A DNA stretch of 59,295 bases, counting the filler. It is 6 parts of 6 records of this genome, joined end to end, with 100 filler letters (N's around TTAATTAATTAA, not from the genome) between each part and the next. Parts side by side here need not be neighbours in the genome. Positions count along the whole stretch, not along the records: positions 1 to 10,147 come from SRR2962707_5196; 5 more parts are not named here. The stretch is one strand, 5' to 3'. Made by a program: the position numbers and the translations under genes. This document shows positions 1 to 59,295 of this stretch, piece after piece. The first letter of the stretch is position 1. Every line of letters starts with the position of its first letter. The notes under the pieces are model-generated. The model worked only from the letters and a program-made list of their open reading frames with translations, ran no database searches and had not been told where the DNA came from.

Positions 1-4
1 CGAA

Positions 5-51
5 CGGACGGACGGACGGACGGACGGACGACCGGACGGACGGACGGACGG
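5..51 (+). repeat. (GGAC)n tetranucleotide microsatellite at contig edge
   Basis: Directly visible ggacggacggac... with one interruption; typical cause of an assembly break. Confidence 0.9.
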
Positions 52-480
52 AGCCTCGCTCGCGCAGACTCGCGAAGACGAAGGCGAAGACGAAGACCCA
101 CTCACGCACGAAGCCCTGCGTCACAAACGAAGCGGAGAAGGTGCGGGAGAGCAGAGCAGAGCTCGAAACGAATGATTTTTTGTTGGATTCATGCTTGCTT
201 GTTGAGGGTTGTCTCTGGGTGGCGGGGTGCGAGAACGAAAAGTTGCAAGGACGAAAACGAAAAGTTGCAAGGACGCGTCCTGCTACCTCGTGTGCCGGTC
301 ACACCGTTGCAGGGGGATGACGTCTTTCGTCGTCCGAAGAACACCCCGGTTCGCCCTCACTCACACGTTGTGGACAGGCCTCGCATGCTTCTTCGTTTCT
401 ACCGAATGAAGCGTTGCTTCACTTCGCGTGCCAGCCGAATGAGGGCCTGATAGTAGAGGCTCACTCGAGATCGAGTGAGC

Positions 481-3400
481 ATGCCGGTGCTGCACAAAGT
501 TCATTCTGTGCAGTCAGTGCAGCAAAGCCGAAGCCTCAGTGGCAGCACCCCCCAAAAGCCTTCACACAATGCTTGTGTTGACAGTGCGCTGTTTTTGTGC
601 CTGGTTGGTGTTTCATCGTGGGCGGTCATGTTCTTGTTCTACTCGCTGGTTGTTGACGCCGTCGTTACTGCGCAAGAAGGGTCTTTTGCGAACGTGGCGC
701 GAGTTGATGCATCAGACTCAAACACATTCTTGAATGCAACTCTGAACGAAGCCTACGAAGCAGCAACGTTTGCGACCATTCTATTCCAGGAGTACAATGA
801 CGGATTTTTCGATGCAGCTCTGCTCGGCTGGGAGTCGACAGTGTGGACAACGGCAGGGGTGCTGGCCAAGTCCTTGAGCTACTACCACTCACTGTCATCG
901 CTCGTGGCAGTGTCAGGAGATGGAACCGTCGTTGTGGTGGCACATGCGCCCCATTCATCGAGTCATCCATTGCTGGGGGACTTCTCAGTCCACGTTGTAG
1001 ATGCCTCAAACGTAAGCGACCCAGTCGTCTTTGTGGGTGAGTTCAGCGGTGCGAGCGCAGCTCTTGTTCCATCGTGGAACAGCAGCATTGACAGCTCGCT
1101 TACCTCGATAGCGTTTTCCGCACATCCTGCAATTCTGAGCATCCTGCAGCATTCGCCGATTTCCGACGACCTATTGCATTTTGGTCAGGCTTGGCAGGTT
1201 GCAGACACACCGCTTTTGGTTGCCCCAGACCACAGCGCTCCAGTGGTCACGTATGCAGCGAATGTTTCGACAAAATGTGTTCGCAATTGCAACGCAAGCT
1301 CAGTCCACTACGTGCATTCAGCTCGGGCGAAACCAGTAACTGTGATAGCTGAACTTGAGGTTTCGACGCTGCAGGCGCAATTGGTCAAATGGGTGTCGAA
1401 ATATAGCGCGTTTGTTGGGCTCCCTGTCGACTTTGAGTACACACTCAACGGAAAAATGGTTGCCTCGGTCACGCAATTGAATGCTACTGGAACAGAATCA
1501 TGGTCAGAACTTGACACCCAGTACAACCACCTCACCACCAATGCAAGCAGAACGAGTGGGCAAGGGGCTATTCCCACAATATGCTCGGCTGGTTATGGGG
1601 AATCCATGCACGTTGGCGCTGCATCTTCGGCCTGGAATGTAAGTCTTGCCTTCATGGATGTGTCAAAAAACTTTTCCTCCGCATGGGGAGCAACTCGCCT
1701 CGTCCCAGACTCGATTTTGGCAAACTACTATGCCCTATCAGCACGGAACATAGCGCGGCTGGCCCACCCAAGAGTATCATGGGCGTCTGTCGAGCCTCCT
1801 GCGCACCACCGCACTGACGGGCTTGTGGAATTTCCCAATGCCACTACATTTCCCTCCATTACTACGCGCAACTCCTCTTCTCCGTCGACTCCTTGGACTC
1901 AGGTGGATTGGGAGATTCAGCTTCCATGCTACGATCCGCGTTCCACAGTGAAGCTAGCAATGTCGGCAGAGTCGATGTGAGTACATTTGAGCCATCGATT
2001 GTGTGAGCGCAAACACATGTTAGCTTCCTTGTGGCAGTGGTGATGGATGGGCCCACTGCTCCGTGAATGGCTTGGTGCTTGCTGTGCTGTGCTGTATAGA
2101 TTTGCGGCCCAACGAATGGGCTTTGTTGGGCGAACGGTACAAATCGTGTCGCTAGTTTGCGAGCTACTGGCTCTGTTGCTTGTACTTGCAGCTGCTGCTG
2201 TTTTTGTTTTTTGCGTTGATGAAACCAACTCAAGCGGGGCTGCTTCAACCACCGCCGACCGTAGAGAAAAAGTCTCGAGAAAGTGGGAGAAGGTCCAACT
2301 GTTTGTCTTGCAGAAACGGCGCAAGCAGCTTAATACGCGGTTGATCACGCACCAAGCACTGCTCTTGTGTGCAATGGCAATGTTCGTACTGTGGCTAGAA
2401 TACATACGTTGTGCTGCCACCCGAATGTGCGCATTGGCGGGAATTTCGTCACTTGAAAAATCGCTTGGGACCGTGAACTGGCCAGGTATCTGGCTGGGGC
2501 ATTCTTGATGATATGGTGGAAGCCGACAATTGTACGCCCTCTTGTGGCAGCGTCGTTTGAAGCCCACGCTCGTATTGTTCAGTTTGAGGTTTCCGAAATT
2601 TTTGAGCGGGCTGAACAGTTCAGCCTCATGACCAGCTCTGCCTTGACACTTGACAATGTGTTTAACCTCACGAGTTCTGCAGTTGCAGCCAGTGTTTCGT
2701 ATGTTTCCAAGCTTGGCATTTTGCTGTGCATTTTCGTTGTTGTCGGCTTGTGTTCATGAAAGAACGCAGCATGCGTGAATTGTTGTGATCCTGCGTCGAG
2801 CTTTGAATCGCCTCATCAAAACCTTGTGCTGCACTGAATGTCGACGACATTGCTTCGCTCTGCCATCCGTGCCTTTTGCTCAGCGGTGACGACGAATTGT
2901 TATCACTAGGCTCCTGCCTCCAGTTGCTGGACACGGAGTCCGGTGCTGCCGAGCAGTGCCTTTTCGGCTACAACTTTGTTCGCAATTCAACCATCCAATT
3001 GAAGCTGCTTCAATTCTTTGCCAGCGTAACGCATGACTTTGTCGCAGAAATTTTGCTTGTGCCAAGCAGCAATTCTTTTGTCCAAGTTTCACGGTACATC
3101 CATGTCATGCTTGGGTAGCACACTTGCAGTCACGTGTCGGTGCAGTTCCCCTTGTAATCGCTTGCAATGAAATGCGTCACGCATTAAGGATATACGTATG
3201 TGTCTGCACATTGAAGATACACGCTGGAAGATGAGGATGACCCTGGTGACGTGGATACCGAGTACATCAAGCTAATTCGTGCCCGCACTGTGAACATCGC
3301 AGACGCCAACACCGCATCGGTTTCATGTCAGGTCGATTTAGCCATGCCAGGCGATGGAGGCAGTGGCATCGCTGCTCAAGAGTTCGTCGCGGCGCAGCTG

Positions 3401-6400
3401 GTGGTTGCCAAGAAAGTGCCGTTGTGCGGCGTTGCTGTTGATGTTATTTGGTTTTTGTGCATGCATGGCCGTGCGTGGCCTAGTTTTTATAAAGAGATCG
3501 ACGACAATGATGAAAACGGCTCCACTTTTTACAACGGCACTATTGACGTTCCAGACTCTGTGTGCGCTGCAATGTGCGTCAATTACCTTTGTCAAGTACA
3601 TGCTCTGCTGATCAGGGTGCACATTGACGTGATTGCAAAGTGTTGCGCCTTGTCCAATCCGGTATCCTTTCATTGCGTCGTTTCATTGAACCCACACAAA
3701 CCGCAGGTACACCCAATCTGTCGCTTCTGAGCTTGCTGGCTGGTCAGAAGTGCGCCAATTCAACATATCAAGAGTCCAGTCCTACTTTCCTCACATGGAA
3801 GGAACCGCACGGAGCAAGCTGATCACCTCATACGTGTCCAAATGGGACACCGCCCTATCGTTGTCGTCTGGGACCGCATTTGGTGGAGACACGTCTTCAC
3901 CTGTCCAGCAGCTCGACTCTTTCGTCGTCTTTGGAGGTGATTTGCACGCCATCAGCGTTGTGTTGGAAGGTGAGTCTACGCTCTGGGAAGGCACGGTGGC
4001 ATACTTGAGCCAGGACCAATACGGCGGTCTTCTCATTGCAGCATCTACCAGCGATGTTGTCCACGAGAACGGCTATCGCCTCGAAGCAGAAGATTCAGGG
4101 AGTTTATTAGTTTCAAAGACAGCAACAAGTTTACACGCGTGGCATAGCGCCGGGATGTCTGTTTTGGCGAGCGATTGGATGCTGGAAGAATGGTACTCGA
4201 ACAATCAGAACGCCACGTCCAGTTCCGCACGTGAACCTGATCCACGCGGGAGCGTGCAAGACGACTCCGCTTGCGCACCCATTCTTGACACTTCGGGGAG
4301 TGCGATTTTTGCCCATGCAGGGTCCGTCTTGCATTCATCTGCGTGAACGAATTTGATCTCAACCTCATTCAGTGCTTGATTGGCCAATCGCACATTTCAC
4401 TACCTGTCACCCAGGTATCTGACGGCCAGGGGTGCACAGCAAGTGCCAACGCCTGTGTCCTTACTTCCGTACATCATGCCTTCCATCAACGGACGCCGCT
4501 TCAAGGATTCTGCTGGCAGCATTTCAGTCGGCGTTGCCGATGGGCTAGCGGGAGCTGGCACATCTTTGGAAGAAGACTTGCGGTTCTGCTTTGTAACATC
4601 CGTGCCAATCAAACACCAGTTACTTATCCGCGAAGCGTCCGAAGCCCTGTTGTGTCTCGTGTTCTCCGTCCTTTTGTGCTTTGGAATATTCAACGTCGGC
4701 CGCGTTGCATTCAATCATGGTCGCCGAGAGAATGTGAACAAAATCTTACGGGTTGGATCATGGAAGACAAAACACGGCTCAGTTGCTTATTACGAAGAGC
4801 TTGACGAAAAGATCGACGAATTCCGTGAGGCCCTTGGTGATTTATCGAGTCGGGTTCGTCAGTGCATTGGTGATATTTCGAGCTGGTATGTTTTTGCTTG
4901 GAAATCTAGGTTCTTGTTTATTTGCTCGTGACTGCGCAATGGTGGTTGCTGCCCTTGTCAGGAAAGAATTGAACGAGCTTCAATGTACATTGAATCCCTA
5001 AACGACTCGGACTCAGACAGTACGAAGCGCGTTGCGCGTGAGCTATACTACGACCGCACAAGCATCAAGTGGCCTCTCACCCTGTACGACATTTATTCAT
5101 CGAACTGGTACGCATCGTACTGCCGCACATGCTTGCATTCAAGCCGTCACGCCGATGAGCGCATTTCTTCTGTGGTTCTCACCCGCACGTATGCACAACT
5201 TCGCGCTACTGGTGCTTTTTACGATGGTGTTCCTAGGTATTCACTGGTCATGCATCTTGCTTGCCTGGTGCTTATCGTTCTCATCGCCTTTGAGCCACCA
5301 AATGCAGAGCTTGCCTGTGCGCGGCCAGCGTTCTACGTCGGTGTTGATGCGTGCAACACCTCACTGATTTGGGAAGCTGAATCACCTCCTAAATGGGTGA
5401 TTCTTCTCACGGTTGAGGCCGTCACGAATACCTTTCTCTTGGTTGATATCGTTATTCGTGCTTTGACGTACGTTGAGATGCGAACCACATTGCTGTTGTA
5501 CGTCACCCACAGAAGCGAAAAATAATGTGCTTGCTTCACCTCGCATTATTCTTACGGATGGGCATTAGATACGGCATTGGATCCTGGGCGCCCATCAAAA
5601 ACGTAGACGACCATTTCAAGCCTGAACGACGCGACGTCACAATGACACGCTTTGCGTTTCAATCCTTGCTCTGGCTTGACTTTGTAATGGCTGCGATCTG
5701 GGGACCGTTTGAGTGCGTTATCATCCTGGCACTGTGAAGGGTTTGTCGTGACACCTGCGCAATTCACACTTACAGTTGTCACTGCCACTTGCAACTGCTG
5801 CTGCAACGATATGTGATGGCAGGTATATGCGCTTTTTTCGGTTCTTACGTCCGTTGCTATACATCTGGCGCTTTGAGCCGTACCGAAACTCTCTCATGCA
5901 CTTTTTTCAAACGGTGACTGGCGTTGGGAGCGTCATTGCTTTAGTCTTTATTGTCATCTTTGTGGGTGCCACCATTGCACGCGCCGGATTTGAAGGCTCA
6001 ATGAGCACTTCCCCTGACACAGAGTTTCAGCTGTTGGTTCTTAACGTCGACACGGGCTTCCAGGCTTTCCTCACCATGTTTACGCTTATGACTACTGGAG
6101 AAAATATCATGGACCTGGTGTATGGCGTAAGTGACACATCACAGGCGTGGCTACGAGAGTACGTGTATGGTGCTGTCGGCGACCGCTGAGGTTCTTTGGA
6201 TTGCGCCAGGCACAAGTACGATCGGTGCCGATGAATTGGTCCTATTCTCACATTTCATTGGCATGTGTGACTGCAGGTACTTGGCCCCTTTTCTATTCTT
6301 CCCCCTGTGCATGGTGGGCATTTACCTCCTCGCAGGTCTCATGATCGCAGGCTTTCAGGAAGAATTCATGCAACGCTTTATGGACAAGGTATTAGCAGTG

Positions 6401-9400
6401 GGTTCGCATTCTGTGCTCGCTCGATTGCCCTTTCGGCCTTGTTCAAGTTGAATTTGTGCAATTTTCATTCGTGAATTGTTCTGTGTCCCAGGTTGACAAG
6501 CGCGAGCGAAAATTTGATGATGTGTGTGCATATGCGTACGCGCTCCTGGACACCAACGAGTCTGGAAGTCTGAGCCATTCGGAATTTCGCAGCTTCATTA
6601 AAAACATCATGGCAAAAAGGACGCGATACGACCTGCAGGAGTGTTGCGGGGGCGGCGAAACCGCACCAGAAGGTAATTGGGTCCAGTTCATGTTGCTTGT
6701 GTGCCATTTTGTTCATCGAAACCGCAATGAAGATTTTTTCTGTCTCGTCGTGTGACTGGAACCGAATGGCGTTGTTGATTCCGTGCAATCCTCTCGCGCT
6801 GAGACATGTTTGAACGGCTGTATGGCAGATACTTCCGCTATTCCACCCAACAAAGTCATCCCAATCGATCTTCGCCGTGATGGGTCCAAGGACGGGACGC
6901 ACATCCAAGGCGCTCAGGTACAAGCTGCACTTAAGTGGAAAAACAAGGCGAAGGATAAAGTGAGCGAGAAGGAGTCACAAGAAGCTGCGCTCGTGGATTC
7001 GGTATTCGACGTAATCACATTCGACCCCAATGCCATGGACGATGATGTGGACGATGGCGTAGTCGCAACGGAGGCCGCTGCTTCCAAAGCTGAGACCAAC
7101 ACCAATGCGTCGTCTGCTGCGAAAGTCCAATCAAACACCCATCGCCGCTTGTCACTTGTATGTCACGTTTTGCTGTGCCGTGTAATGTATTGTTCCTCAC
7201 GAATGAACTTTGTGATACTTTGCTTGGACAACATTTTGCACATTAATACTGACAACAGTAATGCTGTGGGTTCCATGTGCATTGCCTCCATGCTCCATGT
7301 AGATGCACGGGTCAAATCATGCTGAGTACACAGCAGGAGACGACCATGTTCCATTGCAGCAGTTCATCCATATCGTGAAGAAGTGGAACTCGTTCCGCCA
7401 ACACTATACTGTTAAGGAGTTAGCTGTTGCGCTCCAATTTTTTGTGTCTGGCAGTGGGGCCGGTGGAACCCAAGCAACTGCAGGACGAAGCAAAGGCCAA
7501 GCATCAGCGCGATCCGTCGCGAATCGCCTTTGGTTCGGGAAGTTCCTTTATGGGCCTGTGGGACGTGCTCGCGTGGCAGTGCAAGCCATCATTGCAAATC
7601 CCATCTTCACTTGGGCAACGACCACGTGCTCCATCTTCTACGTGCCATTGTTGGGCTTCACGGTTTCAGTTCTCGACACGCCTATCAACGATGACGTTCA
7701 CGACGATGATGCGATTCGAAACACGACAGCGAATGGAGAGGCCGTTCTCAGTTGGTCTGAGGCCGTGTATTGGACTGAGTACATTGTGTGGGCTTTTTTG
7801 GTGCTCTTTGCGGTCGAATTTGCCCTGAAGCTCTTCGCGCACACACCTCTTCGTTTCTGGAATCATTACGACCTTGGGCTCCGCTACATCAATCGCGTGG
7901 ACCTGACCATGTTTTGTTCTTGTACTACAGCGTACGTTCAATCCCTTCTTCAGCCGTCAGTGCACAGCTGTTGAGCACGAGATCACGCTCACACGCACAT
8001 GTCAAAAATGTCCTTGCCGTTAAATAGGTACGTGATCAGCCTTACTATGCTGAATGCACAACGGACGGTTTTTGAGCTCCGCTTCATCTGGTTATCAGTG
8101 GTGTCGCTTCGAACCACGTTTCTGGTGGAAAAAGTGCGGAAGTCTGTCATCATGATGGGCATCGCAATGCCGCACTTCGCCTCAATCCTCATGGTGCACG
8201 TCGCACTTCTTCTACTCTTTGCGCTGATGTGCATGGAAATGCTTGGTGGAAAGTTTAGCCCTGTCTTTAACACGGAGCCAGTTTGCCATTTTGACAATCT
8301 TGGTGCCTCCATGACCACGTTTTTCACACTCATGATTGGCGAAGGCTGGCAGTACGTGTTCGCAAGTGTATCTTTGTGTGATGCGGAAGTTTGAGATGTT
8401 CGTGCTGCTATTGGCGATTGAGTTGAACATTGGCTTGATCCAACTGGGCTAAATCTGTGATGTAGGTACGTGATGATTAAAGGTATCGACGGCAACTTGC
8501 AGATGGAACTTCTCATGGTATTTTTCGTCGTTTATACCATGATGGCAACACTTATCATTGTCAACTTGATGATGGGCATCGTTGTCGATCTCGTCGTGTC
8601 GCTGCAATCAGCTTCAGAGAAGGAACTTTGGTTTGACTCTGCGAAAGCGCTTACAGACAAATACGCTGCAAAGAGCACAGTCGTTCACGATCCCGTGCTG
8701 GCGGTGCTTCTGAGAAAGCAGAAGATCAAGTCCAAAAAGGACAAAAGCGACACTCGCCACAGTGACCATATCAACTATCAAAATGCTCGAAGTAGCATTG
8801 CCGCGCTTGTTAGCAGTGCACCACATGATGAAGGCGAAAACGTCCTTGCTGCGGAAGATCTTGCTGCACTGGAGCGACCTCCAGAAGAAGCAATAGGGCC
8901 GACGTTCAGCATTCTCACGCGCGCCCTCGCGACATACGTGCACCACAAACAAAAGGTACAGCGAGCGAAGGCGTTCGGACTTGACTCATCCGACTCTGAT
9001 TTGGATTCTGACCTCGAAGCGGCGGAGAAACTTGCAAGAAAGCGAGAGCGCCGGGCAAGGCGAAGGGCCAGTGGCTCGAAACAGACATCGTCTTCTGACA
9101 CTTCTTCTAGCGACGATACTGAACAGAAGCAAAGCGACAGTCGCGGCAAGAATAAGAAAAAGGTGAGAAAGAGCAAACAAAAAACGAACAATGAGGCACT
9201 TCCCAATGGACAAGATGGCGAGGACGCAAAGCAAGTGGAATTTCCAGTTCCAACGGCAACGAGACAAGTCGCCATCGCAGTCGGTGCTAATCCAGATACG
9301 GTGGCGACAGCTGCGTTGAAGGAACAAGAGCAACGCTTGCGCCAATGGGAGGCGAGGCTCCAACGTAGGGATGCAGAACTGACCTCTCGCGAACAACGTC

Positions 9401-9804
9401 TCCAGCGAGACCAAACGCAACTACAGCGGGATCGCCAGCAGCCGCTGCGTTCGCCTTCGCAGGCGCCGCAGCTGCGAGCTGAGGATCACAATTTGAAAAA
9501 AACGAAAAAGCGAAATCCGAAATCTGCAGCACCTGTGAATACTTTGCCAGAGGGGAAGCTCACCATTGGCGGCTTTGGTGGTTCTTTCGAAGAGCGTGCT
9601 GAAAAAATGCAGCGCCTCGAGGCGAAAATCGAGAAGCGAAAGGACGATGAAGCAAAGCGGCGCAAAAAGTGGAAAAAAAAATCACAAAGTCGCCATGCTG
9701 CAGATCAAACTGTCAACGATGGCGTTGCGCGTACGGACTCGAGCAACAGTCGGCGGAGACCGCGTAAGGTGCGCAAACCCGTGGCAAATGTCCACCGCAG
9801 CTGA
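481..9804 (+). CDS. Multi-exon eukaryotic gene: two-repeat (TPC-like) voltage-gated cation channel with long N-terminal TM/extracellular extension; exon boundaries only partly resolved
   Basis: Repeat I: S1 end LIAFEPP, S4 YMRFFRFLRPLL, pore FLTMFTLMTTGEN, S6 FFPLCMVGIYLLAGLMIA. Linker EF-hand DTNESGSLSHSEF (6549-6587). Repeat II: S2 FAVEFALKLFA, pore HFDNLGASMTTFFTLMIGEGW, S6 FFVVYTMMATLIIVNLMMGIVVD, then a charged coiled-coil tail. Frame changes coincide with GT..AG introns (e.g. 1977-2037, 4322-4414, 4854-4961, 5108-5236). The channel call is strong; a single transcript from 481 is inferred. Confidence 0.75.
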
Positions 9805-9978
9805 TGCGTCCAACGCGAGTCCCTGGGCCAACTGCTGGAACGGCGGATCATCTGTGTTTGTGTTTATAAATTATCACGTATTCATCACGAACAGTGTCGA
9901 TAAGTTCTGCCGAGCCTACTGAGCCACGCGTTGCACCATTCACCTTTTGTAGCCCCTAAAAATGCAGCGCATGCATTC

Positions 9979-10080
9979 CTAGGTCTGCCAGAAAGAGTCC
10001 TCGGCCCCTTCCGAGTCGTAGTCGTCCTCGTGCGGACTGGCTGCGAACGCCAGAGAGTTGCTCCAAGGTAAGGTGCTCTG
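9979..10080 (-). CDS. Possible last exon of a convergent eukaryotic gene (STLPWSNSLAFAASPHEDDYDSEGAEDSFWQT*)
   Basis: Open, protein-like frame after a CTGCAG acceptor, ending at TAG 9979-9981; the rest lies beyond the contig edge. Confidence 0.3.
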   Translation of the reverse strand, partial: QSTLPWSNSLAFAASPHEDDYDSEGAEDSFWQT

Positions 10081-10147
10081 CAGGGTCGCAGGGATTGCGC
10101 TGTCTTACGCGTGCTACTTGGGATGCAGTGGATACGCCTATACTCGA

Positions 10148-10247
10148 NNNNNNNNNNNNNNNNNNNNNNNNNNNNNNNNNNNNNNNNNNNNTTAATTAAT
10201 TAANNNNNNNNNNNNNNNNNNNNNNNNNNNNNNNNNNNNNNNNNNNN
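10148..10247. other. Artificial contig linker (N44-TTAATTAATTAA-N44)
   Basis: Identical 100-nt spacer with stops in all six frames, repeated five times in the window; base composition changes abruptly across it. Confidence 0.99.
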
Positions 10248-10314
10248 GTTGGTTTATGGTTTGTCGTTTTTAGTTTTTGATAAAATGAAAATTCGAAAAA
10301 GCATAAGGATAAAA

Positions 10315-10427
10315 ATCTTTACTCTATACTCTTTATTTTTGCTTCCTTCGAACTTTTTACTTCCGTCTCCCGACTTCGGACTTCCGACTTTTTCAATCTT
10401 TCAATTCTTTAATCTTTTAATCAAATC
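10315..10427. repeat. Degenerate 7-8-mer pyrimidine-rich tandem repeats (cttccgt/ctcccga/cttcgga/cttccga; ttcaatct/ttcaattc/tttaatct)
   Basis: Visible short-period repeats downstream of the ligase gene. Confidence 0.6.
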
Positions 10428-10448
10428 ATAAGACTAAATACTGCACAG

Positions 10449-11711
10449 CTAATTCTTAATAACTCGACTACTTAAAATAGTACGTTCTTTGAGGAGGAGT
10501 GGAACCACAATAGAAAAGAAAACGATTCCGTTAAAACGCACCAACATAGATTCGAATATTAACGCTAGAAAAAGTGCTAAAAACACTGAAAACTCATTAA
10601 AACTTCTACGGGTATGCAACGTTAGATTGGTAAAAATAACCATTAAAACAAACACTCCAATCAATCCTGTTTGCAACCAAGTTTCTAAAAACTGATTATG
10701 GGCATTATATCTATGTTTATAATTTTCTGTATACCCTAAGTCGTTATAACCCTCTATCAAAACATCATGCGCATCCCCTACTCCATATCCAAATAAAGGA
10801 GCTACTTCAATAGTTTTTATGGCTGCCTTCCAAGACAACATTCTTTCTTTCCAAGAAATAGTAGGATTCACTTCAGCTACCTCATCTGGGAAGTTATTTA
10901 TAGGATTTACTATTCTAGGATTACTTATAAAAATAAGGGTACTTAAACCAAATACTAGAATTAATAAATACTTTTTGCTTTTATCTGCTACCTTAAGAAT
11001 CAATAAAATCGACATACAAAATAGTGTTATATAAGCTGCTTTGGAGGCCAATAAAAAAAGGTAGGCAAATAAAATAATAACTGTTAGAAACCGCCAAATA
11101 GTATTAAGTTCGTTTTTAAGGTAGTAGCTTAAAACTAATAAAATATACAAAGAAACATACCCTGGATTAATTAAACTCGAAAACTGTATATGCATAAAAA
11201 ATTTCCAGCCTATAGCTAAACTCTTCCAAAATGACACATTTGAAGGCAAACTATTTGCTATTAAAAAAGCATCATAAATTACAATGGTAAGGTTTATAAA
11301 AAAGGAAATTACTAATCCATACAGTAAAAAGTTAAAGAGCTTTCGAACAGATAACGCATCTTCTTTTAAAAAGAGAAATATTATTGGAAAGAGTAATAAA
11401 GTTAACGACCGCTGGATAAGATGCCAACCATCTGAAGTATTCTGAGTATAAATTATACTCACAACCAGTATTACAAAATATAAAGGAAAAAGTAATAATA
11501 CCCGATTTTTAGAATCGTACTTTTTTTCGCTTTTAAAAATATTAATACAACCACAAACAATAGCTACACTAATAAAAGGAGTAGGAATATTAATATCTAT
11601 AGGAAGAAAGAAAAAAGCAATGTACAAGCTATTCCAAAATATACGTTGCAACAAGCTGCTATTTTCATCTTGATAAAATGCAGCTTTTATGTTTTTTATA
11701 GTTGCAATCAA
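10449..11711 (-). CDS. O-antigen ligase / Wzy_C-family polysaccharide polymerase
   Basis: About 12 TM segments; periplasmic loop with R..SW, PLFGYGVG and YNAHNQFLETW (HN motif). Confidence 0.85.
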   Translation of the reverse strand: MIATIKNIKAAFYQDENSSLLQRIFWNSLYIAFFFLPIDINIPTPFISVAIVCGCINIFKSEKKYDSKNRVLLLFPLYFVILVVSIIYTQNTSDGWHLIQRSLTLLLFPIIFLFLKEDALSVRKLFNFLLYGLVISFFINLTIVIYDAFLIANSLPSNVSFWKSLAIGWKFFMHIQFSSLINPGYVSLYILLVLSYYLKNELNTIWRFLTVIILFAYLFLLASKAAYITLFCMSILLILKVADKSKKYLLILVFGLSTLIFISNPRIVNPINNFPDEVAEVNPTISWKERMLSWKAAIKTIEVAPLFGYGVGDAHDVLIEGYNDLGYTENYKHRYNAHNQFLETWLQTGLIGVFVLMVIFTNLTLHTRRSFNEFSVFLALFLALIFESMLVRFNGIVFFSIVVPLLLKERTILSSRVIKN

Positions 11712-11759
11712 TAGTATTTTAGTTTTTTATATTATAAGTGTTATTTAATTAAAAGCCCT

Positions 11760-12887
11760 TCACTTCTTTTTAAATTTACCTTTAAATCCATCTACTTTTC
11801 TCTTAAAGAATATCTTACGCTTAAGGTTAGCGAAGCTATAGTCTAATCTATAAAAAAGATATGCTAAAAACACTACTGTAAGCACTAAAGCTATAATCAT
11901 CCATAAATTATTAGATGTACTACCTAAAACAATAAGAAGTACAACAAAAATAAAATTAAAACTAGCAATAATAAAACTAGCTTGTTGATGACTTAAATTT
12001 AAATAATCTACTAAAATATGGTGTGTATGGTTTCTATCTGGTGAAAATGGCCCTCGCTTATTTACAATTCGCAATGTAAACACACGAGCCGTATCAAACA
12101 AAGGCACTATTAATATTCCAATTGCAACTAGCGGTGCATTCTCTAATAAAAATGGTAATTGTTTATATGAAGTAGGCTTTAAAGCCAAAAATTTTAAAGT
12201 AAACATTGCTATCATAAAACCAACAATAAGAGAACCTGTATCTCCCATAAATATTTTACGCGTTGAAGATAAATTATATCCTAGAAAAGCAATTAAACAA
12301 GCATTAAGCGCTATACACAGTAATGCGTAAAAATACTCATTGGACATATAAAATATGGTGGTGTATAACATTAAAATAACTATCCCAACCATAGCTGCTA
12401 AACCATCTATCCCATCAATAAGGTTATACGCATTTATAATTGTAATCATTAAAAAACCTCCAATAAGCAAGTATAAAAAATAAGGGATTTCATTAATATT
12501 AAGAAATCCATGCAAGGAAGTAATTACAAAACTATCACTTGCTAAAACAAACGAAACAGCCATTACTTGTGCAGCCAATTTTGTTAAAGGAGATAATACT
12601 ACCAAGTCATCCTTTAAACCAACTATAAACAAAATTGTCAATCCTGGAATTAAGTAAATAGCTTCGTTATGAAGATCTTTGTCTTTTAAAAAGAAAATGG
12701 CAAAAATTAAACAATAGAAAAAAGCAACTCCCCCTAATGTTGGTGTTACCTGAGTATGAGAACTTCTATCATTGGGATTGTCCATTAACTTTTTATACTG
12801 TACAACTCCTATAATTTTAGGAATTGTTAAGTATGTTAAAAGAAAAGCACCTACAAATAATAATACGGCAGTTTCTAAAAAATACAT
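11760..12887 (-). CDS. wecA: Undecaprenyl-phosphate GlcNAc-1-phosphate transferase (WecA/TagO, MraY-like family 4)
   Basis: RSSH..TPTLGG, GLKDD, NAYNLIDGIDGL, KIFMGDTGS and DRNHTHH motifs; multi-TM. Confidence 0.9.
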   Translation of the reverse strand: MYFLETAVLLFVGAFLLTYLTIPKIIGVVQYKKLMDNPNDRSSHTQVTPTLGGVAFFYCLIFAIFFLKDKDLHNEAIYLIPGLTILFIVGLKDDLVVLSPLTKLAAQVMAVSFVLASDSFVITSLHGFLNINEIPYFLYLLIGGFLMITIINAYNLIDGIDGLAAMVGIVILMLYTTIFYMSNEYFYALLCIALNACLIAFLGYNLSSTRKIFMGDTGSLIVGFMIAMFTLKFLALKPTSYKQLPFLLENAPLVAIGILIVPLFDTARVFTLRIVNKRGPFSPDRNHTHHILVDYLNLSHQQASFIIASFNFIFVVLLIVLGSTSNNLWMIIALVLTVVFLAYLFYRLDYSFANLKRKIFFKRKVDGFKGKFKKK

Positions 12888-12891
12888 ATTC

Positions 12892-13596
12892 TTATAATTT
12901 ATTAAGTACAATTTTAATAAAAAACTGTCCTAAATTTAACTGTCTTCTCCACCTTGTAGGTTCTTTTAACAATCTATAGAACCATTCTAACCCTAATTTT
13001 TGAAAACTTTTCGGAGCTCTATTTATTTTCCTTGTATACACATCAAAACTTCCACCTAATCCCATGTACAATGTAGGGTACTCATTTAAAAATTGTTGCA
13101 TTAAAAACTCTTGTTTAGGGCTTCCCATAGCAATAAAAACTACATTTGGCTTTTTTTTAATTACATCTTTCAATAATGCTTCTTCCTCACCTTCTTTTAA
13201 ATAGCCATCCCTATAACCAACAATGTTAATTTTAGGGAAGTCTTTTTTAAGTTGAGATACTGTTTTTTCAATTACTTCTTTTGAAGCTCCTACAATATAA
13301 AAAGATTTGGTAGTTTCAAATTTTTTAATGATATCTAACCAAAACTCAGCACCCGCTATTTTAGTTGCATTTATCCCTTTTCGTTTTAAAGCCAATACCG
13401 CACCAATTCCGTCTGGATATCCAATATTTTTATTAATTAAGGCCTCTAACTTAGTGTCCTCTTTATTTAATTTTTCAGCATTTAATGCAACTAATATTTT
13501 ATTTTTATCGCCAATATAGTTTAAAAACTGATTTTTAGAGGTAAAGGCATAAATCTTCTTACCTCTAATTAATGCTGACTTAATATTATTATCCAT
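12892..13596 (-). CDS. WecB/TagA/CpsF family glycosyltransferase (ManNAc/ManNAcA transferase-like)
   Basis: NAEK, YPDGIG, IAMGSPKQE, GLGGSFDV and LGLEWFYRL..EPTRWRR motifs. Confidence 0.92.
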   Translation of the reverse strand: MDNNIKSALIRGKKIYAFTSKNQFLNYIGDKNKILVALNAEKLNKEDTKLEALINKNIGYPDGIGAVLALKRKGINATKIAGAEFWLDIIKKFETTKSFYIVGASKEVIEKTVSQLKKDFPKINIVGYRDGYLKEGEEEALLKDVIKKKPNVVFIAMGSPKQEFLMQQFLNEYPTLYMGLGGSFDVYTRKINRAPKSFQKLGLEWFYRLLKEPTRWRRQLNLGQFFIKIVLNKL

Positions 13597-13611
13597 GAAA
13601 AATACAATAAA

Positions 13612-14601
13612 TTACCCCTTGTAAATTACAAACTTATGTGTTTTAACAGTAGCTGCAATGAACTTATTTAACTTTTTTAATGAATAAGGAGTAAATGCCT
13701 TAGGGTGACCAATTAAAACAAAATTTCCTTTATTTTTTGTTTTTCTTACATACTTCTTTAAGGCTTTAAACAACAGTTTAGCTTTGCACCCATCTATTGA
13801 AACTACCGTATGCGAAGGTCTGGTTAATAACCTAACCAATTCTTTTTTATCTATCGCAACCGCACTACCGTCTCCAAAAGAAACATGTTTGTTTTGCTTT
13901 AACATCTTTTTTAAGGCAAACTCCCAAAAGAAAAATGGACTGACTCTCTGTGCACTTATTGCAATTTCTTTAAATTTTCCTTTTGAATCTTGAATTGTTA
14001 AATCATCAGAAAAAGTAAACTCGGTTGTATAGTCTTTAATATTTCTAAAATCGAAAGATTGATTTTTTGAACGATAATAGCCTCCGGGGTATACGGTACT
14101 ATCTATAAAGATATCATTTGCTTCTAAAGCCTTTTTTATTGGTGCAAATGGCTGAGCACTCCACCCCCCTGCCCTATATGCTACAGGAGTTGCTCCTGAA
14201 ACTCTTTTTAATACACCATTGTATCGAGTCACTATATCGAGTACTTCTGTTTCTGAAAAATCGGCTAATTTATAACGCTCTGTATTAAATACCCAATTTT
14301 CACCATCATAATAAGTATCTTCCCAGTGTGGATGGATATGAAGTTCGATTCCATGTCCTTCTGCATGCAATTTTTTTAATTGGTGTGTAACTTTATCATA
14401 GTCACTTTGTAATTGACTAAAATCGTCTTTATACTTCTCTAGCGCCCATAAATACCCTGCATCTACAAAACAAACAAACTTTATGTTGTATGGATTAACT
14501 ATTTTTAACAACTCTTCAGTTGGTTCAATTATACACTTTTCCACCGAGCCACTTCTAGCACCAAAAAAAAGTTCGTAATCTAAGGTTATGTAAATATTCA
14601 T
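13612..14601 (-). CDS. Polysaccharide deacetylase (CE4/NodB-like)
   Basis: ITLDYE, ELHIHPHW, YRAGGW, IDST and GHPK motifs; start overlaps the upstream stop (TAATG). Confidence 0.8.
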   Translation of the reverse strand: MNIYITLDYELFFGARSGSVEKCIIEPTEELLKIVNPYNIKFVCFVDAGYLWALEKYKDDFSQLQSDYDKVTHQLKKLHAEGHGIELHIHPHWEDTYYDGENWVFNTERYKLADFSETEVLDIVTRYNGVLKRVSGATPVAYRAGGWSAQPFAPIKKALEANDIFIDSTVYPGGYYRSKNQSFDFRNIKDYTTEFTFSDDLTIQDSKGKFKEIAISAQRVSPFFFWEFALKKMLKQNKHVSFGDGSAVAIDKKELVRLLTRPSHTVVSIDGCKAKLLFKALKKYVRKTKNKGNFVLIGHPKAFTPYSLKKLNKFIAATVKTHKFVIYKG

Positions 14602-15449
14602 TATACTTTATATTTATTAAACATCATTAATGGAAATGTAAATAAATAATACATAATTTGCTTATATCTAGGTATAACTTCTTTCCATTTTTCATCTTTT
14701 TTGAGTGTTACTCTTTTCTGATGCTTTAAGCGGTTCCCTCCTATTATATGAGGAATATCATAGATATTGTTAAAAAACGACTCCTTATTTTCTATCTCTA
14801 CATGCTCATAAATCTGATTTAGTGTTTCCTCTGGATGTTCTATAAAATCTTCATACTTCACCTTCATTACATTCTTATCTGTCCAACACACCCATTGTCC
14901 TATCAAATTTACCAGACTATAATAAAGAATAGTTGAAAATGGACTACGAGAAGTTTGTACTTTTTTCTGAAAAGAATTAATTACACCTCTTACGTCTCTA
15001 ACCACATATATTCCTTTAACCGAAATTTTAGCACTTCGTTTCAGTAATAAATAGCGAGAAATGTATTTAGAAGAATCCAAAAGAGTTGTTTTTTTAGTAT
15101 TATTCTTTATAGCCTCAAAAATAGCTTCATGAATTTCTAAATACTCTTTATTTGGCTTACTTCTAAATAGTAAAGAAGGGATATTTCGATGTTGCTCTAG
15201 CGCATTAGAAATCTGTTGTTGATTACTGAATGTGTCTTTAGATAATTTTAAATTATTTAAAACAGCTTTCCAAAAACTACAAGTTTTTAAACTCTCCTCA
15301 CACGAACAGTTTTTACCCTCTACTATATGGTCTAAAAACTGATGTAATTCCCCCACTGTTTCAATCTCTGGATGCCCTCCTAAAATAGTAGCCATAATGG
15401 TGGTACCACTACGCCCAGCTCCTAATAAATAAACTAACTTCAATTTCAT
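14601..15449 (-). CDS. PAPS-dependent sulfotransferase
   Basis: 5'-PSB loop GAGRSGTT, LDSSK, 3'-PB motif VRDVRGVINS, KYEDF. Confidence 0.88.
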   Translation of the reverse strand: MKLKLVYLLGAGRSGTTIMATILGGHPEIETVGELHQFLDHIVEGKNCSCEESLKTCSFWKAVLNNLKLSKDTFSNQQQISNALEQHRNIPSLLFRSKPNKEYLEIHEAIFEAIKNNTKKTTLLDSSKYISRYLLLKRSAKISVKGIYVVRDVRGVINSFQKKVQTSRSPFSTILYYSLVNLIGQWVCWTDKNVMKVKYEDFIEHPEETLNQIYEHVEIENKESFFNNIYDIPHIIGGNRLKHQKRVTLKKDEKWKEVIPRYKQIMYYLFTFPLMMFNKYKV

Positions 15450-15461
15450 ATTCTTAGTAGT

Positions 15462-15858
15462 TTATTTAACTTTTCCAGTATTTCTATATTTCAACACTCT
15501 AGCAGGCACCCCACCTACAATAGCATAATCGGGTACATCCTTAGTAACAACAGCACCTGCTGCTACAATTACATGGTTACCTATGTTACAACCTGCTGTA
15601 ATTACAACATTTGCTCCCAACCAAACATCATTTCCTATAAAAGTTTGATAGTATTTTTTACCTTGTTGTTGAATAGGCATATCTAAACTATCGTAATTAT
15701 GGTTTCGAGAATATACCTTTATATCGGGGCCCATAATTACATTATCACCTATATGAACATTGGCTTGAATCATACAACGAGTTCCCAACTCAGAATAATC
15801 TCCCAGCGTAGCATTTGGAGAAATCTCTGCACCTTTTTTAACTCTAGGCTTCATTCCA
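15462..15858 (-). CDS. Hexapeptide-repeat O-acyltransferase (5'-truncated by contig end)
   Basis: IGNDVWLGANVVI..G..IG...VAAGAVVTKDVP..AIVGGVPAR left-handed beta-helix signature. Confidence 0.88.
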
Positions 15859-15958
15859 NNNNNNNNNNNNNNNNNNNNNNNNNNNNNNNNNNNNNNNNNN
15901 NNTTAATTAATTAANNNNNNNNNNNNNNNNNNNNNNNNNNNNNNNNNNNNNNNNNNNN
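15859..15958. other. Artificial contig linker
   Basis: N44-TTAATTAATTAA-N44. Confidence 0.99.
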
Positions 15959-15959
15959 A

Positions 15960-16715
<756 letters not shown>

Positions 16716-16737
16716 GCTTTCGTTTATTTGTTGTTTT

Positions 16738-16763
16738 AAGGGCTGAATTTTCAGCCCTTTTTT
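16738..16763 (+). terminator. Rho-independent terminator after trxB
   Basis: AAGGGCTGAA-TT-TTCAGCCCTT followed by a T run. Confidence 0.85.
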
Positions 16764-17017
16764 GTGCCCCAAAATTAGTTAAACGATACAAACCTCATTC
16801 ACCGTGTTTATAGTGAGAATTCATTATATATATACAATTAATGGCTTAGGTGCGATAGGATCTAAGGCCGTGCAATGAATATCGTCAAAGTATAGTAAGT
16901 AAAACTAGCTATAATTATAGCTGGGCACCAAAGCTTTATTCATTTAGGCATTACTAGATACTGTAAAATCAGTTAAAATGCTTAACTTCATATCAAGTAA
17001 AATACCGAGAGTTTTCT

Positions 17018-19831
17018 ATGAGTTTGTATACAAAATATATGGAAGAAATCCAAACCCGTAAAACGGAGCTTGGATTAAACCCACAACCAATCGATAGCGC
17101 TGAGCTAGTATCAGAAATCATTAATCAAATTAAAGATACTAATAACGAGCATCGTCAAGATTCACTGCATTTCTTTATCTACAACACACTACCGGGAACA
17201 ACCAGTGCTGCGGGCGTTAAAGCACAGTTTCTAAAAGAAATCATTCTTGGTGAAGAACAAGTTGCAGAGATCACTCCAGAATTCGCATTTGAGTTACTTT
17301 CACACATGAAAGGCGGCCCATCAATTGAAATGCTAATTGATTTAGCATTTGCTGATGACGCAGCAATCGCAGCACAAGCGGCTGAAGTACTTAAGACTCA
17401 AGTATTCTTATACGATGCAGATATGGCGCGCATAAAAGCGGCATACGAAGCAGGCAACGCGATTGCAAAAGAGTTATTAGAAAGTTTCGCAAAAGCTGAA
17501 TTTTTCACAAAATTACCTGACATCGAAGAAAAAATCGATGTAGTAACCTACATTGCTGGTGAAGGCGACATCTCAACTGACTTACTGTCTCCAGGTAACC
17601 AAGCGCACTCGCGTGCTGACCGTGAATTACATGGTAAGTGCATGATCACTGAAGAAGCTCAACAAGAAATTGTTGAACTTCAAAAGAAACACCCTAACGC
17701 TAAAGTAATGCTTATTGCTGAAAAAGGCACCATGGGCGTTGGTTCATCTCGTATGTCGGGTGTGAATAACGTTGCACTTTGGGCTGGTAAACAAGCAAGT
17801 CCATACGTTCCTTTTATCAACATTGCACCTGTTGTTGCAGGTACTAATGGTATCGCACCAATCTTTTTAACCACGGTTGATGTAACCGGCGGTATTGGTC
17901 TTGACCTTAAAAACTGGGTTAAGAAAGTCGATGCTAACGGCAATACAGTTACGGATGAAAATGGCGATGCCGTTCTTGAAGAAGCTTATTCAGTTGCCAC
18001 AGGTACTGTGTTAACAATCAATACAAAAGAGAAAAAGCTTTATAACGGTGATAAAGAACTGGTTGATGTATCATCAGCATTTACACCACAGAAAGTTGAA
18101 TTTATGCGAGCTGGTGGTTCTTACGCTGTTGTATTCGGTAAGAAACTACAAACGTATGCAGCTGAAACGCTGGGTATTGACACTCCGCTTGTATATGCTC
18201 CTTCAAAAGAAATTTCACATGCAGGTCAAGGCTTAACAGCGGTTGAGAAAATCTTTAACCGTAATGCCGTAGGTGTACTATCAGATACGCCACTTCATGC
18301 AGGTTCAAATGTTCGCGTTAAAGTGAACATCGTAGGTTCGCAAGATACAACCGGCCCAATGACTGCACAAGAATTAGAAGCGATGGCTGCTTCTACGATT
18401 TCACCTCTTGTCGATGGTGCATATCAGTCTGGTTGTCACACTGCATCAGTATGGGATAGCAAAGCACAAGCTAATATTCCTAAACTAATGGCGTTTATGA
18501 ATAAGTTTGGTTTGATCACTGCACGTGACCCGAAAGGCGTTTATCACGCAATGACTGACGTTATTCACAAAGTATTGAACGACATTACAATTGACGACCG
18601 CGCAATCATCATCGGTGGTGACTCGCATACTCGTATGTCTAAAGGTGTTGCGTTCGGTGCCGACTCAGGCACGGTTGCTGTAGCACTTGCAACGGGTGAA
18701 TCAGCGATGCCAATTCCTGACTCAGTTAAAGTTACGTTTAAAGGCAGCATGGCTAAACACATGGATTTCCGTGATGTTGTACACGCTACTCAAGCGCAAA
18801 TGCTGAAGCAATTTGGCGGTGAAAACGTGTTCCAAGGCCGCATCATTGAAGTTCACATTGGTACGCTGATGGCTGACCAAGCGTTTACTTTCACTGACTG
18901 GACTGCAGAGATGAAAGCAAAAGCATCAATCTGTATTTCTAATGACGAAACACTGATCAAGTCAATTGAGCTTGCTAAATCACGCATCCAAATCATGATC
19001 AACAAAGGCATGGAAAACGAAGCACAAACGCTGCAAGGTCTAATCGATTTAGCTGACAAGCGTATTGCAGGTATCCAATCAGGTGAAGAGCCAGCACTTT
19101 CTCCAGATGACAACGCTAAATACCACGCAGAAGTAGTGGTTGATTTAGATCAAATCGTTGAGCCAATGATTGCCGATCCAGACGTAAATAACGATGATGT
19201 TTCTAAGCGTTATACTCACGATGTGATCCGCCCTGTTTCTTTCTACAACGACAAGCCGGTAGATTTAGGTTTTGTTGGTTCGTGTATGGTTCACAAAGGC
19301 GATATGAAAATTATTGCTCACATGCTACGTAACCTAGAAAAGAAAAACGGTTCAATTGAATTTAAAGCACCACTCGTTGTTGCGCCACCAACATATAACA
19401 TTGTTGATGAGCTAAAAGCTGAAGGCGATTGGGATATTCTAGCTAAGTACGCTGGTTTTGAGTTTGACGATTCTAAACCTAAAACAGCGGCACGTACTAA
19501 GTATGAGAACATCTTATACCTAGAGCGCCCTGGTTGTAACCTATGTATGGGTAACCAAGAAAAAGCAGAACCTGGTGACACTGTTATTGCCACCTCAACA
19601 CGTCTGTTCCAAGGCCGTGTAGTAGCCGATACATCTGAGAAAAAAGGTGAATCACTACTAGGTTCAACACCGCTTGTAGTACTTTCTACTGTTTTAGGTC
19701 GTTTCCCGACTATTGAAGAGTATAAGTCTTCAGTTGAAGGTATTGACCTTACATCGTTCACGCCAGTTGAAGAAGCAATGACAACTAAATTTAACGCTGG
19801 TCAAGCAGTACCAGTAAAAGTTGTTAGCTAA
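17018..19831 (+). CDS. acnB: Aconitate hydratase B (bifunctional aconitase/2-methylisocitrate dehydratase)
   Basis: 937 aa; GSSRMS, GSQDTTGPMT, GGDSHTR, FVGSCM and PGCNLCMGNQ Fe-S ligand motifs; STRLFQGR. Confidence 0.95.
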   Translation: MSLYTKYMEEIQTRKTELGLNPQPIDSAELVSEIINQIKDTNNEHRQDSLHFFIYNTLPGTTSAAGVKAQFLKEIILGEEQVAEITPEFAFELLSHMKGGPSIEMLIDLAFADDAAIAAQAAEVLKTQVFLYDADMARIKAAYEAGNAIAKELLESFAKAEFFTKLPDIEEKIDVVTYIAGEGDISTDLLSPGNQAHSRADRELHGKCMITEEAQQEIVELQKKHPNAKVMLIAEKGTMGVGSSRMSGVNNVALWAGKQASPYVPFINIAPVVAGTNGIAPIFLTTVDVTGGIGLDLKNWVKKVDANGNTVTDENGDAVLEEAYSVATGTVLTINTKEKKLYNGDKELVDVSSAFTPQKVEFMRAGGSYAVVFGKKLQTYAAETLGIDTPLVYAPSKEISHAGQGLTAVEKIFNRNAVGVLSDTPLHAGSNVRVKVNIVGSQDTTGPMTAQELEAMAASTISPLVDGAYQSGCHTASVWDSKAQANIPKLMAFMNKFGLITARDPKGVYHAMTDVIHKVLNDITIDDRAIIIGGDSHTRMSKGVAFGADSGTVAVALATGESAMPIPDSVKVTFKGSMAKHMDFRDVVHATQAQMLKQFGGENVFQGRIIEVHIGTLMADQAFTFTDWTAEMKAKASICISNDETLIKSIELAKSRIQIMINKGMENEAQTLQGLIDLADKRIAGIQSGEEPALSPDDNAKYHAEVVVDLDQIVEPMIADPDVNNDDVSKRYTHDVIRPVSFYNDKPVDLGFVGSCMVHKGDMKIIAHMLRNLEKKNGSIEFKAPLVVAPPTYNIVDELKAEGDWDILAKYAGFEFDDSKPKTAARTKYENILYLERPGCNLCMGNQEKAEPGDTVIATSTRLFQGRVVADTSEKKGESLLGSTPLVVLSTVLGRFPTIEEYKSSVEGIDLTSFTPVEEAMTTKFNAGQAVPVKVVS

Positions 19832-19854
19832 TTCGATGAGTTAGTGATCCAATT

Positions 19855-19881
19855 AAGCGCGTTTTTTAACGCGCTTTTTTT
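19855..19881 (+). terminator. Rho-independent terminator after acnB
   Basis: AAGCGCGTT-TTTT-AACGCGCTT followed by T run. Confidence 0.85.
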
Positions 19882-20024
19882 ATACCTACAATTTGCCTAA
19901 CAGAAACATTGAGTTAGAATGTAAGCCCTGTACTACGCTATGCAATAACACAATAATTTGTTGTTTGTGAATTTAAAGCAACAGGTTACACTTTCTGTGA
20001 TCATTCAGTTATTCAATCGGTGCT

Positions 20025-20741
20025 ATGACTAAACAACTTTATCAACTCTCTAAAAACCACTTTGCTTTTCCTGATCCCAGCCACGCATTAGATGATCCAG
20101 ATGGTTTACTTGCTATAGGCGGTTGCTTATCCATAACGCGCTTAAAAAACGCGTATGGGCAAGGGATTTTCCCTTGGTTTAGTGAATATGAGCCAATTAT
20201 GTGGTGGTCGCCCAGTGAGCGAGGCATTATAGAACTGGATGAATTTCATGTAAGCCGAAGCCTGCGTAAACATTTAAAAAAATATCCTGTTAAAGTGACC
20301 ATCAATACTGCGTTCACTGAGGTCATTGCTGCCTGTCGTCAGCAACGCTTAGAAACCGATGGTACTTGGATCACAAAAAAAATGCTCAATGCCTATAAGG
20401 ATGCACATAAATCAGGTCTCGCCCACAGTGTAGAGGTTTGGTCAGACGATAAACTAGTCGGTGGCTTATACGGTATAATGCAATACGGTGTATTTTGTGG
20501 CGAATCAATGTTTCATCATCAAGCAAACTGCTCAAAATTAGCCATGTGGGCACTGGTTAATTGGTTAAAACGCCATCAAGCGCATTTTATCGACTGTCAG
20601 CTTGAGAACCCTTATTTAGTTACTTTAGGTGAAAAAGTACTACCACGCTCAGAATTTTTGGCTAAGCTTAAAGAAGCAGAAGATTTTATTATTCCGGCAA
20701 CAATGTGGCAACCTCAGGAGCTTATCGCTATTTATGACTGA
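20025..20741 (+). CDS. aat: Leucyl/phenylalanyl-tRNA--protein transferase
   Basis: GLLAIGG, AY..GIFPW, WWSP..RG, AHSVEVW, GGLYG, FCGESMF, SKLA, IDCQ. Confidence 0.96.
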   Translation: MTKQLYQLSKNHFAFPDPSHALDDPDGLLAIGGCLSITRLKNAYGQGIFPWFSEYEPIMWWSPSERGIIELDEFHVSRSLRKHLKKYPVKVTINTAFTEVIAACRQQRLETDGTWITKKMLNAYKDAHKSGLAHSVEVWSDDKLVGGLYGIMQYGVFCGESMFHHQANCSKLAMWALVNWLKRHQAHFIDCQLENPYLVTLGEKVLPRSEFLAKLKEAEDFIIPATMWQPQELIAIYD

Positions 20742-21438
20742 ACAGTTACCTGCCCGTTTAGGATTAAGCCAACAATTTGATTGCAGCTACCTAGCTGATC
20801 GACAAGAGCAACTATTAGTGATTTTAGATCACAGTTGTTACACCCCGAGTAAATTTGAGCAGTTACTAGCCCTTGGTTTTCGCCGTAGTGGCGACCAAAT
20901 TTATCGCCCACACTGCCCCGCTTGCAGTGCATGTAAGTCTGTACGTGTATTAGCTCAGGCATTTATGCCTACAAAATCGCAAAAACGTAAACTTAATAAA
21001 GCAAAAAATACCTTTAGTGTGAAATACTCAGATCAGCAGCGCCCAGAATACTTTGCCTTATACAGTAAATACATTACCGAGCGCCACCAAGATGGTTCGA
21101 TGTTCCCGCCCGATCAAAGTCAGTTTGACAGCTTTATATTTTGTCATTGGTTACCAATCACTTTTATTGAGTTATGGGATCAAGAAAAACTCGTTGCTGT
21201 GGCGGTAACTGATTGTATGCACAAGGCTGTTTCTGCTATTTATAGTTTTTTTGATCCAGACTATGAGCACTACAGTGTGGGCACAATTATGATTTTAGAG
21301 CAGATAAAGTTTGCCAAGCAATCTGATAAAGAATTTGTCTATTTAGGCTATCAAATAGATGAATGTGCTAAAATGCGCTACAAAACTCAGTTTTTACCGG
21401 CCCAAAATAGGGTTGCAGAACAGTGGTTGGCTATTTAA
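20734..21438 (+). CDS. ate: Aspartate/glutamate leucyltransferase (ATE-like, Bpt)
   Basis: CSYL, GFRRSG..YRPHCPAC..C.SVR, RH.DGSM, SAIYSFFDPD, YLGYQI...KMRYK; ATG at 20734 overlaps the aat stop. Confidence 0.93.
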   Translation: MTEQLPARLGLSQQFDCSYLADRQEQLLVILDHSCYTPSKFEQLLALGFRRSGDQIYRPHCPACSACKSVRVLAQAFMPTKSQKRKLNKAKNTFSVKYSDQQRPEYFALYSKYITERHQDGSMFPPDQSQFDSFIFCHWLPITFIELWDQEKLVAVAVTDCMHKAVSAIYSFFDPDYEHYSVGTIMILEQIKFAKQSDKEFVYLGYQIDECAKMRYKTQFLPAQNRVAEQWLAI

Positions 21439-21510
21439 TTTGCAAAAAAGCCTGCTGTGGCTTTACTTATTGCAGTATTTTCGGCAGAATCTGCATCGTT
21501 TAACTATTAA

Positions 21511-21747
<237 letters not shown>

Positions 21748-21875
21748 GTTAGTGCGTTAACGAAATATCAAGTTTTTAGCTAAGTTGTCTGAGTAACTTA
21801 GTTACTTTCTACACTAGCTTGAAGCGTTTATTAAATGTAATTGAAAGCAGTTGCTGACCATTACATTTAATAAAC

Positions 21876-21901
21876 AAAAAGCCCAGCAATTGCTGGGCTT
21901 T
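21876..21901. terminator. Likely bidirectional terminator downstream of infA
   Basis: AAAAAGCCCAGCAATTGCTGGGCTTT perfect palindrome at the contig end. Confidence 0.8.
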
Positions 21902-22001
21902 NNNNNNNNNNNNNNNNNNNNNNNNNNNNNNNNNNNNNNNNNNNNTTAATTAATTAANNNNNNNNNNNNNNNNNNNNNNNNNNNNNNNNNNNNNNNNNNN
22001 N
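21902..22001. other. Artificial contig linker
   Basis: N44-TTAATTAATTAA-N44. Confidence 0.99.
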
Positions 22002-22525
22002 GCTTCCTCTACAACAGGAGCCTCTTCAACAACTGGAACCTCTTCGACTTTCGGAGCTTCCTCTACCGCAGGGACTTCTTCAACAACAGGTGCTTCCTCT
22101 GCTTTTGGAGCCTCTTCTGCCGCAGGTGCTTCTTCGACCTTAGGAGCTTCCTCAACAGCAGGCGCTTCTTCTACCGCCGGTGCAGGTACCTCTTCAGCCT
22201 TCGGCTCTTCAGCAGCTGGCGCTGGTGCCTGTTCGGCAGCCTTTGCCGCGTCTAAATCAGCTTGAGCCGCATTAACAGCCGCCTGAGCAGCGTCCACTTG
22301 AGCTTGCGCCGCTTCAACGTCGCCGCCATTTGCTGTGGCATCAGCTAAAACTGCCTGCGCGGCCTGCAATTGTTCCAACGCGCTATTGAGCGCAGCGGCC
22401 GCATCACCCGATTGAGCAATCTCATAGGCAAAGCTATGGTTTATGTTGCCTGCATTTGCAGCAAACGCTGGTTGCAAAGCGAAAATTACGGCAGTCGTCG
22501 CCATCAATGTTTTCTTCAAGATCAT
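22002..22525 (-). CDS. Exported Ala/Glu/Pro-rich protein with EEAP(K/A)(V/A) hexapeptide repeats (3'-truncated)
   Basis: Signal peptide MILKKTLMATTAVIFALQPAFA, Ala/Gln coiled coil, then 18-nt tandem repeats running into the contig edge. Confidence 0.8.
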
Positions 22526-22746
22526 ATTTCGATCCTTTCAATTTGTAGTGTGCATGAAGCAATGCTGTCCACATTCCCCCAGTGCGACTTCGATAGGCCA
22601 ATGGCCCAAACAATGGTCTGCCCTTCACAAACCAGACTCTAGTGTAAATGTGGCTTCTTTAGGATGGACGTTAACGCCATACCCCTTGACGGGAGCCCCC
22701 CGCGTCATGCAAAGCCAGCGCAACACAATTCAAAGGACGTCACCCC

Positions 22747-23850
22747 ATGGGTTTTAAATGCGGTATTGTTGGATTGCCCAATGTTGGCAAATCTACCCTC
22801 TTTAATGCACTGACAAAAACGGCTGCAGCGCAAGCAGCAAACTATCCGTTTTGTACGATTGAACCGAACACCGGCGAAGTAGCCGTGCCCGATCCACGCA
22901 TGGCAGAAATTGCCCGCGTTGCGACCTCTAAGGAGATCTTGCCGACGCGCATTAATTTCGTTGATATTGCAGGTCTCGTGCGCGGCGCGTCCAAAGGCGA
23001 AGGCCTTGGCAACCAGTTCCTCGCCAATATTCGCGAAGTAGACGCAATCGTGCACGTATTGCGCTGTTTTGAAGATGACGACATCACCCATGTTGAAGGA
23101 AAAATCGATCCCGTTTCAGACGCTGACACCGTTGAAACAGAACTCATGCTATCTGATTTAGAAAGCCTTGAGCGCCGTATCACACAGATGCGCAAGCGCG
23201 CTACGGGCACGGATAAAGAAGCAAAGTTGATTCTGCCAATGATGGAAGAAGCACTCAAATTGCTTCTTGATTCAAAGCCGGTGCGCATGCTGCTTAAAGG
23301 CCTTTCGCCAGAAGATTTGACAATCCTTAATTCGCTCAATTTGCTGACATCAAAACCGGTTCTTTATGTGTGTAATGTTGCTGAAGAAGATGCAGGCACT
23401 GGCAACGAAAAAAGCAAAGCAGTTGAAGAAATTGCCGCAAGCCAAGGCGCGCGTTCCGTGCTTATTTCAGCTGAAATTGAATCTGAAATTGCACAGCTCG
23501 ATCAAGCTGAAGCCCGCGAATATATGGATGCAATGGGCTTAGAAGAGCCGGGCCTCGACCGCCTAATCCGCGAAGGCTACTCACTGCTAGAACTGATCAC
23601 ATTCTTTACCGCAGGACCAAAAGAAACCCGCGCATGGACTGTGAAAAAAGGCTCAAAAGCACCGCAAGCAGCCGGCGTTATTCACACCGATTTTGAAAAA
23701 GGTTTCATTCGCGCACAAACCATCGCCTATGAAGATTTTGTCACTTTAGGCGGCGAAACTGGCGCAAAAGAAGCTGGCAAGTCACGCGATGAAGGCAAGG
23801 AATATGTCGTTCATGATGGTGACGTTCTGCACTTTAAATTCAACGTCTAA
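22747..23850 (+). CDS. ychF: Redox-regulated ribosome-binding ATPase YchF
   Basis: GIVGLPNVGKST, ANYPFCTIEPN, DIAGLV, C-terminal TGS domain (TAGPKE..AW, APQAAG.IHTDF). Confidence 0.98.
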   Translation: MGFKCGIVGLPNVGKSTLFNALTKTAAAQAANYPFCTIEPNTGEVAVPDPRMAEIARVATSKEILPTRINFVDIAGLVRGASKGEGLGNQFLANIREVDAIVHVLRCFEDDDITHVEGKIDPVSDADTVETELMLSDLESLERRITQMRKRATGTDKEAKLILPMMEEALKLLLDSKPVRMLLKGLSPEDLTILNSLNLLTSKPVLYVCNVAEEDAGTGNEKSKAVEEIAASQGARSVLISAEIESEIAQLDQAEAREYMDAMGLEEPGLDRLIREGYSLLELITFFTAGPKETRAWTVKKGSKAPQAAGVIHTDFEKGFIRAQTIAYEDFVTLGGETGAKEAGKSRDEGKEYVVHDGDVLHFKFNV

Positions 23851-23895
23851 AACCACGATTTAAAGCAAAAACCTGATTGAAGGCTGCAGGAAATA

Positions 23896-24588
23896 CTACT
23901 TGCTGCCTTCAAGAAGCACCCGGCGCGCATGAGAAAAATAATTGCGGCGTGTCAAAACACCAAGCACAAAAATCGTTGAAAAGAACAGTGCTTCTGGGCT
24001 GATAAACCAGCCCAGATAGGCCAGCGCGAAGAACATACCGCGCATCCCAGCGGTAAAGTGTTTGCCCGCAATAATATTCATTTCCGCAGCCATAATGGCT
24101 GTTTTACGGGCTTCCTGCGGCGTTTCCTTTTTGATCATCGGCACGGCGCCCATCAGGATCGAGCAATAGTTGAAAAGCCTGTAAGACCAACCAAATTTAA
24201 AAAACGCATAGATAAAAATCGCGGTTAGACCAAACACGCGCATTTCATGCAATTCGCGCGAAACCTGCGCTTCGACCGGCAGGTCTCTATAAATTTCCAT
24301 AACCATATCGGTTGCGCCCAAAAGAGCGAAAGAACCACCAATTGCAAAAATGGTTGTCGAGGCAAAAAACGCCGCGCCATTTTGCAACCCTTGCAAGATG
24401 GATGTGTCGATCATTCGCAGATCGCGTTCACTCATCTCTAACATCCATTCGCGGCGGCGATGGGCCATAAGTGCGGCGACAGACTTATATTTGAATGAAC
24501 TATGGCTGCTTATTATTTCAAAGATAAACCACGCAAAGAGGAAGAACCCCAGCGCGATCCAGTCCATTTGGGTCAATGCAAACATCAT
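23896..24588 (-). CDS. DUF599-family membrane protein
   Basis: RR.WM..M..R..R..D, FFAST, FFKFGWSYRLFNY, HF..GMR..FF...LGWF pattern. Confidence 0.8.
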   Translation of the reverse strand: MMFALTQMDWIALGFFLFAWFIFEIISSHSSFKYKSVAALMAHRRREWMLEMSERDLRMIDTSILQGLQNGAAFFASTTIFAIGGSFALLGATDMVMEIYRDLPVEAQVSRELHEMRVFGLTAIFIYAFFKFGWSYRLFNYCSILMGAVPMIKKETPQEARKTAIMAAEMNIIAGKHFTAGMRGMFFALAYLGWFISPEALFFSTIFVLGVLTRRNYFSHARRVLLEGSK

Positions 24589-24647
24589 AATTATATCCGT
24601 CTAAATTTGCGAAGTTTCAAAACACTTCAATCAAGACTGCTGGGAAA

Positions 24648-25187
24648 TCAGTGTCCTTCGTATTCAATCAACGTGCGCACGGGCACGCCAAGATCTTCGA
24701 TCTTTTTGCGTCCGCCAAGTTCAGGCAAATCAATGATAAAGCAGGCTGCAACGACATCCGCACCCATTTGCTGCAACAGTTTAACCGCGCCTTCAGCGGT
24801 GCCACCCGTCGCGATAAGATCATCGACCAAGATTACCTTTTCGCCCGGTGTCACTGCATCACGGTGCATCTCCATTTCGTCGACGCCATATTCAAGGCTA
24901 TAGGCGATGCGCACAGTGTCATAAGGCAATTTGCCCTTCTTACGGATGGGAATAAATCCAGCCGACAACTGATGGCTCATAGCGCCGCCCAAAATAAAGC
25001 CACGCGCTTCAACGCCCGCAACTTGGTCAACCTTCATGCCCACATAGGGATGCACAAGCTCGTCAATGGAGCGGCGAAACGCCTTGGCATCGCCAAGCAA
25101 TGTCGTGATATCGCGAAACATGATACCCGGCTTGGGATAGTCAGGGATATCTCTAATCGCGGCTTTGAGTGTTTCCTGCAAAGTCAT
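24648..25187 (-). CDS. apt: Adenine phosphoribosyltransferase
   Basis: [33 protein letters not shown] and PRPP loop [10 protein letters not shown]. Confidence 0.97.
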
Positions 25188-25226
25188 GTCATCTCCATCG
25201 CTGGTATAGTGTTCCAAATCTTAGAC

Positions 25227-25252
25227 AAAGAAAAGGGCGCTGTGAGCGCCCC
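25227..25252 (-). terminator. Terminator after petC
   Basis: GGGCGCT-CAC-AGCGCCC hairpin followed by TTTTCTTT on the minus strand. Confidence 0.7.
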
Positions 25253-25281
25253 ATTCAATTCAATAATCAGTATGCGGTCAC

Positions 25282-26145
25282 TTAGTGTTCAAGCTTCGCG
25301 TAAATCTGTTTCTTCGTGATGTACATCAAGATTGAGAAGATGATCAGGAAGATCACGACTTTAAAGCCAAGCTCTTTGCGTTCTTGAAGTTTTGGCTCAG
25401 CAGCCCACATCATGAATGCAGCAACGTCTGTTGCCATCTGGTCAACAGTCGCTGTTGTACCGTCATCAAACTCTACCTGACCGTCAGAAAGCGGAGCCGC
25501 CATAGCAAGGGCTACGCCCGATTTAAAGTAAGGGTTGTAATGCGTACCCTCAGTAATTTCAACGCCAGCTGGCGCATCCTGATAGCCGGTTAGCAATGCA
25601 TGGATGTAATCAACGCCGCCTTCTTGATACTGCGTGAACACATCAAAGATGAACTGCGGGAAACCACGCTCAACACCGCGCGCTTTTGCGAGCAATGAAA
25701 AGTCTGGTGGATACGCACCGCCATTGGCAGCAACCGCTGCTTCGCGGTTAGCGAATGGACCCGTGAAGTGGTCAGCCGATGTGCCTGGGCGTGTAAACAT
25801 TTCGCCATCAGCATTTGGGCCGTCTTGAACATCATATTCTGCTGCAATCGCTTTGATCTGGCCTTCATTGTAGCCCAAATCTTCAAGCGTGTGGAATGCA
25901 ACGCGGTTAAGCGTATGACAAGCAGAACAAACTTCGCGATAGACTTTAAAGCCGCGCTGCAACTGACCTTTATCATAGTGACCAAATGGACCTGCAAAGC
26001 TCCATTTTAGCTCATGAGGATGTTCAAGCGGATAGTGAACAGTGCCACCAGTCGCTTCTGCGGCGCTAGCAACGCTAAGCGTTGCACCCAGCGAAAAAAT
26101 CGCTGCGGCAGCAATAGCACCAAATTTTGCAAACATATTTTTCAT
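25282..26145 (-). CDS. petC: Cytochrome c1 of bc1 complex
   Basis: Signal peptide, LQRGFKVY, CSACH heme motif, PPDFS, C-terminal TM anchor. Confidence 0.96.
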   Translation of the reverse strand: MKNMFAKFGAIAAAAIFSLGATLSVASAAEATGGTVHYPLEHPHELKWSFAGPFGHYDKGQLQRGFKVYREVCSACHTLNRVAFHTLEDLGYNEGQIKAIAAEYDVQDGPNADGEMFTRPGTSADHFTGPFANREAAVAANGGAYPPDFSLLAKARGVERGFPQFIFDVFTQYQEGGVDYIHALLTGYQDAPAGVEITEGTHYNPYFKSGVALAMAAPLSDGQVEFDDGTTATVDQMATDVAAFMMWAAEPKLQERKELGFKVVIFLIIFSILMYITKKQIYAKLEH

Positions 26146-26176
26146 TTTACCAATCCAATTTATTTGCGTCAGGCGC

Positions 26177-27466
26177 TTATGCAGTTTGTTCAGATGAAGA
26201 GCCGTTGCGTTTGGCTGATTTTTCCAACACCGCCTCAGTGATTGAGTTTGGAACGCGGCGTGGTTTTTCAATGAAACCAAGCAACGGCAAAATCACGATG
26301 AAGAAAGCGAAATAGAACAAGGTCGATAACTGCGCCATGAACGTATAGATGCCTTCCGCCGGTTTCGCGCCAAGCCATCCAAGAAAGATAGCGTTTGCAA
26401 CAAATAGCCAGAAGAACACTTTGTACCAAGGGCGGTAAACCGCTGAGCGTACTTTCGATGTATCAAGCCAAGGCAAGATGAACAGGATCGCAATTGAACC
26501 AAACATCACCAACACACCGCCAAGTTTAGACGAGATCGGACCGATGTCGAAAGTGATCGCACGAAGCATCGCGTAGAATGGCAAGAAGTACCATTCAGGC
26601 ACAATGTGCGCCGGTGTTTGAAGCGGGTTCGCCTCAATGTAGTTATCTGGGTGACCAAGGTAGTTTGGCATGTAGAAGATGAAGTAAGCGAAGATGAGCA
26701 AGAACACCACCATCGCGAAACCATCTTTGATTGTAGCAAACGGTGTAAATGGCACTGTGTCTGTTTTCGATTTAACTTCAACGCCTGTTGGGTTTGTTTG
26801 ACCAGCAACATGCATCGCCCAAACGTGAAGGACGATAACGCCCGCGATCATGAATGGAAGCAAGTAGTGCAATGAGAAGAAACGGTTCAATGTCGCATTA
26901 TCAACCGCATAGCCACCAAGCAGAAGCTGCTGGATTGGCTCACCAACGATTGGGAAAGCTGTAAAGAAGCCAGTGATAACCGTTGCGCCCCAATAAGACA
27001 TCTGACCCCATGGCAAGACATAGCCCATAAAGCCGGTTGCCATCATCAGAAGGAAGATCACAACACCCAAAATCCACACCACTTCGCGCGGTGCTTTATA
27101 AGAGCCGTAATACATACCGCGGAAAATGTGCAAGAACACAGCCGCAAAGAAGAACGATGCGCCGTTTGCGTGCATATAGCGAAGCAACCAGCCATGGTTC
27201 ACATTGCGCATAATGTTCTCAACAGAAGTAAAAGCGCCAGCAGTGCTCCCATTATAGTGCATCGCCAAGACGACACCGCTGAGAATCTGTACGACCAACA
27301 TGATCGAAAGAATGCCACCGAATGTATAGGCGTAGTTCAGATTGCGCGGCACAGGATAGGCCACGAAGCTGTCATACATCATGCGTGGCAATGGAAGACG
27401 TGAATCAACCCATTTGCCTAGACCAGTTGTCGGTTCATAAGTACCGTGATGTTCATGTGTGCTCAT
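26177..27466 (-). CDS. petB: Cytochrome b of bc1 complex
   Basis: [44 protein letters not shown] motif. Confidence 0.98.
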
Positions 27467-27477
27467 CGATAAATCTC

Positions 27478-28032
27478 CTAAGCCTGGTCTGTGCCAATCA
27501 CGAGGTTTGTTTCGCTCGTGAAGACATATGGTGGAAGAGGAAGGTTGATCGCCGCAGGACCACGAATAATACGTCCGGTCATATCGAACACGGAGCCGTG
27601 ACACGGGCAATGCCAGCCTTCAGCTTGTTGATCAACAACATTAGGAATACATCCAAGGTGCGTACAGTTAGCAGAAACGATAACCCAGTTTTTGGTTGTT
27701 TCGCCGCCAAGACGCGTATCAATCGGCGCAAAGTCTTTCATGTCGCTTGCTGTAAGCGCAGAAGCTGCATCAATTTCTGCTGTCGTCAAATTACGCACGA
27801 AATATGGCTTACCGCGCCATGTCACAACGATCGCTTGACCTGGCTCAACAGCTTCAAGGTTGATATCAACAGGCTGGCCAGCAGCTAGAACAGCAGCGTC
27901 TGGACGCATCTGATCAATAAATGGCCACGCAGCAGCAGCTGCGCCAACTACACCCATCATGCCAGTTGCAACATAGATAAAATCGCGGCGTGTAGGCAAT
28001 TCATTCAGTTCGGTTGTCGTCGTGTCGTTCAC
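27478..28032 (-). CDS. petA: Rieske Fe-S subunit of bc1 complex
   Basis: Tat motif TRRDFI, CTHLGC and CPCHGS boxes; GTG start at 28032 with AGGA RBS. Confidence 0.96.
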
Positions 28033-28194
28033 GGAGACGTCCTTTCTAAGCATTATGCACCGATAGCCCGAAAGAAGACGTACTTCTAGCGAGCGAATTC
28101 GTGATTTCATTATGGCTAAAAAGGGGCAATGTCCAGTGTAGACCGCCATAAGACGGCACTATGTCGCGGAAAAATTTAGCTTATCCAATAGGCT

Positions 28195-28535
28195 TTAGTC
28201 TTGATCGTCGCTATCAGATTGCGAAACATCGATAAATCCACCCGATTGACGCGCCCATAATCGCGCATAAAGACCGCCCTTTTCTTTCAGCAAGTCCTCA
28301 TGACTGCCAGATTGCACGATTTTTCCCTGATCAAGCACGATCAAACGATCCATCTGCGCAATCGTTGAAAGCCTGTGTGCAATCGCAATGACCGTCTTAT
28401 TTTCCATCAAAATTGCCAAATTATCTTGGATCGCTGCTTCAATTTCAGAATCAAGCGCAGATGTCGCTTCATCAAGAATCAATATCGGCGCATCCTTTAG
28501 CATCACGCGGGCAATGGCGATGCGCTGGCGCTGGC
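28195..28535 (-). CDS. ABC transporter ATP-binding/permease protein, C-terminal fragment
   Basis: QRQRIAIAR, Walker [14 protein letters not shown]-loop IAHRLST. Confidence 0.93.
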
Positions 28536-28635
28536 NNNNNNNNNNNNNNNNNNNNNNNNNNNNNNNNNNNNNNNNNNNNTTAATTAATTAANNNNNNNNN
28601 NNNNNNNNNNNNNNNNNNNNNNNNNNNNNNNNNNN
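28536..28635. other. Artificial contig linker
   Basis: N44-TTAATTAATTAA-N44. Confidence 0.99.
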
Positions 28636-28681
28636 CACATGGCCCTCAACCATGCCTGTCTACCAGTTTCAGCACCTGGGC
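28636..28681 (-). tRNA. tRNA-Leu(GAG), 5' half; truncated by contig end
   Basis: Minus strand GCCCAGGTGCTGAAACTGGTAGACAGGCATGG-TTGAGGG-CCATGTG: Leu-type D arm and anticodon stem CATGG/CCATG with GAG anticodon. Confidence 0.9.
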
Positions 28682-28691
28682 AAATTCTCTA

Positions 28692-28762
28692 TTTTCAACG
28701 TGGCTGGTGTTTCCCAATTCCCCGTCCGAACGGAAGTTCTTCCGGGCGGGCACCACGTGCGC
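28692..28762 (-). pseudogene. Degenerate tRNA-Leu 5' remnant interrupted by a 30-nt palindromic (REP-like) insert at 28721-28750
   Basis: Removing the insert CCCGCCCGGAAGAACTTCCGTTCGGACGGG gives GCGCACGTGGTGGAATTGGGAAACACCAGCCACGTTGA, which resembles a Leu tRNA 5' half. Confidence 0.6.
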
Positions 28763-28771
28763 AAGGGATCG

Positions 28772-28800
28772 CAAAAATAACTTTTTGATTGTAAATCCAA
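28772..28800 (-). promoter_or_regulatory. Bacteroidota housekeeping promoter (-33 TTG / -7 TAnnTTTG) for the tRNA locus
   Basis: TATTTTTG at 28779-28772 with TTG about 18 nt upstream. Confidence 0.65.
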
Positions 28801-28812
28801 TCGATCGCAAAT

Positions 28813-28843
28813 AAAAAAGCCGGAAGTAAACTACCTCCGGCTT
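28813..28843 (-). terminator. Terminator after the UPF0114 gene
   Basis: AAGCCGGA...TCCGGCTT hairpin followed by T6 on the minus strand. Confidence 0.75.
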
Positions 28844-28864
28844 CAATGTTTCTTTAATCACAAC

Positions 28865-29452
28865 CTAGTGATCATGATCATCATGATCATCATCCTTGGC
28901 GTTTGGTGCGTGAGAAGCATGATAACTATGTGTGATTTTCTCAGTTTGTGAGAGCAACAAGGCAGAAACAATAAATACCATGTGAATCACAATTTCGATC
29001 ACAATTCCTTCAGGTGACGTTTTTTGTACCTCGTTTCGATAGTCAATGAATGTTTTCAAAAGGTATACCCCGGAAATGGAGGCTAGTGATGTAGCCAGTT
29101 TAATCTTCAACTGACCGGCATCCAGTCCCTCCAGCCATAGCGGTTTATCATCGTGCATATCCACGTCTATTCGACTTGTAAATATGGAGTAACCCCCAAT
29201 TGTTACCATTACAACCAGGTTCATCACCATTGAGATATCCACCAAGCCTAGTATACTAAGCATCATCTTCGTTTCATTCCACATGGTGGTGTATTTCACC
29301 ATGTAAAGAAGTTCTTCAAAAAACTTATAGAGGTAAAAGAAGGAAGCAATGATTAGCCCTGTATATAAGGGTGCCTGCACCCATCTACTCCAGAAGATAA
29401 ATCCTTCGAAAAAGCTTTCAAATCGCTTTATTGGGGAATTTTCGTTACTCAT
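28865..29452 (-). CDS. UPF0114 / YqhA family membrane protein with His/Asp-rich tail
   Basis: SRWVQAPLY.GL, L.LVD....NL.VMV..GGY..F.SR, LKIKLA.S...IS.V.LLK.F. Confidence 0.85.
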   Translation of the reverse strand: MSNENSPIKRFESFFEGFIFWSRWVQAPLYTGLIIASFFYLYKFFEELLYMVKYTTMWNETKMMLSILGLVDISMVMNLVVMVTIGGYSIFTSRIDVDMHDDKPLWLEGLDAGQLKIKLATSLASISGVYLLKTFIDYRNEVQKTSPEGIVIEIVIHMVFIVSALLLSQTEKITHSYHASHAPNAKDDDHDDHDH

Positions 29453-29530
29453 AGTGCTTTGACCGATTATAATTTAACCTGAAATATAAATGATAATTGG
29501 AAGGTAGACCTTTCACTAGGCGAAATTAAG

Positions 29531-29926
29531 TCAATCTTCGTCAAATAATACCACTGTACCACCGATATAGTCATGTAAAGCACGTCTTTCGGTGTTAAAG
29601 AAGATCATGATAAAGCCTCCAAAAAACAGAAGCAATGAAAGAATCTTGGAGAGATTTCGAATGATTGATTGAATGATGTTTGATGATCCGTTTTTGGCAT
29701 TGATCACATGAATTTTTGTCCATTTCTTGCCCGGAGTTGCCTGCATACTACTCGCCTCAAACAAGATGTGATATCCAAAATAAATGGCGCTGATGATGAG
29801 GTAATCATAGTCAGAACGGGGAACAATGAATGAAACACCATAGAAAAGGACAAGGATAGGGAGTAAATCAATATTGTGAGCCAAAAGCCTTGGCCAGAAG
29901 CCCGCATATTTAGATATCCTTTCCAA
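29531..29926 (-). CDS. RDD family membrane protein
   Basis: YAGFWPRLLA..ID, QATPGK, RRALHD...GT.V. Confidence 0.9.
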   Translation of the reverse strand: MERISKYAGFWPRLLAHNIDLLPILVLFYGVSFIVPRSDYDYLIISAIYFGYHILFEASSMQATPGKKWTKIHVINAKNGSSNIIQSIIRNLSKILSLLLFFGGFIMIFFNTERRALHDYIGGTVVLFDED

Positions 29927-30109
29927 ATGATTTATCTTTAATAACTCACAAAATTCAACAATCTGACTATGAAAATTTTAAAAATCATTGGAATTATCCT
30001 TTTGATGCCTTGAAAGTTGTAGGATGGGTTTGGTCGAAATACCCCAAAGTGGGTAGTACAAAATGCTTCCTGATTTTTTACCTTTCAGTTGAAAACCTAA
30101 TACTAACCC

Positions 30110-32125
30110 ATGCCGTCAAAAAATTCTCTGTGGAGATTGTGTTCGATTGGCTTGATGCTATCCGTGTGCATTTTTCATGGGTATGGTCAAGAACTTAAAA
30201 ATGTCAATACTGGTGCTGTAGTAAAACATTCCAAAGTGAGTTACGATGGCACTAAAATGGTATTTATAGCCAATTACTATGGGAGTTTTAAGCCCTATAT
30301 CTCTGAATTCAATTCAGATTCATCTGCATGGGGAACCCCCACTCAAATATTTGATAATGCGGCTATAGGCGATTTAGACATCCAATACCCTCAACTGAGC
30401 TTTGATAACAGGAAGTTGTTTTTTTCTGCTAAGTCATCAGCCAAACCCGATTATGATATTTATTTCTCAGAACTAAAGGGAGGTGTGTGGTCAGCTCCTC
30501 AGCTGGTTGATATAGGGATAAACTCAGATGTGGATGAATTGGGACCGGCATTCTCAGCGGATGAAAAAAGAATTCTGTTTACCCGACCGTTTCCACCGGA
30601 GGAAAAGGTGGATGAGTATTGTGGTCAGCTTTACTATGCAGAACTCACCGAAGCGGGATCATGGTCAGACCCGGAGCTTTTGCCGCCTGCGTATAATACA
30701 GGGTGTATTAGTTCACCCTATTATTCCAGAGATAATAAAACGTTTTTTTACTCCTCTTTTGAAGATGTAGTGGACGCAGAAGGTAAGCGGATAGCCAGAA
30801 AGCAGTTCTCTGTTTTCTGGGCGCGTATTGATGGGCTCTTTCGGTACAATCCCAAAGCGATCACCTCCATCATTGGCGGAAATGATCTTGTTTCGCCATC
30901 AATAGATAGAGACAGTACCCTTTACTACAACTCAGGTGTTTATTCAAAAGGGCAGGACAAGATTGAATCACGTGTGATGTCCAGAAACCTGGGGAGTTCA
31001 TTCCAGCCTTCATCCATGACTTTAGTTTCTGGTGTTGTGTCTGATTTGGAAGGGAAACCACTGGATGCTGTCATTCAGGTAATTAATCCTTATACGACCA
31101 AAATTTATCAGGAAACGAGAAGTGATGAACAGGGATATTATCAGGTATTTGTCCCAACAGATGAGCAATATTCTTTGCTGGTGTACAAAGATCAATATTC
31201 AGCTCAATCAAAATTGATTGAAACTGAGGGTGAATTTCTGGAAAGTAATTTTGAATTATTTCCAAGTGTTGATGTCACCTTCAACGTTTTTGATGGTGAA
31301 TTTTATTTCCCTATCGAAGCAAATCTTTCTTTATGTGACTCTGATTTTAACTTCATTGAAACCATTGAAATAACAAGAGGAGAGGAAACCATTCTCTCTC
31401 TGGGGAAGGAACTCAACATCATTTTCAATTCGGAGAATTACTTTTCAGATACCCTGAATCTTCCCTTCGATGAAGAGGTGATTTTTGATTTCTTTGATTT
31501 CGACATTGAGCTTACCCGAAAATTGAAAGATGTTTCGCTTTCATTCTCTGATGAATCAGGTAATAATCTGGGGCTTGAGATTACCGTTTACAATGTCACA
31601 CGTAATGAAAAAACCAAGCGGCAGGTAAAAGACGGGAAAGTCACATTGCAGTTGCGTGATGGGGAGGTTTATGAGATCAGTACTTCAGCAGAAGGCTACA
31701 GCTACTATTCTGCAGAACTGGACCTGTCACAAGAAGAGCAGCCAAAAGAGATGACAGCCACACTGCAATCGGTGGAAAATATCTCACTCGTACTGGATAA
31801 TATCACCTTTGCTTACAATTCCTATGAACTAAATGCCAACTCCTACGAAGAGCTGGATAAGCTGGTAGATTACCTGAAGGAGAATGATCAATACAAAGTA
31901 GAGATTTCTGCACATACAGATAATGCAGGTGCAGATAAATACAACCTGCAACTATCGAATCTAAGAGCAAATTCGGTTCTTCAGTATTTGCAAGACAATG
32001 CCATTAATAAGACCCGCTTGGTGGCGGTAGGTTATGGTGAGTCACAGCCGCGATTTCCTAATGATACAGAGGAGAATATGGCCAAAAATCGACGTGTGGA
32101 GTTTAAAATTTTAGCAACGAACTGA
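30110..32125 (+). CDS. Exported PD40 beta-propeller / carboxypeptidase-regulatory-like / OmpA_C protein (PorE-like architecture without TPR or lipobox)
   Basis: Signal peptide ending GYG-Q; PD40-like repeats (PQLSFDNRKLFFS, PAFSADEKRILFT, PYYSRDNKTFFYS); OmpA_C motifs NITF, EISAHTD, YNLQLS..RA.SV, GYGESQP, NRRVEF. Confidence 0.88.
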   Translation: MPSKNSLWRLCSIGLMLSVCIFHGYGQELKNVNTGAVVKHSKVSYDGTKMVFIANYYGSFKPYISEFNSDSSAWGTPTQIFDNAAIGDLDIQYPQLSFDNRKLFFSAKSSAKPDYDIYFSELKGGVWSAPQLVDIGINSDVDELGPAFSADEKRILFTRPFPPEEKVDEYCGQLYYAELTEAGSWSDPELLPPAYNTGCISSPYYSRDNKTFFYSSFEDVVDAEGKRIARKQFSVFWARIDGLFRYNPKAITSIIGGNDLVSPSIDRDSTLYYNSGVYSKGQDKIESRVMSRNLGSSFQPSSMTLVSGVVSDLEGKPLDAVIQVINPYTTKIYQETRSDEQGYYQVFVPTDEQYSLLVYKDQYSAQSKLIETEGEFLESNFELFPSVDVTFNVFDGEFYFPIEANLSLCDSDFNFIETIEITRGEETILSLGKELNIIFNSENYFSDTLNLPFDEEVIFDFFDFDIELTRKLKDVSLSFSDESGNNLGLEITVYNVTRNEKTKRQVKDGKVTLQLRDGEVYEISTSAEGYSYYSAELDLSQEEQPKEMTATLQSVENISLVLDNITFAYNSYELNANSYEELDKLVDYLKENDQYKVEISAHTDNAGADKYNLQLSNLRANSVLQYLQDNAINKTRLVAVGYGESQPRFPNDTEENMAKNRRVEFKILATN

Positions 32126-32126
32126 T

Positions 32127-34190
32127 ATGAAAAAGACTTTAACATCATTATTTCTTCTCATTTCGTTTGCTACAGCCTTTGGCCAAACAGGTGCCTTCAG
32201 GAAGATCATAAAGGAAAAATCTACCGTAGATCGTGAAACGTTTTATGATCAGCTGATCCAGTTTCAGCAGGAAAATGTCGAGTTCAGTAATGTTTATTAT
32301 CAGCTTGGTAAAGTGGAGATGGATATCTTTTCATCATTAGACCCCATTGTAGACCGTGTAGCTTCCAGGCAAAGGGTTTATAATGCAAAGACGAATTTTG
32401 GATTAGCGACTAATTACCTGGACGAAAAGGAGATATCCCGTTTTCCTGATTGGTATGATATACCTGATTTGGCAGATAAAGACTCAGTCACCGAAATGGG
32501 TCAAAAAAAAATCCAGAAGAGCTACGAAAACGCCATTGATTATGCTCAGTATTACGAGGAGCTAATTAAAAATTATGATCGAGCAGTGTATCACTACCTC
32601 AAGGCCAGGGAAGGGTTTATTGATATAAATACCAGTGCTGATAACCTCCGTCAACTCTTTTTGAAAGCAGATGATTCACTAAAAATTGCCGTGAAATCAG
32701 TGGGTACAAGTTTCGACTCATCCATGTATCATATGGATATCTACCGAGACATTTACAGGCAATTGCCTCATAAGAAAAAGAGGAAAGTAAATGTCAATAA
32801 GAAAAAGATTGATCACTTCCGAATGAATGGAATTACTCCCGCTAACTTTCTTGCTGATGAGATAGACGTTTGGGATTACAAAGAATGGTCAGATCGATTT
32901 CTTGAACTTTTGAAAGTAGAGGTGGATGGACTTCAGGAAGAAATAAAAACAGCCTATAAATTTTTCATCGCCACTAATGAGAAGATGATCAGTGGTGACG
33001 ACTGTATTCAGGCTGAACTGGACGATTTGAAATTTCAGCGAATCATTAATCTGATCACAAAATATGACAATGAGTCTGTCTTAATTGATATATTTCAATA
33101 CCTGATTGCCAAGCTTGAATACGGTAATAAGCTGGTTTATGAGCGAGTTTGCAATGCATTAGATGAGCCACCCACTGATGATTTTCTTTCGAGAAAGGCT
33201 CGTATTTATCAAAATATTTATGCTTCATTAGAGCAGGCGGATAGTTTAAATGAAGCCATCACTACTTCCGGACACGGACAAGCCACCTTTCAATGGTTTT
33301 TTGATGAAATGATGCCGGGAGAAAATGGCAGTAAAATGTTTGCCGAGGACCAGCTAGCAGAGAACAATCAATCTTTCAAAGCCGAATTATCAGGTCTGAT
33401 GAAGAGTATGAATCAGCAGCGATTCATTACAGATTCCCTTTCAGAATGCTTTGAAATGGATAGTATTTTCTTGATTCCTGGAGCCTTGCCCGAAGGAAAT
33501 TTTTGTGCTGATAGAGGTCTAAAACTGAACGATAATCTTCGATTGCTTTTGGGTAAAGTGGATGATAAGAATGTATTGATTGGTGCTAAATCAGATGAAG
33601 AGAAGTATCAAAAAATATGGGAGTTTGAGCCAACAGGAAATTCTGAAATCTCTTATTTCAAAGTGGTTGGGGATAGCACTTATATGATTGGGGGAACAAC
33701 AGGTAAGGGATGGCTTTCACAGATTTCGCGTAGTGGGAATGAATATTTCACTTCGAACCTCCGGTCTTCTGATCCGGTACAGAATGTGATAGTGAATCAA
33801 CTTCAGGGAGTAGCCACTGTCCTTCAGCAAGGGAGCTCAAATTACACCCTATCAACATTGAATTTCAATGGAAGACTGGAATCTTCAAAGACCCTGAATC
33901 TGGAAGGTGAGTATGTCGGGATGTTTCAGCAAGAACAAGAACTATGGTTTTTTACGCTTAAGAAAACCAGTGAAGGTTCAAAGATATTAGCTACTGTTTA
34001 CAATGAATCACAAGGTGCAGTTACACAGGAAGTGACGTATAGCTTTAATTCAAGTTTAAAGGATCCGGCCATTATTAAAAATGACAATGAGTACATTACG
34101 GTATTGTCAAAAAGTGCCTTTGCCGATGATGAAATTGTGTATGCGCTAATTAATTACGAAGGGGGAATCGAATATGAAAAAGTTTTTTAA
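32127..34190 (+). CDS. Exported hypothetical protein (helical N-part, beta-rich C-part)
   Basis: 687-aa ORF with signal peptide ending AFG-Q; starts 1 nt after the upstream stop and overlaps the downstream start. Confidence 0.85.
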   Translation: MKKTLTSLFLLISFATAFGQTGAFRKIIKEKSTVDRETFYDQLIQFQQENVEFSNVYYQLGKVEMDIFSSLDPIVDRVASRQRVYNAKTNFGLATNYLDEKEISRFPDWYDIPDLADKDSVTEMGQKKIQKSYENAIDYAQYYEELIKNYDRAVYHYLKAREGFIDINTSADNLRQLFLKADDSLKIAVKSVGTSFDSSMYHMDIYRDIYRQLPHKKKRKVNVNKKKIDHFRMNGITPANFLADEIDVWDYKEWSDRFLELLKVEVDGLQEEIKTAYKFFIATNEKMISGDDCIQAELDDLKFQRIINLITKYDNESVLIDIFQYLIAKLEYGNKLVYERVCNALDEPPTDDFLSRKARIYQNIYASLEQADSLNEAITTSGHGQATFQWFFDEMMPGENGSKMFAEDQLAENNQSFKAELSGLMKSMNQQRFITDSLSECFEMDSIFLIPGALPEGNFCADRGLKLNDNLRLLLGKVDDKNVLIGAKSDEEKYQKIWEFEPTGNSEISYFKVVGDSTYMIGGTTGKGWLSQISRSGNEYFTSNLRSSDPVQNVIVNQLQGVATVLQQGSSNYTLSTLNFNGRLESSKTLNLEGEYVGMFQQEQELWFFTLKKTSEGSKILATVYNESQGAVTQEVTYSFNSSLKDPAIIKNDNEYITVLSKSAFADDEIVYALINYEGGIEYEKVF

Positions 34191-37100
34191 TTGGGTTGCA
34201 GCCCTTTCGCTTTGTGTTAGCATTGCTCCTGCTCAGCAGCAGGTAGATTTCAATGCAGAAGTTGATCGCATTGAAACGTTGATCGCTAGTGGAGAATTCG
34301 AATCGGCTAATGCCACTCTTATTGAACTTAAAGAATCATTGGCGAATACTTCATTGATTGAGCAGGATACGGTTCAGCTGTATTTTTCCTCGAAGCTCGC
34401 ATTCGTTGCTTATCAATTAGGCGATTGTGAAAGCACGATTAGACGTAGCAAAGAAGATGTTTCTTTAAGAAGTGAAATTTACGGGCTCGGAGACCCGGTC
34501 ACTCTATCATCAAATAGAAACCTGGGTATTTACTATCTGAATTGCGACTCGACTGAACGAGCACGTGAAGTACTGCAGCAGACTGTACAGACTCATCGAT
34601 CGGAAATAGGCAAGCCGGATGAACTTTATGCTCGCTCTCTCGATGATTTGGCATATGTACAAGGAAAGTTAGGTGATGTAGAAAGTGCAGAGAAAAGCTA
34701 TGATGAACTCATAGGGTTATTGGGAGAGAATAAGACTTCTTTTTATCTGCATGTGATAGAAAATTACAGCGCGCTTTTAATGTCTTCTGAGAAGTACGAA
34801 AAAGCTGCTGTGTTCTACGGTGACTTGAAACCATTCATGGTTCAAAAAGACGAGTATCCATTTTTTCTGAAAGACTTCTATAATGTTTTTGTCCATCAAA
34901 AGGACTATGTAAAAGCATTAGAGACTGCCAGTGACTTGCTATCATGGTGTGATCAGGATGCCTCTCAGTGTGAGCAAACAGGAATAGATATGGCAGAGTT
35001 TGCACTTAATAGCGCTCGATTGGCCGTCCTGCTTTTCCGGTATAAGGAAGCTGAAAAATATTACACCAGGGTTGAAGAAGCTTATAAGGAATCGCCAAAG
35101 TATGTTTCTATTTTGTTGGAGCAATCAGCATTATACAACTCTACAGGTGAGAAATACAAGCAGCTAAATATTTTAAGCAAATCATTGATTACTCATCGAT
35201 CCAGAAACCTCACCGATAGTGCAAGCTACACCAAGACGGTACTTGAGCTGGGTAAACTACATACTGAAATGGGTCGGTTTGAGCGAGCGGACGAAGTGTT
35301 TAGCAACTACATTTCTGATCTGGAGTCAAATGAAAATACTGAGCCCAAAAAGCTGGCGGTAGCATATCAGTCGCTGGGCAATCAGCGATACCTTCTTCAA
35401 AATTTTAAAGATGCGGATAAGTATTTGACCAAGGCCAAAAAAATATTAGCTGACAATGATCTTGATAATACTACTGAGTACGCCTCAGTTTTGAATAGTC
35501 AGGGTGCTTTGTATGAGGCGTTAGCCAATTACAAAAAAGCAGAGGCTAACTACAGAAATGCGTTAAGCGTTTCTTTTGAAGAGGAATCGGGTTTAAGGAT
35601 TGCCCTTGCGACCAATCTGGCTAATATTCTTACCCGAACAGATGCTGAAAACGACTCAATATTGGTTTTGCTTAACCAGGCGATAAATTGGCAAAGCAAC
35701 TCATCAGGAAAGGATCATCCTGCCTACGCCAATTTGCTCAGTAACCGGGGTGTGTATTATCAAAAGAATGAAATATTCGATCTGGGATTAAAGGACTATG
35801 AGGAGGCCATCAAGATTTTTAAATATACTGTTCCGGAGGATCATCCGCAGTTTTTATCTGCACTCTCAAATTTGGGTCTTTTGTATGACCTGATGGATCG
35901 AAAGGAAGAGGCTCTGAAGACAATGATAGAAGCAAAGAGTCTTTATGCTAAATACTACTCACAGACGCATCCAGGCTATATCCGAACGGTAAATAACCTT
36001 GCTAATCTTTACACCAAAAAAGAGCAGTATGAGCTGGCTGAGCCACTATTACTCTCACTGGCAGAAGCCCAGGTCAGGGAAATCAACGAGTCCTTTACCT
36101 ATTTGTCAGAATCTGAGAAAAAGATTTTTGTAGAGGAAAAGCAAAAGCTTCTGAACAACTTCAAAGGATATGTGGTGGCACGGTCTACCAACGAGGAAGG
36201 AAGCATCAAGCCTGAGGTGGTGGAAGAGTGGTATAACCTGGAGTTGAGTACAAAAGGTATGCTTTTGAATTCCACCAAAAAGGTACGTGAACAGATATTC
36301 AACAGTGGCGACCGGGAGCTAATTGATTTATTTTCAGAATGGACAGTAGCCAGGAAGCAAATCGCTGATTTACAATCACTGAAAAGTGAGTTAAAACAAA
36401 GAAGTTCATCCAGGCTAGATAGCCTTCTTCAGAAAACCAACGATTTGGAGAAGGAGCTCTCTAGGAGGTCAGCCGAATTTGACGGATCTTTTGGTGGATC
36501 AGCGCCTACGTTTGATCAAATCAGACAAAAGCTCCAACCAGCTGCGGCCACCGTGGAAATCATTCGGACAGAGCTAAACGGAGAGGGTATTTATACCGCT
36601 TTGATCGGCACTTCTGATTTAGAATATCCTGATTTGATCGTGCTTGGCAAGGGCAGTGAATTTGAAAACAAGGCCTTTACGGTCTATAAAAACGCAATCA
36701 AATTCAAGGTGGATGATCCAAAATCATTTGATACCTACTGGAGGAAAATTCACAAATACCTTCTATCAAAAGGAGTGAATAAAATATTCTATTCCCCGGA
36801 TGGTATATACCATAAGATCAGTGTAAATACGCTCTATGATCCTACCACAAAGAATTACCTGATTGATGAGCTGGAAGTCGTGCAGCTCAGTTCAACCAAA
36901 GATTTTTTAGCACTTGAATTTAATGATGGTCAGGCAGATCAAATAAGCAATGTCTTGTTGGTGGGACGTCCTTCTTATAAGATTGGGGGCTCTGATGCGG
37001 TCGCAGGAACCACCAGGAGTTTTGCGATGATCAGCGATGTGTCAGATTTGCCCGGTACGGAAGAAGAAATCACGGAGATTAATAAACTGATGGAGAAATC

Positions 37101-37632
37101 AGAAGTGAAATCAGAAGTGCTTCTTAAGGATGACGCGAATGAAGAAGCTGTTAAATCGAAGCTGAACCGGGGCTTGGTCCATATTGCTACCCATGGATTT
37201 TTCATGGAAGATAAGAATGCACCGAGTGAAGACCCGATGCTAAGTTCTGGTTTGCTCTTAGCCGGAGTAAGCAATATGCAGGGGGCTGATAAAGATGACG
37301 GCATCTTAACAGCCTATGAAATCATGAACCTGGGATTGAATAACCTGGAGATGGTGGTACTTTCTGCATGTGAGACAGGGTTGGGCGAGATTGCATCAGG
37401 CGAAGGTATTTATGGATTACAGCGGGCCTTTTTTGTAGGTGGGGCAAAGGCAGTCGTCATGTCTCTTTGGAAGGTTGATGATAATGCAACTCGTGACCTA
37501 ATGACCATTTTTTATAAGGATTACCTGAAAAACGGCAATAAAAGAGAGGCTTTCCTTGAAGCACAGCGAAAAATCAAAAAGAAATATAAGGATCCCATTT
37601 TCTGGGGAGCATTTGTGATGCTGGGAGGCTGA
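34174..37632 (+). CDS. Exported TPR-repeat CHAT (caspase-like, clan CD) protease
   Basis: Signal peptide, many kinesin-light-chain-like TPRs (HP.Y...L.NL..LY), SPDG, LPGT..E, catalytic HIATHGF and LSACETG, GLQRAF, SLWKV.D, P.FWGAF. Confidence 0.93.
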   Translation: MKKFFNWVAALSLCVSIAPAQQQVDFNAEVDRIETLIASGEFESANATLIELKESLANTSLIEQDTVQLYFSSKLAFVAYQLGDCESTIRRSKEDVSLRSEIYGLGDPVTLSSNRNLGIYYLNCDSTERAREVLQQTVQTHRSEIGKPDELYARSLDDLAYVQGKLGDVESAEKSYDELIGLLGENKTSFYLHVIENYSALLMSSEKYEKAAVFYGDLKPFMVQKDEYPFFLKDFYNVFVHQKDYVKALETASDLLSWCDQDASQCEQTGIDMAEFALNSARLAVLLFRYKEAEKYYTRVEEAYKESPKYVSILLEQSALYNSTGEKYKQLNILSKSLITHRSRNLTDSASYTKTVLELGKLHTEMGRFERADEVFSNYISDLESNENTEPKKLAVAYQSLGNQRYLLQNFKDADKYLTKAKKILADNDLDNTTEYASVLNSQGALYEALANYKKAEANYRNALSVSFEEESGLRIALATNLANILTRTDAENDSILVLLNQAINWQSNSSGKDHPAYANLLSNRGVYYQKNEIFDLGLKDYEEAIKIFKYTVPEDHPQFLSALSNLGLLYDLMDRKEEALKTMIEAKSLYAKYYSQTHPGYIRTVNNLANLYTKKEQYELAEPLLLSLAEAQVREINESFTYLSESEKKIFVEEKQKLLNNFKGYVVARSTNEEGSIKPEVVEEWYNLELSTKGMLLNSTKKVREQIFNSGDRELIDLFSEWTVARKQIADLQSLKSELKQRSSSRLDSLLQKTNDLEKELSRRSAEFDGSFGGSAPTFDQIRQKLQPAAATVEIIRTELNGEGIYTALIGTSDLEYPDLIVLGKGSEFENKAFTVYKNAIKFKVDDPKSFDTYWRKIHKYLLSKGVNKIFYSPDGIYHKISVNTLYDPTTKNYLIDELEVVQLSSTKDFLALEFNDGQADQISNVLLVGRPSYKIGGSDAVAGTTRSFAMISDVSDLPGTEEEITEINKLMEKSEVKSEVLLKDDANEEAVKSKLNRGLVHIATHGFFMEDKNAPSEDPMLSSGLLLAGVSNMQGADKDDGILTAYEIMNLGLNNLEMVVLSACETGLGEIASGEGIYGLQRAFFVGGAKAVVMSLWKVDDNATRDLMTIFYKDYLKNGNKREAFLEAQRKIKKKYKDPIFWGAFVMLGG

Positions 37633-37652
37633 TATTAAAGAGTCAGCTCTTA

Positions 37653-37683
37653 TTGCAATCTTATCATTGTTTAAATACTTTTG
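37653..37683 (+). promoter_or_regulatory. Bacteroidota promoter for tRNA-Leu
   Basis: TTG (37653-55), 20-nt spacer, TACTTTTG (37676-83) matching TAnnTTTG. Confidence 0.75.
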
Positions 37684-37715
37684 CCCACCGTTTACCAAAC
37701 CCGAAAGATTTTGAT

Positions 37716-37797
37716 GCCTGAGTGGCGGAACTGGTAGACGCGCACGACTCAAACTCGTGTTCCGCAAGGAGTGCCGGTTCGATTCCGGCCTCAGGTA
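37716..37797 (+). tRNA. tRNA-Leu(CAA), no encoded CCA
   Basis: Acceptor GCCTGAG/CTCAGGT, anticodon arm CACGA-CTCAAAC-TCGTG, variable arm TCC-GCAA-GGA, T arm GCCGG-TTCGATT-CCGGC. Confidence 0.97.
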
Positions 37798-37842
37798 CTA
37801 AATCCTTCCCAATTTTTGGGGAGGATTTTTTGTTTTTGAATA

Positions 37843-38109
37843 GTTCCGCAAGGAGTGCCTGTTCGACCGAATCGTCGGACCGTCCACCCTCAGGTACGAA
37901 TCCTTCTCATTTTTTTGAGAAGGATTTTTTTATGTTCCTCAAGGAGTGTCGGTTCGACCGAAACGTCGGACCGTCCGGCCTCAGGTGCGAATTCTTCTTA
38001 GTTTTCTGGGTGGATTTTTTTATGTTCCTAAAATAAGCCCGATTCGTCCGTATCTAAGGACCGCTCAGCCTCAGGTACTGAAACGCTTCTTTGAACAGAG
38101 GAGGTTTTT
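37843..38109 (+). repeat. Three tandem ~90-bp units, each a degenerate tRNA-Leu 3' half with a T-loop insert plus a terminator-like hairpin
   Basis: Units start at 37843, 37934 and 38024; all end CCTCAGGT like the tRNA and are followed by a hairpin and T run. Confidence 0.9.
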
Positions 38110-38179
38110 GGTTCTTAATTCATATTAATTCGGTGTTTTCCTTCTTGCGATCTTAACTTTAGCTTCCCAAATCACGGTT

Positions 38180-39283
38180 ATGAATATTTCTTTCAGCAAA
38201 TTCTTTTACGCAATTGCATCTATCGTTGGGATTGTGGCCATCATGCACTTTGCCAAGATCATCCTTGTGCCTATTTTCTTCGCTATGCTCTTCGCATTTA
38301 TACTTTATCCAATGGTGAAATGGATGAGTAAAAAGGGGGTAAAAAAAGTATTGGGTATCATCCTGACTATGGGAGGGGTATTGATCCTTTTTTCCGGAGT
38401 TTTGGTGCTCTTCTCGGCTCAAATTATCAACATGGCCAGCCAGTATTCTAACTTCCTGGAGAAACTGAGAGATACACTTGAAACATCAGTAAAATTCCTC
38501 AATGACCAAGTTCAGATCATCCCTGATATAGAGTCACAAACGATACTGGATAAGCTCTCTAATCTGTTTTCCGATAGTAGCTTTCTGATCATTTCCGATA
38601 CCGTGAGTGTGACCGGGTCGTTTCTTTCATTCGTTGTACTTGCAAGTATTTATACGTTCCTCATCCTTTTTTATAGTGAACATCTGACAGAAGCACTTAC
38701 TCGCTTTGCACATAAAAGCAAGAGGAGGTCGTTCATCAACATGCTGAGAGAGGTACAGCAGGTAGGTCAGCAATATTTTACCGGAATGCTGTTGTTGATA
38801 TTAGTGCTCGGGGTGTTAAATACGGTGGGTTTGTTAATTCTGGGTATGGATTATGCATTTTTCTTTGGATTCCTTGCAGCACTATTGGCCATCGTTCCCT
38901 ATGTGGGCACCACCCTTGGAGGACTTATTCCTACCATTTATGCATTTATCGCATTCGATAGTTATTGGTATCCTATAGGTGTGATCCTCATTTTTTGGTT
39001 TATCCAGTTTCTGGAAGGCAATTTTTTAAACCCTAAAATTGTAGGTGGCCATATGCAGATTAACGCACTCTTTTCTATTTTCTCCCTGATAGCAGGAGGT
39101 GTACTGTGGGGAATTTCTGGAATGATCCTGTTTCTTCCTTTGGTCGCCATGCTAAAAGTAATTTGTAGCCACTATGAAGAGTTGGAACCGGTGGCTTCAC
39201 TGATTGGGGAAAGGATAACCGAGGTGCAACGCGTGGAGGAAAAAAATGTATTGGAGAAGGTGATAGACAAGCTTAAACAATGA
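38180..39283 (+). CDS. AI-2E family transporter
   Basis: ILVPIFFA..FA..LYP, L..LG.DYA.FFG.LAALL.IVPYVG, QFLEGNFLNPKIVG, GG.LWG..GM.L..P. Confidence 0.92.
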   Translation: MNISFSKFFYAIASIVGIVAIMHFAKIILVPIFFAMLFAFILYPMVKWMSKKGVKKVLGIILTMGGVLILFSGVLVLFSAQIINMASQYSNFLEKLRDTLETSVKFLNDQVQIIPDIESQTILDKLSNLFSDSSFLIISDTVSVTGSFLSFVVLASIYTFLILFYSEHLTEALTRFAHKSKRRSFINMLREVQQVGQQYFTGMLLLILVLGVLNTVGLLILGMDYAFFFGFLAALLAIVPYVGTTLGGLIPTIYAFIAFDSYWYPIGVILIFWFIQFLEGNFLNPKIVGGHMQINALFSIFSLIAGGVLWGISGMILFLPLVAMLKVICSHYEELEPVASLIGERITEVQRVEEKNVLEKVIDKLKQ

Positions 39284-39751
39284 CTATTCAAATCGATTGT
39301 ACCTGCACTCATACTGGCACTGAAGATACAAGGTAGTTAATTGCCTTTCGAGATCATCAGGTACATCTATGAAAATGATCTTCATTTTTTTCATAGCCTC
39401 TATTGCATCAGTTATCGTGTAAAAAGGATTAGCCTCTTTATGTATGCCTGCCATTACGTAAGCAAGTTTTTGCTGGTATTTACTATTTCCCTTAAAATGT
39501 CTAACAAGTCTTCTGATCACATAAGAGGACTCATCGATGTAGATAAGTTTACCGTCATCTATAAAACCATATATACCTTTAAAATCAGATAATCTCCCGG
39601 TTTTCTTAAGAATTGATTTTACGCCGTTTCCCTTTTTGTAAAAAACATCAGCCGGCATAGCACTTTCCTTTAAGACGCTAATCATTTCCTTCCTTTTCGG
39701 AAGGTTTTCATTCACAATTCTATCAAAACGCAATGCGAGAGGCTGTTCCAT
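39284..39751 (-). CDS. GIY-YIG-like protein, probably catalytically degenerate
   Basis: KGIYGF.....IYIDES....RRL.RH and terminal YN; YIG is YID and no Glu in the expected C-terminal helix. Confidence 0.6.
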   Translation of the reverse strand: MEQPLALRFDRIVNENLPKRKEMISVLKESAMPADVFYKKGNGVKSILKKTGRLSDFKGIYGFIDDGKLIYIDESSYVIRRLVRHFKGNSKYQQKLAYVMAGIHKEANPFYTITDAIEAMKKMKIIFIDVPDDLERQLTTLYLQCQYECRYNRFE

Positions 39752-39877
39752 GAGGTTTAATTAGACTTATAAGATAAAAAGATTTGTATTTATCTCTTGA
39801 TCCACTCCCATTATCAGTTTTTTCGTCCATGAAAAAGCCCTATTTTTATTGCCCCTTAATAAATCAATAAACTAACC

Positions 39878-40252
39878 TTGAGCAACTCGAAATATACGTG
39901 CCTTATCATTGAAGACGATCCCGCATTTGTGGAGATATTAAAAGTGGTAGTTAAAAAGGTTCCGGAAGTAGAATTGCTGGGAAACTGCGATAATACGCTC
40001 GAGGCGGCCAAGCGAATAGACCTGGACAAGCCGGACTTATTACTACTGGATATCAATATTTCAGGCCTGGAAGGACCTGAGGTGCTAGAGTTGAGTGATC
40101 ATAAACCAAAAACCATCGTGATCTCAAGCCATCCGGAAGAGGTGATGGAAAACTATGAGGTGGAGTATGTTTCTTTCATTCAAAAGCCACTTAAAAACTC
40201 TGATCAACTGGTAAATGCTATTCATAAATGCATTAAATTGATGGATCATTAA
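39878..40252 (+). CDS. Stand-alone receiver-domain response regulator (LytR-type REC, no output domain)
   Basis: IIEDD, PDLLLLDI phospho-acceptor, ISS, QKP; 124 aa; TTG start. Confidence 0.88.
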   Translation: MSNSKYTCLIIEDDPAFVEILKVVVKKVPEVELLGNCDNTLEAAKRIDLDKPDLLLLDINISGLEGPEVLELSDHKPKTIVISSHPEEVMENYEVEYVSFIQKPLKNSDQLVNAIHKCIKLMDH

Positions 40253-40276
40253 GATCCGGCAGGTTTAGACCTGCAG

Positions 40277-41914
40277 ATGAAGAGCATTTTTAGAAAGATT
40301 AGCCGCGCCGGGCTGGAAGGATTATCTGATCCTCTTGATTTTAGAAGGGTATTGTTCATCAACAACCTTTCTATTGTAAGTAGTATCGTCTCCTATACGA
40401 TCACAATTCTGTTAATTTTTGAGGACTTATTTCCTCAGTTTGTTGTCACCGCTGTATCAGGTACTTTTTTTCTTCTAGTGATTTACTTCAATAGTCTGAA
40501 AAAGTATGCGCTTGCAAGAACCTATTTCCTCTCTTTTACTGTAGCCATTTTAATAGTCGCATCCTTCGTGGCTTTTGAGCAGGAAAGGTTTAATGAGACA
40601 GAAAATATTCTTATCGGGTTTATGGCGGTTAGCTATCTACTTTACGATGGTAAATTTAGGTATGTCGGTTTTATCGTCATGTTTGTTGTGCTGATCTGGC
40701 TCAAGTTTGTAAGACAAGAGTACCAGGGAAATCCTTATGATTTTAACTTTTTTATCAACCTTCAAAATGTAACGATCCTATGTCTTCTGGTATACCTTTT
40801 TGCAGATGCCTTTCGAAAGTCGCTACTTAAGTCGTTTGTTCGATTAAAAGAGAAGGACGAGCTGCTGTATTCCATGATCGATACTGTGCCACTTTTCATC
40901 GGTTTGGTCGATAAGGAGTTAAAGTATCGAATGGTAAACATCAACTATGAAAAATCTTTTGGGAAGAAAAGAGAGGGGATTATCGGGTCACATATTAGTG
41001 AGGTTCTCCCGCCCAATATTCTAAAAATTCACATGCCGATGGTTGAGGAGGCATTGCAAGGAAAAAGTCCGGAGTTTTTGGAGCATACAGAGATGCCGGA
41101 TGGGAGCACATTTTATGCGGGAGGAAAGTATATGCCTGTTCGCTCCGATAAAGGTGAAATTATAGGTGTATCGGTTTTCGTTAATGACGTAACCAAGCTA
41201 GAGGTGGCAAAAAATAAACTACAGGCTGCCAACTCTACAAAGGATAAATTGTTCTCAATCGTGGCTCATGATATCAGAGGGCCACTTGATCTATTTGATG
41301 GTTTGCTGGACGTGTCCAGTGAGGTGGAAATGTCTCCTGAGGATTTTCAAAAACATCAGTCGAGAATTAAAGGGAAGTTAGGTGAACTCAAAGAAACGGT
41401 TAGTAATCTTTTGGAGTGGGCCCGGTCCCAACTTGATGGGGTTAATTCTGTGCCAGCCTCAACGGGTATATATGATATGGTTCAGTCAAATTTGGATTTG
41501 TATAAGGAGTTAATTGATCATAAAAGCATTACTATATACACAGATATTGATTCGAATATCAAAGGCTGGATTGATGGAAATCACCTGAAAATAGCAATTC
41601 GAAACATTTTACATAATGCATTGAAGTTTACCGAGAGAGGTGGGGAAGTACATTTAGCCGGTAGCAGACAAGATGATTTGATCATATTGAAAATAAAAGA
41701 TACAGGAGTTGGAATGGATGAAAATAAGGTGAAATCCATTTTGGATAAAGAGCTCCAGCCGTCTAGTAGTGGCACTGCTGGTGAAATGGGCACAGGACTG
41801 GGTTTAAGCTTGAGTCTTGAATTACTGGAAAAAAATAATTGTGAAGTGGATATTCAAAGTGAAGTCAATATCGGAACTGAAATCACAATTAAAATGGAGG
41901 CCTCAAAAAATTAA
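40277..41914 (+). CDS. Membrane-bound PAS sensor histidine kinase
   Basis: About 6 N-terminal TMs, PAS (VNINYE..FG....IIG), H-box SIVAHDIRGPL, N-box NALKF, DTGVGM, GTGLGL. Confidence 0.93.
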   Translation: MKSIFRKISRAGLEGLSDPLDFRRVLFINNLSIVSSIVSYTITILLIFEDLFPQFVVTAVSGTFFLLVIYFNSLKKYALARTYFLSFTVAILIVASFVAFEQERFNETENILIGFMAVSYLLYDGKFRYVGFIVMFVVLIWLKFVRQEYQGNPYDFNFFINLQNVTILCLLVYLFADAFRKSLLKSFVRLKEKDELLYSMIDTVPLFIGLVDKELKYRMVNINYEKSFGKKREGIIGSHISEVLPPNILKIHMPMVEEALQGKSPEFLEHTEMPDGSTFYAGGKYMPVRSDKGEIIGVSVFVNDVTKLEVAKNKLQAANSTKDKLFSIVAHDIRGPLDLFDGLLDVSSEVEMSPEDFQKHQSRIKGKLGELKETVSNLLEWARSQLDGVNSVPASTGIYDMVQSNLDLYKELIDHKSITIYTDIDSNIKGWIDGNHLKIAIRNILHNALKFTERGGEVHLAGSRQDDLIILKIKDTGVGMDENKVKSILDKELQPSSSGTAGEMGTGLGLSLSLELLEKNNCEVDIQSEVNIGTEITIKMEASKN

Positions 41915-42061
41915 ATTCACACTTACTTCTTAGGTGGTTAAACTAGAAAAATCAGCTACTCATCGATTGCTTTGAATTAAATGTCCATGGATGGTTACCT
42001 TTTGGGCGTTTTTACTATTTACTAAAACTGAAAGCTGAAGCTTTCAACCGGTTGAGTCACT

Positions 42062-43708
42062 ATGGAACCCTTTTCGTTTAAGAAAATTTTGAGGACTGGC
42101 ATGAGCTATGCCCAAAGCCCGCTGGATAAGCGGAGGGTTGCGCTATTCAATTACCTTATTGTTTTCTGTGTTTGCACAAGCTTCATTCTGGGCCTCATTA
42201 CATTGTCATTTGGTTTAATTGTACAGCCTGTTTTATGCCTGATCGCTTGTCTGTTACTGTCACTCTCCCTCTTATTTAATAGTCAGGGTAAAATCTCTTT
42301 CTCCAAGGGATATTTCATTTTTATAGGTGTGGCGATGATTGTAGGTGCGGTTCTTGTTTATGTAGAGGAAGGGACATATGTAGATACTGAAAATATGCTC
42401 TATGCAGCCATGGCCATCTCTATGTTCATGGTAGATGGGGTTAAAAAGCACTTTGCCTACTGGTTTATTTTTGCTTGCTTCCTAACGCTGAAAGTAATTA
42501 TACTAAACAGCCAGGGGCTTGAATTTGGAAATACGTATGGATTAATTATCGTAAATAATCTGGTAGTAGCGTCCATTCTATACTTATTCCTTTATGTTTT
42601 CCGATCTATTTTGATCAAAGCATTTGATCGCTCTGATCAGCAGGAACAAACACTGAGATCACTTCTTGACAATGCACCTCTGCTGATGGCATTGGTTGAT
42701 AAAGAAGGAAATTTCATTCTTGCGAATAACAACTACGCCAGTCGGTTTGGTTATACCAGAAGGGATATAATCGGTCGAAATAGAAAAGAAGTTTTATCAT
42801 CACACATTTTTGAGAAACATGAACCGATGTTTCAGGATGTACTGAAAACAAAAAAGCAGGTTTCATTTTTAGAAGAAACCAACCTTCCGGATGGGTCTGT
42901 GATATCAGCCAATGGAAAATATGAGCCAATTCTGAATGCTGACGGAGAAATTGAATCTGTGGCTATTTGTGTGGACGATGTTTCAGAACTTGTACGAGCA
43001 CATAAGGCACTGAAAGTAGCGAATGAAACAAAGGATAAATTGTTCTCAATTATTGCTCATGACATCAAAAGTCCGCTTAACCTTTTTCACAGTATCCTCA
43101 ATCTGAACCATGATGATGTTATTTCTAAAGAGCAGTTTATTGAATATCAAAACAGTCTAAAACAACGCTTAGGAAGTTTGACAAGTACTGTGGATGAGCT
43201 ACTTGATTGGGCACGTATGCAGCTTGGAGGCATCAATGCGTATCCGGCAAAAGTGAACATTAGTGAGGTGGTGCATGAAAATGCAGATCTTTTTCATACG
43301 CTTATAAAGCGAAAAAACATAGACTTTAAAATTGATACGCCTAAAGACATGGAAGCCTGGATTGATGAAAATCACTTCAAGGTGGCTTTGAGGAATTTAA
43401 TTCATAATGCCATTAAATATACCAATGGGGGAGGCAGTGTGCAGGTAATCAGCGATCAAAATGAGTCTGTAACCACGGTAAGCATTGTTGATTCAGGTGT
43501 AGGGATGTCTTCTGAGCGAATTCAATCAATCATCAAGAAGGAAATTCAGAAATCAAAGGCAGGAACCGATCAGGAACTGGGAGCTGGATTGGGTCTGAGT
43601 CTGAGCCTTGGATTATTAGAAAAAAACAACTGCAATGTGTCTTTAACAAGTGAACCGAATAAAGGCACCAAAGTGGAAATCAAAATCCCCAAGTCAGCCA
43701 CAGAATAA
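42062..43708 (+). CDS. Membrane-bound PAS sensor histidine kinase (tandem paralog)
   Basis: Same architecture; SIIAHDIKSPL, NAIKY, DSGVGM, GAGLGL; shares ETEN/DTEN, KDKLFSI and LLEKNNC with the upstream kinase. Confidence 0.93.
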   Translation: MEPFSFKKILRTGMSYAQSPLDKRRVALFNYLIVFCVCTSFILGLITLSFGLIVQPVLCLIACLLLSLSLLFNSQGKISFSKGYFIFIGVAMIVGAVLVYVEEGTYVDTENMLYAAMAISMFMVDGVKKHFAYWFIFACFLTLKVIILNSQGLEFGNTYGLIIVNNLVVASILYLFLYVFRSILIKAFDRSDQQEQTLRSLLDNAPLLMALVDKEGNFILANNNYASRFGYTRRDIIGRNRKEVLSSHIFEKHEPMFQDVLKTKKQVSFLEETNLPDGSVISANGKYEPILNADGEIESVAICVDDVSELVRAHKALKVANETKDKLFSIIAHDIKSPLNLFHSILNLNHDDVISKEQFIEYQNSLKQRLGSLTSTVDELLDWARMQLGGINAYPAKVNISEVVHENADLFHTLIKRKNIDFKIDTPKDMEAWIDENHFKVALRNLIHNAIKYTNGGGSVQVISDQNESVTTVSIVDSGVGMSSERIQSIIKKEIQKSKAGTDQELGAGLGLSLSLGLLEKNNCNVSLTSEPNKGTKVEIKIPKSATE

Positions 43709-43794
43709 AATACTCTTTAGTATTTGACTCTAGGCTAGTTCTGAATAAGTATTCACCCCACCCAGAACAAACGTCCTAACTCTTTTTGATAAAT

Positions 43795-43880
43795 AAAAAA
43801 GCCCTAACGAACGTTGAGGCTTTAGAGTGACTCGCCTGGGCTTCCCGAAACCAGTTCGGAACAGGCTTCTCGCCAACAGG
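43795..43880 (-). repeat. Degenerate copy of the adjacent tRNA 3' end with palindromic insert, plus terminator
   Basis: Minus strand TTCCGAACTGGTTTCGGGAA-GCCCAGGCGAGTCAC (compare tRNA CCCCAGGCCAGTCAC), then an AAAGCC...GGCTTTTTT hairpin. Confidence 0.75.
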
Positions 43881-43897
43881 ATTTTATGGATTAAAAC

Positions 43898-43929
43898 AAA
43901 AAATCCCAACCATAAATGATTGGGATTTT
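43898..43929 (-). terminator. Terminator directly after the tRNA
   Basis: AAAATCCCAA...TTGGGATTTTTT inverted repeat. Confidence 0.8.
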
Positions 43930-43936
43930 CGTAATG

Positions 43937-43965
43937 TGACTGGCCTGGGGCTCGAACCCAGGACC
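43937..43965 (-). tRNA. tRNA 3' end (T arm plus acceptor), probably tRNA-Lys; truncated by contig end
   Basis: GGTCCTGGGTTCGAGCCCCAGGCCAGTCA: T arm CTGGG-TTCGAGC-CCCAG. Isotype is inferred because the anticodon is not in the window. Confidence 0.75.
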
Positions 43966-44065
43966 NNNNNNNNNNNNNNNNNNNNNNNNNNNNNNNNNNN
44001 NNNNNNNNNTTAATTAATTAANNNNNNNNNNNNNNNNNNNNNNNNNNNNNNNNNNNNNNNNNNNN
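43966..44065. other. Artificial contig linker
   Basis: N44-TTAATTAATTAA-N44, followed by a genomic T22 run at the start of the next contig. Confidence 0.99.
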
Positions 44066-44199
44066 TTTTTTTTTTTTTTTTTTTTTTGCGCGCTTCGTGC
44101 AGCGTGACTCGACTCGCTGGAAAGTGAGCGAGAAAGGGACGAGGCACCTACTCGACCCAGTAAAAAGAAACGAACCTCGTTGTAGGCTCCAACAACACA

Positions 44200-47100
44200 A
44201 TGCCCGACACTGCAAACGGCAATCTCATGGGCGACGGCTTTTTCGAGGACATCCTCTCGCAGTTTGAGAAGGACATCGAGAACATTGACGTCAACTTGGA
44301 AGACCTGGAGAGCCACTCAGATGGGGCTGAGAGTGCGGCCCTGCAGGATAAAGACGAGGTCGACGACGTGGCGGGAGACTTTGCGATTCCTGAAATCAAT
44401 TTCAGAGACATTCAAATTCCAGCATCGGTGGACAGCAGGGACCACTCGGGGCAGGGCGAGTACGAACTAGCCATGGCCAACGTGAGCAGTCCTCTGCAGT
44501 TGTCCCCAGCTCCTGCCCCTGCCCCAGCACCAGCTCGTGCGCCATTAGCGTCGACACCAGCATTTGCCTCAGATCGTGGACATTCTGCTGCGTCAGTGCC
44601 ACGTTCAGCAGCTTCTGGTAGCACCACGGGCACGCAGCTGAAACCTGTTCCTTCGGCCGGTGAATCAATGCGGCCGCGGGTGCGGTCTCCTACGCCTCCG
44701 CGTGATCCTATTCCAGGCCTTCCTCCGACCCCTAAGTTCGACGAGTGGCTCGCAATTCGTGGACTGTATGACTTGCGGGACGCAATCGTGTCGCTCGGGT
44801 ATTTGGACCAGGAGCAGCTGCGCAACATCACCGCAGACGAGATGCGTTCTATTCGTGTAAAACCTGTTGTTCGTCGAAAGCTCATGGATGCACTCGACGA
44901 GGTGGATCGTGATTTTTCAGAGCGTGAACGACAGCAGCAACTCCAAATTGCCCAAATGCAACTTCAGATGCGCCGGCTGGAGCAGCAAATGTTTCAAAGC
45001 AAGCAACAAGAACATGCACAGCACAACGAATATGATAATCAGCGAGGCCAGCAGTCACAACCATCTGCAGCCAGCACTGAGCAGAACGGCAACAGGGACA
45101 GAGGGTCATTGCACTCACGCGACCATTCCGACCCTCCACCTCCAGGTCTCGGTCTTCGGGGCCATGGTGGAGTTCCGGTCTCCAGTTTGCCTCAGTCAGC
45201 CACAAAACCATCTCGCACGGCAGTCAACAAAGTGTCTGCTCCTCCTGGAATTTTGTCTCCTTCACAGACGCTGGCGTCAAAGCTTCGGACCAACAAGAAA
45301 AACACCACCGACGCTCGAACACCGCCGACGCGAAAGTCGCTAATGGGTGTCGTGGATGTGTTCACTCGCAACTTAGCTCAGCGAGAACAGGGCGCCTTTG
45401 TGGCGGCTACAATGGACACTGCTAGAGCTCGCAGCCAGAACGTCGACGCAAGCCATTCCCTGGCCGTTGGAACTCTGTACGGAGGACCCGGATACTACAA
45501 TGAAAATGCTGCGTCACCGCACAAGCAAGAACCAGTCGGCGTGGGCGGTGTGACTGTTAGTGCTCGTGACCGCCGTCACATGGCGAACCTTGGAGTTGCA
45601 CGGCGTGCAAACGCACGCGCCGCTAACATCTCGGGAATGGAGCACCTTGCAGGAATTAATCGACGCGACACCACTGACCGCACCAATCTTCTTGACCGGA
45701 GTGATAGCGAAACAACGGCAAAGCAGCATGTACAGCATGATGACACTGACACCCGAGCGCTCGTGAGCTACCAATTGCGGCTTCACGCATATCTGCATTT
45801 GAAGCGTCGAAATGCAGCGCTGGTCATCCAACAGGCATTTAGGCTGCACGCACTTTGCAACCCGCTCTCAGCAACCTTCAATTGCCTGCTGAATGCGTTT
45901 GCATCGCTTGTGAAAGATCCCTCAATTGTGGACTCGATGAAAATGTTGACGCCCCTCCTTACCCAGATGCTGAACCGTGCTTCCACGGAGGGAATGGGTT
46001 CTGAAGGTAAAAGCAGTTCCTCAAAGCCTCGTGATCTTCGTGCTGCGGAGGAAAAAGACTTGGCGCTGTTAAAAGGCACTCTCTTATCACAAGGCGTCTC
46101 GGGCATCGTTGCCGAAGCTGCTGTTCGTTTCACCCGTGTGTGGCTGCTTACCATGGCCGAGCAAAAGGCCCTCGCTGCAAGAGTAGCTGCTGAAACACTT
46201 GCTGAGAGCCAAGGGCCCGAGGCACAGATTGCAGCGGGCAAAATGGCGGTGCCAAATCTTGCAGCGTGCATCCGCTTGCACACTAGTGGAAAGGTTGCGC
46301 AAGCGAATGAAGCGCTGTACACTGCCATGCTGGCCGGAGAAAAGGCACACCAGCAAGTAGATGAGGCCGACAACCTGCGACAAAAACGGCGACAAGACGC
46401 CTTGCATCTCGCTGCCGCAAGAGCAGTGCAGCCTCGACAAACAATGAGCCCACGGCGTACTTCCTTTGGATCAGCTCGAAGTGGGCAAAGTCAACAGCGC
46501 CGTCCAAGCACATCCTCGTCGTTACAACAGGATTCTGATTCAAACAATCAGCGAAATCGTGATCTCAGGACGAATCAAGCAACAGCTGTGCAGCAGCCAA
46601 ATCAACCAAAAGATGCGCTTGATGACACTGCACCTGCTGCTGCTGGTGGACTGCGAAAGTCCACGGTGAGAATGTCCGGGCAAAAGCCAGTCTGGATGCC
46701 TGGCGGCACCACCACTCCAGCTACTTTTCTTTCAGTCGGGAGAGAGATGGTGCAGTCGTACAGCCACCATAATGTCGTTGTTGTCACACCTGGCAAATGG
46801 CAAGTGGAAACGTGTGCAGTTGCGCCATCCAAAACCCAACCTGGGGCGTCCAAGGAGTTCGTTGCGACTCAAAAGAAAAAAGAAAAGCAGGAACGTCGTG
46901 CACGGCGCCACAATGGACCTGCACGAGGTTCAGTCCCTCGCGGTGGGCATGGCAAGTCCATCACTGGTCACGTGAAAAAGAGCCGGGCGCACGCCACCCC
47001 GAAGAACATGTATGTGCAGCGCATTAGTAAGTGGATTGATCCAGCGACCAGCTCTGCCCGCCAAAAGCAGTCGTCTCGGCCACAAGAGCAGTCGCAAGTG

Positions 47101-48239
47101 CACTCCCGTGTGGTAAAAGGTAGCAATCGACCAAACGCGGTGAAACCGGTCTCGCACCCAAGGCCATGGGGAGCAGGCACACCACAATCTTTGGATCGCC
47201 ACGCTCGAAACAAGGCTGGCGGCTCTGAGCCAGTGCGCAAATTTGTGCCATCAAGGCTACCTAAGAGTCAGCGTCCAAAACGTGCCGCCCCGGCTCCTGG
47301 CCTTCCGCCACCTGGCTACTTCTCCAAAATTGACGCTCCATTTGTGCCCTTGACCAACGATGGTGAAGATGGTTTTGGCGGAGGTGGCTTTGCCTCCGAC
47401 CCTGCCGAAGCTGCCTTTGACGATATGCGTCACGGAGACCTGGAGGAGCTTGTGGCACTTGATCAGACCCGTGCAGAAAAGGCCGAACATGAACGGCGCC
47501 GCAATGCACGTCGCAACCCCAACTCAGTTGATGCGTGGTGGCCGTCCTCACCGCAAACAAAAAAACAGGATCGCCGCTCACGCAACAGTACAGGAACCTC
47601 CGCAGGAATCAATGTGAGCTTTGACCAAAGCCCACTTGCTGATTTCGAGCGGGCTATTCGAGATGTTAGCTTGCCTGAGACTACGTTCTTTTCGGCGGAA
47701 GACTCGACAGTCGTGGAAGATGAGGACATTGAAAGAACGGTGTCGGAGCTTGAGGCACGTGGAATTGGCAAGTCTGGCAACGCAGTCGTACGTCGCTTTC
47801 CGCTGGGCCTTTTGGTTTCTTAAAGCTGTCTTTCGTGAACGTTGGAAATCTATTTTGTCAATGATTTGCCATGGGTTTCTCTAATTGGTTGTCGTGTTCA
47901 CAGGCGCGTGGCAGAATTGGTAGCTCGTATGTGCAGCATCGCCAGCAAGCTCGCGTGGATAAACATTCAAGAAGAGCGGACAAAGCGCGTCTGCGTGCAG
48001 GGGCTTGGGGGGACTCTGATATTGAGAGTTTGTATGACGCGGCGTCCCAGGCATCACCTGAAGAGGTTGAGCGGCTGCTGGCTCAGACCAGCAAACGTGC
48101 AGGCTCATACATGCCCTTTCCGCCACACACGACCCAACCCACTCAAAGTCGAAGCTCCCGCCCAGATGCGGCCAGTGCACGCACTCGCAATAGTCGGATG
48201 GTCGGAGGCAATTTCGGGCCTGCAGGCACAAGGCGATAG
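44200..48239 (+). CDS. Eukaryotic SAM-domain, IQ-like-motif, largely low-complexity protein (probable intron 47788-47903)
   Basis: SAM-like FDEWLAIRGL..L...IVSLGYLD.EQL..IT.DE...I.VKPV.RRKLMDAL, then Gln-rich coil; AALVIQQAFRLH; the GTACGT..CACAG intron joins it in frame to ORF 47871-48239. Confidence 0.75.
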
Positions 48240-48367
48240 TCCAAGCTCAGCCTCGCCATTGTTTTATTGTGAATGAGTGTAGTGGTCTCACGGTATAATT
48301 TATCAATCTTGGGCAGTGTCTCAGCTTGTTGTCCAAAAACATACGGGCCCGGCTCATGCCTTTATTT

Positions 48368-51300
48368 TTACAAACCAGAGATCATAAACCACACCGGACG
48401 GCGCTTTTGCTTCGAAAACACCGCCGAGCGCACATAGATGGGAACAGTGCGACTGATTTTGACGCGGCGATACAACACTTGACGAAGTGCAGAATGAACA
48501 CATCCGTTAAACTGGAAAGTCCAATCATCCTTAGGATCTGTTGGTCCCTGAAAACTTGGAGCCAACTCAGTAACCTAACAAATGCACAGAAAACACACAA
48601 AGTAAGCATGAACTGTCGTGGATACTAACTTTGAAATCACTCACCCCAAACTGATCATGCACTGGTGGATGACAACTGACCGTTGGGGGCACGCTACGGC
48701 GATACTTGAAAAGTCTCAGCTCTTCAGACATCCAGTCCCAGACTGATAACATTTCTTGAACATCTGACACAGCTTCGTCGAACCATGCCCGCCAATGTTT
48801 CGACTCGAAGGAAATTCCCTTAGACCCGGCTAGCTCTCCAATTTTTGCCGCGCACTGGAGGCGCAGTTTCTTTGTCTGGGCAGCGAAAAAATAGAAACAT
48901 TACGATCGGTTTTGCATACCGCAGATATGGCTACACTAGAAAGTAAGTAATGGTGTGTACCGTACCTGAAGTGGCTGGTTTGGAGGCAACTTTTCGATGT
49001 ATCGGCTCACAAAATCAAAGATGTCTGGCAGGAATGGTACACTCTCATCATCAGCCGGAATTGGTTTGGTCAAGCGATTTGGCACAAATGGGCGAGGTTT
49101 GCCAACATCGGGACGCGATGCCGTTTCTTCGATGATTTGATTGTAAACACGGTGGATGTCGACGTCGGCAATTCCTTGCAGATTCAAACCTAGACCAAGA
49201 CAAGCAAAAATACGCACAACGTATAAGTTCTGAGAACGTCCACCATGACATGAACTGGATGCTGTTTGCTTCGCCTCAACCGATACTTGTGACTGATCCT
49301 TACCTTCAAAAGCCTGCAACCTGAGCCTAATTTGTCTCGTCGGGAGCTCCTCAATCAAATTCCAGGTGTGTTCGGTTCGCTCGTTGTTGTTATTATCCAC
49401 ACTTTGGCCCGACAGCCCAGCTGCAGAGCTCAACTCAGCGGCACTGGTGCCAGAGCCAGAGCCCCGCTCCAGAAGCAACGTGCGGCCTCCCATGTGTTGC
49501 GTCGCGACAATTTTTTGAATTGCGTATGAAAGACCACGAGAACGAACATCTTCGCCACAAACAGCAATCAACTTGTCGCCCACCCAAACTTCGCCGCCTT
49601 TTCGCACTGGAGACGCTTGTGTGAAGCCTTCAACCACGATATCACCACCGACGCCTCTAAAGATCACACCAATGGATCCCTGGGGTACCGTTACCTCAAA
49701 AGTTGAGCCAGGGCTGTGTTCCCTGCTTGGCACAGTCCCAGCGCCGGAGCCCCGCCTCAGAAGCGATAAACATCTAGGCCCTGCGGTTTTGACCAGGTTG
49801 GCAAAAAAGTCCGTATCGCGCCCCACCGTAGATGCTCCATTAACACAGGCAATAATATCACCTTGCTGAAGTCCAGGTTGAGCCGTAGGACGCAACTCGT
49901 CGATGACAACCACATTGACACCATTGACTACGTCCTCAGCAACAATGCATCCCATCGAGCCTGGAGAAAGGTGCACATCGACAAGATGGCTGCCCTCAGG
50001 TAGTCCAAGAAGTGACACGAGACTGTCTTCAATCTCAGACGTCACACGATTGGACCTGCTATTAAGATCTTGCTCTACACTGTCCTGCTGCTGTTTGTCG
50101 TGTTCACTGTTAGGCAAACCTGAGAGCAGGGGTGAGCGATAAGTTGGCTTTTTGACTGAACTTTCGTCGACAGCCTGAGAAGCTGGACTTTGGGATCGTC
50201 GTTGCTGCGTAGCTGGCGTGCTTTGCGGTACTGCAGCTGCAGTCAATGAGCTGTTTACATCACGTTGCGACTGAGCGTTGGCTTGGGCCCGTAACTCGGC
50301 AGCCCGATCTCGCTGTTCACGCTGTGTTGCAGCAAGGGTCCGACGTGCTTCTTCAAGTGCGTCACGCTCCTCTTTCACTCGGCGTCGTTCTTGTTCGAGC
50401 ATGTCTTTTTGTCTTTGCAGTTGTGATTGCTGCTCTTCCAAACTACGGGCTTCCTGTGACCGAGCTTCCTCTCTCTCTTGCAAAGATGCGTTCAGCTGCT
50501 CTTTCTCTGCAGCAACTCGAAGCCGCTCGCGCTCAGCTTTCTCAGCGCGCTCTTCTTGGCGTCGCGCCAGAGACTGAATTTGCTCTAACTGTGCAGTCTT
50601 GTTGGCGAGATCCTCTGCTTGCTTCTTTAGACGAGCTTGATACTCAGACTGCTCCTCCAAATCCACAAGCAACACTTTGTCGGCTTCGGCGTCCACACCG
50701 GTGGCCTCGACCACCTCACGCTCCACAGAAACGATGTTGACCTGAACGTACGAATCCGGGATAAAGGTTGCGGCCAGAGGGCCAGCTTTCAGCGCTTCTT
50801 CGTCCCCAACGTGAGCACATTGCCACCACTCGCCATCTTTGGCAATTCCAATCAGATCATCACCACGAACTGCAGTAATGCAGTTCTTTAGGGTACTATC
50901 ACCAGCGCGCACATTGTACAGCACCTTCAAACGGACTTGGGTTTCCAAAAAAACTCTTCTGCGCGTCTTGATTGAAGCGACATTTTGCTTTGCGGGGGAC
51001 AGCCCAGGGGAATTAAGGCGTGTTTGTGGTGCGCCTGATGTGGCAGCGGCTGGAGAGGTAGACGTACCGATAGCTTGGGCCGGGGTATTGTGCTTAGATT
51101 CGGAACCGTCAAGTTCAGCTTGCTGCAGTTGTTTCTTTTTCTTGTCTGTGCTGGTTTGTTTCTTCTTTTTTAGCTTCAGGGCCTTCTTAGCTTCATCGTC
51201 TTCGACAGCCCGTACTCGAGTCTCGGCTGCGGCTTGCTGCAGCTCTTGGGGAGCCCTTGTCACGGGTTCAAAGCCCGGTCCTTGCTGGACGGCGGCCTTC

Positions 51301-54300
51301 GGGACCAGTCCTTCAACCTCTACCTTTTTCAGCACAGCAACTGGCACAGCCCCAATGTCTCCAAAGCTGTTCTCAACTTGAACCCACTCGTCCAAAGATT
51401 CCCCGGGTTGTGCACCGTAAAAGTAAAGCACCTCGTCTCGAGCAACGCTGAGCTCATCAGAGTGCCCAGCATCATACCGGTAGATCGCGATGTATCGCAC
51501 GCGCTCATCGTCTGCGTGACCATTCTGTCCAGTGTGCCCATAGCGCGATTGCGTGTCTCCATCATTGAACTCACGCACAGAAGCCCACTCATCAAGACTA
51601 AAGTCATCTTCTTGATGCGGAAAAAAATATGGCTGTGCATTCCGCACATCGCTGCCTTGACTGTGGGTTCCCAGCGCACCTGCCGTCTGCCGGAACACAG
51701 CTGGTTCATCGTGATGGTTCGCATGACCAGCGCTACGTCCATCATCCTCGTGAAACTTTCGGGGACTTGGAACTTCATGAGTATTCAGAATCTCTGTGTC
51801 TGCCAGGGCGTCTTTCATACCCTTCGGAAGGAAATCGATGGACATGTTTGTGACGGAGTTTTGAAGAAGGCGAGCCAAGGTAGCCCCCTCTTCGAATAAC
51901 GCGCGAACGAACTCATCCGGATGACGAAGCGCAATCTGCAGTGTCTCCGCAGCTTGAGATACGGATCGGATGCGGTTGAGCGAGATTTCGCGCACTGCCT
52001 CTTCCATTTCCGCGACATAGGGTTCAGCTCTCTGCACTACAGTCAAATCCTCGCCAATGAGATCAAACTCTCCATCCAGCCACAAATCTTCACCCTCTTC
52101 TGACATCATGGACGACCCGGCTTCATCCAAACCAGGACCGCCCACGTCAAAGCCTTGATCGCTCTCATTGTAGTGGTGATGATTAACAACAGCTGTGGAA
52201 TCATCACTGTTTCTGGCTGCATTAGGTCGTTTCGATGAGCGGATATTCCACGATGCGTCAGCCCACTTTTCTTCTTTGGAATGTCGCCCATGCCCCTGGT
52301 CCCTCTGGCGCCGTGCTGCAGCAGCAGCTGCTGCGGCTCGAGTGCCTTTGCGCTGCAAATGGGTTGAATCACGGCTGTTGGGATTACGCATTCGCAGACT
52401 TCCTCCGGCAGCAGCCGCAGCGACCGCTTCCGAAGAGCCAGTCCCAAAAACGGGGGAACCGGAGAGAAGACCGGCAGCTTCCCGCCCAAAACCGTTAGCA
52501 TTGTGCTTGAGAATTACCCACAAAGCCAGACCATTTGGCAGGTCTGGTCGAGCCATTGCATCACTCCTGGTTTCTCCTGTCAAACGGTTGTACCTAACAG
52601 AAACACATCCACCGCCAATGTAACAGGAAAAAGCACATTCACGTCTAGCAGCAACACGGGAACAACACATCGGCACACAGAGGCAACCTACCAGTATGTG
52701 AACACTTTCGGAACATCCGATTTACGCTGTCCGACCTTCATAACGTAATCAAGTTCTGCCAATTCTGGGGACACAATGATGTCGCTACCATCTTCGCCGA
52801 CGCGGATTGTGACGGGATCTCCAGCATGGATGTTTAATCGATTCGACGGAACCCAGCCTTCATCTCCGGCAGCATCGCGTGCCCATTGCCACAATGAAGC
52901 ATCGGTACCTTTTCGAACTGCTTCCACTCGTGCACTTGGAACGAACAACACCAATTTCTGGCCACGTTCAATGGATAATTCATTTGCCGCGACGCGAGCT
53001 TGAAAGTCATACAAAGCCGTGGCTTCAAAAACAGTCAGATCTGCGCTGCTTTGAATCTTCTGCTCCTGCTCAGGTTCCGTGATTCCGGTCACTAGCTCCC
53101 AACCAAGAAGCTCGCGGTCATCAGACACAGCACAACGGCGATCAACTTGAGCACGTGCCACGGCTTGGGCAGTTGCACTTGTCTTTCCACGTCCGAGACC
53201 GGAGGCCAGCCTTAGAGTATTTGACGATGCCCACAGCGCAGGACGTCCAAGAATGGAGTGCGAAGGTCCACACAGTGATGCCACACACACTTGGAGAGCC
53301 TCGCACCATTGGGTTGTCTCGACTTGCGACTTTGCCTGAAAGACGATGTCAGTCGCCTCACTGGCAGCTGCATCCCCAAAAAAGATGTTGCTGACCGCAA
53401 ACGTTTTAGAAGTCAATCTGCGCACAGTTGTTTCGGTTCGCAAGAACAGTGCCTGTGACGCACTGGTGTCATGACTTACGAACTGGCCGGTAATGTTGCT
53501 GCTCGACGATGCACTTGTTGCTGGCCGTGGGTGTACACGCCACTCCTTTTCATTGTCATACCACTGCAACTGTCCACCTCCCAACAGAACAAAAAAGCGT
53601 TTGGCAAAGTGCTGACCGAGAACCCGACCTTGTTTTGGCAACACTAAGCCACCCCGCATCAAGCATGGCGGTGCCAATTTGGCAGCGGCACTTTCGTCTG
53701 CTTCCAAATCTGGGGGCTTCGTAATAAAGGACCCTGTACGGCTGTTGTACAATACAGTACGCCCCCCTCCACCGCCCCGGCGCCCACCGACCCCGGCAGC
53801 AAGTTCGACTTCCTCCCAGTCTTCTCCACTTTTACCAACTAGTTCATGCAATAACTCCTGCGCCTGAGCGTATGCATCACGGTACGCAGAACGAGGGTGT
53901 GTGTGAACGCGCAGAATCGTCGCTGTGTCAAGCAAGGCCCCGAGGTGCTCAACTGACACCGACTGGAGCGCCACAAAAAGTTTAGCCACCATTTCTTCGA
54001 CGGCATTGGCAGCAGCTACGTAGTCCAGAGACACGTGCAGTTCTTTTTGGCAAGTCACCAAAAAGTCCTGTTCTGCGCTGGTAAAGTCGACGCTGCGCAA
54101 GGAATCACCGCCCAGCCCAGATCCAAAACGACCACCATCCTTGAAAACATCACAAGCGGCCCTGGCTTCGCGCACCAGATCTGCCAGCTTGAGGCCTGTC
54201 ATGTCCTTCTGTGCCGGGCTCTCGTTCGCATCTGCACCAGCAGAAGTGCCGTCTTGAGCTCTCGCTTGTGCCTGTCCTTGCCGCGCAAGCTCATTCTCCA

Positions 54301-57300
54301 AAATGAAGCGATGCAGACCGCGGCGCAACTCCAGGAATGCACGACAAATGGTGATTGTTCGCGCCCCATCGCTGGTACAGAAAGGATAGTCGTTTGAGCG
54401 CCCAACTTCATCTTCAAGCTCGACATAGCTTACGTCTTCGAGCGAAATTTGATACACGAGTGGGATTCCGTCCTTGTAACGGTGGCGGACCAACCCATTT
54501 GGAAAAAGGCCTCCTCGCAAGAACGCTCCCCGCAAACGCTGAATGACATCGTTCTCACGCTGCAGTCGTCGAGCATCTTGATACACGGGTGTCAAATCCA
54601 CAAGTGTAACACTGCTAAGAGACTGTTTCTCTTCCACAGCGCGAATGGCATCGGCAGCGAGCCGCACCCGAGCGCGCCAACCACTCGTCTCCGCGCAATC
54701 GGTGGCGTAGTCGCCAAGCAGCGTGAGGGACTCCTCTCGCATCTCAAGAAGCTTGCGACTAAACTCGACATCTTCTTTTAATACACCAACAATTGTCTCA
54801 GCAGCATCTGCAAACTCCTGTGAAGGTCGAACGCTTGGGTCAGCCCTTAGCTTGCGGCTTGCAGCATCCAAAGCTTCGCAGGTGCGACGAAAAGAGGCCC
54901 AGGCGGTGCGAGCCTCCTCTGCAGCTGGCTTTGACCCAGTCTCGACGGCGTCGGCGGCCGCATCAGGGTCCACTTCGTTCCCCAGCAATGCGACTGTTTG
55001 ACCTGCTACCAAGTTGTCACAGAGGGCTGAACCGAGCATCAGAAGAAGCTGTCCTTCTGCAGACAAGTAGGCACGCTGAGTGTATTTGTAAAGTTGGCCT
55101 ACCACCAACGACATTTCAGTTTCCTGCCCAGATGAATCGCCGCCAAATGCTGGAGGATTGACAGCATTACCACTGTCCAGATCGTCTCCTACCCCTTGCA
55201 TTGGTTCGCGAGGAAGAGGTCGTAACAGAGAGCGCAAGCCTAGGTTGTCCATGTCGAGCATCACTGGAGCAAGTGGTTCAGCACAGACCATCTCAAAGTG
55301 TCCTGGCATAATCTCGCGGACCTGAACTCCGCGGCGTTCCTGCAGTTGCACCCATGAAGCAAGCCGCAACATCATGACAAACGCGTCCCACGTAACGTGG
55401 ACGCCCTTAAGACCGACACGCATGTAGACCGTTGAGTAGATTGATCTCAGCACTGTTTTACCCAAATTGGTGGCTCGCAGAAGCACAGCAACATCCTTTC
55501 CGACGGCCAGCGAAAGCTGGTTTGCGTCCGGTGAAGTAAGTTGCATCCAGGTTGACTCGTAGCGAGCTTTCTCTGCAGGTGAGAGCTGAAACACTTCACG
55601 GTCTACAGTAATAGTGCTGAAACGTGGGCCAGACGATGGCTGCTCGTTCCCAGTATGCCCTCCTTCGTGGCCAAGGTTGGCAGGGGCCTTATTTTGCATC
55701 AAAGTTGCCATCGGACGGCGTTGGAGCAAAAACTTAGAAAACTGCTGAAAGCTTTCAAGTTCTGCTTCCAGTTTTCGGAGGGCCTGCTTGCATCGGACTT
55801 GTTGAGGAATGTCGACATGCTTAGAGATTCGAGCCATCCGATTTGAGATGGTGTCGAAAGAACCTAACAACAACTGGAGTGTGCGAACTGTCTCATGCAA
55901 GTGAATATTTTCAGCGCCAGCTGCAACTGCTGCTGGAGAGCTACCATCAATGATGGCCAAAATGCGATCAGCCTCCGCAATATATTCGTCCTGTTGTTGC
56001 GCAATCTGGACAAGTTCCCTGGACAAAAAGAACAGAAATCAATTGGCGCACTGACAAACAACTCCACCTTCCCAATCCATGCTGTCAGCCATGCTGCATG
56101 GTCGTTACAAGCACCGGAGCACATACCGAAAACTTTCAACTGCCTCAAGAAGTGCCACGTTTTCAGGAATGTGTCGGAGAGCAGGATCCTGCTCGGCAAG
56201 GTCGCGGCGTGCGCGATACTGTTTCATTAGGCGTGAAATTTGATCAAAGGCTTCACTTACATCTTCAAGCTTGTTGACACGTCGAATTTCGGCGTTTAAG
56301 CGCTCCTCCTCTTCCAGGTGCTCAATAATGGCACGTGCCTGGCGAATGCGCAAGAATGGAAATGCAATGTGTTCCACTTTCTGGCACACACTTTTCAACA
56401 TCGATAAATCCAAGCTCCTAATAGCTCGCTCGAGCTCTGGAAGATGTTGCGTATACCTTGTTTGTACCCAAACGATAGTCAGGCCCAGGAGAAAAAAAAA
56501 TCCAATGAGCTGGCACAGAAACGATAGATTGCAAACAATTTTGTTCGACAAAAGCGGCAAAAAAAATAAAAAAAAATAACACACTGGGCTGTAAGCTCGC
56601 GAGCGAGTCGGCCTCGATAAAAACGCTGCGTGTGAAGACTGCATCGAATCTTGCGCACAAACCGGCGAGCCCACAGTGCACGCATCTTTGTCTGGACCAG
56701 AAGAATGTACTTGACTGTTGCCTTGAAACGAGCTAGCCCGAGCGCTTGTGCTTGCTCAGACCTGTACAAGCACATCGTCTTGCCAAATCTGATTTCTTCC
56801 ACGCTTGCAATCAGGCGATGCTTAGTGCAGTCCTCAAGCATTTTACGACATCCATCCGCAAATTGGTCGGGTGTCCAGTCCAACCAAGGAGGCACGCGAT
56901 GCGCAGCCTCAATGGCCATGCAAGCAGGTGAGATGATTCGATACTTTTTGTAGAACGCCTGGTGCGTTTCACGAAAAGGAAAACCTTGCTTGCGGATTGC
57001 CACTGCCTCGAAGACACCCGCAAAACGGAGCTGCTGCAATGACTCCACGCCATTGAAGGCAATGGCACTTTTTTGCTGGTTTGGTTTTACACAACGAATG
57101 AAACGTGGCCAAGTCGAGTCGACTGACTTCTCCAATGCACGCAACTGCGAGAGGAACTTGCTTGTCTGTGTAGTACTGCGAGCACCTTTGTTGGACGAGA
57201 AGAGCTCTGCCACAAAAGGGTTCGTAGAGTTCTTCATGGCTCGTTGCTGGTTGGAGTGAAGCTTGTCGGCGTTCTTGCCAATCCATCCAGTGACATTGTA

Positions 57301-59211
57301 GCGGACAGGTCCAGCGTAGTGCTCGATGATGAAACACTTTTTCTTGAGCCTGTGACGCGTGAAGAACTGCACGAGTTCGCCATGCTTGGTGGTAGTCTTG
57401 GAGCCATGGCGGCTGTTCACAGAGGCCAGAAATTTTTCCTCATCGCCATTCATTTGAGTTTGTACGTCAAGCTGCTGGAAAACGCCGACCTTCGCAAAGC
57501 CCTTGACGGTTAGGCCCAACATGTCAAGCAACGGCTGTGAATCATAAAAAGTCACGGGATCGAACGTGATGCCCTCTTCGCGGTACCTGAATTCGACGCA
57601 CAGTACAGGCCAAGAACACACTTTACACTCCACACGGCGGGTGGAACATTACTTTGTTGAATCTATAAACGCGACGTACGTTTTCTCTTCAAGTAAGAAC
57701 GTGTGCTTGTTGAACATTTGCTGCAGCTTTTCGTTTGCAAAATTGATGCACAGCTGCTCAAATGAGTTGTGCTTGAAAATTTCAAAGCCAAAAATGTCAA
57801 CCATTCCAATTTGCTTTGGCGTGTACCCTTCAGCGTTGGAGATCATTGAGCTGTTCAAACGCTTCACGAGCCAATCAAAAAGTCTTCCGTAAAGGCCCTT
57901 GGCCAGCGAGTCACGTGCTTGCTCAGCAACACGGACTGTGAAACCGCGCACCATCTCCGTCCCAGCAACCTTGCTAACATTTTGTGTCAGGACAGCCTTG
58001 AGCGTCTCGACAGGCAAGCCACATAGCTGAGCAGCGTTGCTGACGAACTTGAACCCGTGCTTGCCTGACACTTTGGAGGTACCACCACCGTCGCCCTCCT
58101 CGAAGTCAATATTGCCAAGATTGAGCACGGCAGATACAACCCTAAAAATACTATCCCTTTCTTCGTCAGGAAACCCAATTTCGCGAAAAGCTTTGATAGC
58201 ATCGTCAAACTCCTCCACATCACTGTGCGTGTCACCGGTGAAACAGGACGACCGTGTCAGATAACGGTAGTCGCCGGCATCTTGGAGCAGCAGCAACTTC
58301 TTTTGTTGTGGAGGAAGCAGTGAGGTCAAGTAGTAAAAAATGTGGAAGTTTCGTTCTCCATCCTGTTGATCTGCAATGCGTGACTTTTCTAGCAGGTAAT
58401 TCTCGATCATGCAGCCGATGATCTCATAGCTTTGATTGAAGTACAGTTGCATGAACTTTCCGAATCGCGAAGAATTGTCATTGCGCATTGTCTTGGCGTT
58501 TCCGAAAGCCTCGAGAATCGGGTTCGTTCCCATAACTTTTTTCTCAACACCACATGGACTGCCAGCAACTTTGGAGATGTACGACAAACAAACACGCACA
58601 GTGAAAGTCTTGCCAGCACCAGATTCACCAGATATGAGGATACTCTGATCCTTCCCCACGTCCTGGATCGCCTTGTACGCATCGTCCACGATAATGTATG
58701 GGTGCGGCGGCAAGTTCATGCCTGCCACGCGACCTCGATATCTCTTGACCTGTGCATCAGAGAACGCATCTGTTCTGCGGAAGGGGTTCACAGAGATCAA
58801 AATGTCACCCACTGCAGTGTAGTATCGCTGTGCTTTGAAGCGCTGGTACAGGAGCCAGATAATGGATGACTCGTTCACAACATCAAGCTGCACCAAATCG
58901 GATATCAGCACTTTCGTTGACGCAATGCTATCAATTTTCGGCCCCACTTGGTCAGGTCGCTTGGAGACCGTGTGTCCTGTGGCATACAGCTTGAACTTTC
59001 CGTCGGACAGCTTGCGGGCTGGGACCCACGCCAGCTCCGGATCAGCCACCCAGTAGAAGTCATACGCCTCCTCCGCCAGCTCCTCTTCCGTGTACAGTTC
59101 CTTCGGCTTCACGTAGGAGGACTCGAGAGTTCGGGCGTTGTAGTACATGAGCCTGCCATCCGAAGACACTTGCTCCACCCAGTGCCCAGCACCTTCCACT
59201 TTGTCACCCAT
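48368..59211 (-). CDS. Giant multi-exon unconventional myosin: WW - motor - IQx2 - EH-like - WW-like - PH - SH3 - WW-like - SH3 - SH3 - coiled coil - PDZ - PDZ
   Basis: Motor motifs GESGAGKT, NDNSSRFGKF, DIFGFE, FEQLCINFANEKLQ, FIRCVKPN. Frame-preserving GT..AG introns at 57587-57679, 56457-56584, 56019-56126, 52594-52691, 49175-49303 (optional, in frame), 48876-48965 and about 48575-48644 join the ORFs into one protein. Confidence 0.85.
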
Positions 59212-59268
59212 AGTGGGCACGAGTGAGGCGCACGCACGCACGCGCCCCTGCTACTCTTCTACTGTGAA

Positions 59269-59295
59269 CAGCAGCAGCAGCAGCAGCAGCAACAA
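59269..59295 (+). repeat. (CAG)n microsatellite at window end, upstream of the myosin start
   Basis: cagcagcag...caacaa directly visible. Confidence 0.85.

Follow-up and report, generated by a model that had tools for sequence, protein, structure and literature searches.

Extracellular information normally reaches ion channels of the voltage-gated superfamily by way of separate subunits or receptors, and the pores of these channels have a known four-fold architecture. Cav and Nav channels carry four repeats on one chain, and Cav alpha-1 is paired with a large extracellular domain in alpha2delta, a separate subunit. Two-pore channels (animal TPC1-3, plant TPC1 and diatom TPC/TPCL) have two six-helix repeats per chain and begin with a short cytosolic N-terminus. 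The EF-hands of plant and diatom TPC1 follow IS6, according to one account (PMC11085791). Bacterial TM-sensor-TM receptors are ordered as transmembrane helix, extracytoplasmic domain, transmembrane helix and cytoplasmic output, the output being of kinase or methyl-accepting type. Among eukaryotes, every dCache_1 protein found by the authors of PMC8915833 is reported to carry a VWA insertion.

The window, by which we mean the whole stretch of 59,295 nucleotides that was analysed, contains a marine protist gene for one giant protein, in which two large ectodomains and a two-repeat, calcium-channel-like pore share a chain. Positions 481-9804 on the plus strand are one gene of 18 exons, and its product of 2426 amino acids has 16 transmembrane helices in the order TM1, ectodomain 1, TM2, basic loop, TM3, ectodomain 2, TM4, a 100-residue linker, two Ion_trans repeats and a basic coiled tail. 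The fusion of the ectodomain module to the channel is real, a conclusion that we hold with near certainty; both its transcription and its splicing are seen, and it recurs in a second organism. No two-repeat channel fused to N-terminal ectodomains is described in those parts of the literature that our search reached, and the conserved fusion is apparently undescribed, in line with the sequence-only reading, which had not recognised the architecture. Every element named in that reading is present, at or close to the position given for it.

The gene model was built from spliced contigs of run X2, which derives from cDNA as judged by the splicing of its contigs. Seventeen GT..AG joints (15 listed and two unlisted) are found in these contigs, the DNA run X1 has none, and each joint has a single possible GT..AG placement. 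The coding exons lie on the plus strand at 481-1976, 2100-2381, 2486-2698, 2884-3093, 3217-3381 and 3484-3573 (exons 1-6), at 3707-4321, 4415-4853, 4962-5107, 5237-5467, 5569-5712 and 5823-6158 (exons 7-12) and at 6277-6388, 6492-6672, 6829-7157, 7303-7931, 8028-8351 and 8466-9804 (exons 13-18), all by cDNA joints, and the transcript extends at least from 222 to 9842. Removal of the 17 introns, the cDNA-based modelling that had been proposed as a check, leaves one open reading frame of 2426 codons with three in-frame stops just 5′ of its ATG. P0005, a protein from a transcriptome, matches this model with 100% identity over aa 396-2386 (1991 aa, no gaps) and spans both junctions that link the two halves, 4321|4415 and 4853|4962. 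The latter results from the 108-nt GT..AG intron 4854-4961, which had been predicted to join the halves; the joint seen in the spliced contigs yields exactly the junction claimed. The N-terminal region has seven introns rather than a few, and linking the halves also needs the removal of the 93-nt intron 4322-4414. The earlier TM3 string has likewise to be corrected, as intron 2382-2485 cuts into it; coding sequence accounts for no more than the first 11 residues of the string, and exon 3 encodes the rest of the helix. When the 17 introns were compared with one another (blastn-short, E<=0.01) no similarity was found, and they are therefore not recent copies of one element.

P0004, encoded at the metagenome loci L111 and L112, is an orthologue of 52-55% identity that carries the whole fusion, and thereby the kind of relative that the sequence-only reading had suggested looking for. 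One HSP covers aa 1-2046 of the model at 54.7% identity. In L111 the whole fusion lies within an uninterrupted genomic ORF of 1932 codons (711-6509), and the same ORF is present on L112; with one 84-nt intron the L111 gene encodes a protein of 2209 aa that shares 52% identity with aa 1-2301. The ectodomains and the linker show 45-65% identity to P0004 with nine of ten ectodomain cysteines conserved, and the sequence at the TM3 junction is the same in P0004 and P0005. Apart from P0004 and P0005, word-based searches yielded a single marginal nematode channel and nothing else, and a contig scan with a Wzy-like ORF as query found no relative. Of 1.84 billion representatives searched exhaustively by phmmer, the protein of exon 1 matched three, namely itself, P0002 and P0003; since P0004 and P0005, which other searches recovered, were missed by that library, its otherwise blank result is weak evidence for few relatives. 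P0002 has very long low-complexity Ser/Thr/Ala inserts, of hundreds of residues, inside ectodomain 1. Such inserts are typical of heavily glycosylated surface domains, and that they are tolerated fits a glycosylated structural domain equally well as a sensor.

Hydropathy peaks of the spliced protein at aa 35-53, 517-535, 585-603 and 1101-1119 match TM1, TM2, TM3 and TM4, and bear out the arrangement of two TM-ectodomain-TM units around a basic loop that had been read upstream of the channel. All features are on the plus strand. TM1 (586-651, aa 36-57; peak 2.13) is 59% identical in P0004 and is followed by ectodomain 1 (652-2139, aa 58-512, about 455 aa), which contains intron 1977-2099, is 45% identical to P0004 and has 11 N-x-S/T sequons, four of four cysteines conserved and an acidic composition (D+E 37, K+R 21). 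TM2 (2140-2214, aa 513-537; peak 2.85) leads to the short TM2-TM3 loop (2215-2352, aa 538-583; 58% identical to P0004), whose basic character (K+R 11 against D+E 5) suggests a cytosolic position by the positive-inside rule. TM3 (2353-2519, aa 584-604; peak 2.15) is split at joint 2381|2486. Ectodomain 2 (2520-4637, aa 605-1098, about 494 aa) contains five introns including 4322-4414, is 57% identical to P0004 and is likewise acidic (D+E 63, K+R 27), with six sequons and five of six cysteines conserved. TM4 (4638-4697, aa 1099-1118; peak 2.43; 60% identical to P0004) is connected to the channel by the TM4-IS1 linker (4698-5105, aa 1119-1218), which contains intron 4854-4961, is 65% identical to P0004 with one gap and presumably lies in the cytosol.

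Both ectodomains are thus flanked by hydropathy peaks, and the loop between the units is basic while the ectodomain loops are acidic with conserved cysteines. The ectodomain loops contain 2.4 and 1.2 sequons per 100 aa, compared with 0-1.0 in the presumed cytosolic parts, the exception being the TM2-TM3 loop at 2.2 per 100 aa (one in 46 aa). Hydropathy, sequon density and charge bias together suggest that both loops face outward, that is, to the extracellular or luminal side. A tandem duplication of the ectodomains was considered and is not supported, as the two compare without significance (blastp E 0.086 over one 42-residue stretch; hhalign P 0.22).

The 3′ half is, as had been claimed, a channel of two six-helix repeats, and it is of voltage-gated cation type. 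Pfam Ion_trans is matched in the ORFs at 5752-6189 (E 4.6e-11) and 7978-8394 (E 7e-8), and two such stretches are found also in P0004 and in P0005. Repeat I (5106-6379, aa 1219-1490) is 73% identical to P0004; its P-loop aligns to Cav P-loops, and its S4 (5824-5871) has arginines 1347, 1350 and 1353 at every third position. Repeat II (7594-8613, aa 1761-2030) is 76% identical to P0004 and has Cav repeat II as its best PDB match; its S4 has few charges and is without regular basic spacing. In HMMER alignments the P-loop glutamates, aa 1437 (6100-6102) and aa 1978 (8341-8343), fall on the Glu of the Cav P-loop (T-x-E-x-W type), and both are kept in P0004. Repeat I of P0004, when searched alone against the PDB at E<=1, gave no relative. 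The protein probably forms a Ca2+-permeable dimeric channel. The linker between the repeats contains an EF-hand-like loop of 12 residues (6549-6584, aa 1513-1524; Pfam EF-hand_7, E 0.001). The EF-hand linker of the sequence-only reading can accordingly be kept as a loop in that place and not as an established domain, its best score in ORF 6396-6755 being 19.8 bits against a Pfam cut-off of 30; position 12 is Glu in the window protein and Ala in P0004, in which Pfam found no EF-hand at E<=1.

A divergent true TPC, residing in an endolysosomal or vacuolar membrane with its big loops facing the lumen, would share with the window protein two Ion_trans repeats per chain, for which a dimer is presumed, and an EF-hand-like loop right after IS6, a position described for plant TPC1 in PMC11085791; the same source reports divergent TPC-like classes in other stramenopiles. 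TPC2 is also among the PDB matches of the channel (E 9e-6). In the same phmmer search, however, Cav alpha-1 (Cav1.2) is better by eleven orders of magnitude (E 3.8e-17), which makes Cav alpha-1 proteins the nearest sequence relatives of the repeats, and TPCs account for none of the 40 PDB matches of P0004 repeat II. The glutamates in the P-loops are of Cav type, and the EF-hand-like loop is sub-threshold and not conserved, where plant and diatom TPC1 have an EF-hand pair in the I-II linker. The window protein has in addition a better voltage sensor in repeat I, and 1218 aa precede IS1, with four extra transmembrane helices and two ectodomains, in contrast to the short N-terminus of TPCs. We find the TPC explanation improbable, and the term "two-pore-type" is apt for the number of repeats but not for the sequence affinity of the channel. 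Nor does the protein conform to Cav and Nav channels, since it has two repeats where they have four and its N-terminal 1100 aa are without Ion_trans signal.

That two neighbouring genes, one for a glycoprotein with four transmembrane helices and one for a channel, were merged by an assembly or read-through artefact is regarded as already refuted, and next to no weight is left on it. It could draw on the X2 transcript being recovered in two contigs that meet at 4320/4414, and on the stop codon in intron 4322-4414, with which the first product would terminate at 4346 if the message stayed unspliced. In X2, record 9 runs to 4320 and carries another 30 letters, and record 10 begins at 4414, but the gap corresponds to 93 nt with GT..AG ends and every part of the X2 records fits. 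This in-frame intron, whose removal connects ectodomain 2 with the exon of TM4, was first inferred from the record arithmetic and the GT..AG placement and was then confirmed by P0005. The cDNA joints, the identity of P0005 across both junctions, the conservation of the cross-junction sequence and the uninterrupted ORF of the orthologue all uphold the single-chain fusion that the sequence-only reading had proposed.

The identity of the ectodomains is less firmly indicated. Motifs reminiscent of degenerate dCache domains had been pointed out, and all of them occur, YDPR at aa 484-487, PDPR at aa 997-1000 and WSE at both aa 341-343 and aa 831-833. The case that they make for dCache is weak. PDPR is not conserved in P0004, and the Cache-clan Pfam models, searched from E<=1 to E<=10 with the ectodomain pieces of the window, L111, P0002, P0004 and P0005, gave no match; HMMER filters can drop very weak matches in such a search. 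The suggested profile comparison was equally negative: hhalign compared ectodomain profiles of two sequences each with 12 full-length dCache_1 domains from five bacterial genomes and gave P 0.38 and 0.53, which is chance level; the power is low, as the profiles are thin. Nothing relevant was found for the ectodomains in Pfam, NCBIfam or the PDB (phmmer), each at E<=10, and ectodomain 2 had matches in none of 401 Pseudomonadota genomes. VWA was not matched in P0004 or P0005 (Pfam, E<=1) and VGCC_alpha2 was likewise absent from the searches with the module, which in this respect and in the missing Cache match differs from the alpha2delta/CACHD1 type. AlphaFold2 gave a mean pLDDT of 35.5 for exon 1 (alignment of five rows) and 31.0 for exon 7 (three rows), too low for either model to be used. 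Foldseek with the low-pLDDT exon-1 model had a best E of 0.26 against the PDB with TM-score <=0.11, and none at E<=0.001, a comparison that carries no meaning with such a model. Prediction of a complex between ectodomain 1 and ectodomain 2 of L111 scored 0.00, the partner's own fold being uncertain, and weighs neither for nor against.

Language-model neighbours are more suggestive for ectodomain 2. Seventeen of its 30 nearest clusters are bacterial dCache/PDC sensors (scores 0.93-0.94), from the families dCache_1, dCache_3, MCP-like_PDC_1, HK_sensor_dom_bact and GAPES1, although these matches share 129-150 features where 170 is typical of true family members. A score of 0.9 is reached in this search by 4-10% of shuffled proteins, and for one third of shuffled proteins the ten best named matches all agree. 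The neighbours of ectodomain 1 score only 0.76 and are unnamed oomycete clusters. The order of elements in each unit is that of the bacterial receptors, but the ectodomains show no HMM or profile similarity to bacterial dCache_1, dCache_3 or PDC receptors, and two tandem units are joined to an ion channel in place of a kinase or methyl-accepting output. Each ectodomain is also about 1.6-1.9 times, or nearly twice, the length of a dCache domain. On balance a PDC/Cache-like sensor fold for ectodomain 2 has a little less than an even chance, and we propose more tentatively still that the ectodomains may bind a ligand which gates or modulates the pore.

The account that we favour, by a narrow preference over its being wrong, is that of a single-chain fusion channel in which the outward-facing ectodomain module is a regulatory or sensing unit. 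As the four-fold architecture of the superfamily leads us to infer, two chains would pair and together supply four pore domains, whose four glutamates would form a ring in a Ca2+-permeable pore. Voltage sensing would come from repeat I, with the three arginines of its S4, the S4 of repeat II being degenerate. TM4 and the linker could relay the state of the built-in module to repeat I, and one chain would do the work of the separate extracellular partners or receptors of other channels. A sensor function is presumed in this account.

The fusion may also be real with ectodomains that sense nothing and form a structural or auxiliary module for folding, trafficking, anchoring, adhesion or a glycocalyx, while gating is by voltage alone. 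We see this as a serious competitor, if still short of an even chance. It would agree with the lack of a sensor family by any sequence method, with the inserts in ectodomain 1 of P0002, with the high sequon density and with the plausible voltage sensor of repeat I. The periplasmic sensor families among the language-model neighbours of ectodomain 2 speak against it, as does the conservation of the TM4-IS1 linker, which suggests coupling and not a passive tether. Within the favoured account of a regulatory module, the most far-reaching version is a one-polypeptide chemoreceptor-channel, with tandem PDC/Cache sensors wired through TM4 and the linker to a Ca2+-selective pore. This pore would be of a two-repeat, Cav-like and non-TPC lineage, in which a two-domain relative of four-domain Cav/Nav channels has survived. 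By such a protein a heterotrophic marine flagellate would convert a dissolved cue directly into Ca2+ influx. As a whole this version is unlikely.

What sets the protein apart is that about 1100 conserved and presumably outward-facing residues, with four transmembrane helices of their own, share one chain with the pore. Conceptually this resembles the pairing of Cav alpha-1 with alpha2delta, but the module is part of the channel polypeptide and is held by its four helices. With this arrangement the ion current might respond directly to a signal from outside, and if the ectodomains sense a ligand the protein would amount to a minimal signal-to-Ca2+ device whose gating principle is new to the superfamily. 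A two-repeat channel that is Cav-like rather than TPC-like also bears on an old question, the origin of four-domain Ca2+ and Na+ channels from two-domain ancestors. The ectodomains, being without detectable relatives beyond a handful of marine sequences, may have new folds or be Cache domains that have diverged very far.

Beyond repeat II the protein ends in a basic, low-complexity C-terminal tail, encoded with the stop codon at 8614-9804 on the plus strand (aa 2031-2426; K+R 86, D+E 57). A length variant of 2 nt at 9673 alters the last 40 or so residues of this tail in P0005 and in one X1 contig.

A single transcribed and conserved chain links a four-TM module with two ectodomains to a two-repeat channel carrying a glutamate in both P-loops. 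The gene, on the plus strand of the first contig (1-10147, GC about 0.51), was located from stop-to-stop ORFs, Pfam and direct reading of the proposed junctions. Spliced cDNA contigs of the run X2 cover it in two records (record 9, 222-4320; record 10, 4414-9842) with 15 listed and two unlisted GT..AG joints, the latter being, by the arithmetic of the records, presumably 3573|3707 and 4321|4415. The DNA run X1 spans 1207-9554 as a single piece with zero joints. Placement of GT..AG was unique for all 17 joints, and the introns, lying within 1977-8465, measure 93-185 nt, share the donor GTNCGT and mostly the acceptor CAG|GTA, and showed no mutual similarity when compared with one another. Their removal yields a 7578-nt message with a single 2426-aa ORF that starts at ATG 481, ends with the stop codon 9802-9804 and is preceded by three in-frame stops. 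The sequence-only reading had placed the intron 4854-4961 and its junction exactly, while the second half of the string that it took for the third TM helix is lost to intron 2382-2485, the true helix running on into exon 3.

The linkage of the two halves is borne out by independent relatives. The EukProt protein P0005 (2022 aa), which derives from a transcriptome, matches residues 396-2386 of the model at 100% identity without a gap; all junctions from 1976|2100 onwards are thereby validated, both half-linking ones included. P0005 has a variant at 9673 that X2 lacks and accordingly represents another assembly or allele at the very least, though both may still derive from the same RNA data. The orthologue P0004 (1932 aa) aligns in one HSP with residues 1-2046 at 54.7% identity, and its gene was found in metagenome data, on the contigs L111 and L112; these agree at 99.9% identity over 12 kb, and one of them is labelled seawater. 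On both, P0004 residues 1-1932 are encoded by a single uninterrupted ORF (711-6509 on L111). Since module and channel are contiguous in the genomic DNA of this second organism, an artefact of transcript assembly is ruled out as the source of the fusion. Once an 84-nt GT..AG intron close to the 3′ end is removed, the L111 product reaches 2209 aa and is 52% identical to residues 1-2301; this gene (711-7424) has a single intron compared with 17 in the window gene. Additional relatives are represented by the fragments P0002 (883 aa) and P0003 (117 aa), and low-depth sequence pieces from a further run, X3, show 90-99% likeness. The variant at 9673 is a 2-nt length difference, seen in P0005 and one X1 contig, that alters the last ~40 residues; another, of 1 nt at 548, occurs in one X1 contig only, and both are alleles or homopolymer errors.

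The chain begins with TM1 (aa 36-57), followed by ectodomain 1 (58-512; 11 N-x-S/T sequons, acidic, with all four cysteines kept and 45% identity in P0004), TM2 (513-537), a basic loop (538-583; 11 K+R, 5 D+E) and TM3 (584-604). Ectodomain 2 (605-1098) is likewise acidic, with six sequons, five of six cysteines kept and 57% identity to P0004. TM4 (1099-1118) and a linker to IS1 (1119-1218, 65% identity) lead to channel repeat I (1219-1490, 73%), the I-II linker (1491-1760), repeat II (1761-2030, 76%) and a basic tail (2031-2426). Because the ectodomains are acidic, sequon-bearing and cysteine-conserving, and given the identity pattern and the positive-inside rule, the natural reading would be an N-in topology in which the two large loops face the extracellular or luminal side.

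Two Ion_trans domains were matched by Pfam in the window ORFs (E 4.6e-11 and 7e-8), in agreement with the two-repeat channel seen earlier. Among PDB sequences the closest to P0005 is repeat II of Cav1.2 alpha-1C (E 3.8e-17), followed by other Cav types, bacterial Nav and T-type Cav, whereas TPC2 reaches just 9e-6. None of 40 PDB matches of the orthologue's repeat II at E≤1 was a TPC, and its repeat I alone gave no PDB match at that threshold. In HMMER alignments both P-loops align with those of Cav, placing Glu 1437 and Glu 1978, both kept in P0004, at the selectivity position. The S4 of repeat I carries Arg 1347, 1350 and 1353; that of repeat II is without regular charges. Judged by pairwise sequence matches, this is best described as a two-repeat Cav-like channel. 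It resembles TPCs in having two repeats but is nearer in sequence to Cav than to TPC2, so that the term "two-pore" used before holds for the repeat count and not for the family. The EF-hand proposed between the repeats corresponds to an EF-hand-like loop (aa 1513-1524), canonical in the window protein, but at 19.8 bits it lies below the Pfam cut-off of 30, and in P0004, where position 12 is Ala, Pfam found none.

The kinship of the ectodomains is less evident. Pfam returned no family at E≤10 for the upstream ORFs or any ectodomain piece, and hence none of the Cache clan, to which a likeness had been suggested. NCBIfam gave no family, PDB sequences no match at E≤10, and ectodomain 2 matched none of 401 Pseudomonadota genomes; the likeness between the two ectodomains was not significant. 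As for the Cache proposal, a comparison of profiles with 12 full-length dCache_1 domains, drawn from five bacterial genomes, came out at chance level (P 0.38 and 0.53). Of the motifs put forward for it, CYDPR is kept in the window protein, P0004 and P0002, but PDPR is not conserved in P0004. Structure predictions from thin alignments reached pLDDT 35.5 and 31.0, at which a fold search is uninformative. The sole positive signal came from a language-model feature search with ectodomain 2 (P0004 residues 545-1010). Family-bearing clusters made up 17 of its 30 nearest neighbours (0.93-0.94), and all 17 are bacterial periplasmic sensors (dCache_1, MCP-like_PDC_1/Cache_3-Cache_2, dCache_3, HK_sensor_dom_bact, GAPES1); the matches share 129-150 features, fewer than the 170 usual among genuine family members, and shuffled proteins sometimes score equally, which makes them a lead by the tool's own calibration. 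Ectodomain 1 reached only 0.76, to oomycete clusters without a family name. A PDC/Cache-like fold in ectodomain 2 is a serious possibility, if slightly short of an even chance.

How such a protein might work can be sketched. Two chains would form a four-fold pore with a ring of glutamates conducting Ca2+, repeat I would sense voltage, and the ectodomain module would modulate gating or surface behaviour via TM4 and the conserved linker. The module may bind a small ligand, or it may act as a structural auxiliary domain, glycosylated and built into the chain. The latter is favoured over ligand binding by the long Ser/Thr/Ala inserts of P0002. An alpha2delta-type module was rejected: the module contains no VWA domain, whereas, according to PMC8915833, all eukaryotic dCache_1 proteins found by its authors have a VWA insertion. 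In P0002 the conserved blocks of ectodomain 1 are separated by low-complexity inserts rich in Ser/Thr/Ala/Gly, several hundred residues in all, which look mucin-like.

A literature represented mostly by abstracts yielded no description of a two-repeat channel fused to such an N-terminal module. The channel core is of a known kind; what is new is the fused module together with the Cav-like character of a two-repeat channel.

The gene seems to come from a marine heterotrophic stramenopile. The other five of the six contigs in the 59,295-base window are a mixture of bacterial and eukaryotic DNA (GC across all contigs 0.27 to 0.56), which suggests that the culture was not axenic or that the assembly is mixed; the joints (10148-10247, 15859-15958, 21902-22001, 28536-28635 and 43966-44065) are paired 44-N runs. 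The contigs with the regions 10449-12911, 17018-19831, 22747-27610 and 30110-43708 are bacterial and have genes for an O-antigen ligase of the Wzy type and a glycosyltransferase 4; for aconitase B; for YchF, at up to 80% identity with Rhizobiales genomes, and cytochrome b; and for OmpA, two PAS histidine kinases and a CHAT-TPR protein. Eukaryotic DNA makes up the last contig, which bears a 1207-aa ORF without annotation (44200-47823) and, on the minus strand at 48936-59241, ORFs for a myosin head and, after them, long ORFs containing SH3 and PDZ domains; together these are probably a single large myosin gene. The first contig starts with a short tandem repeat (1-63).
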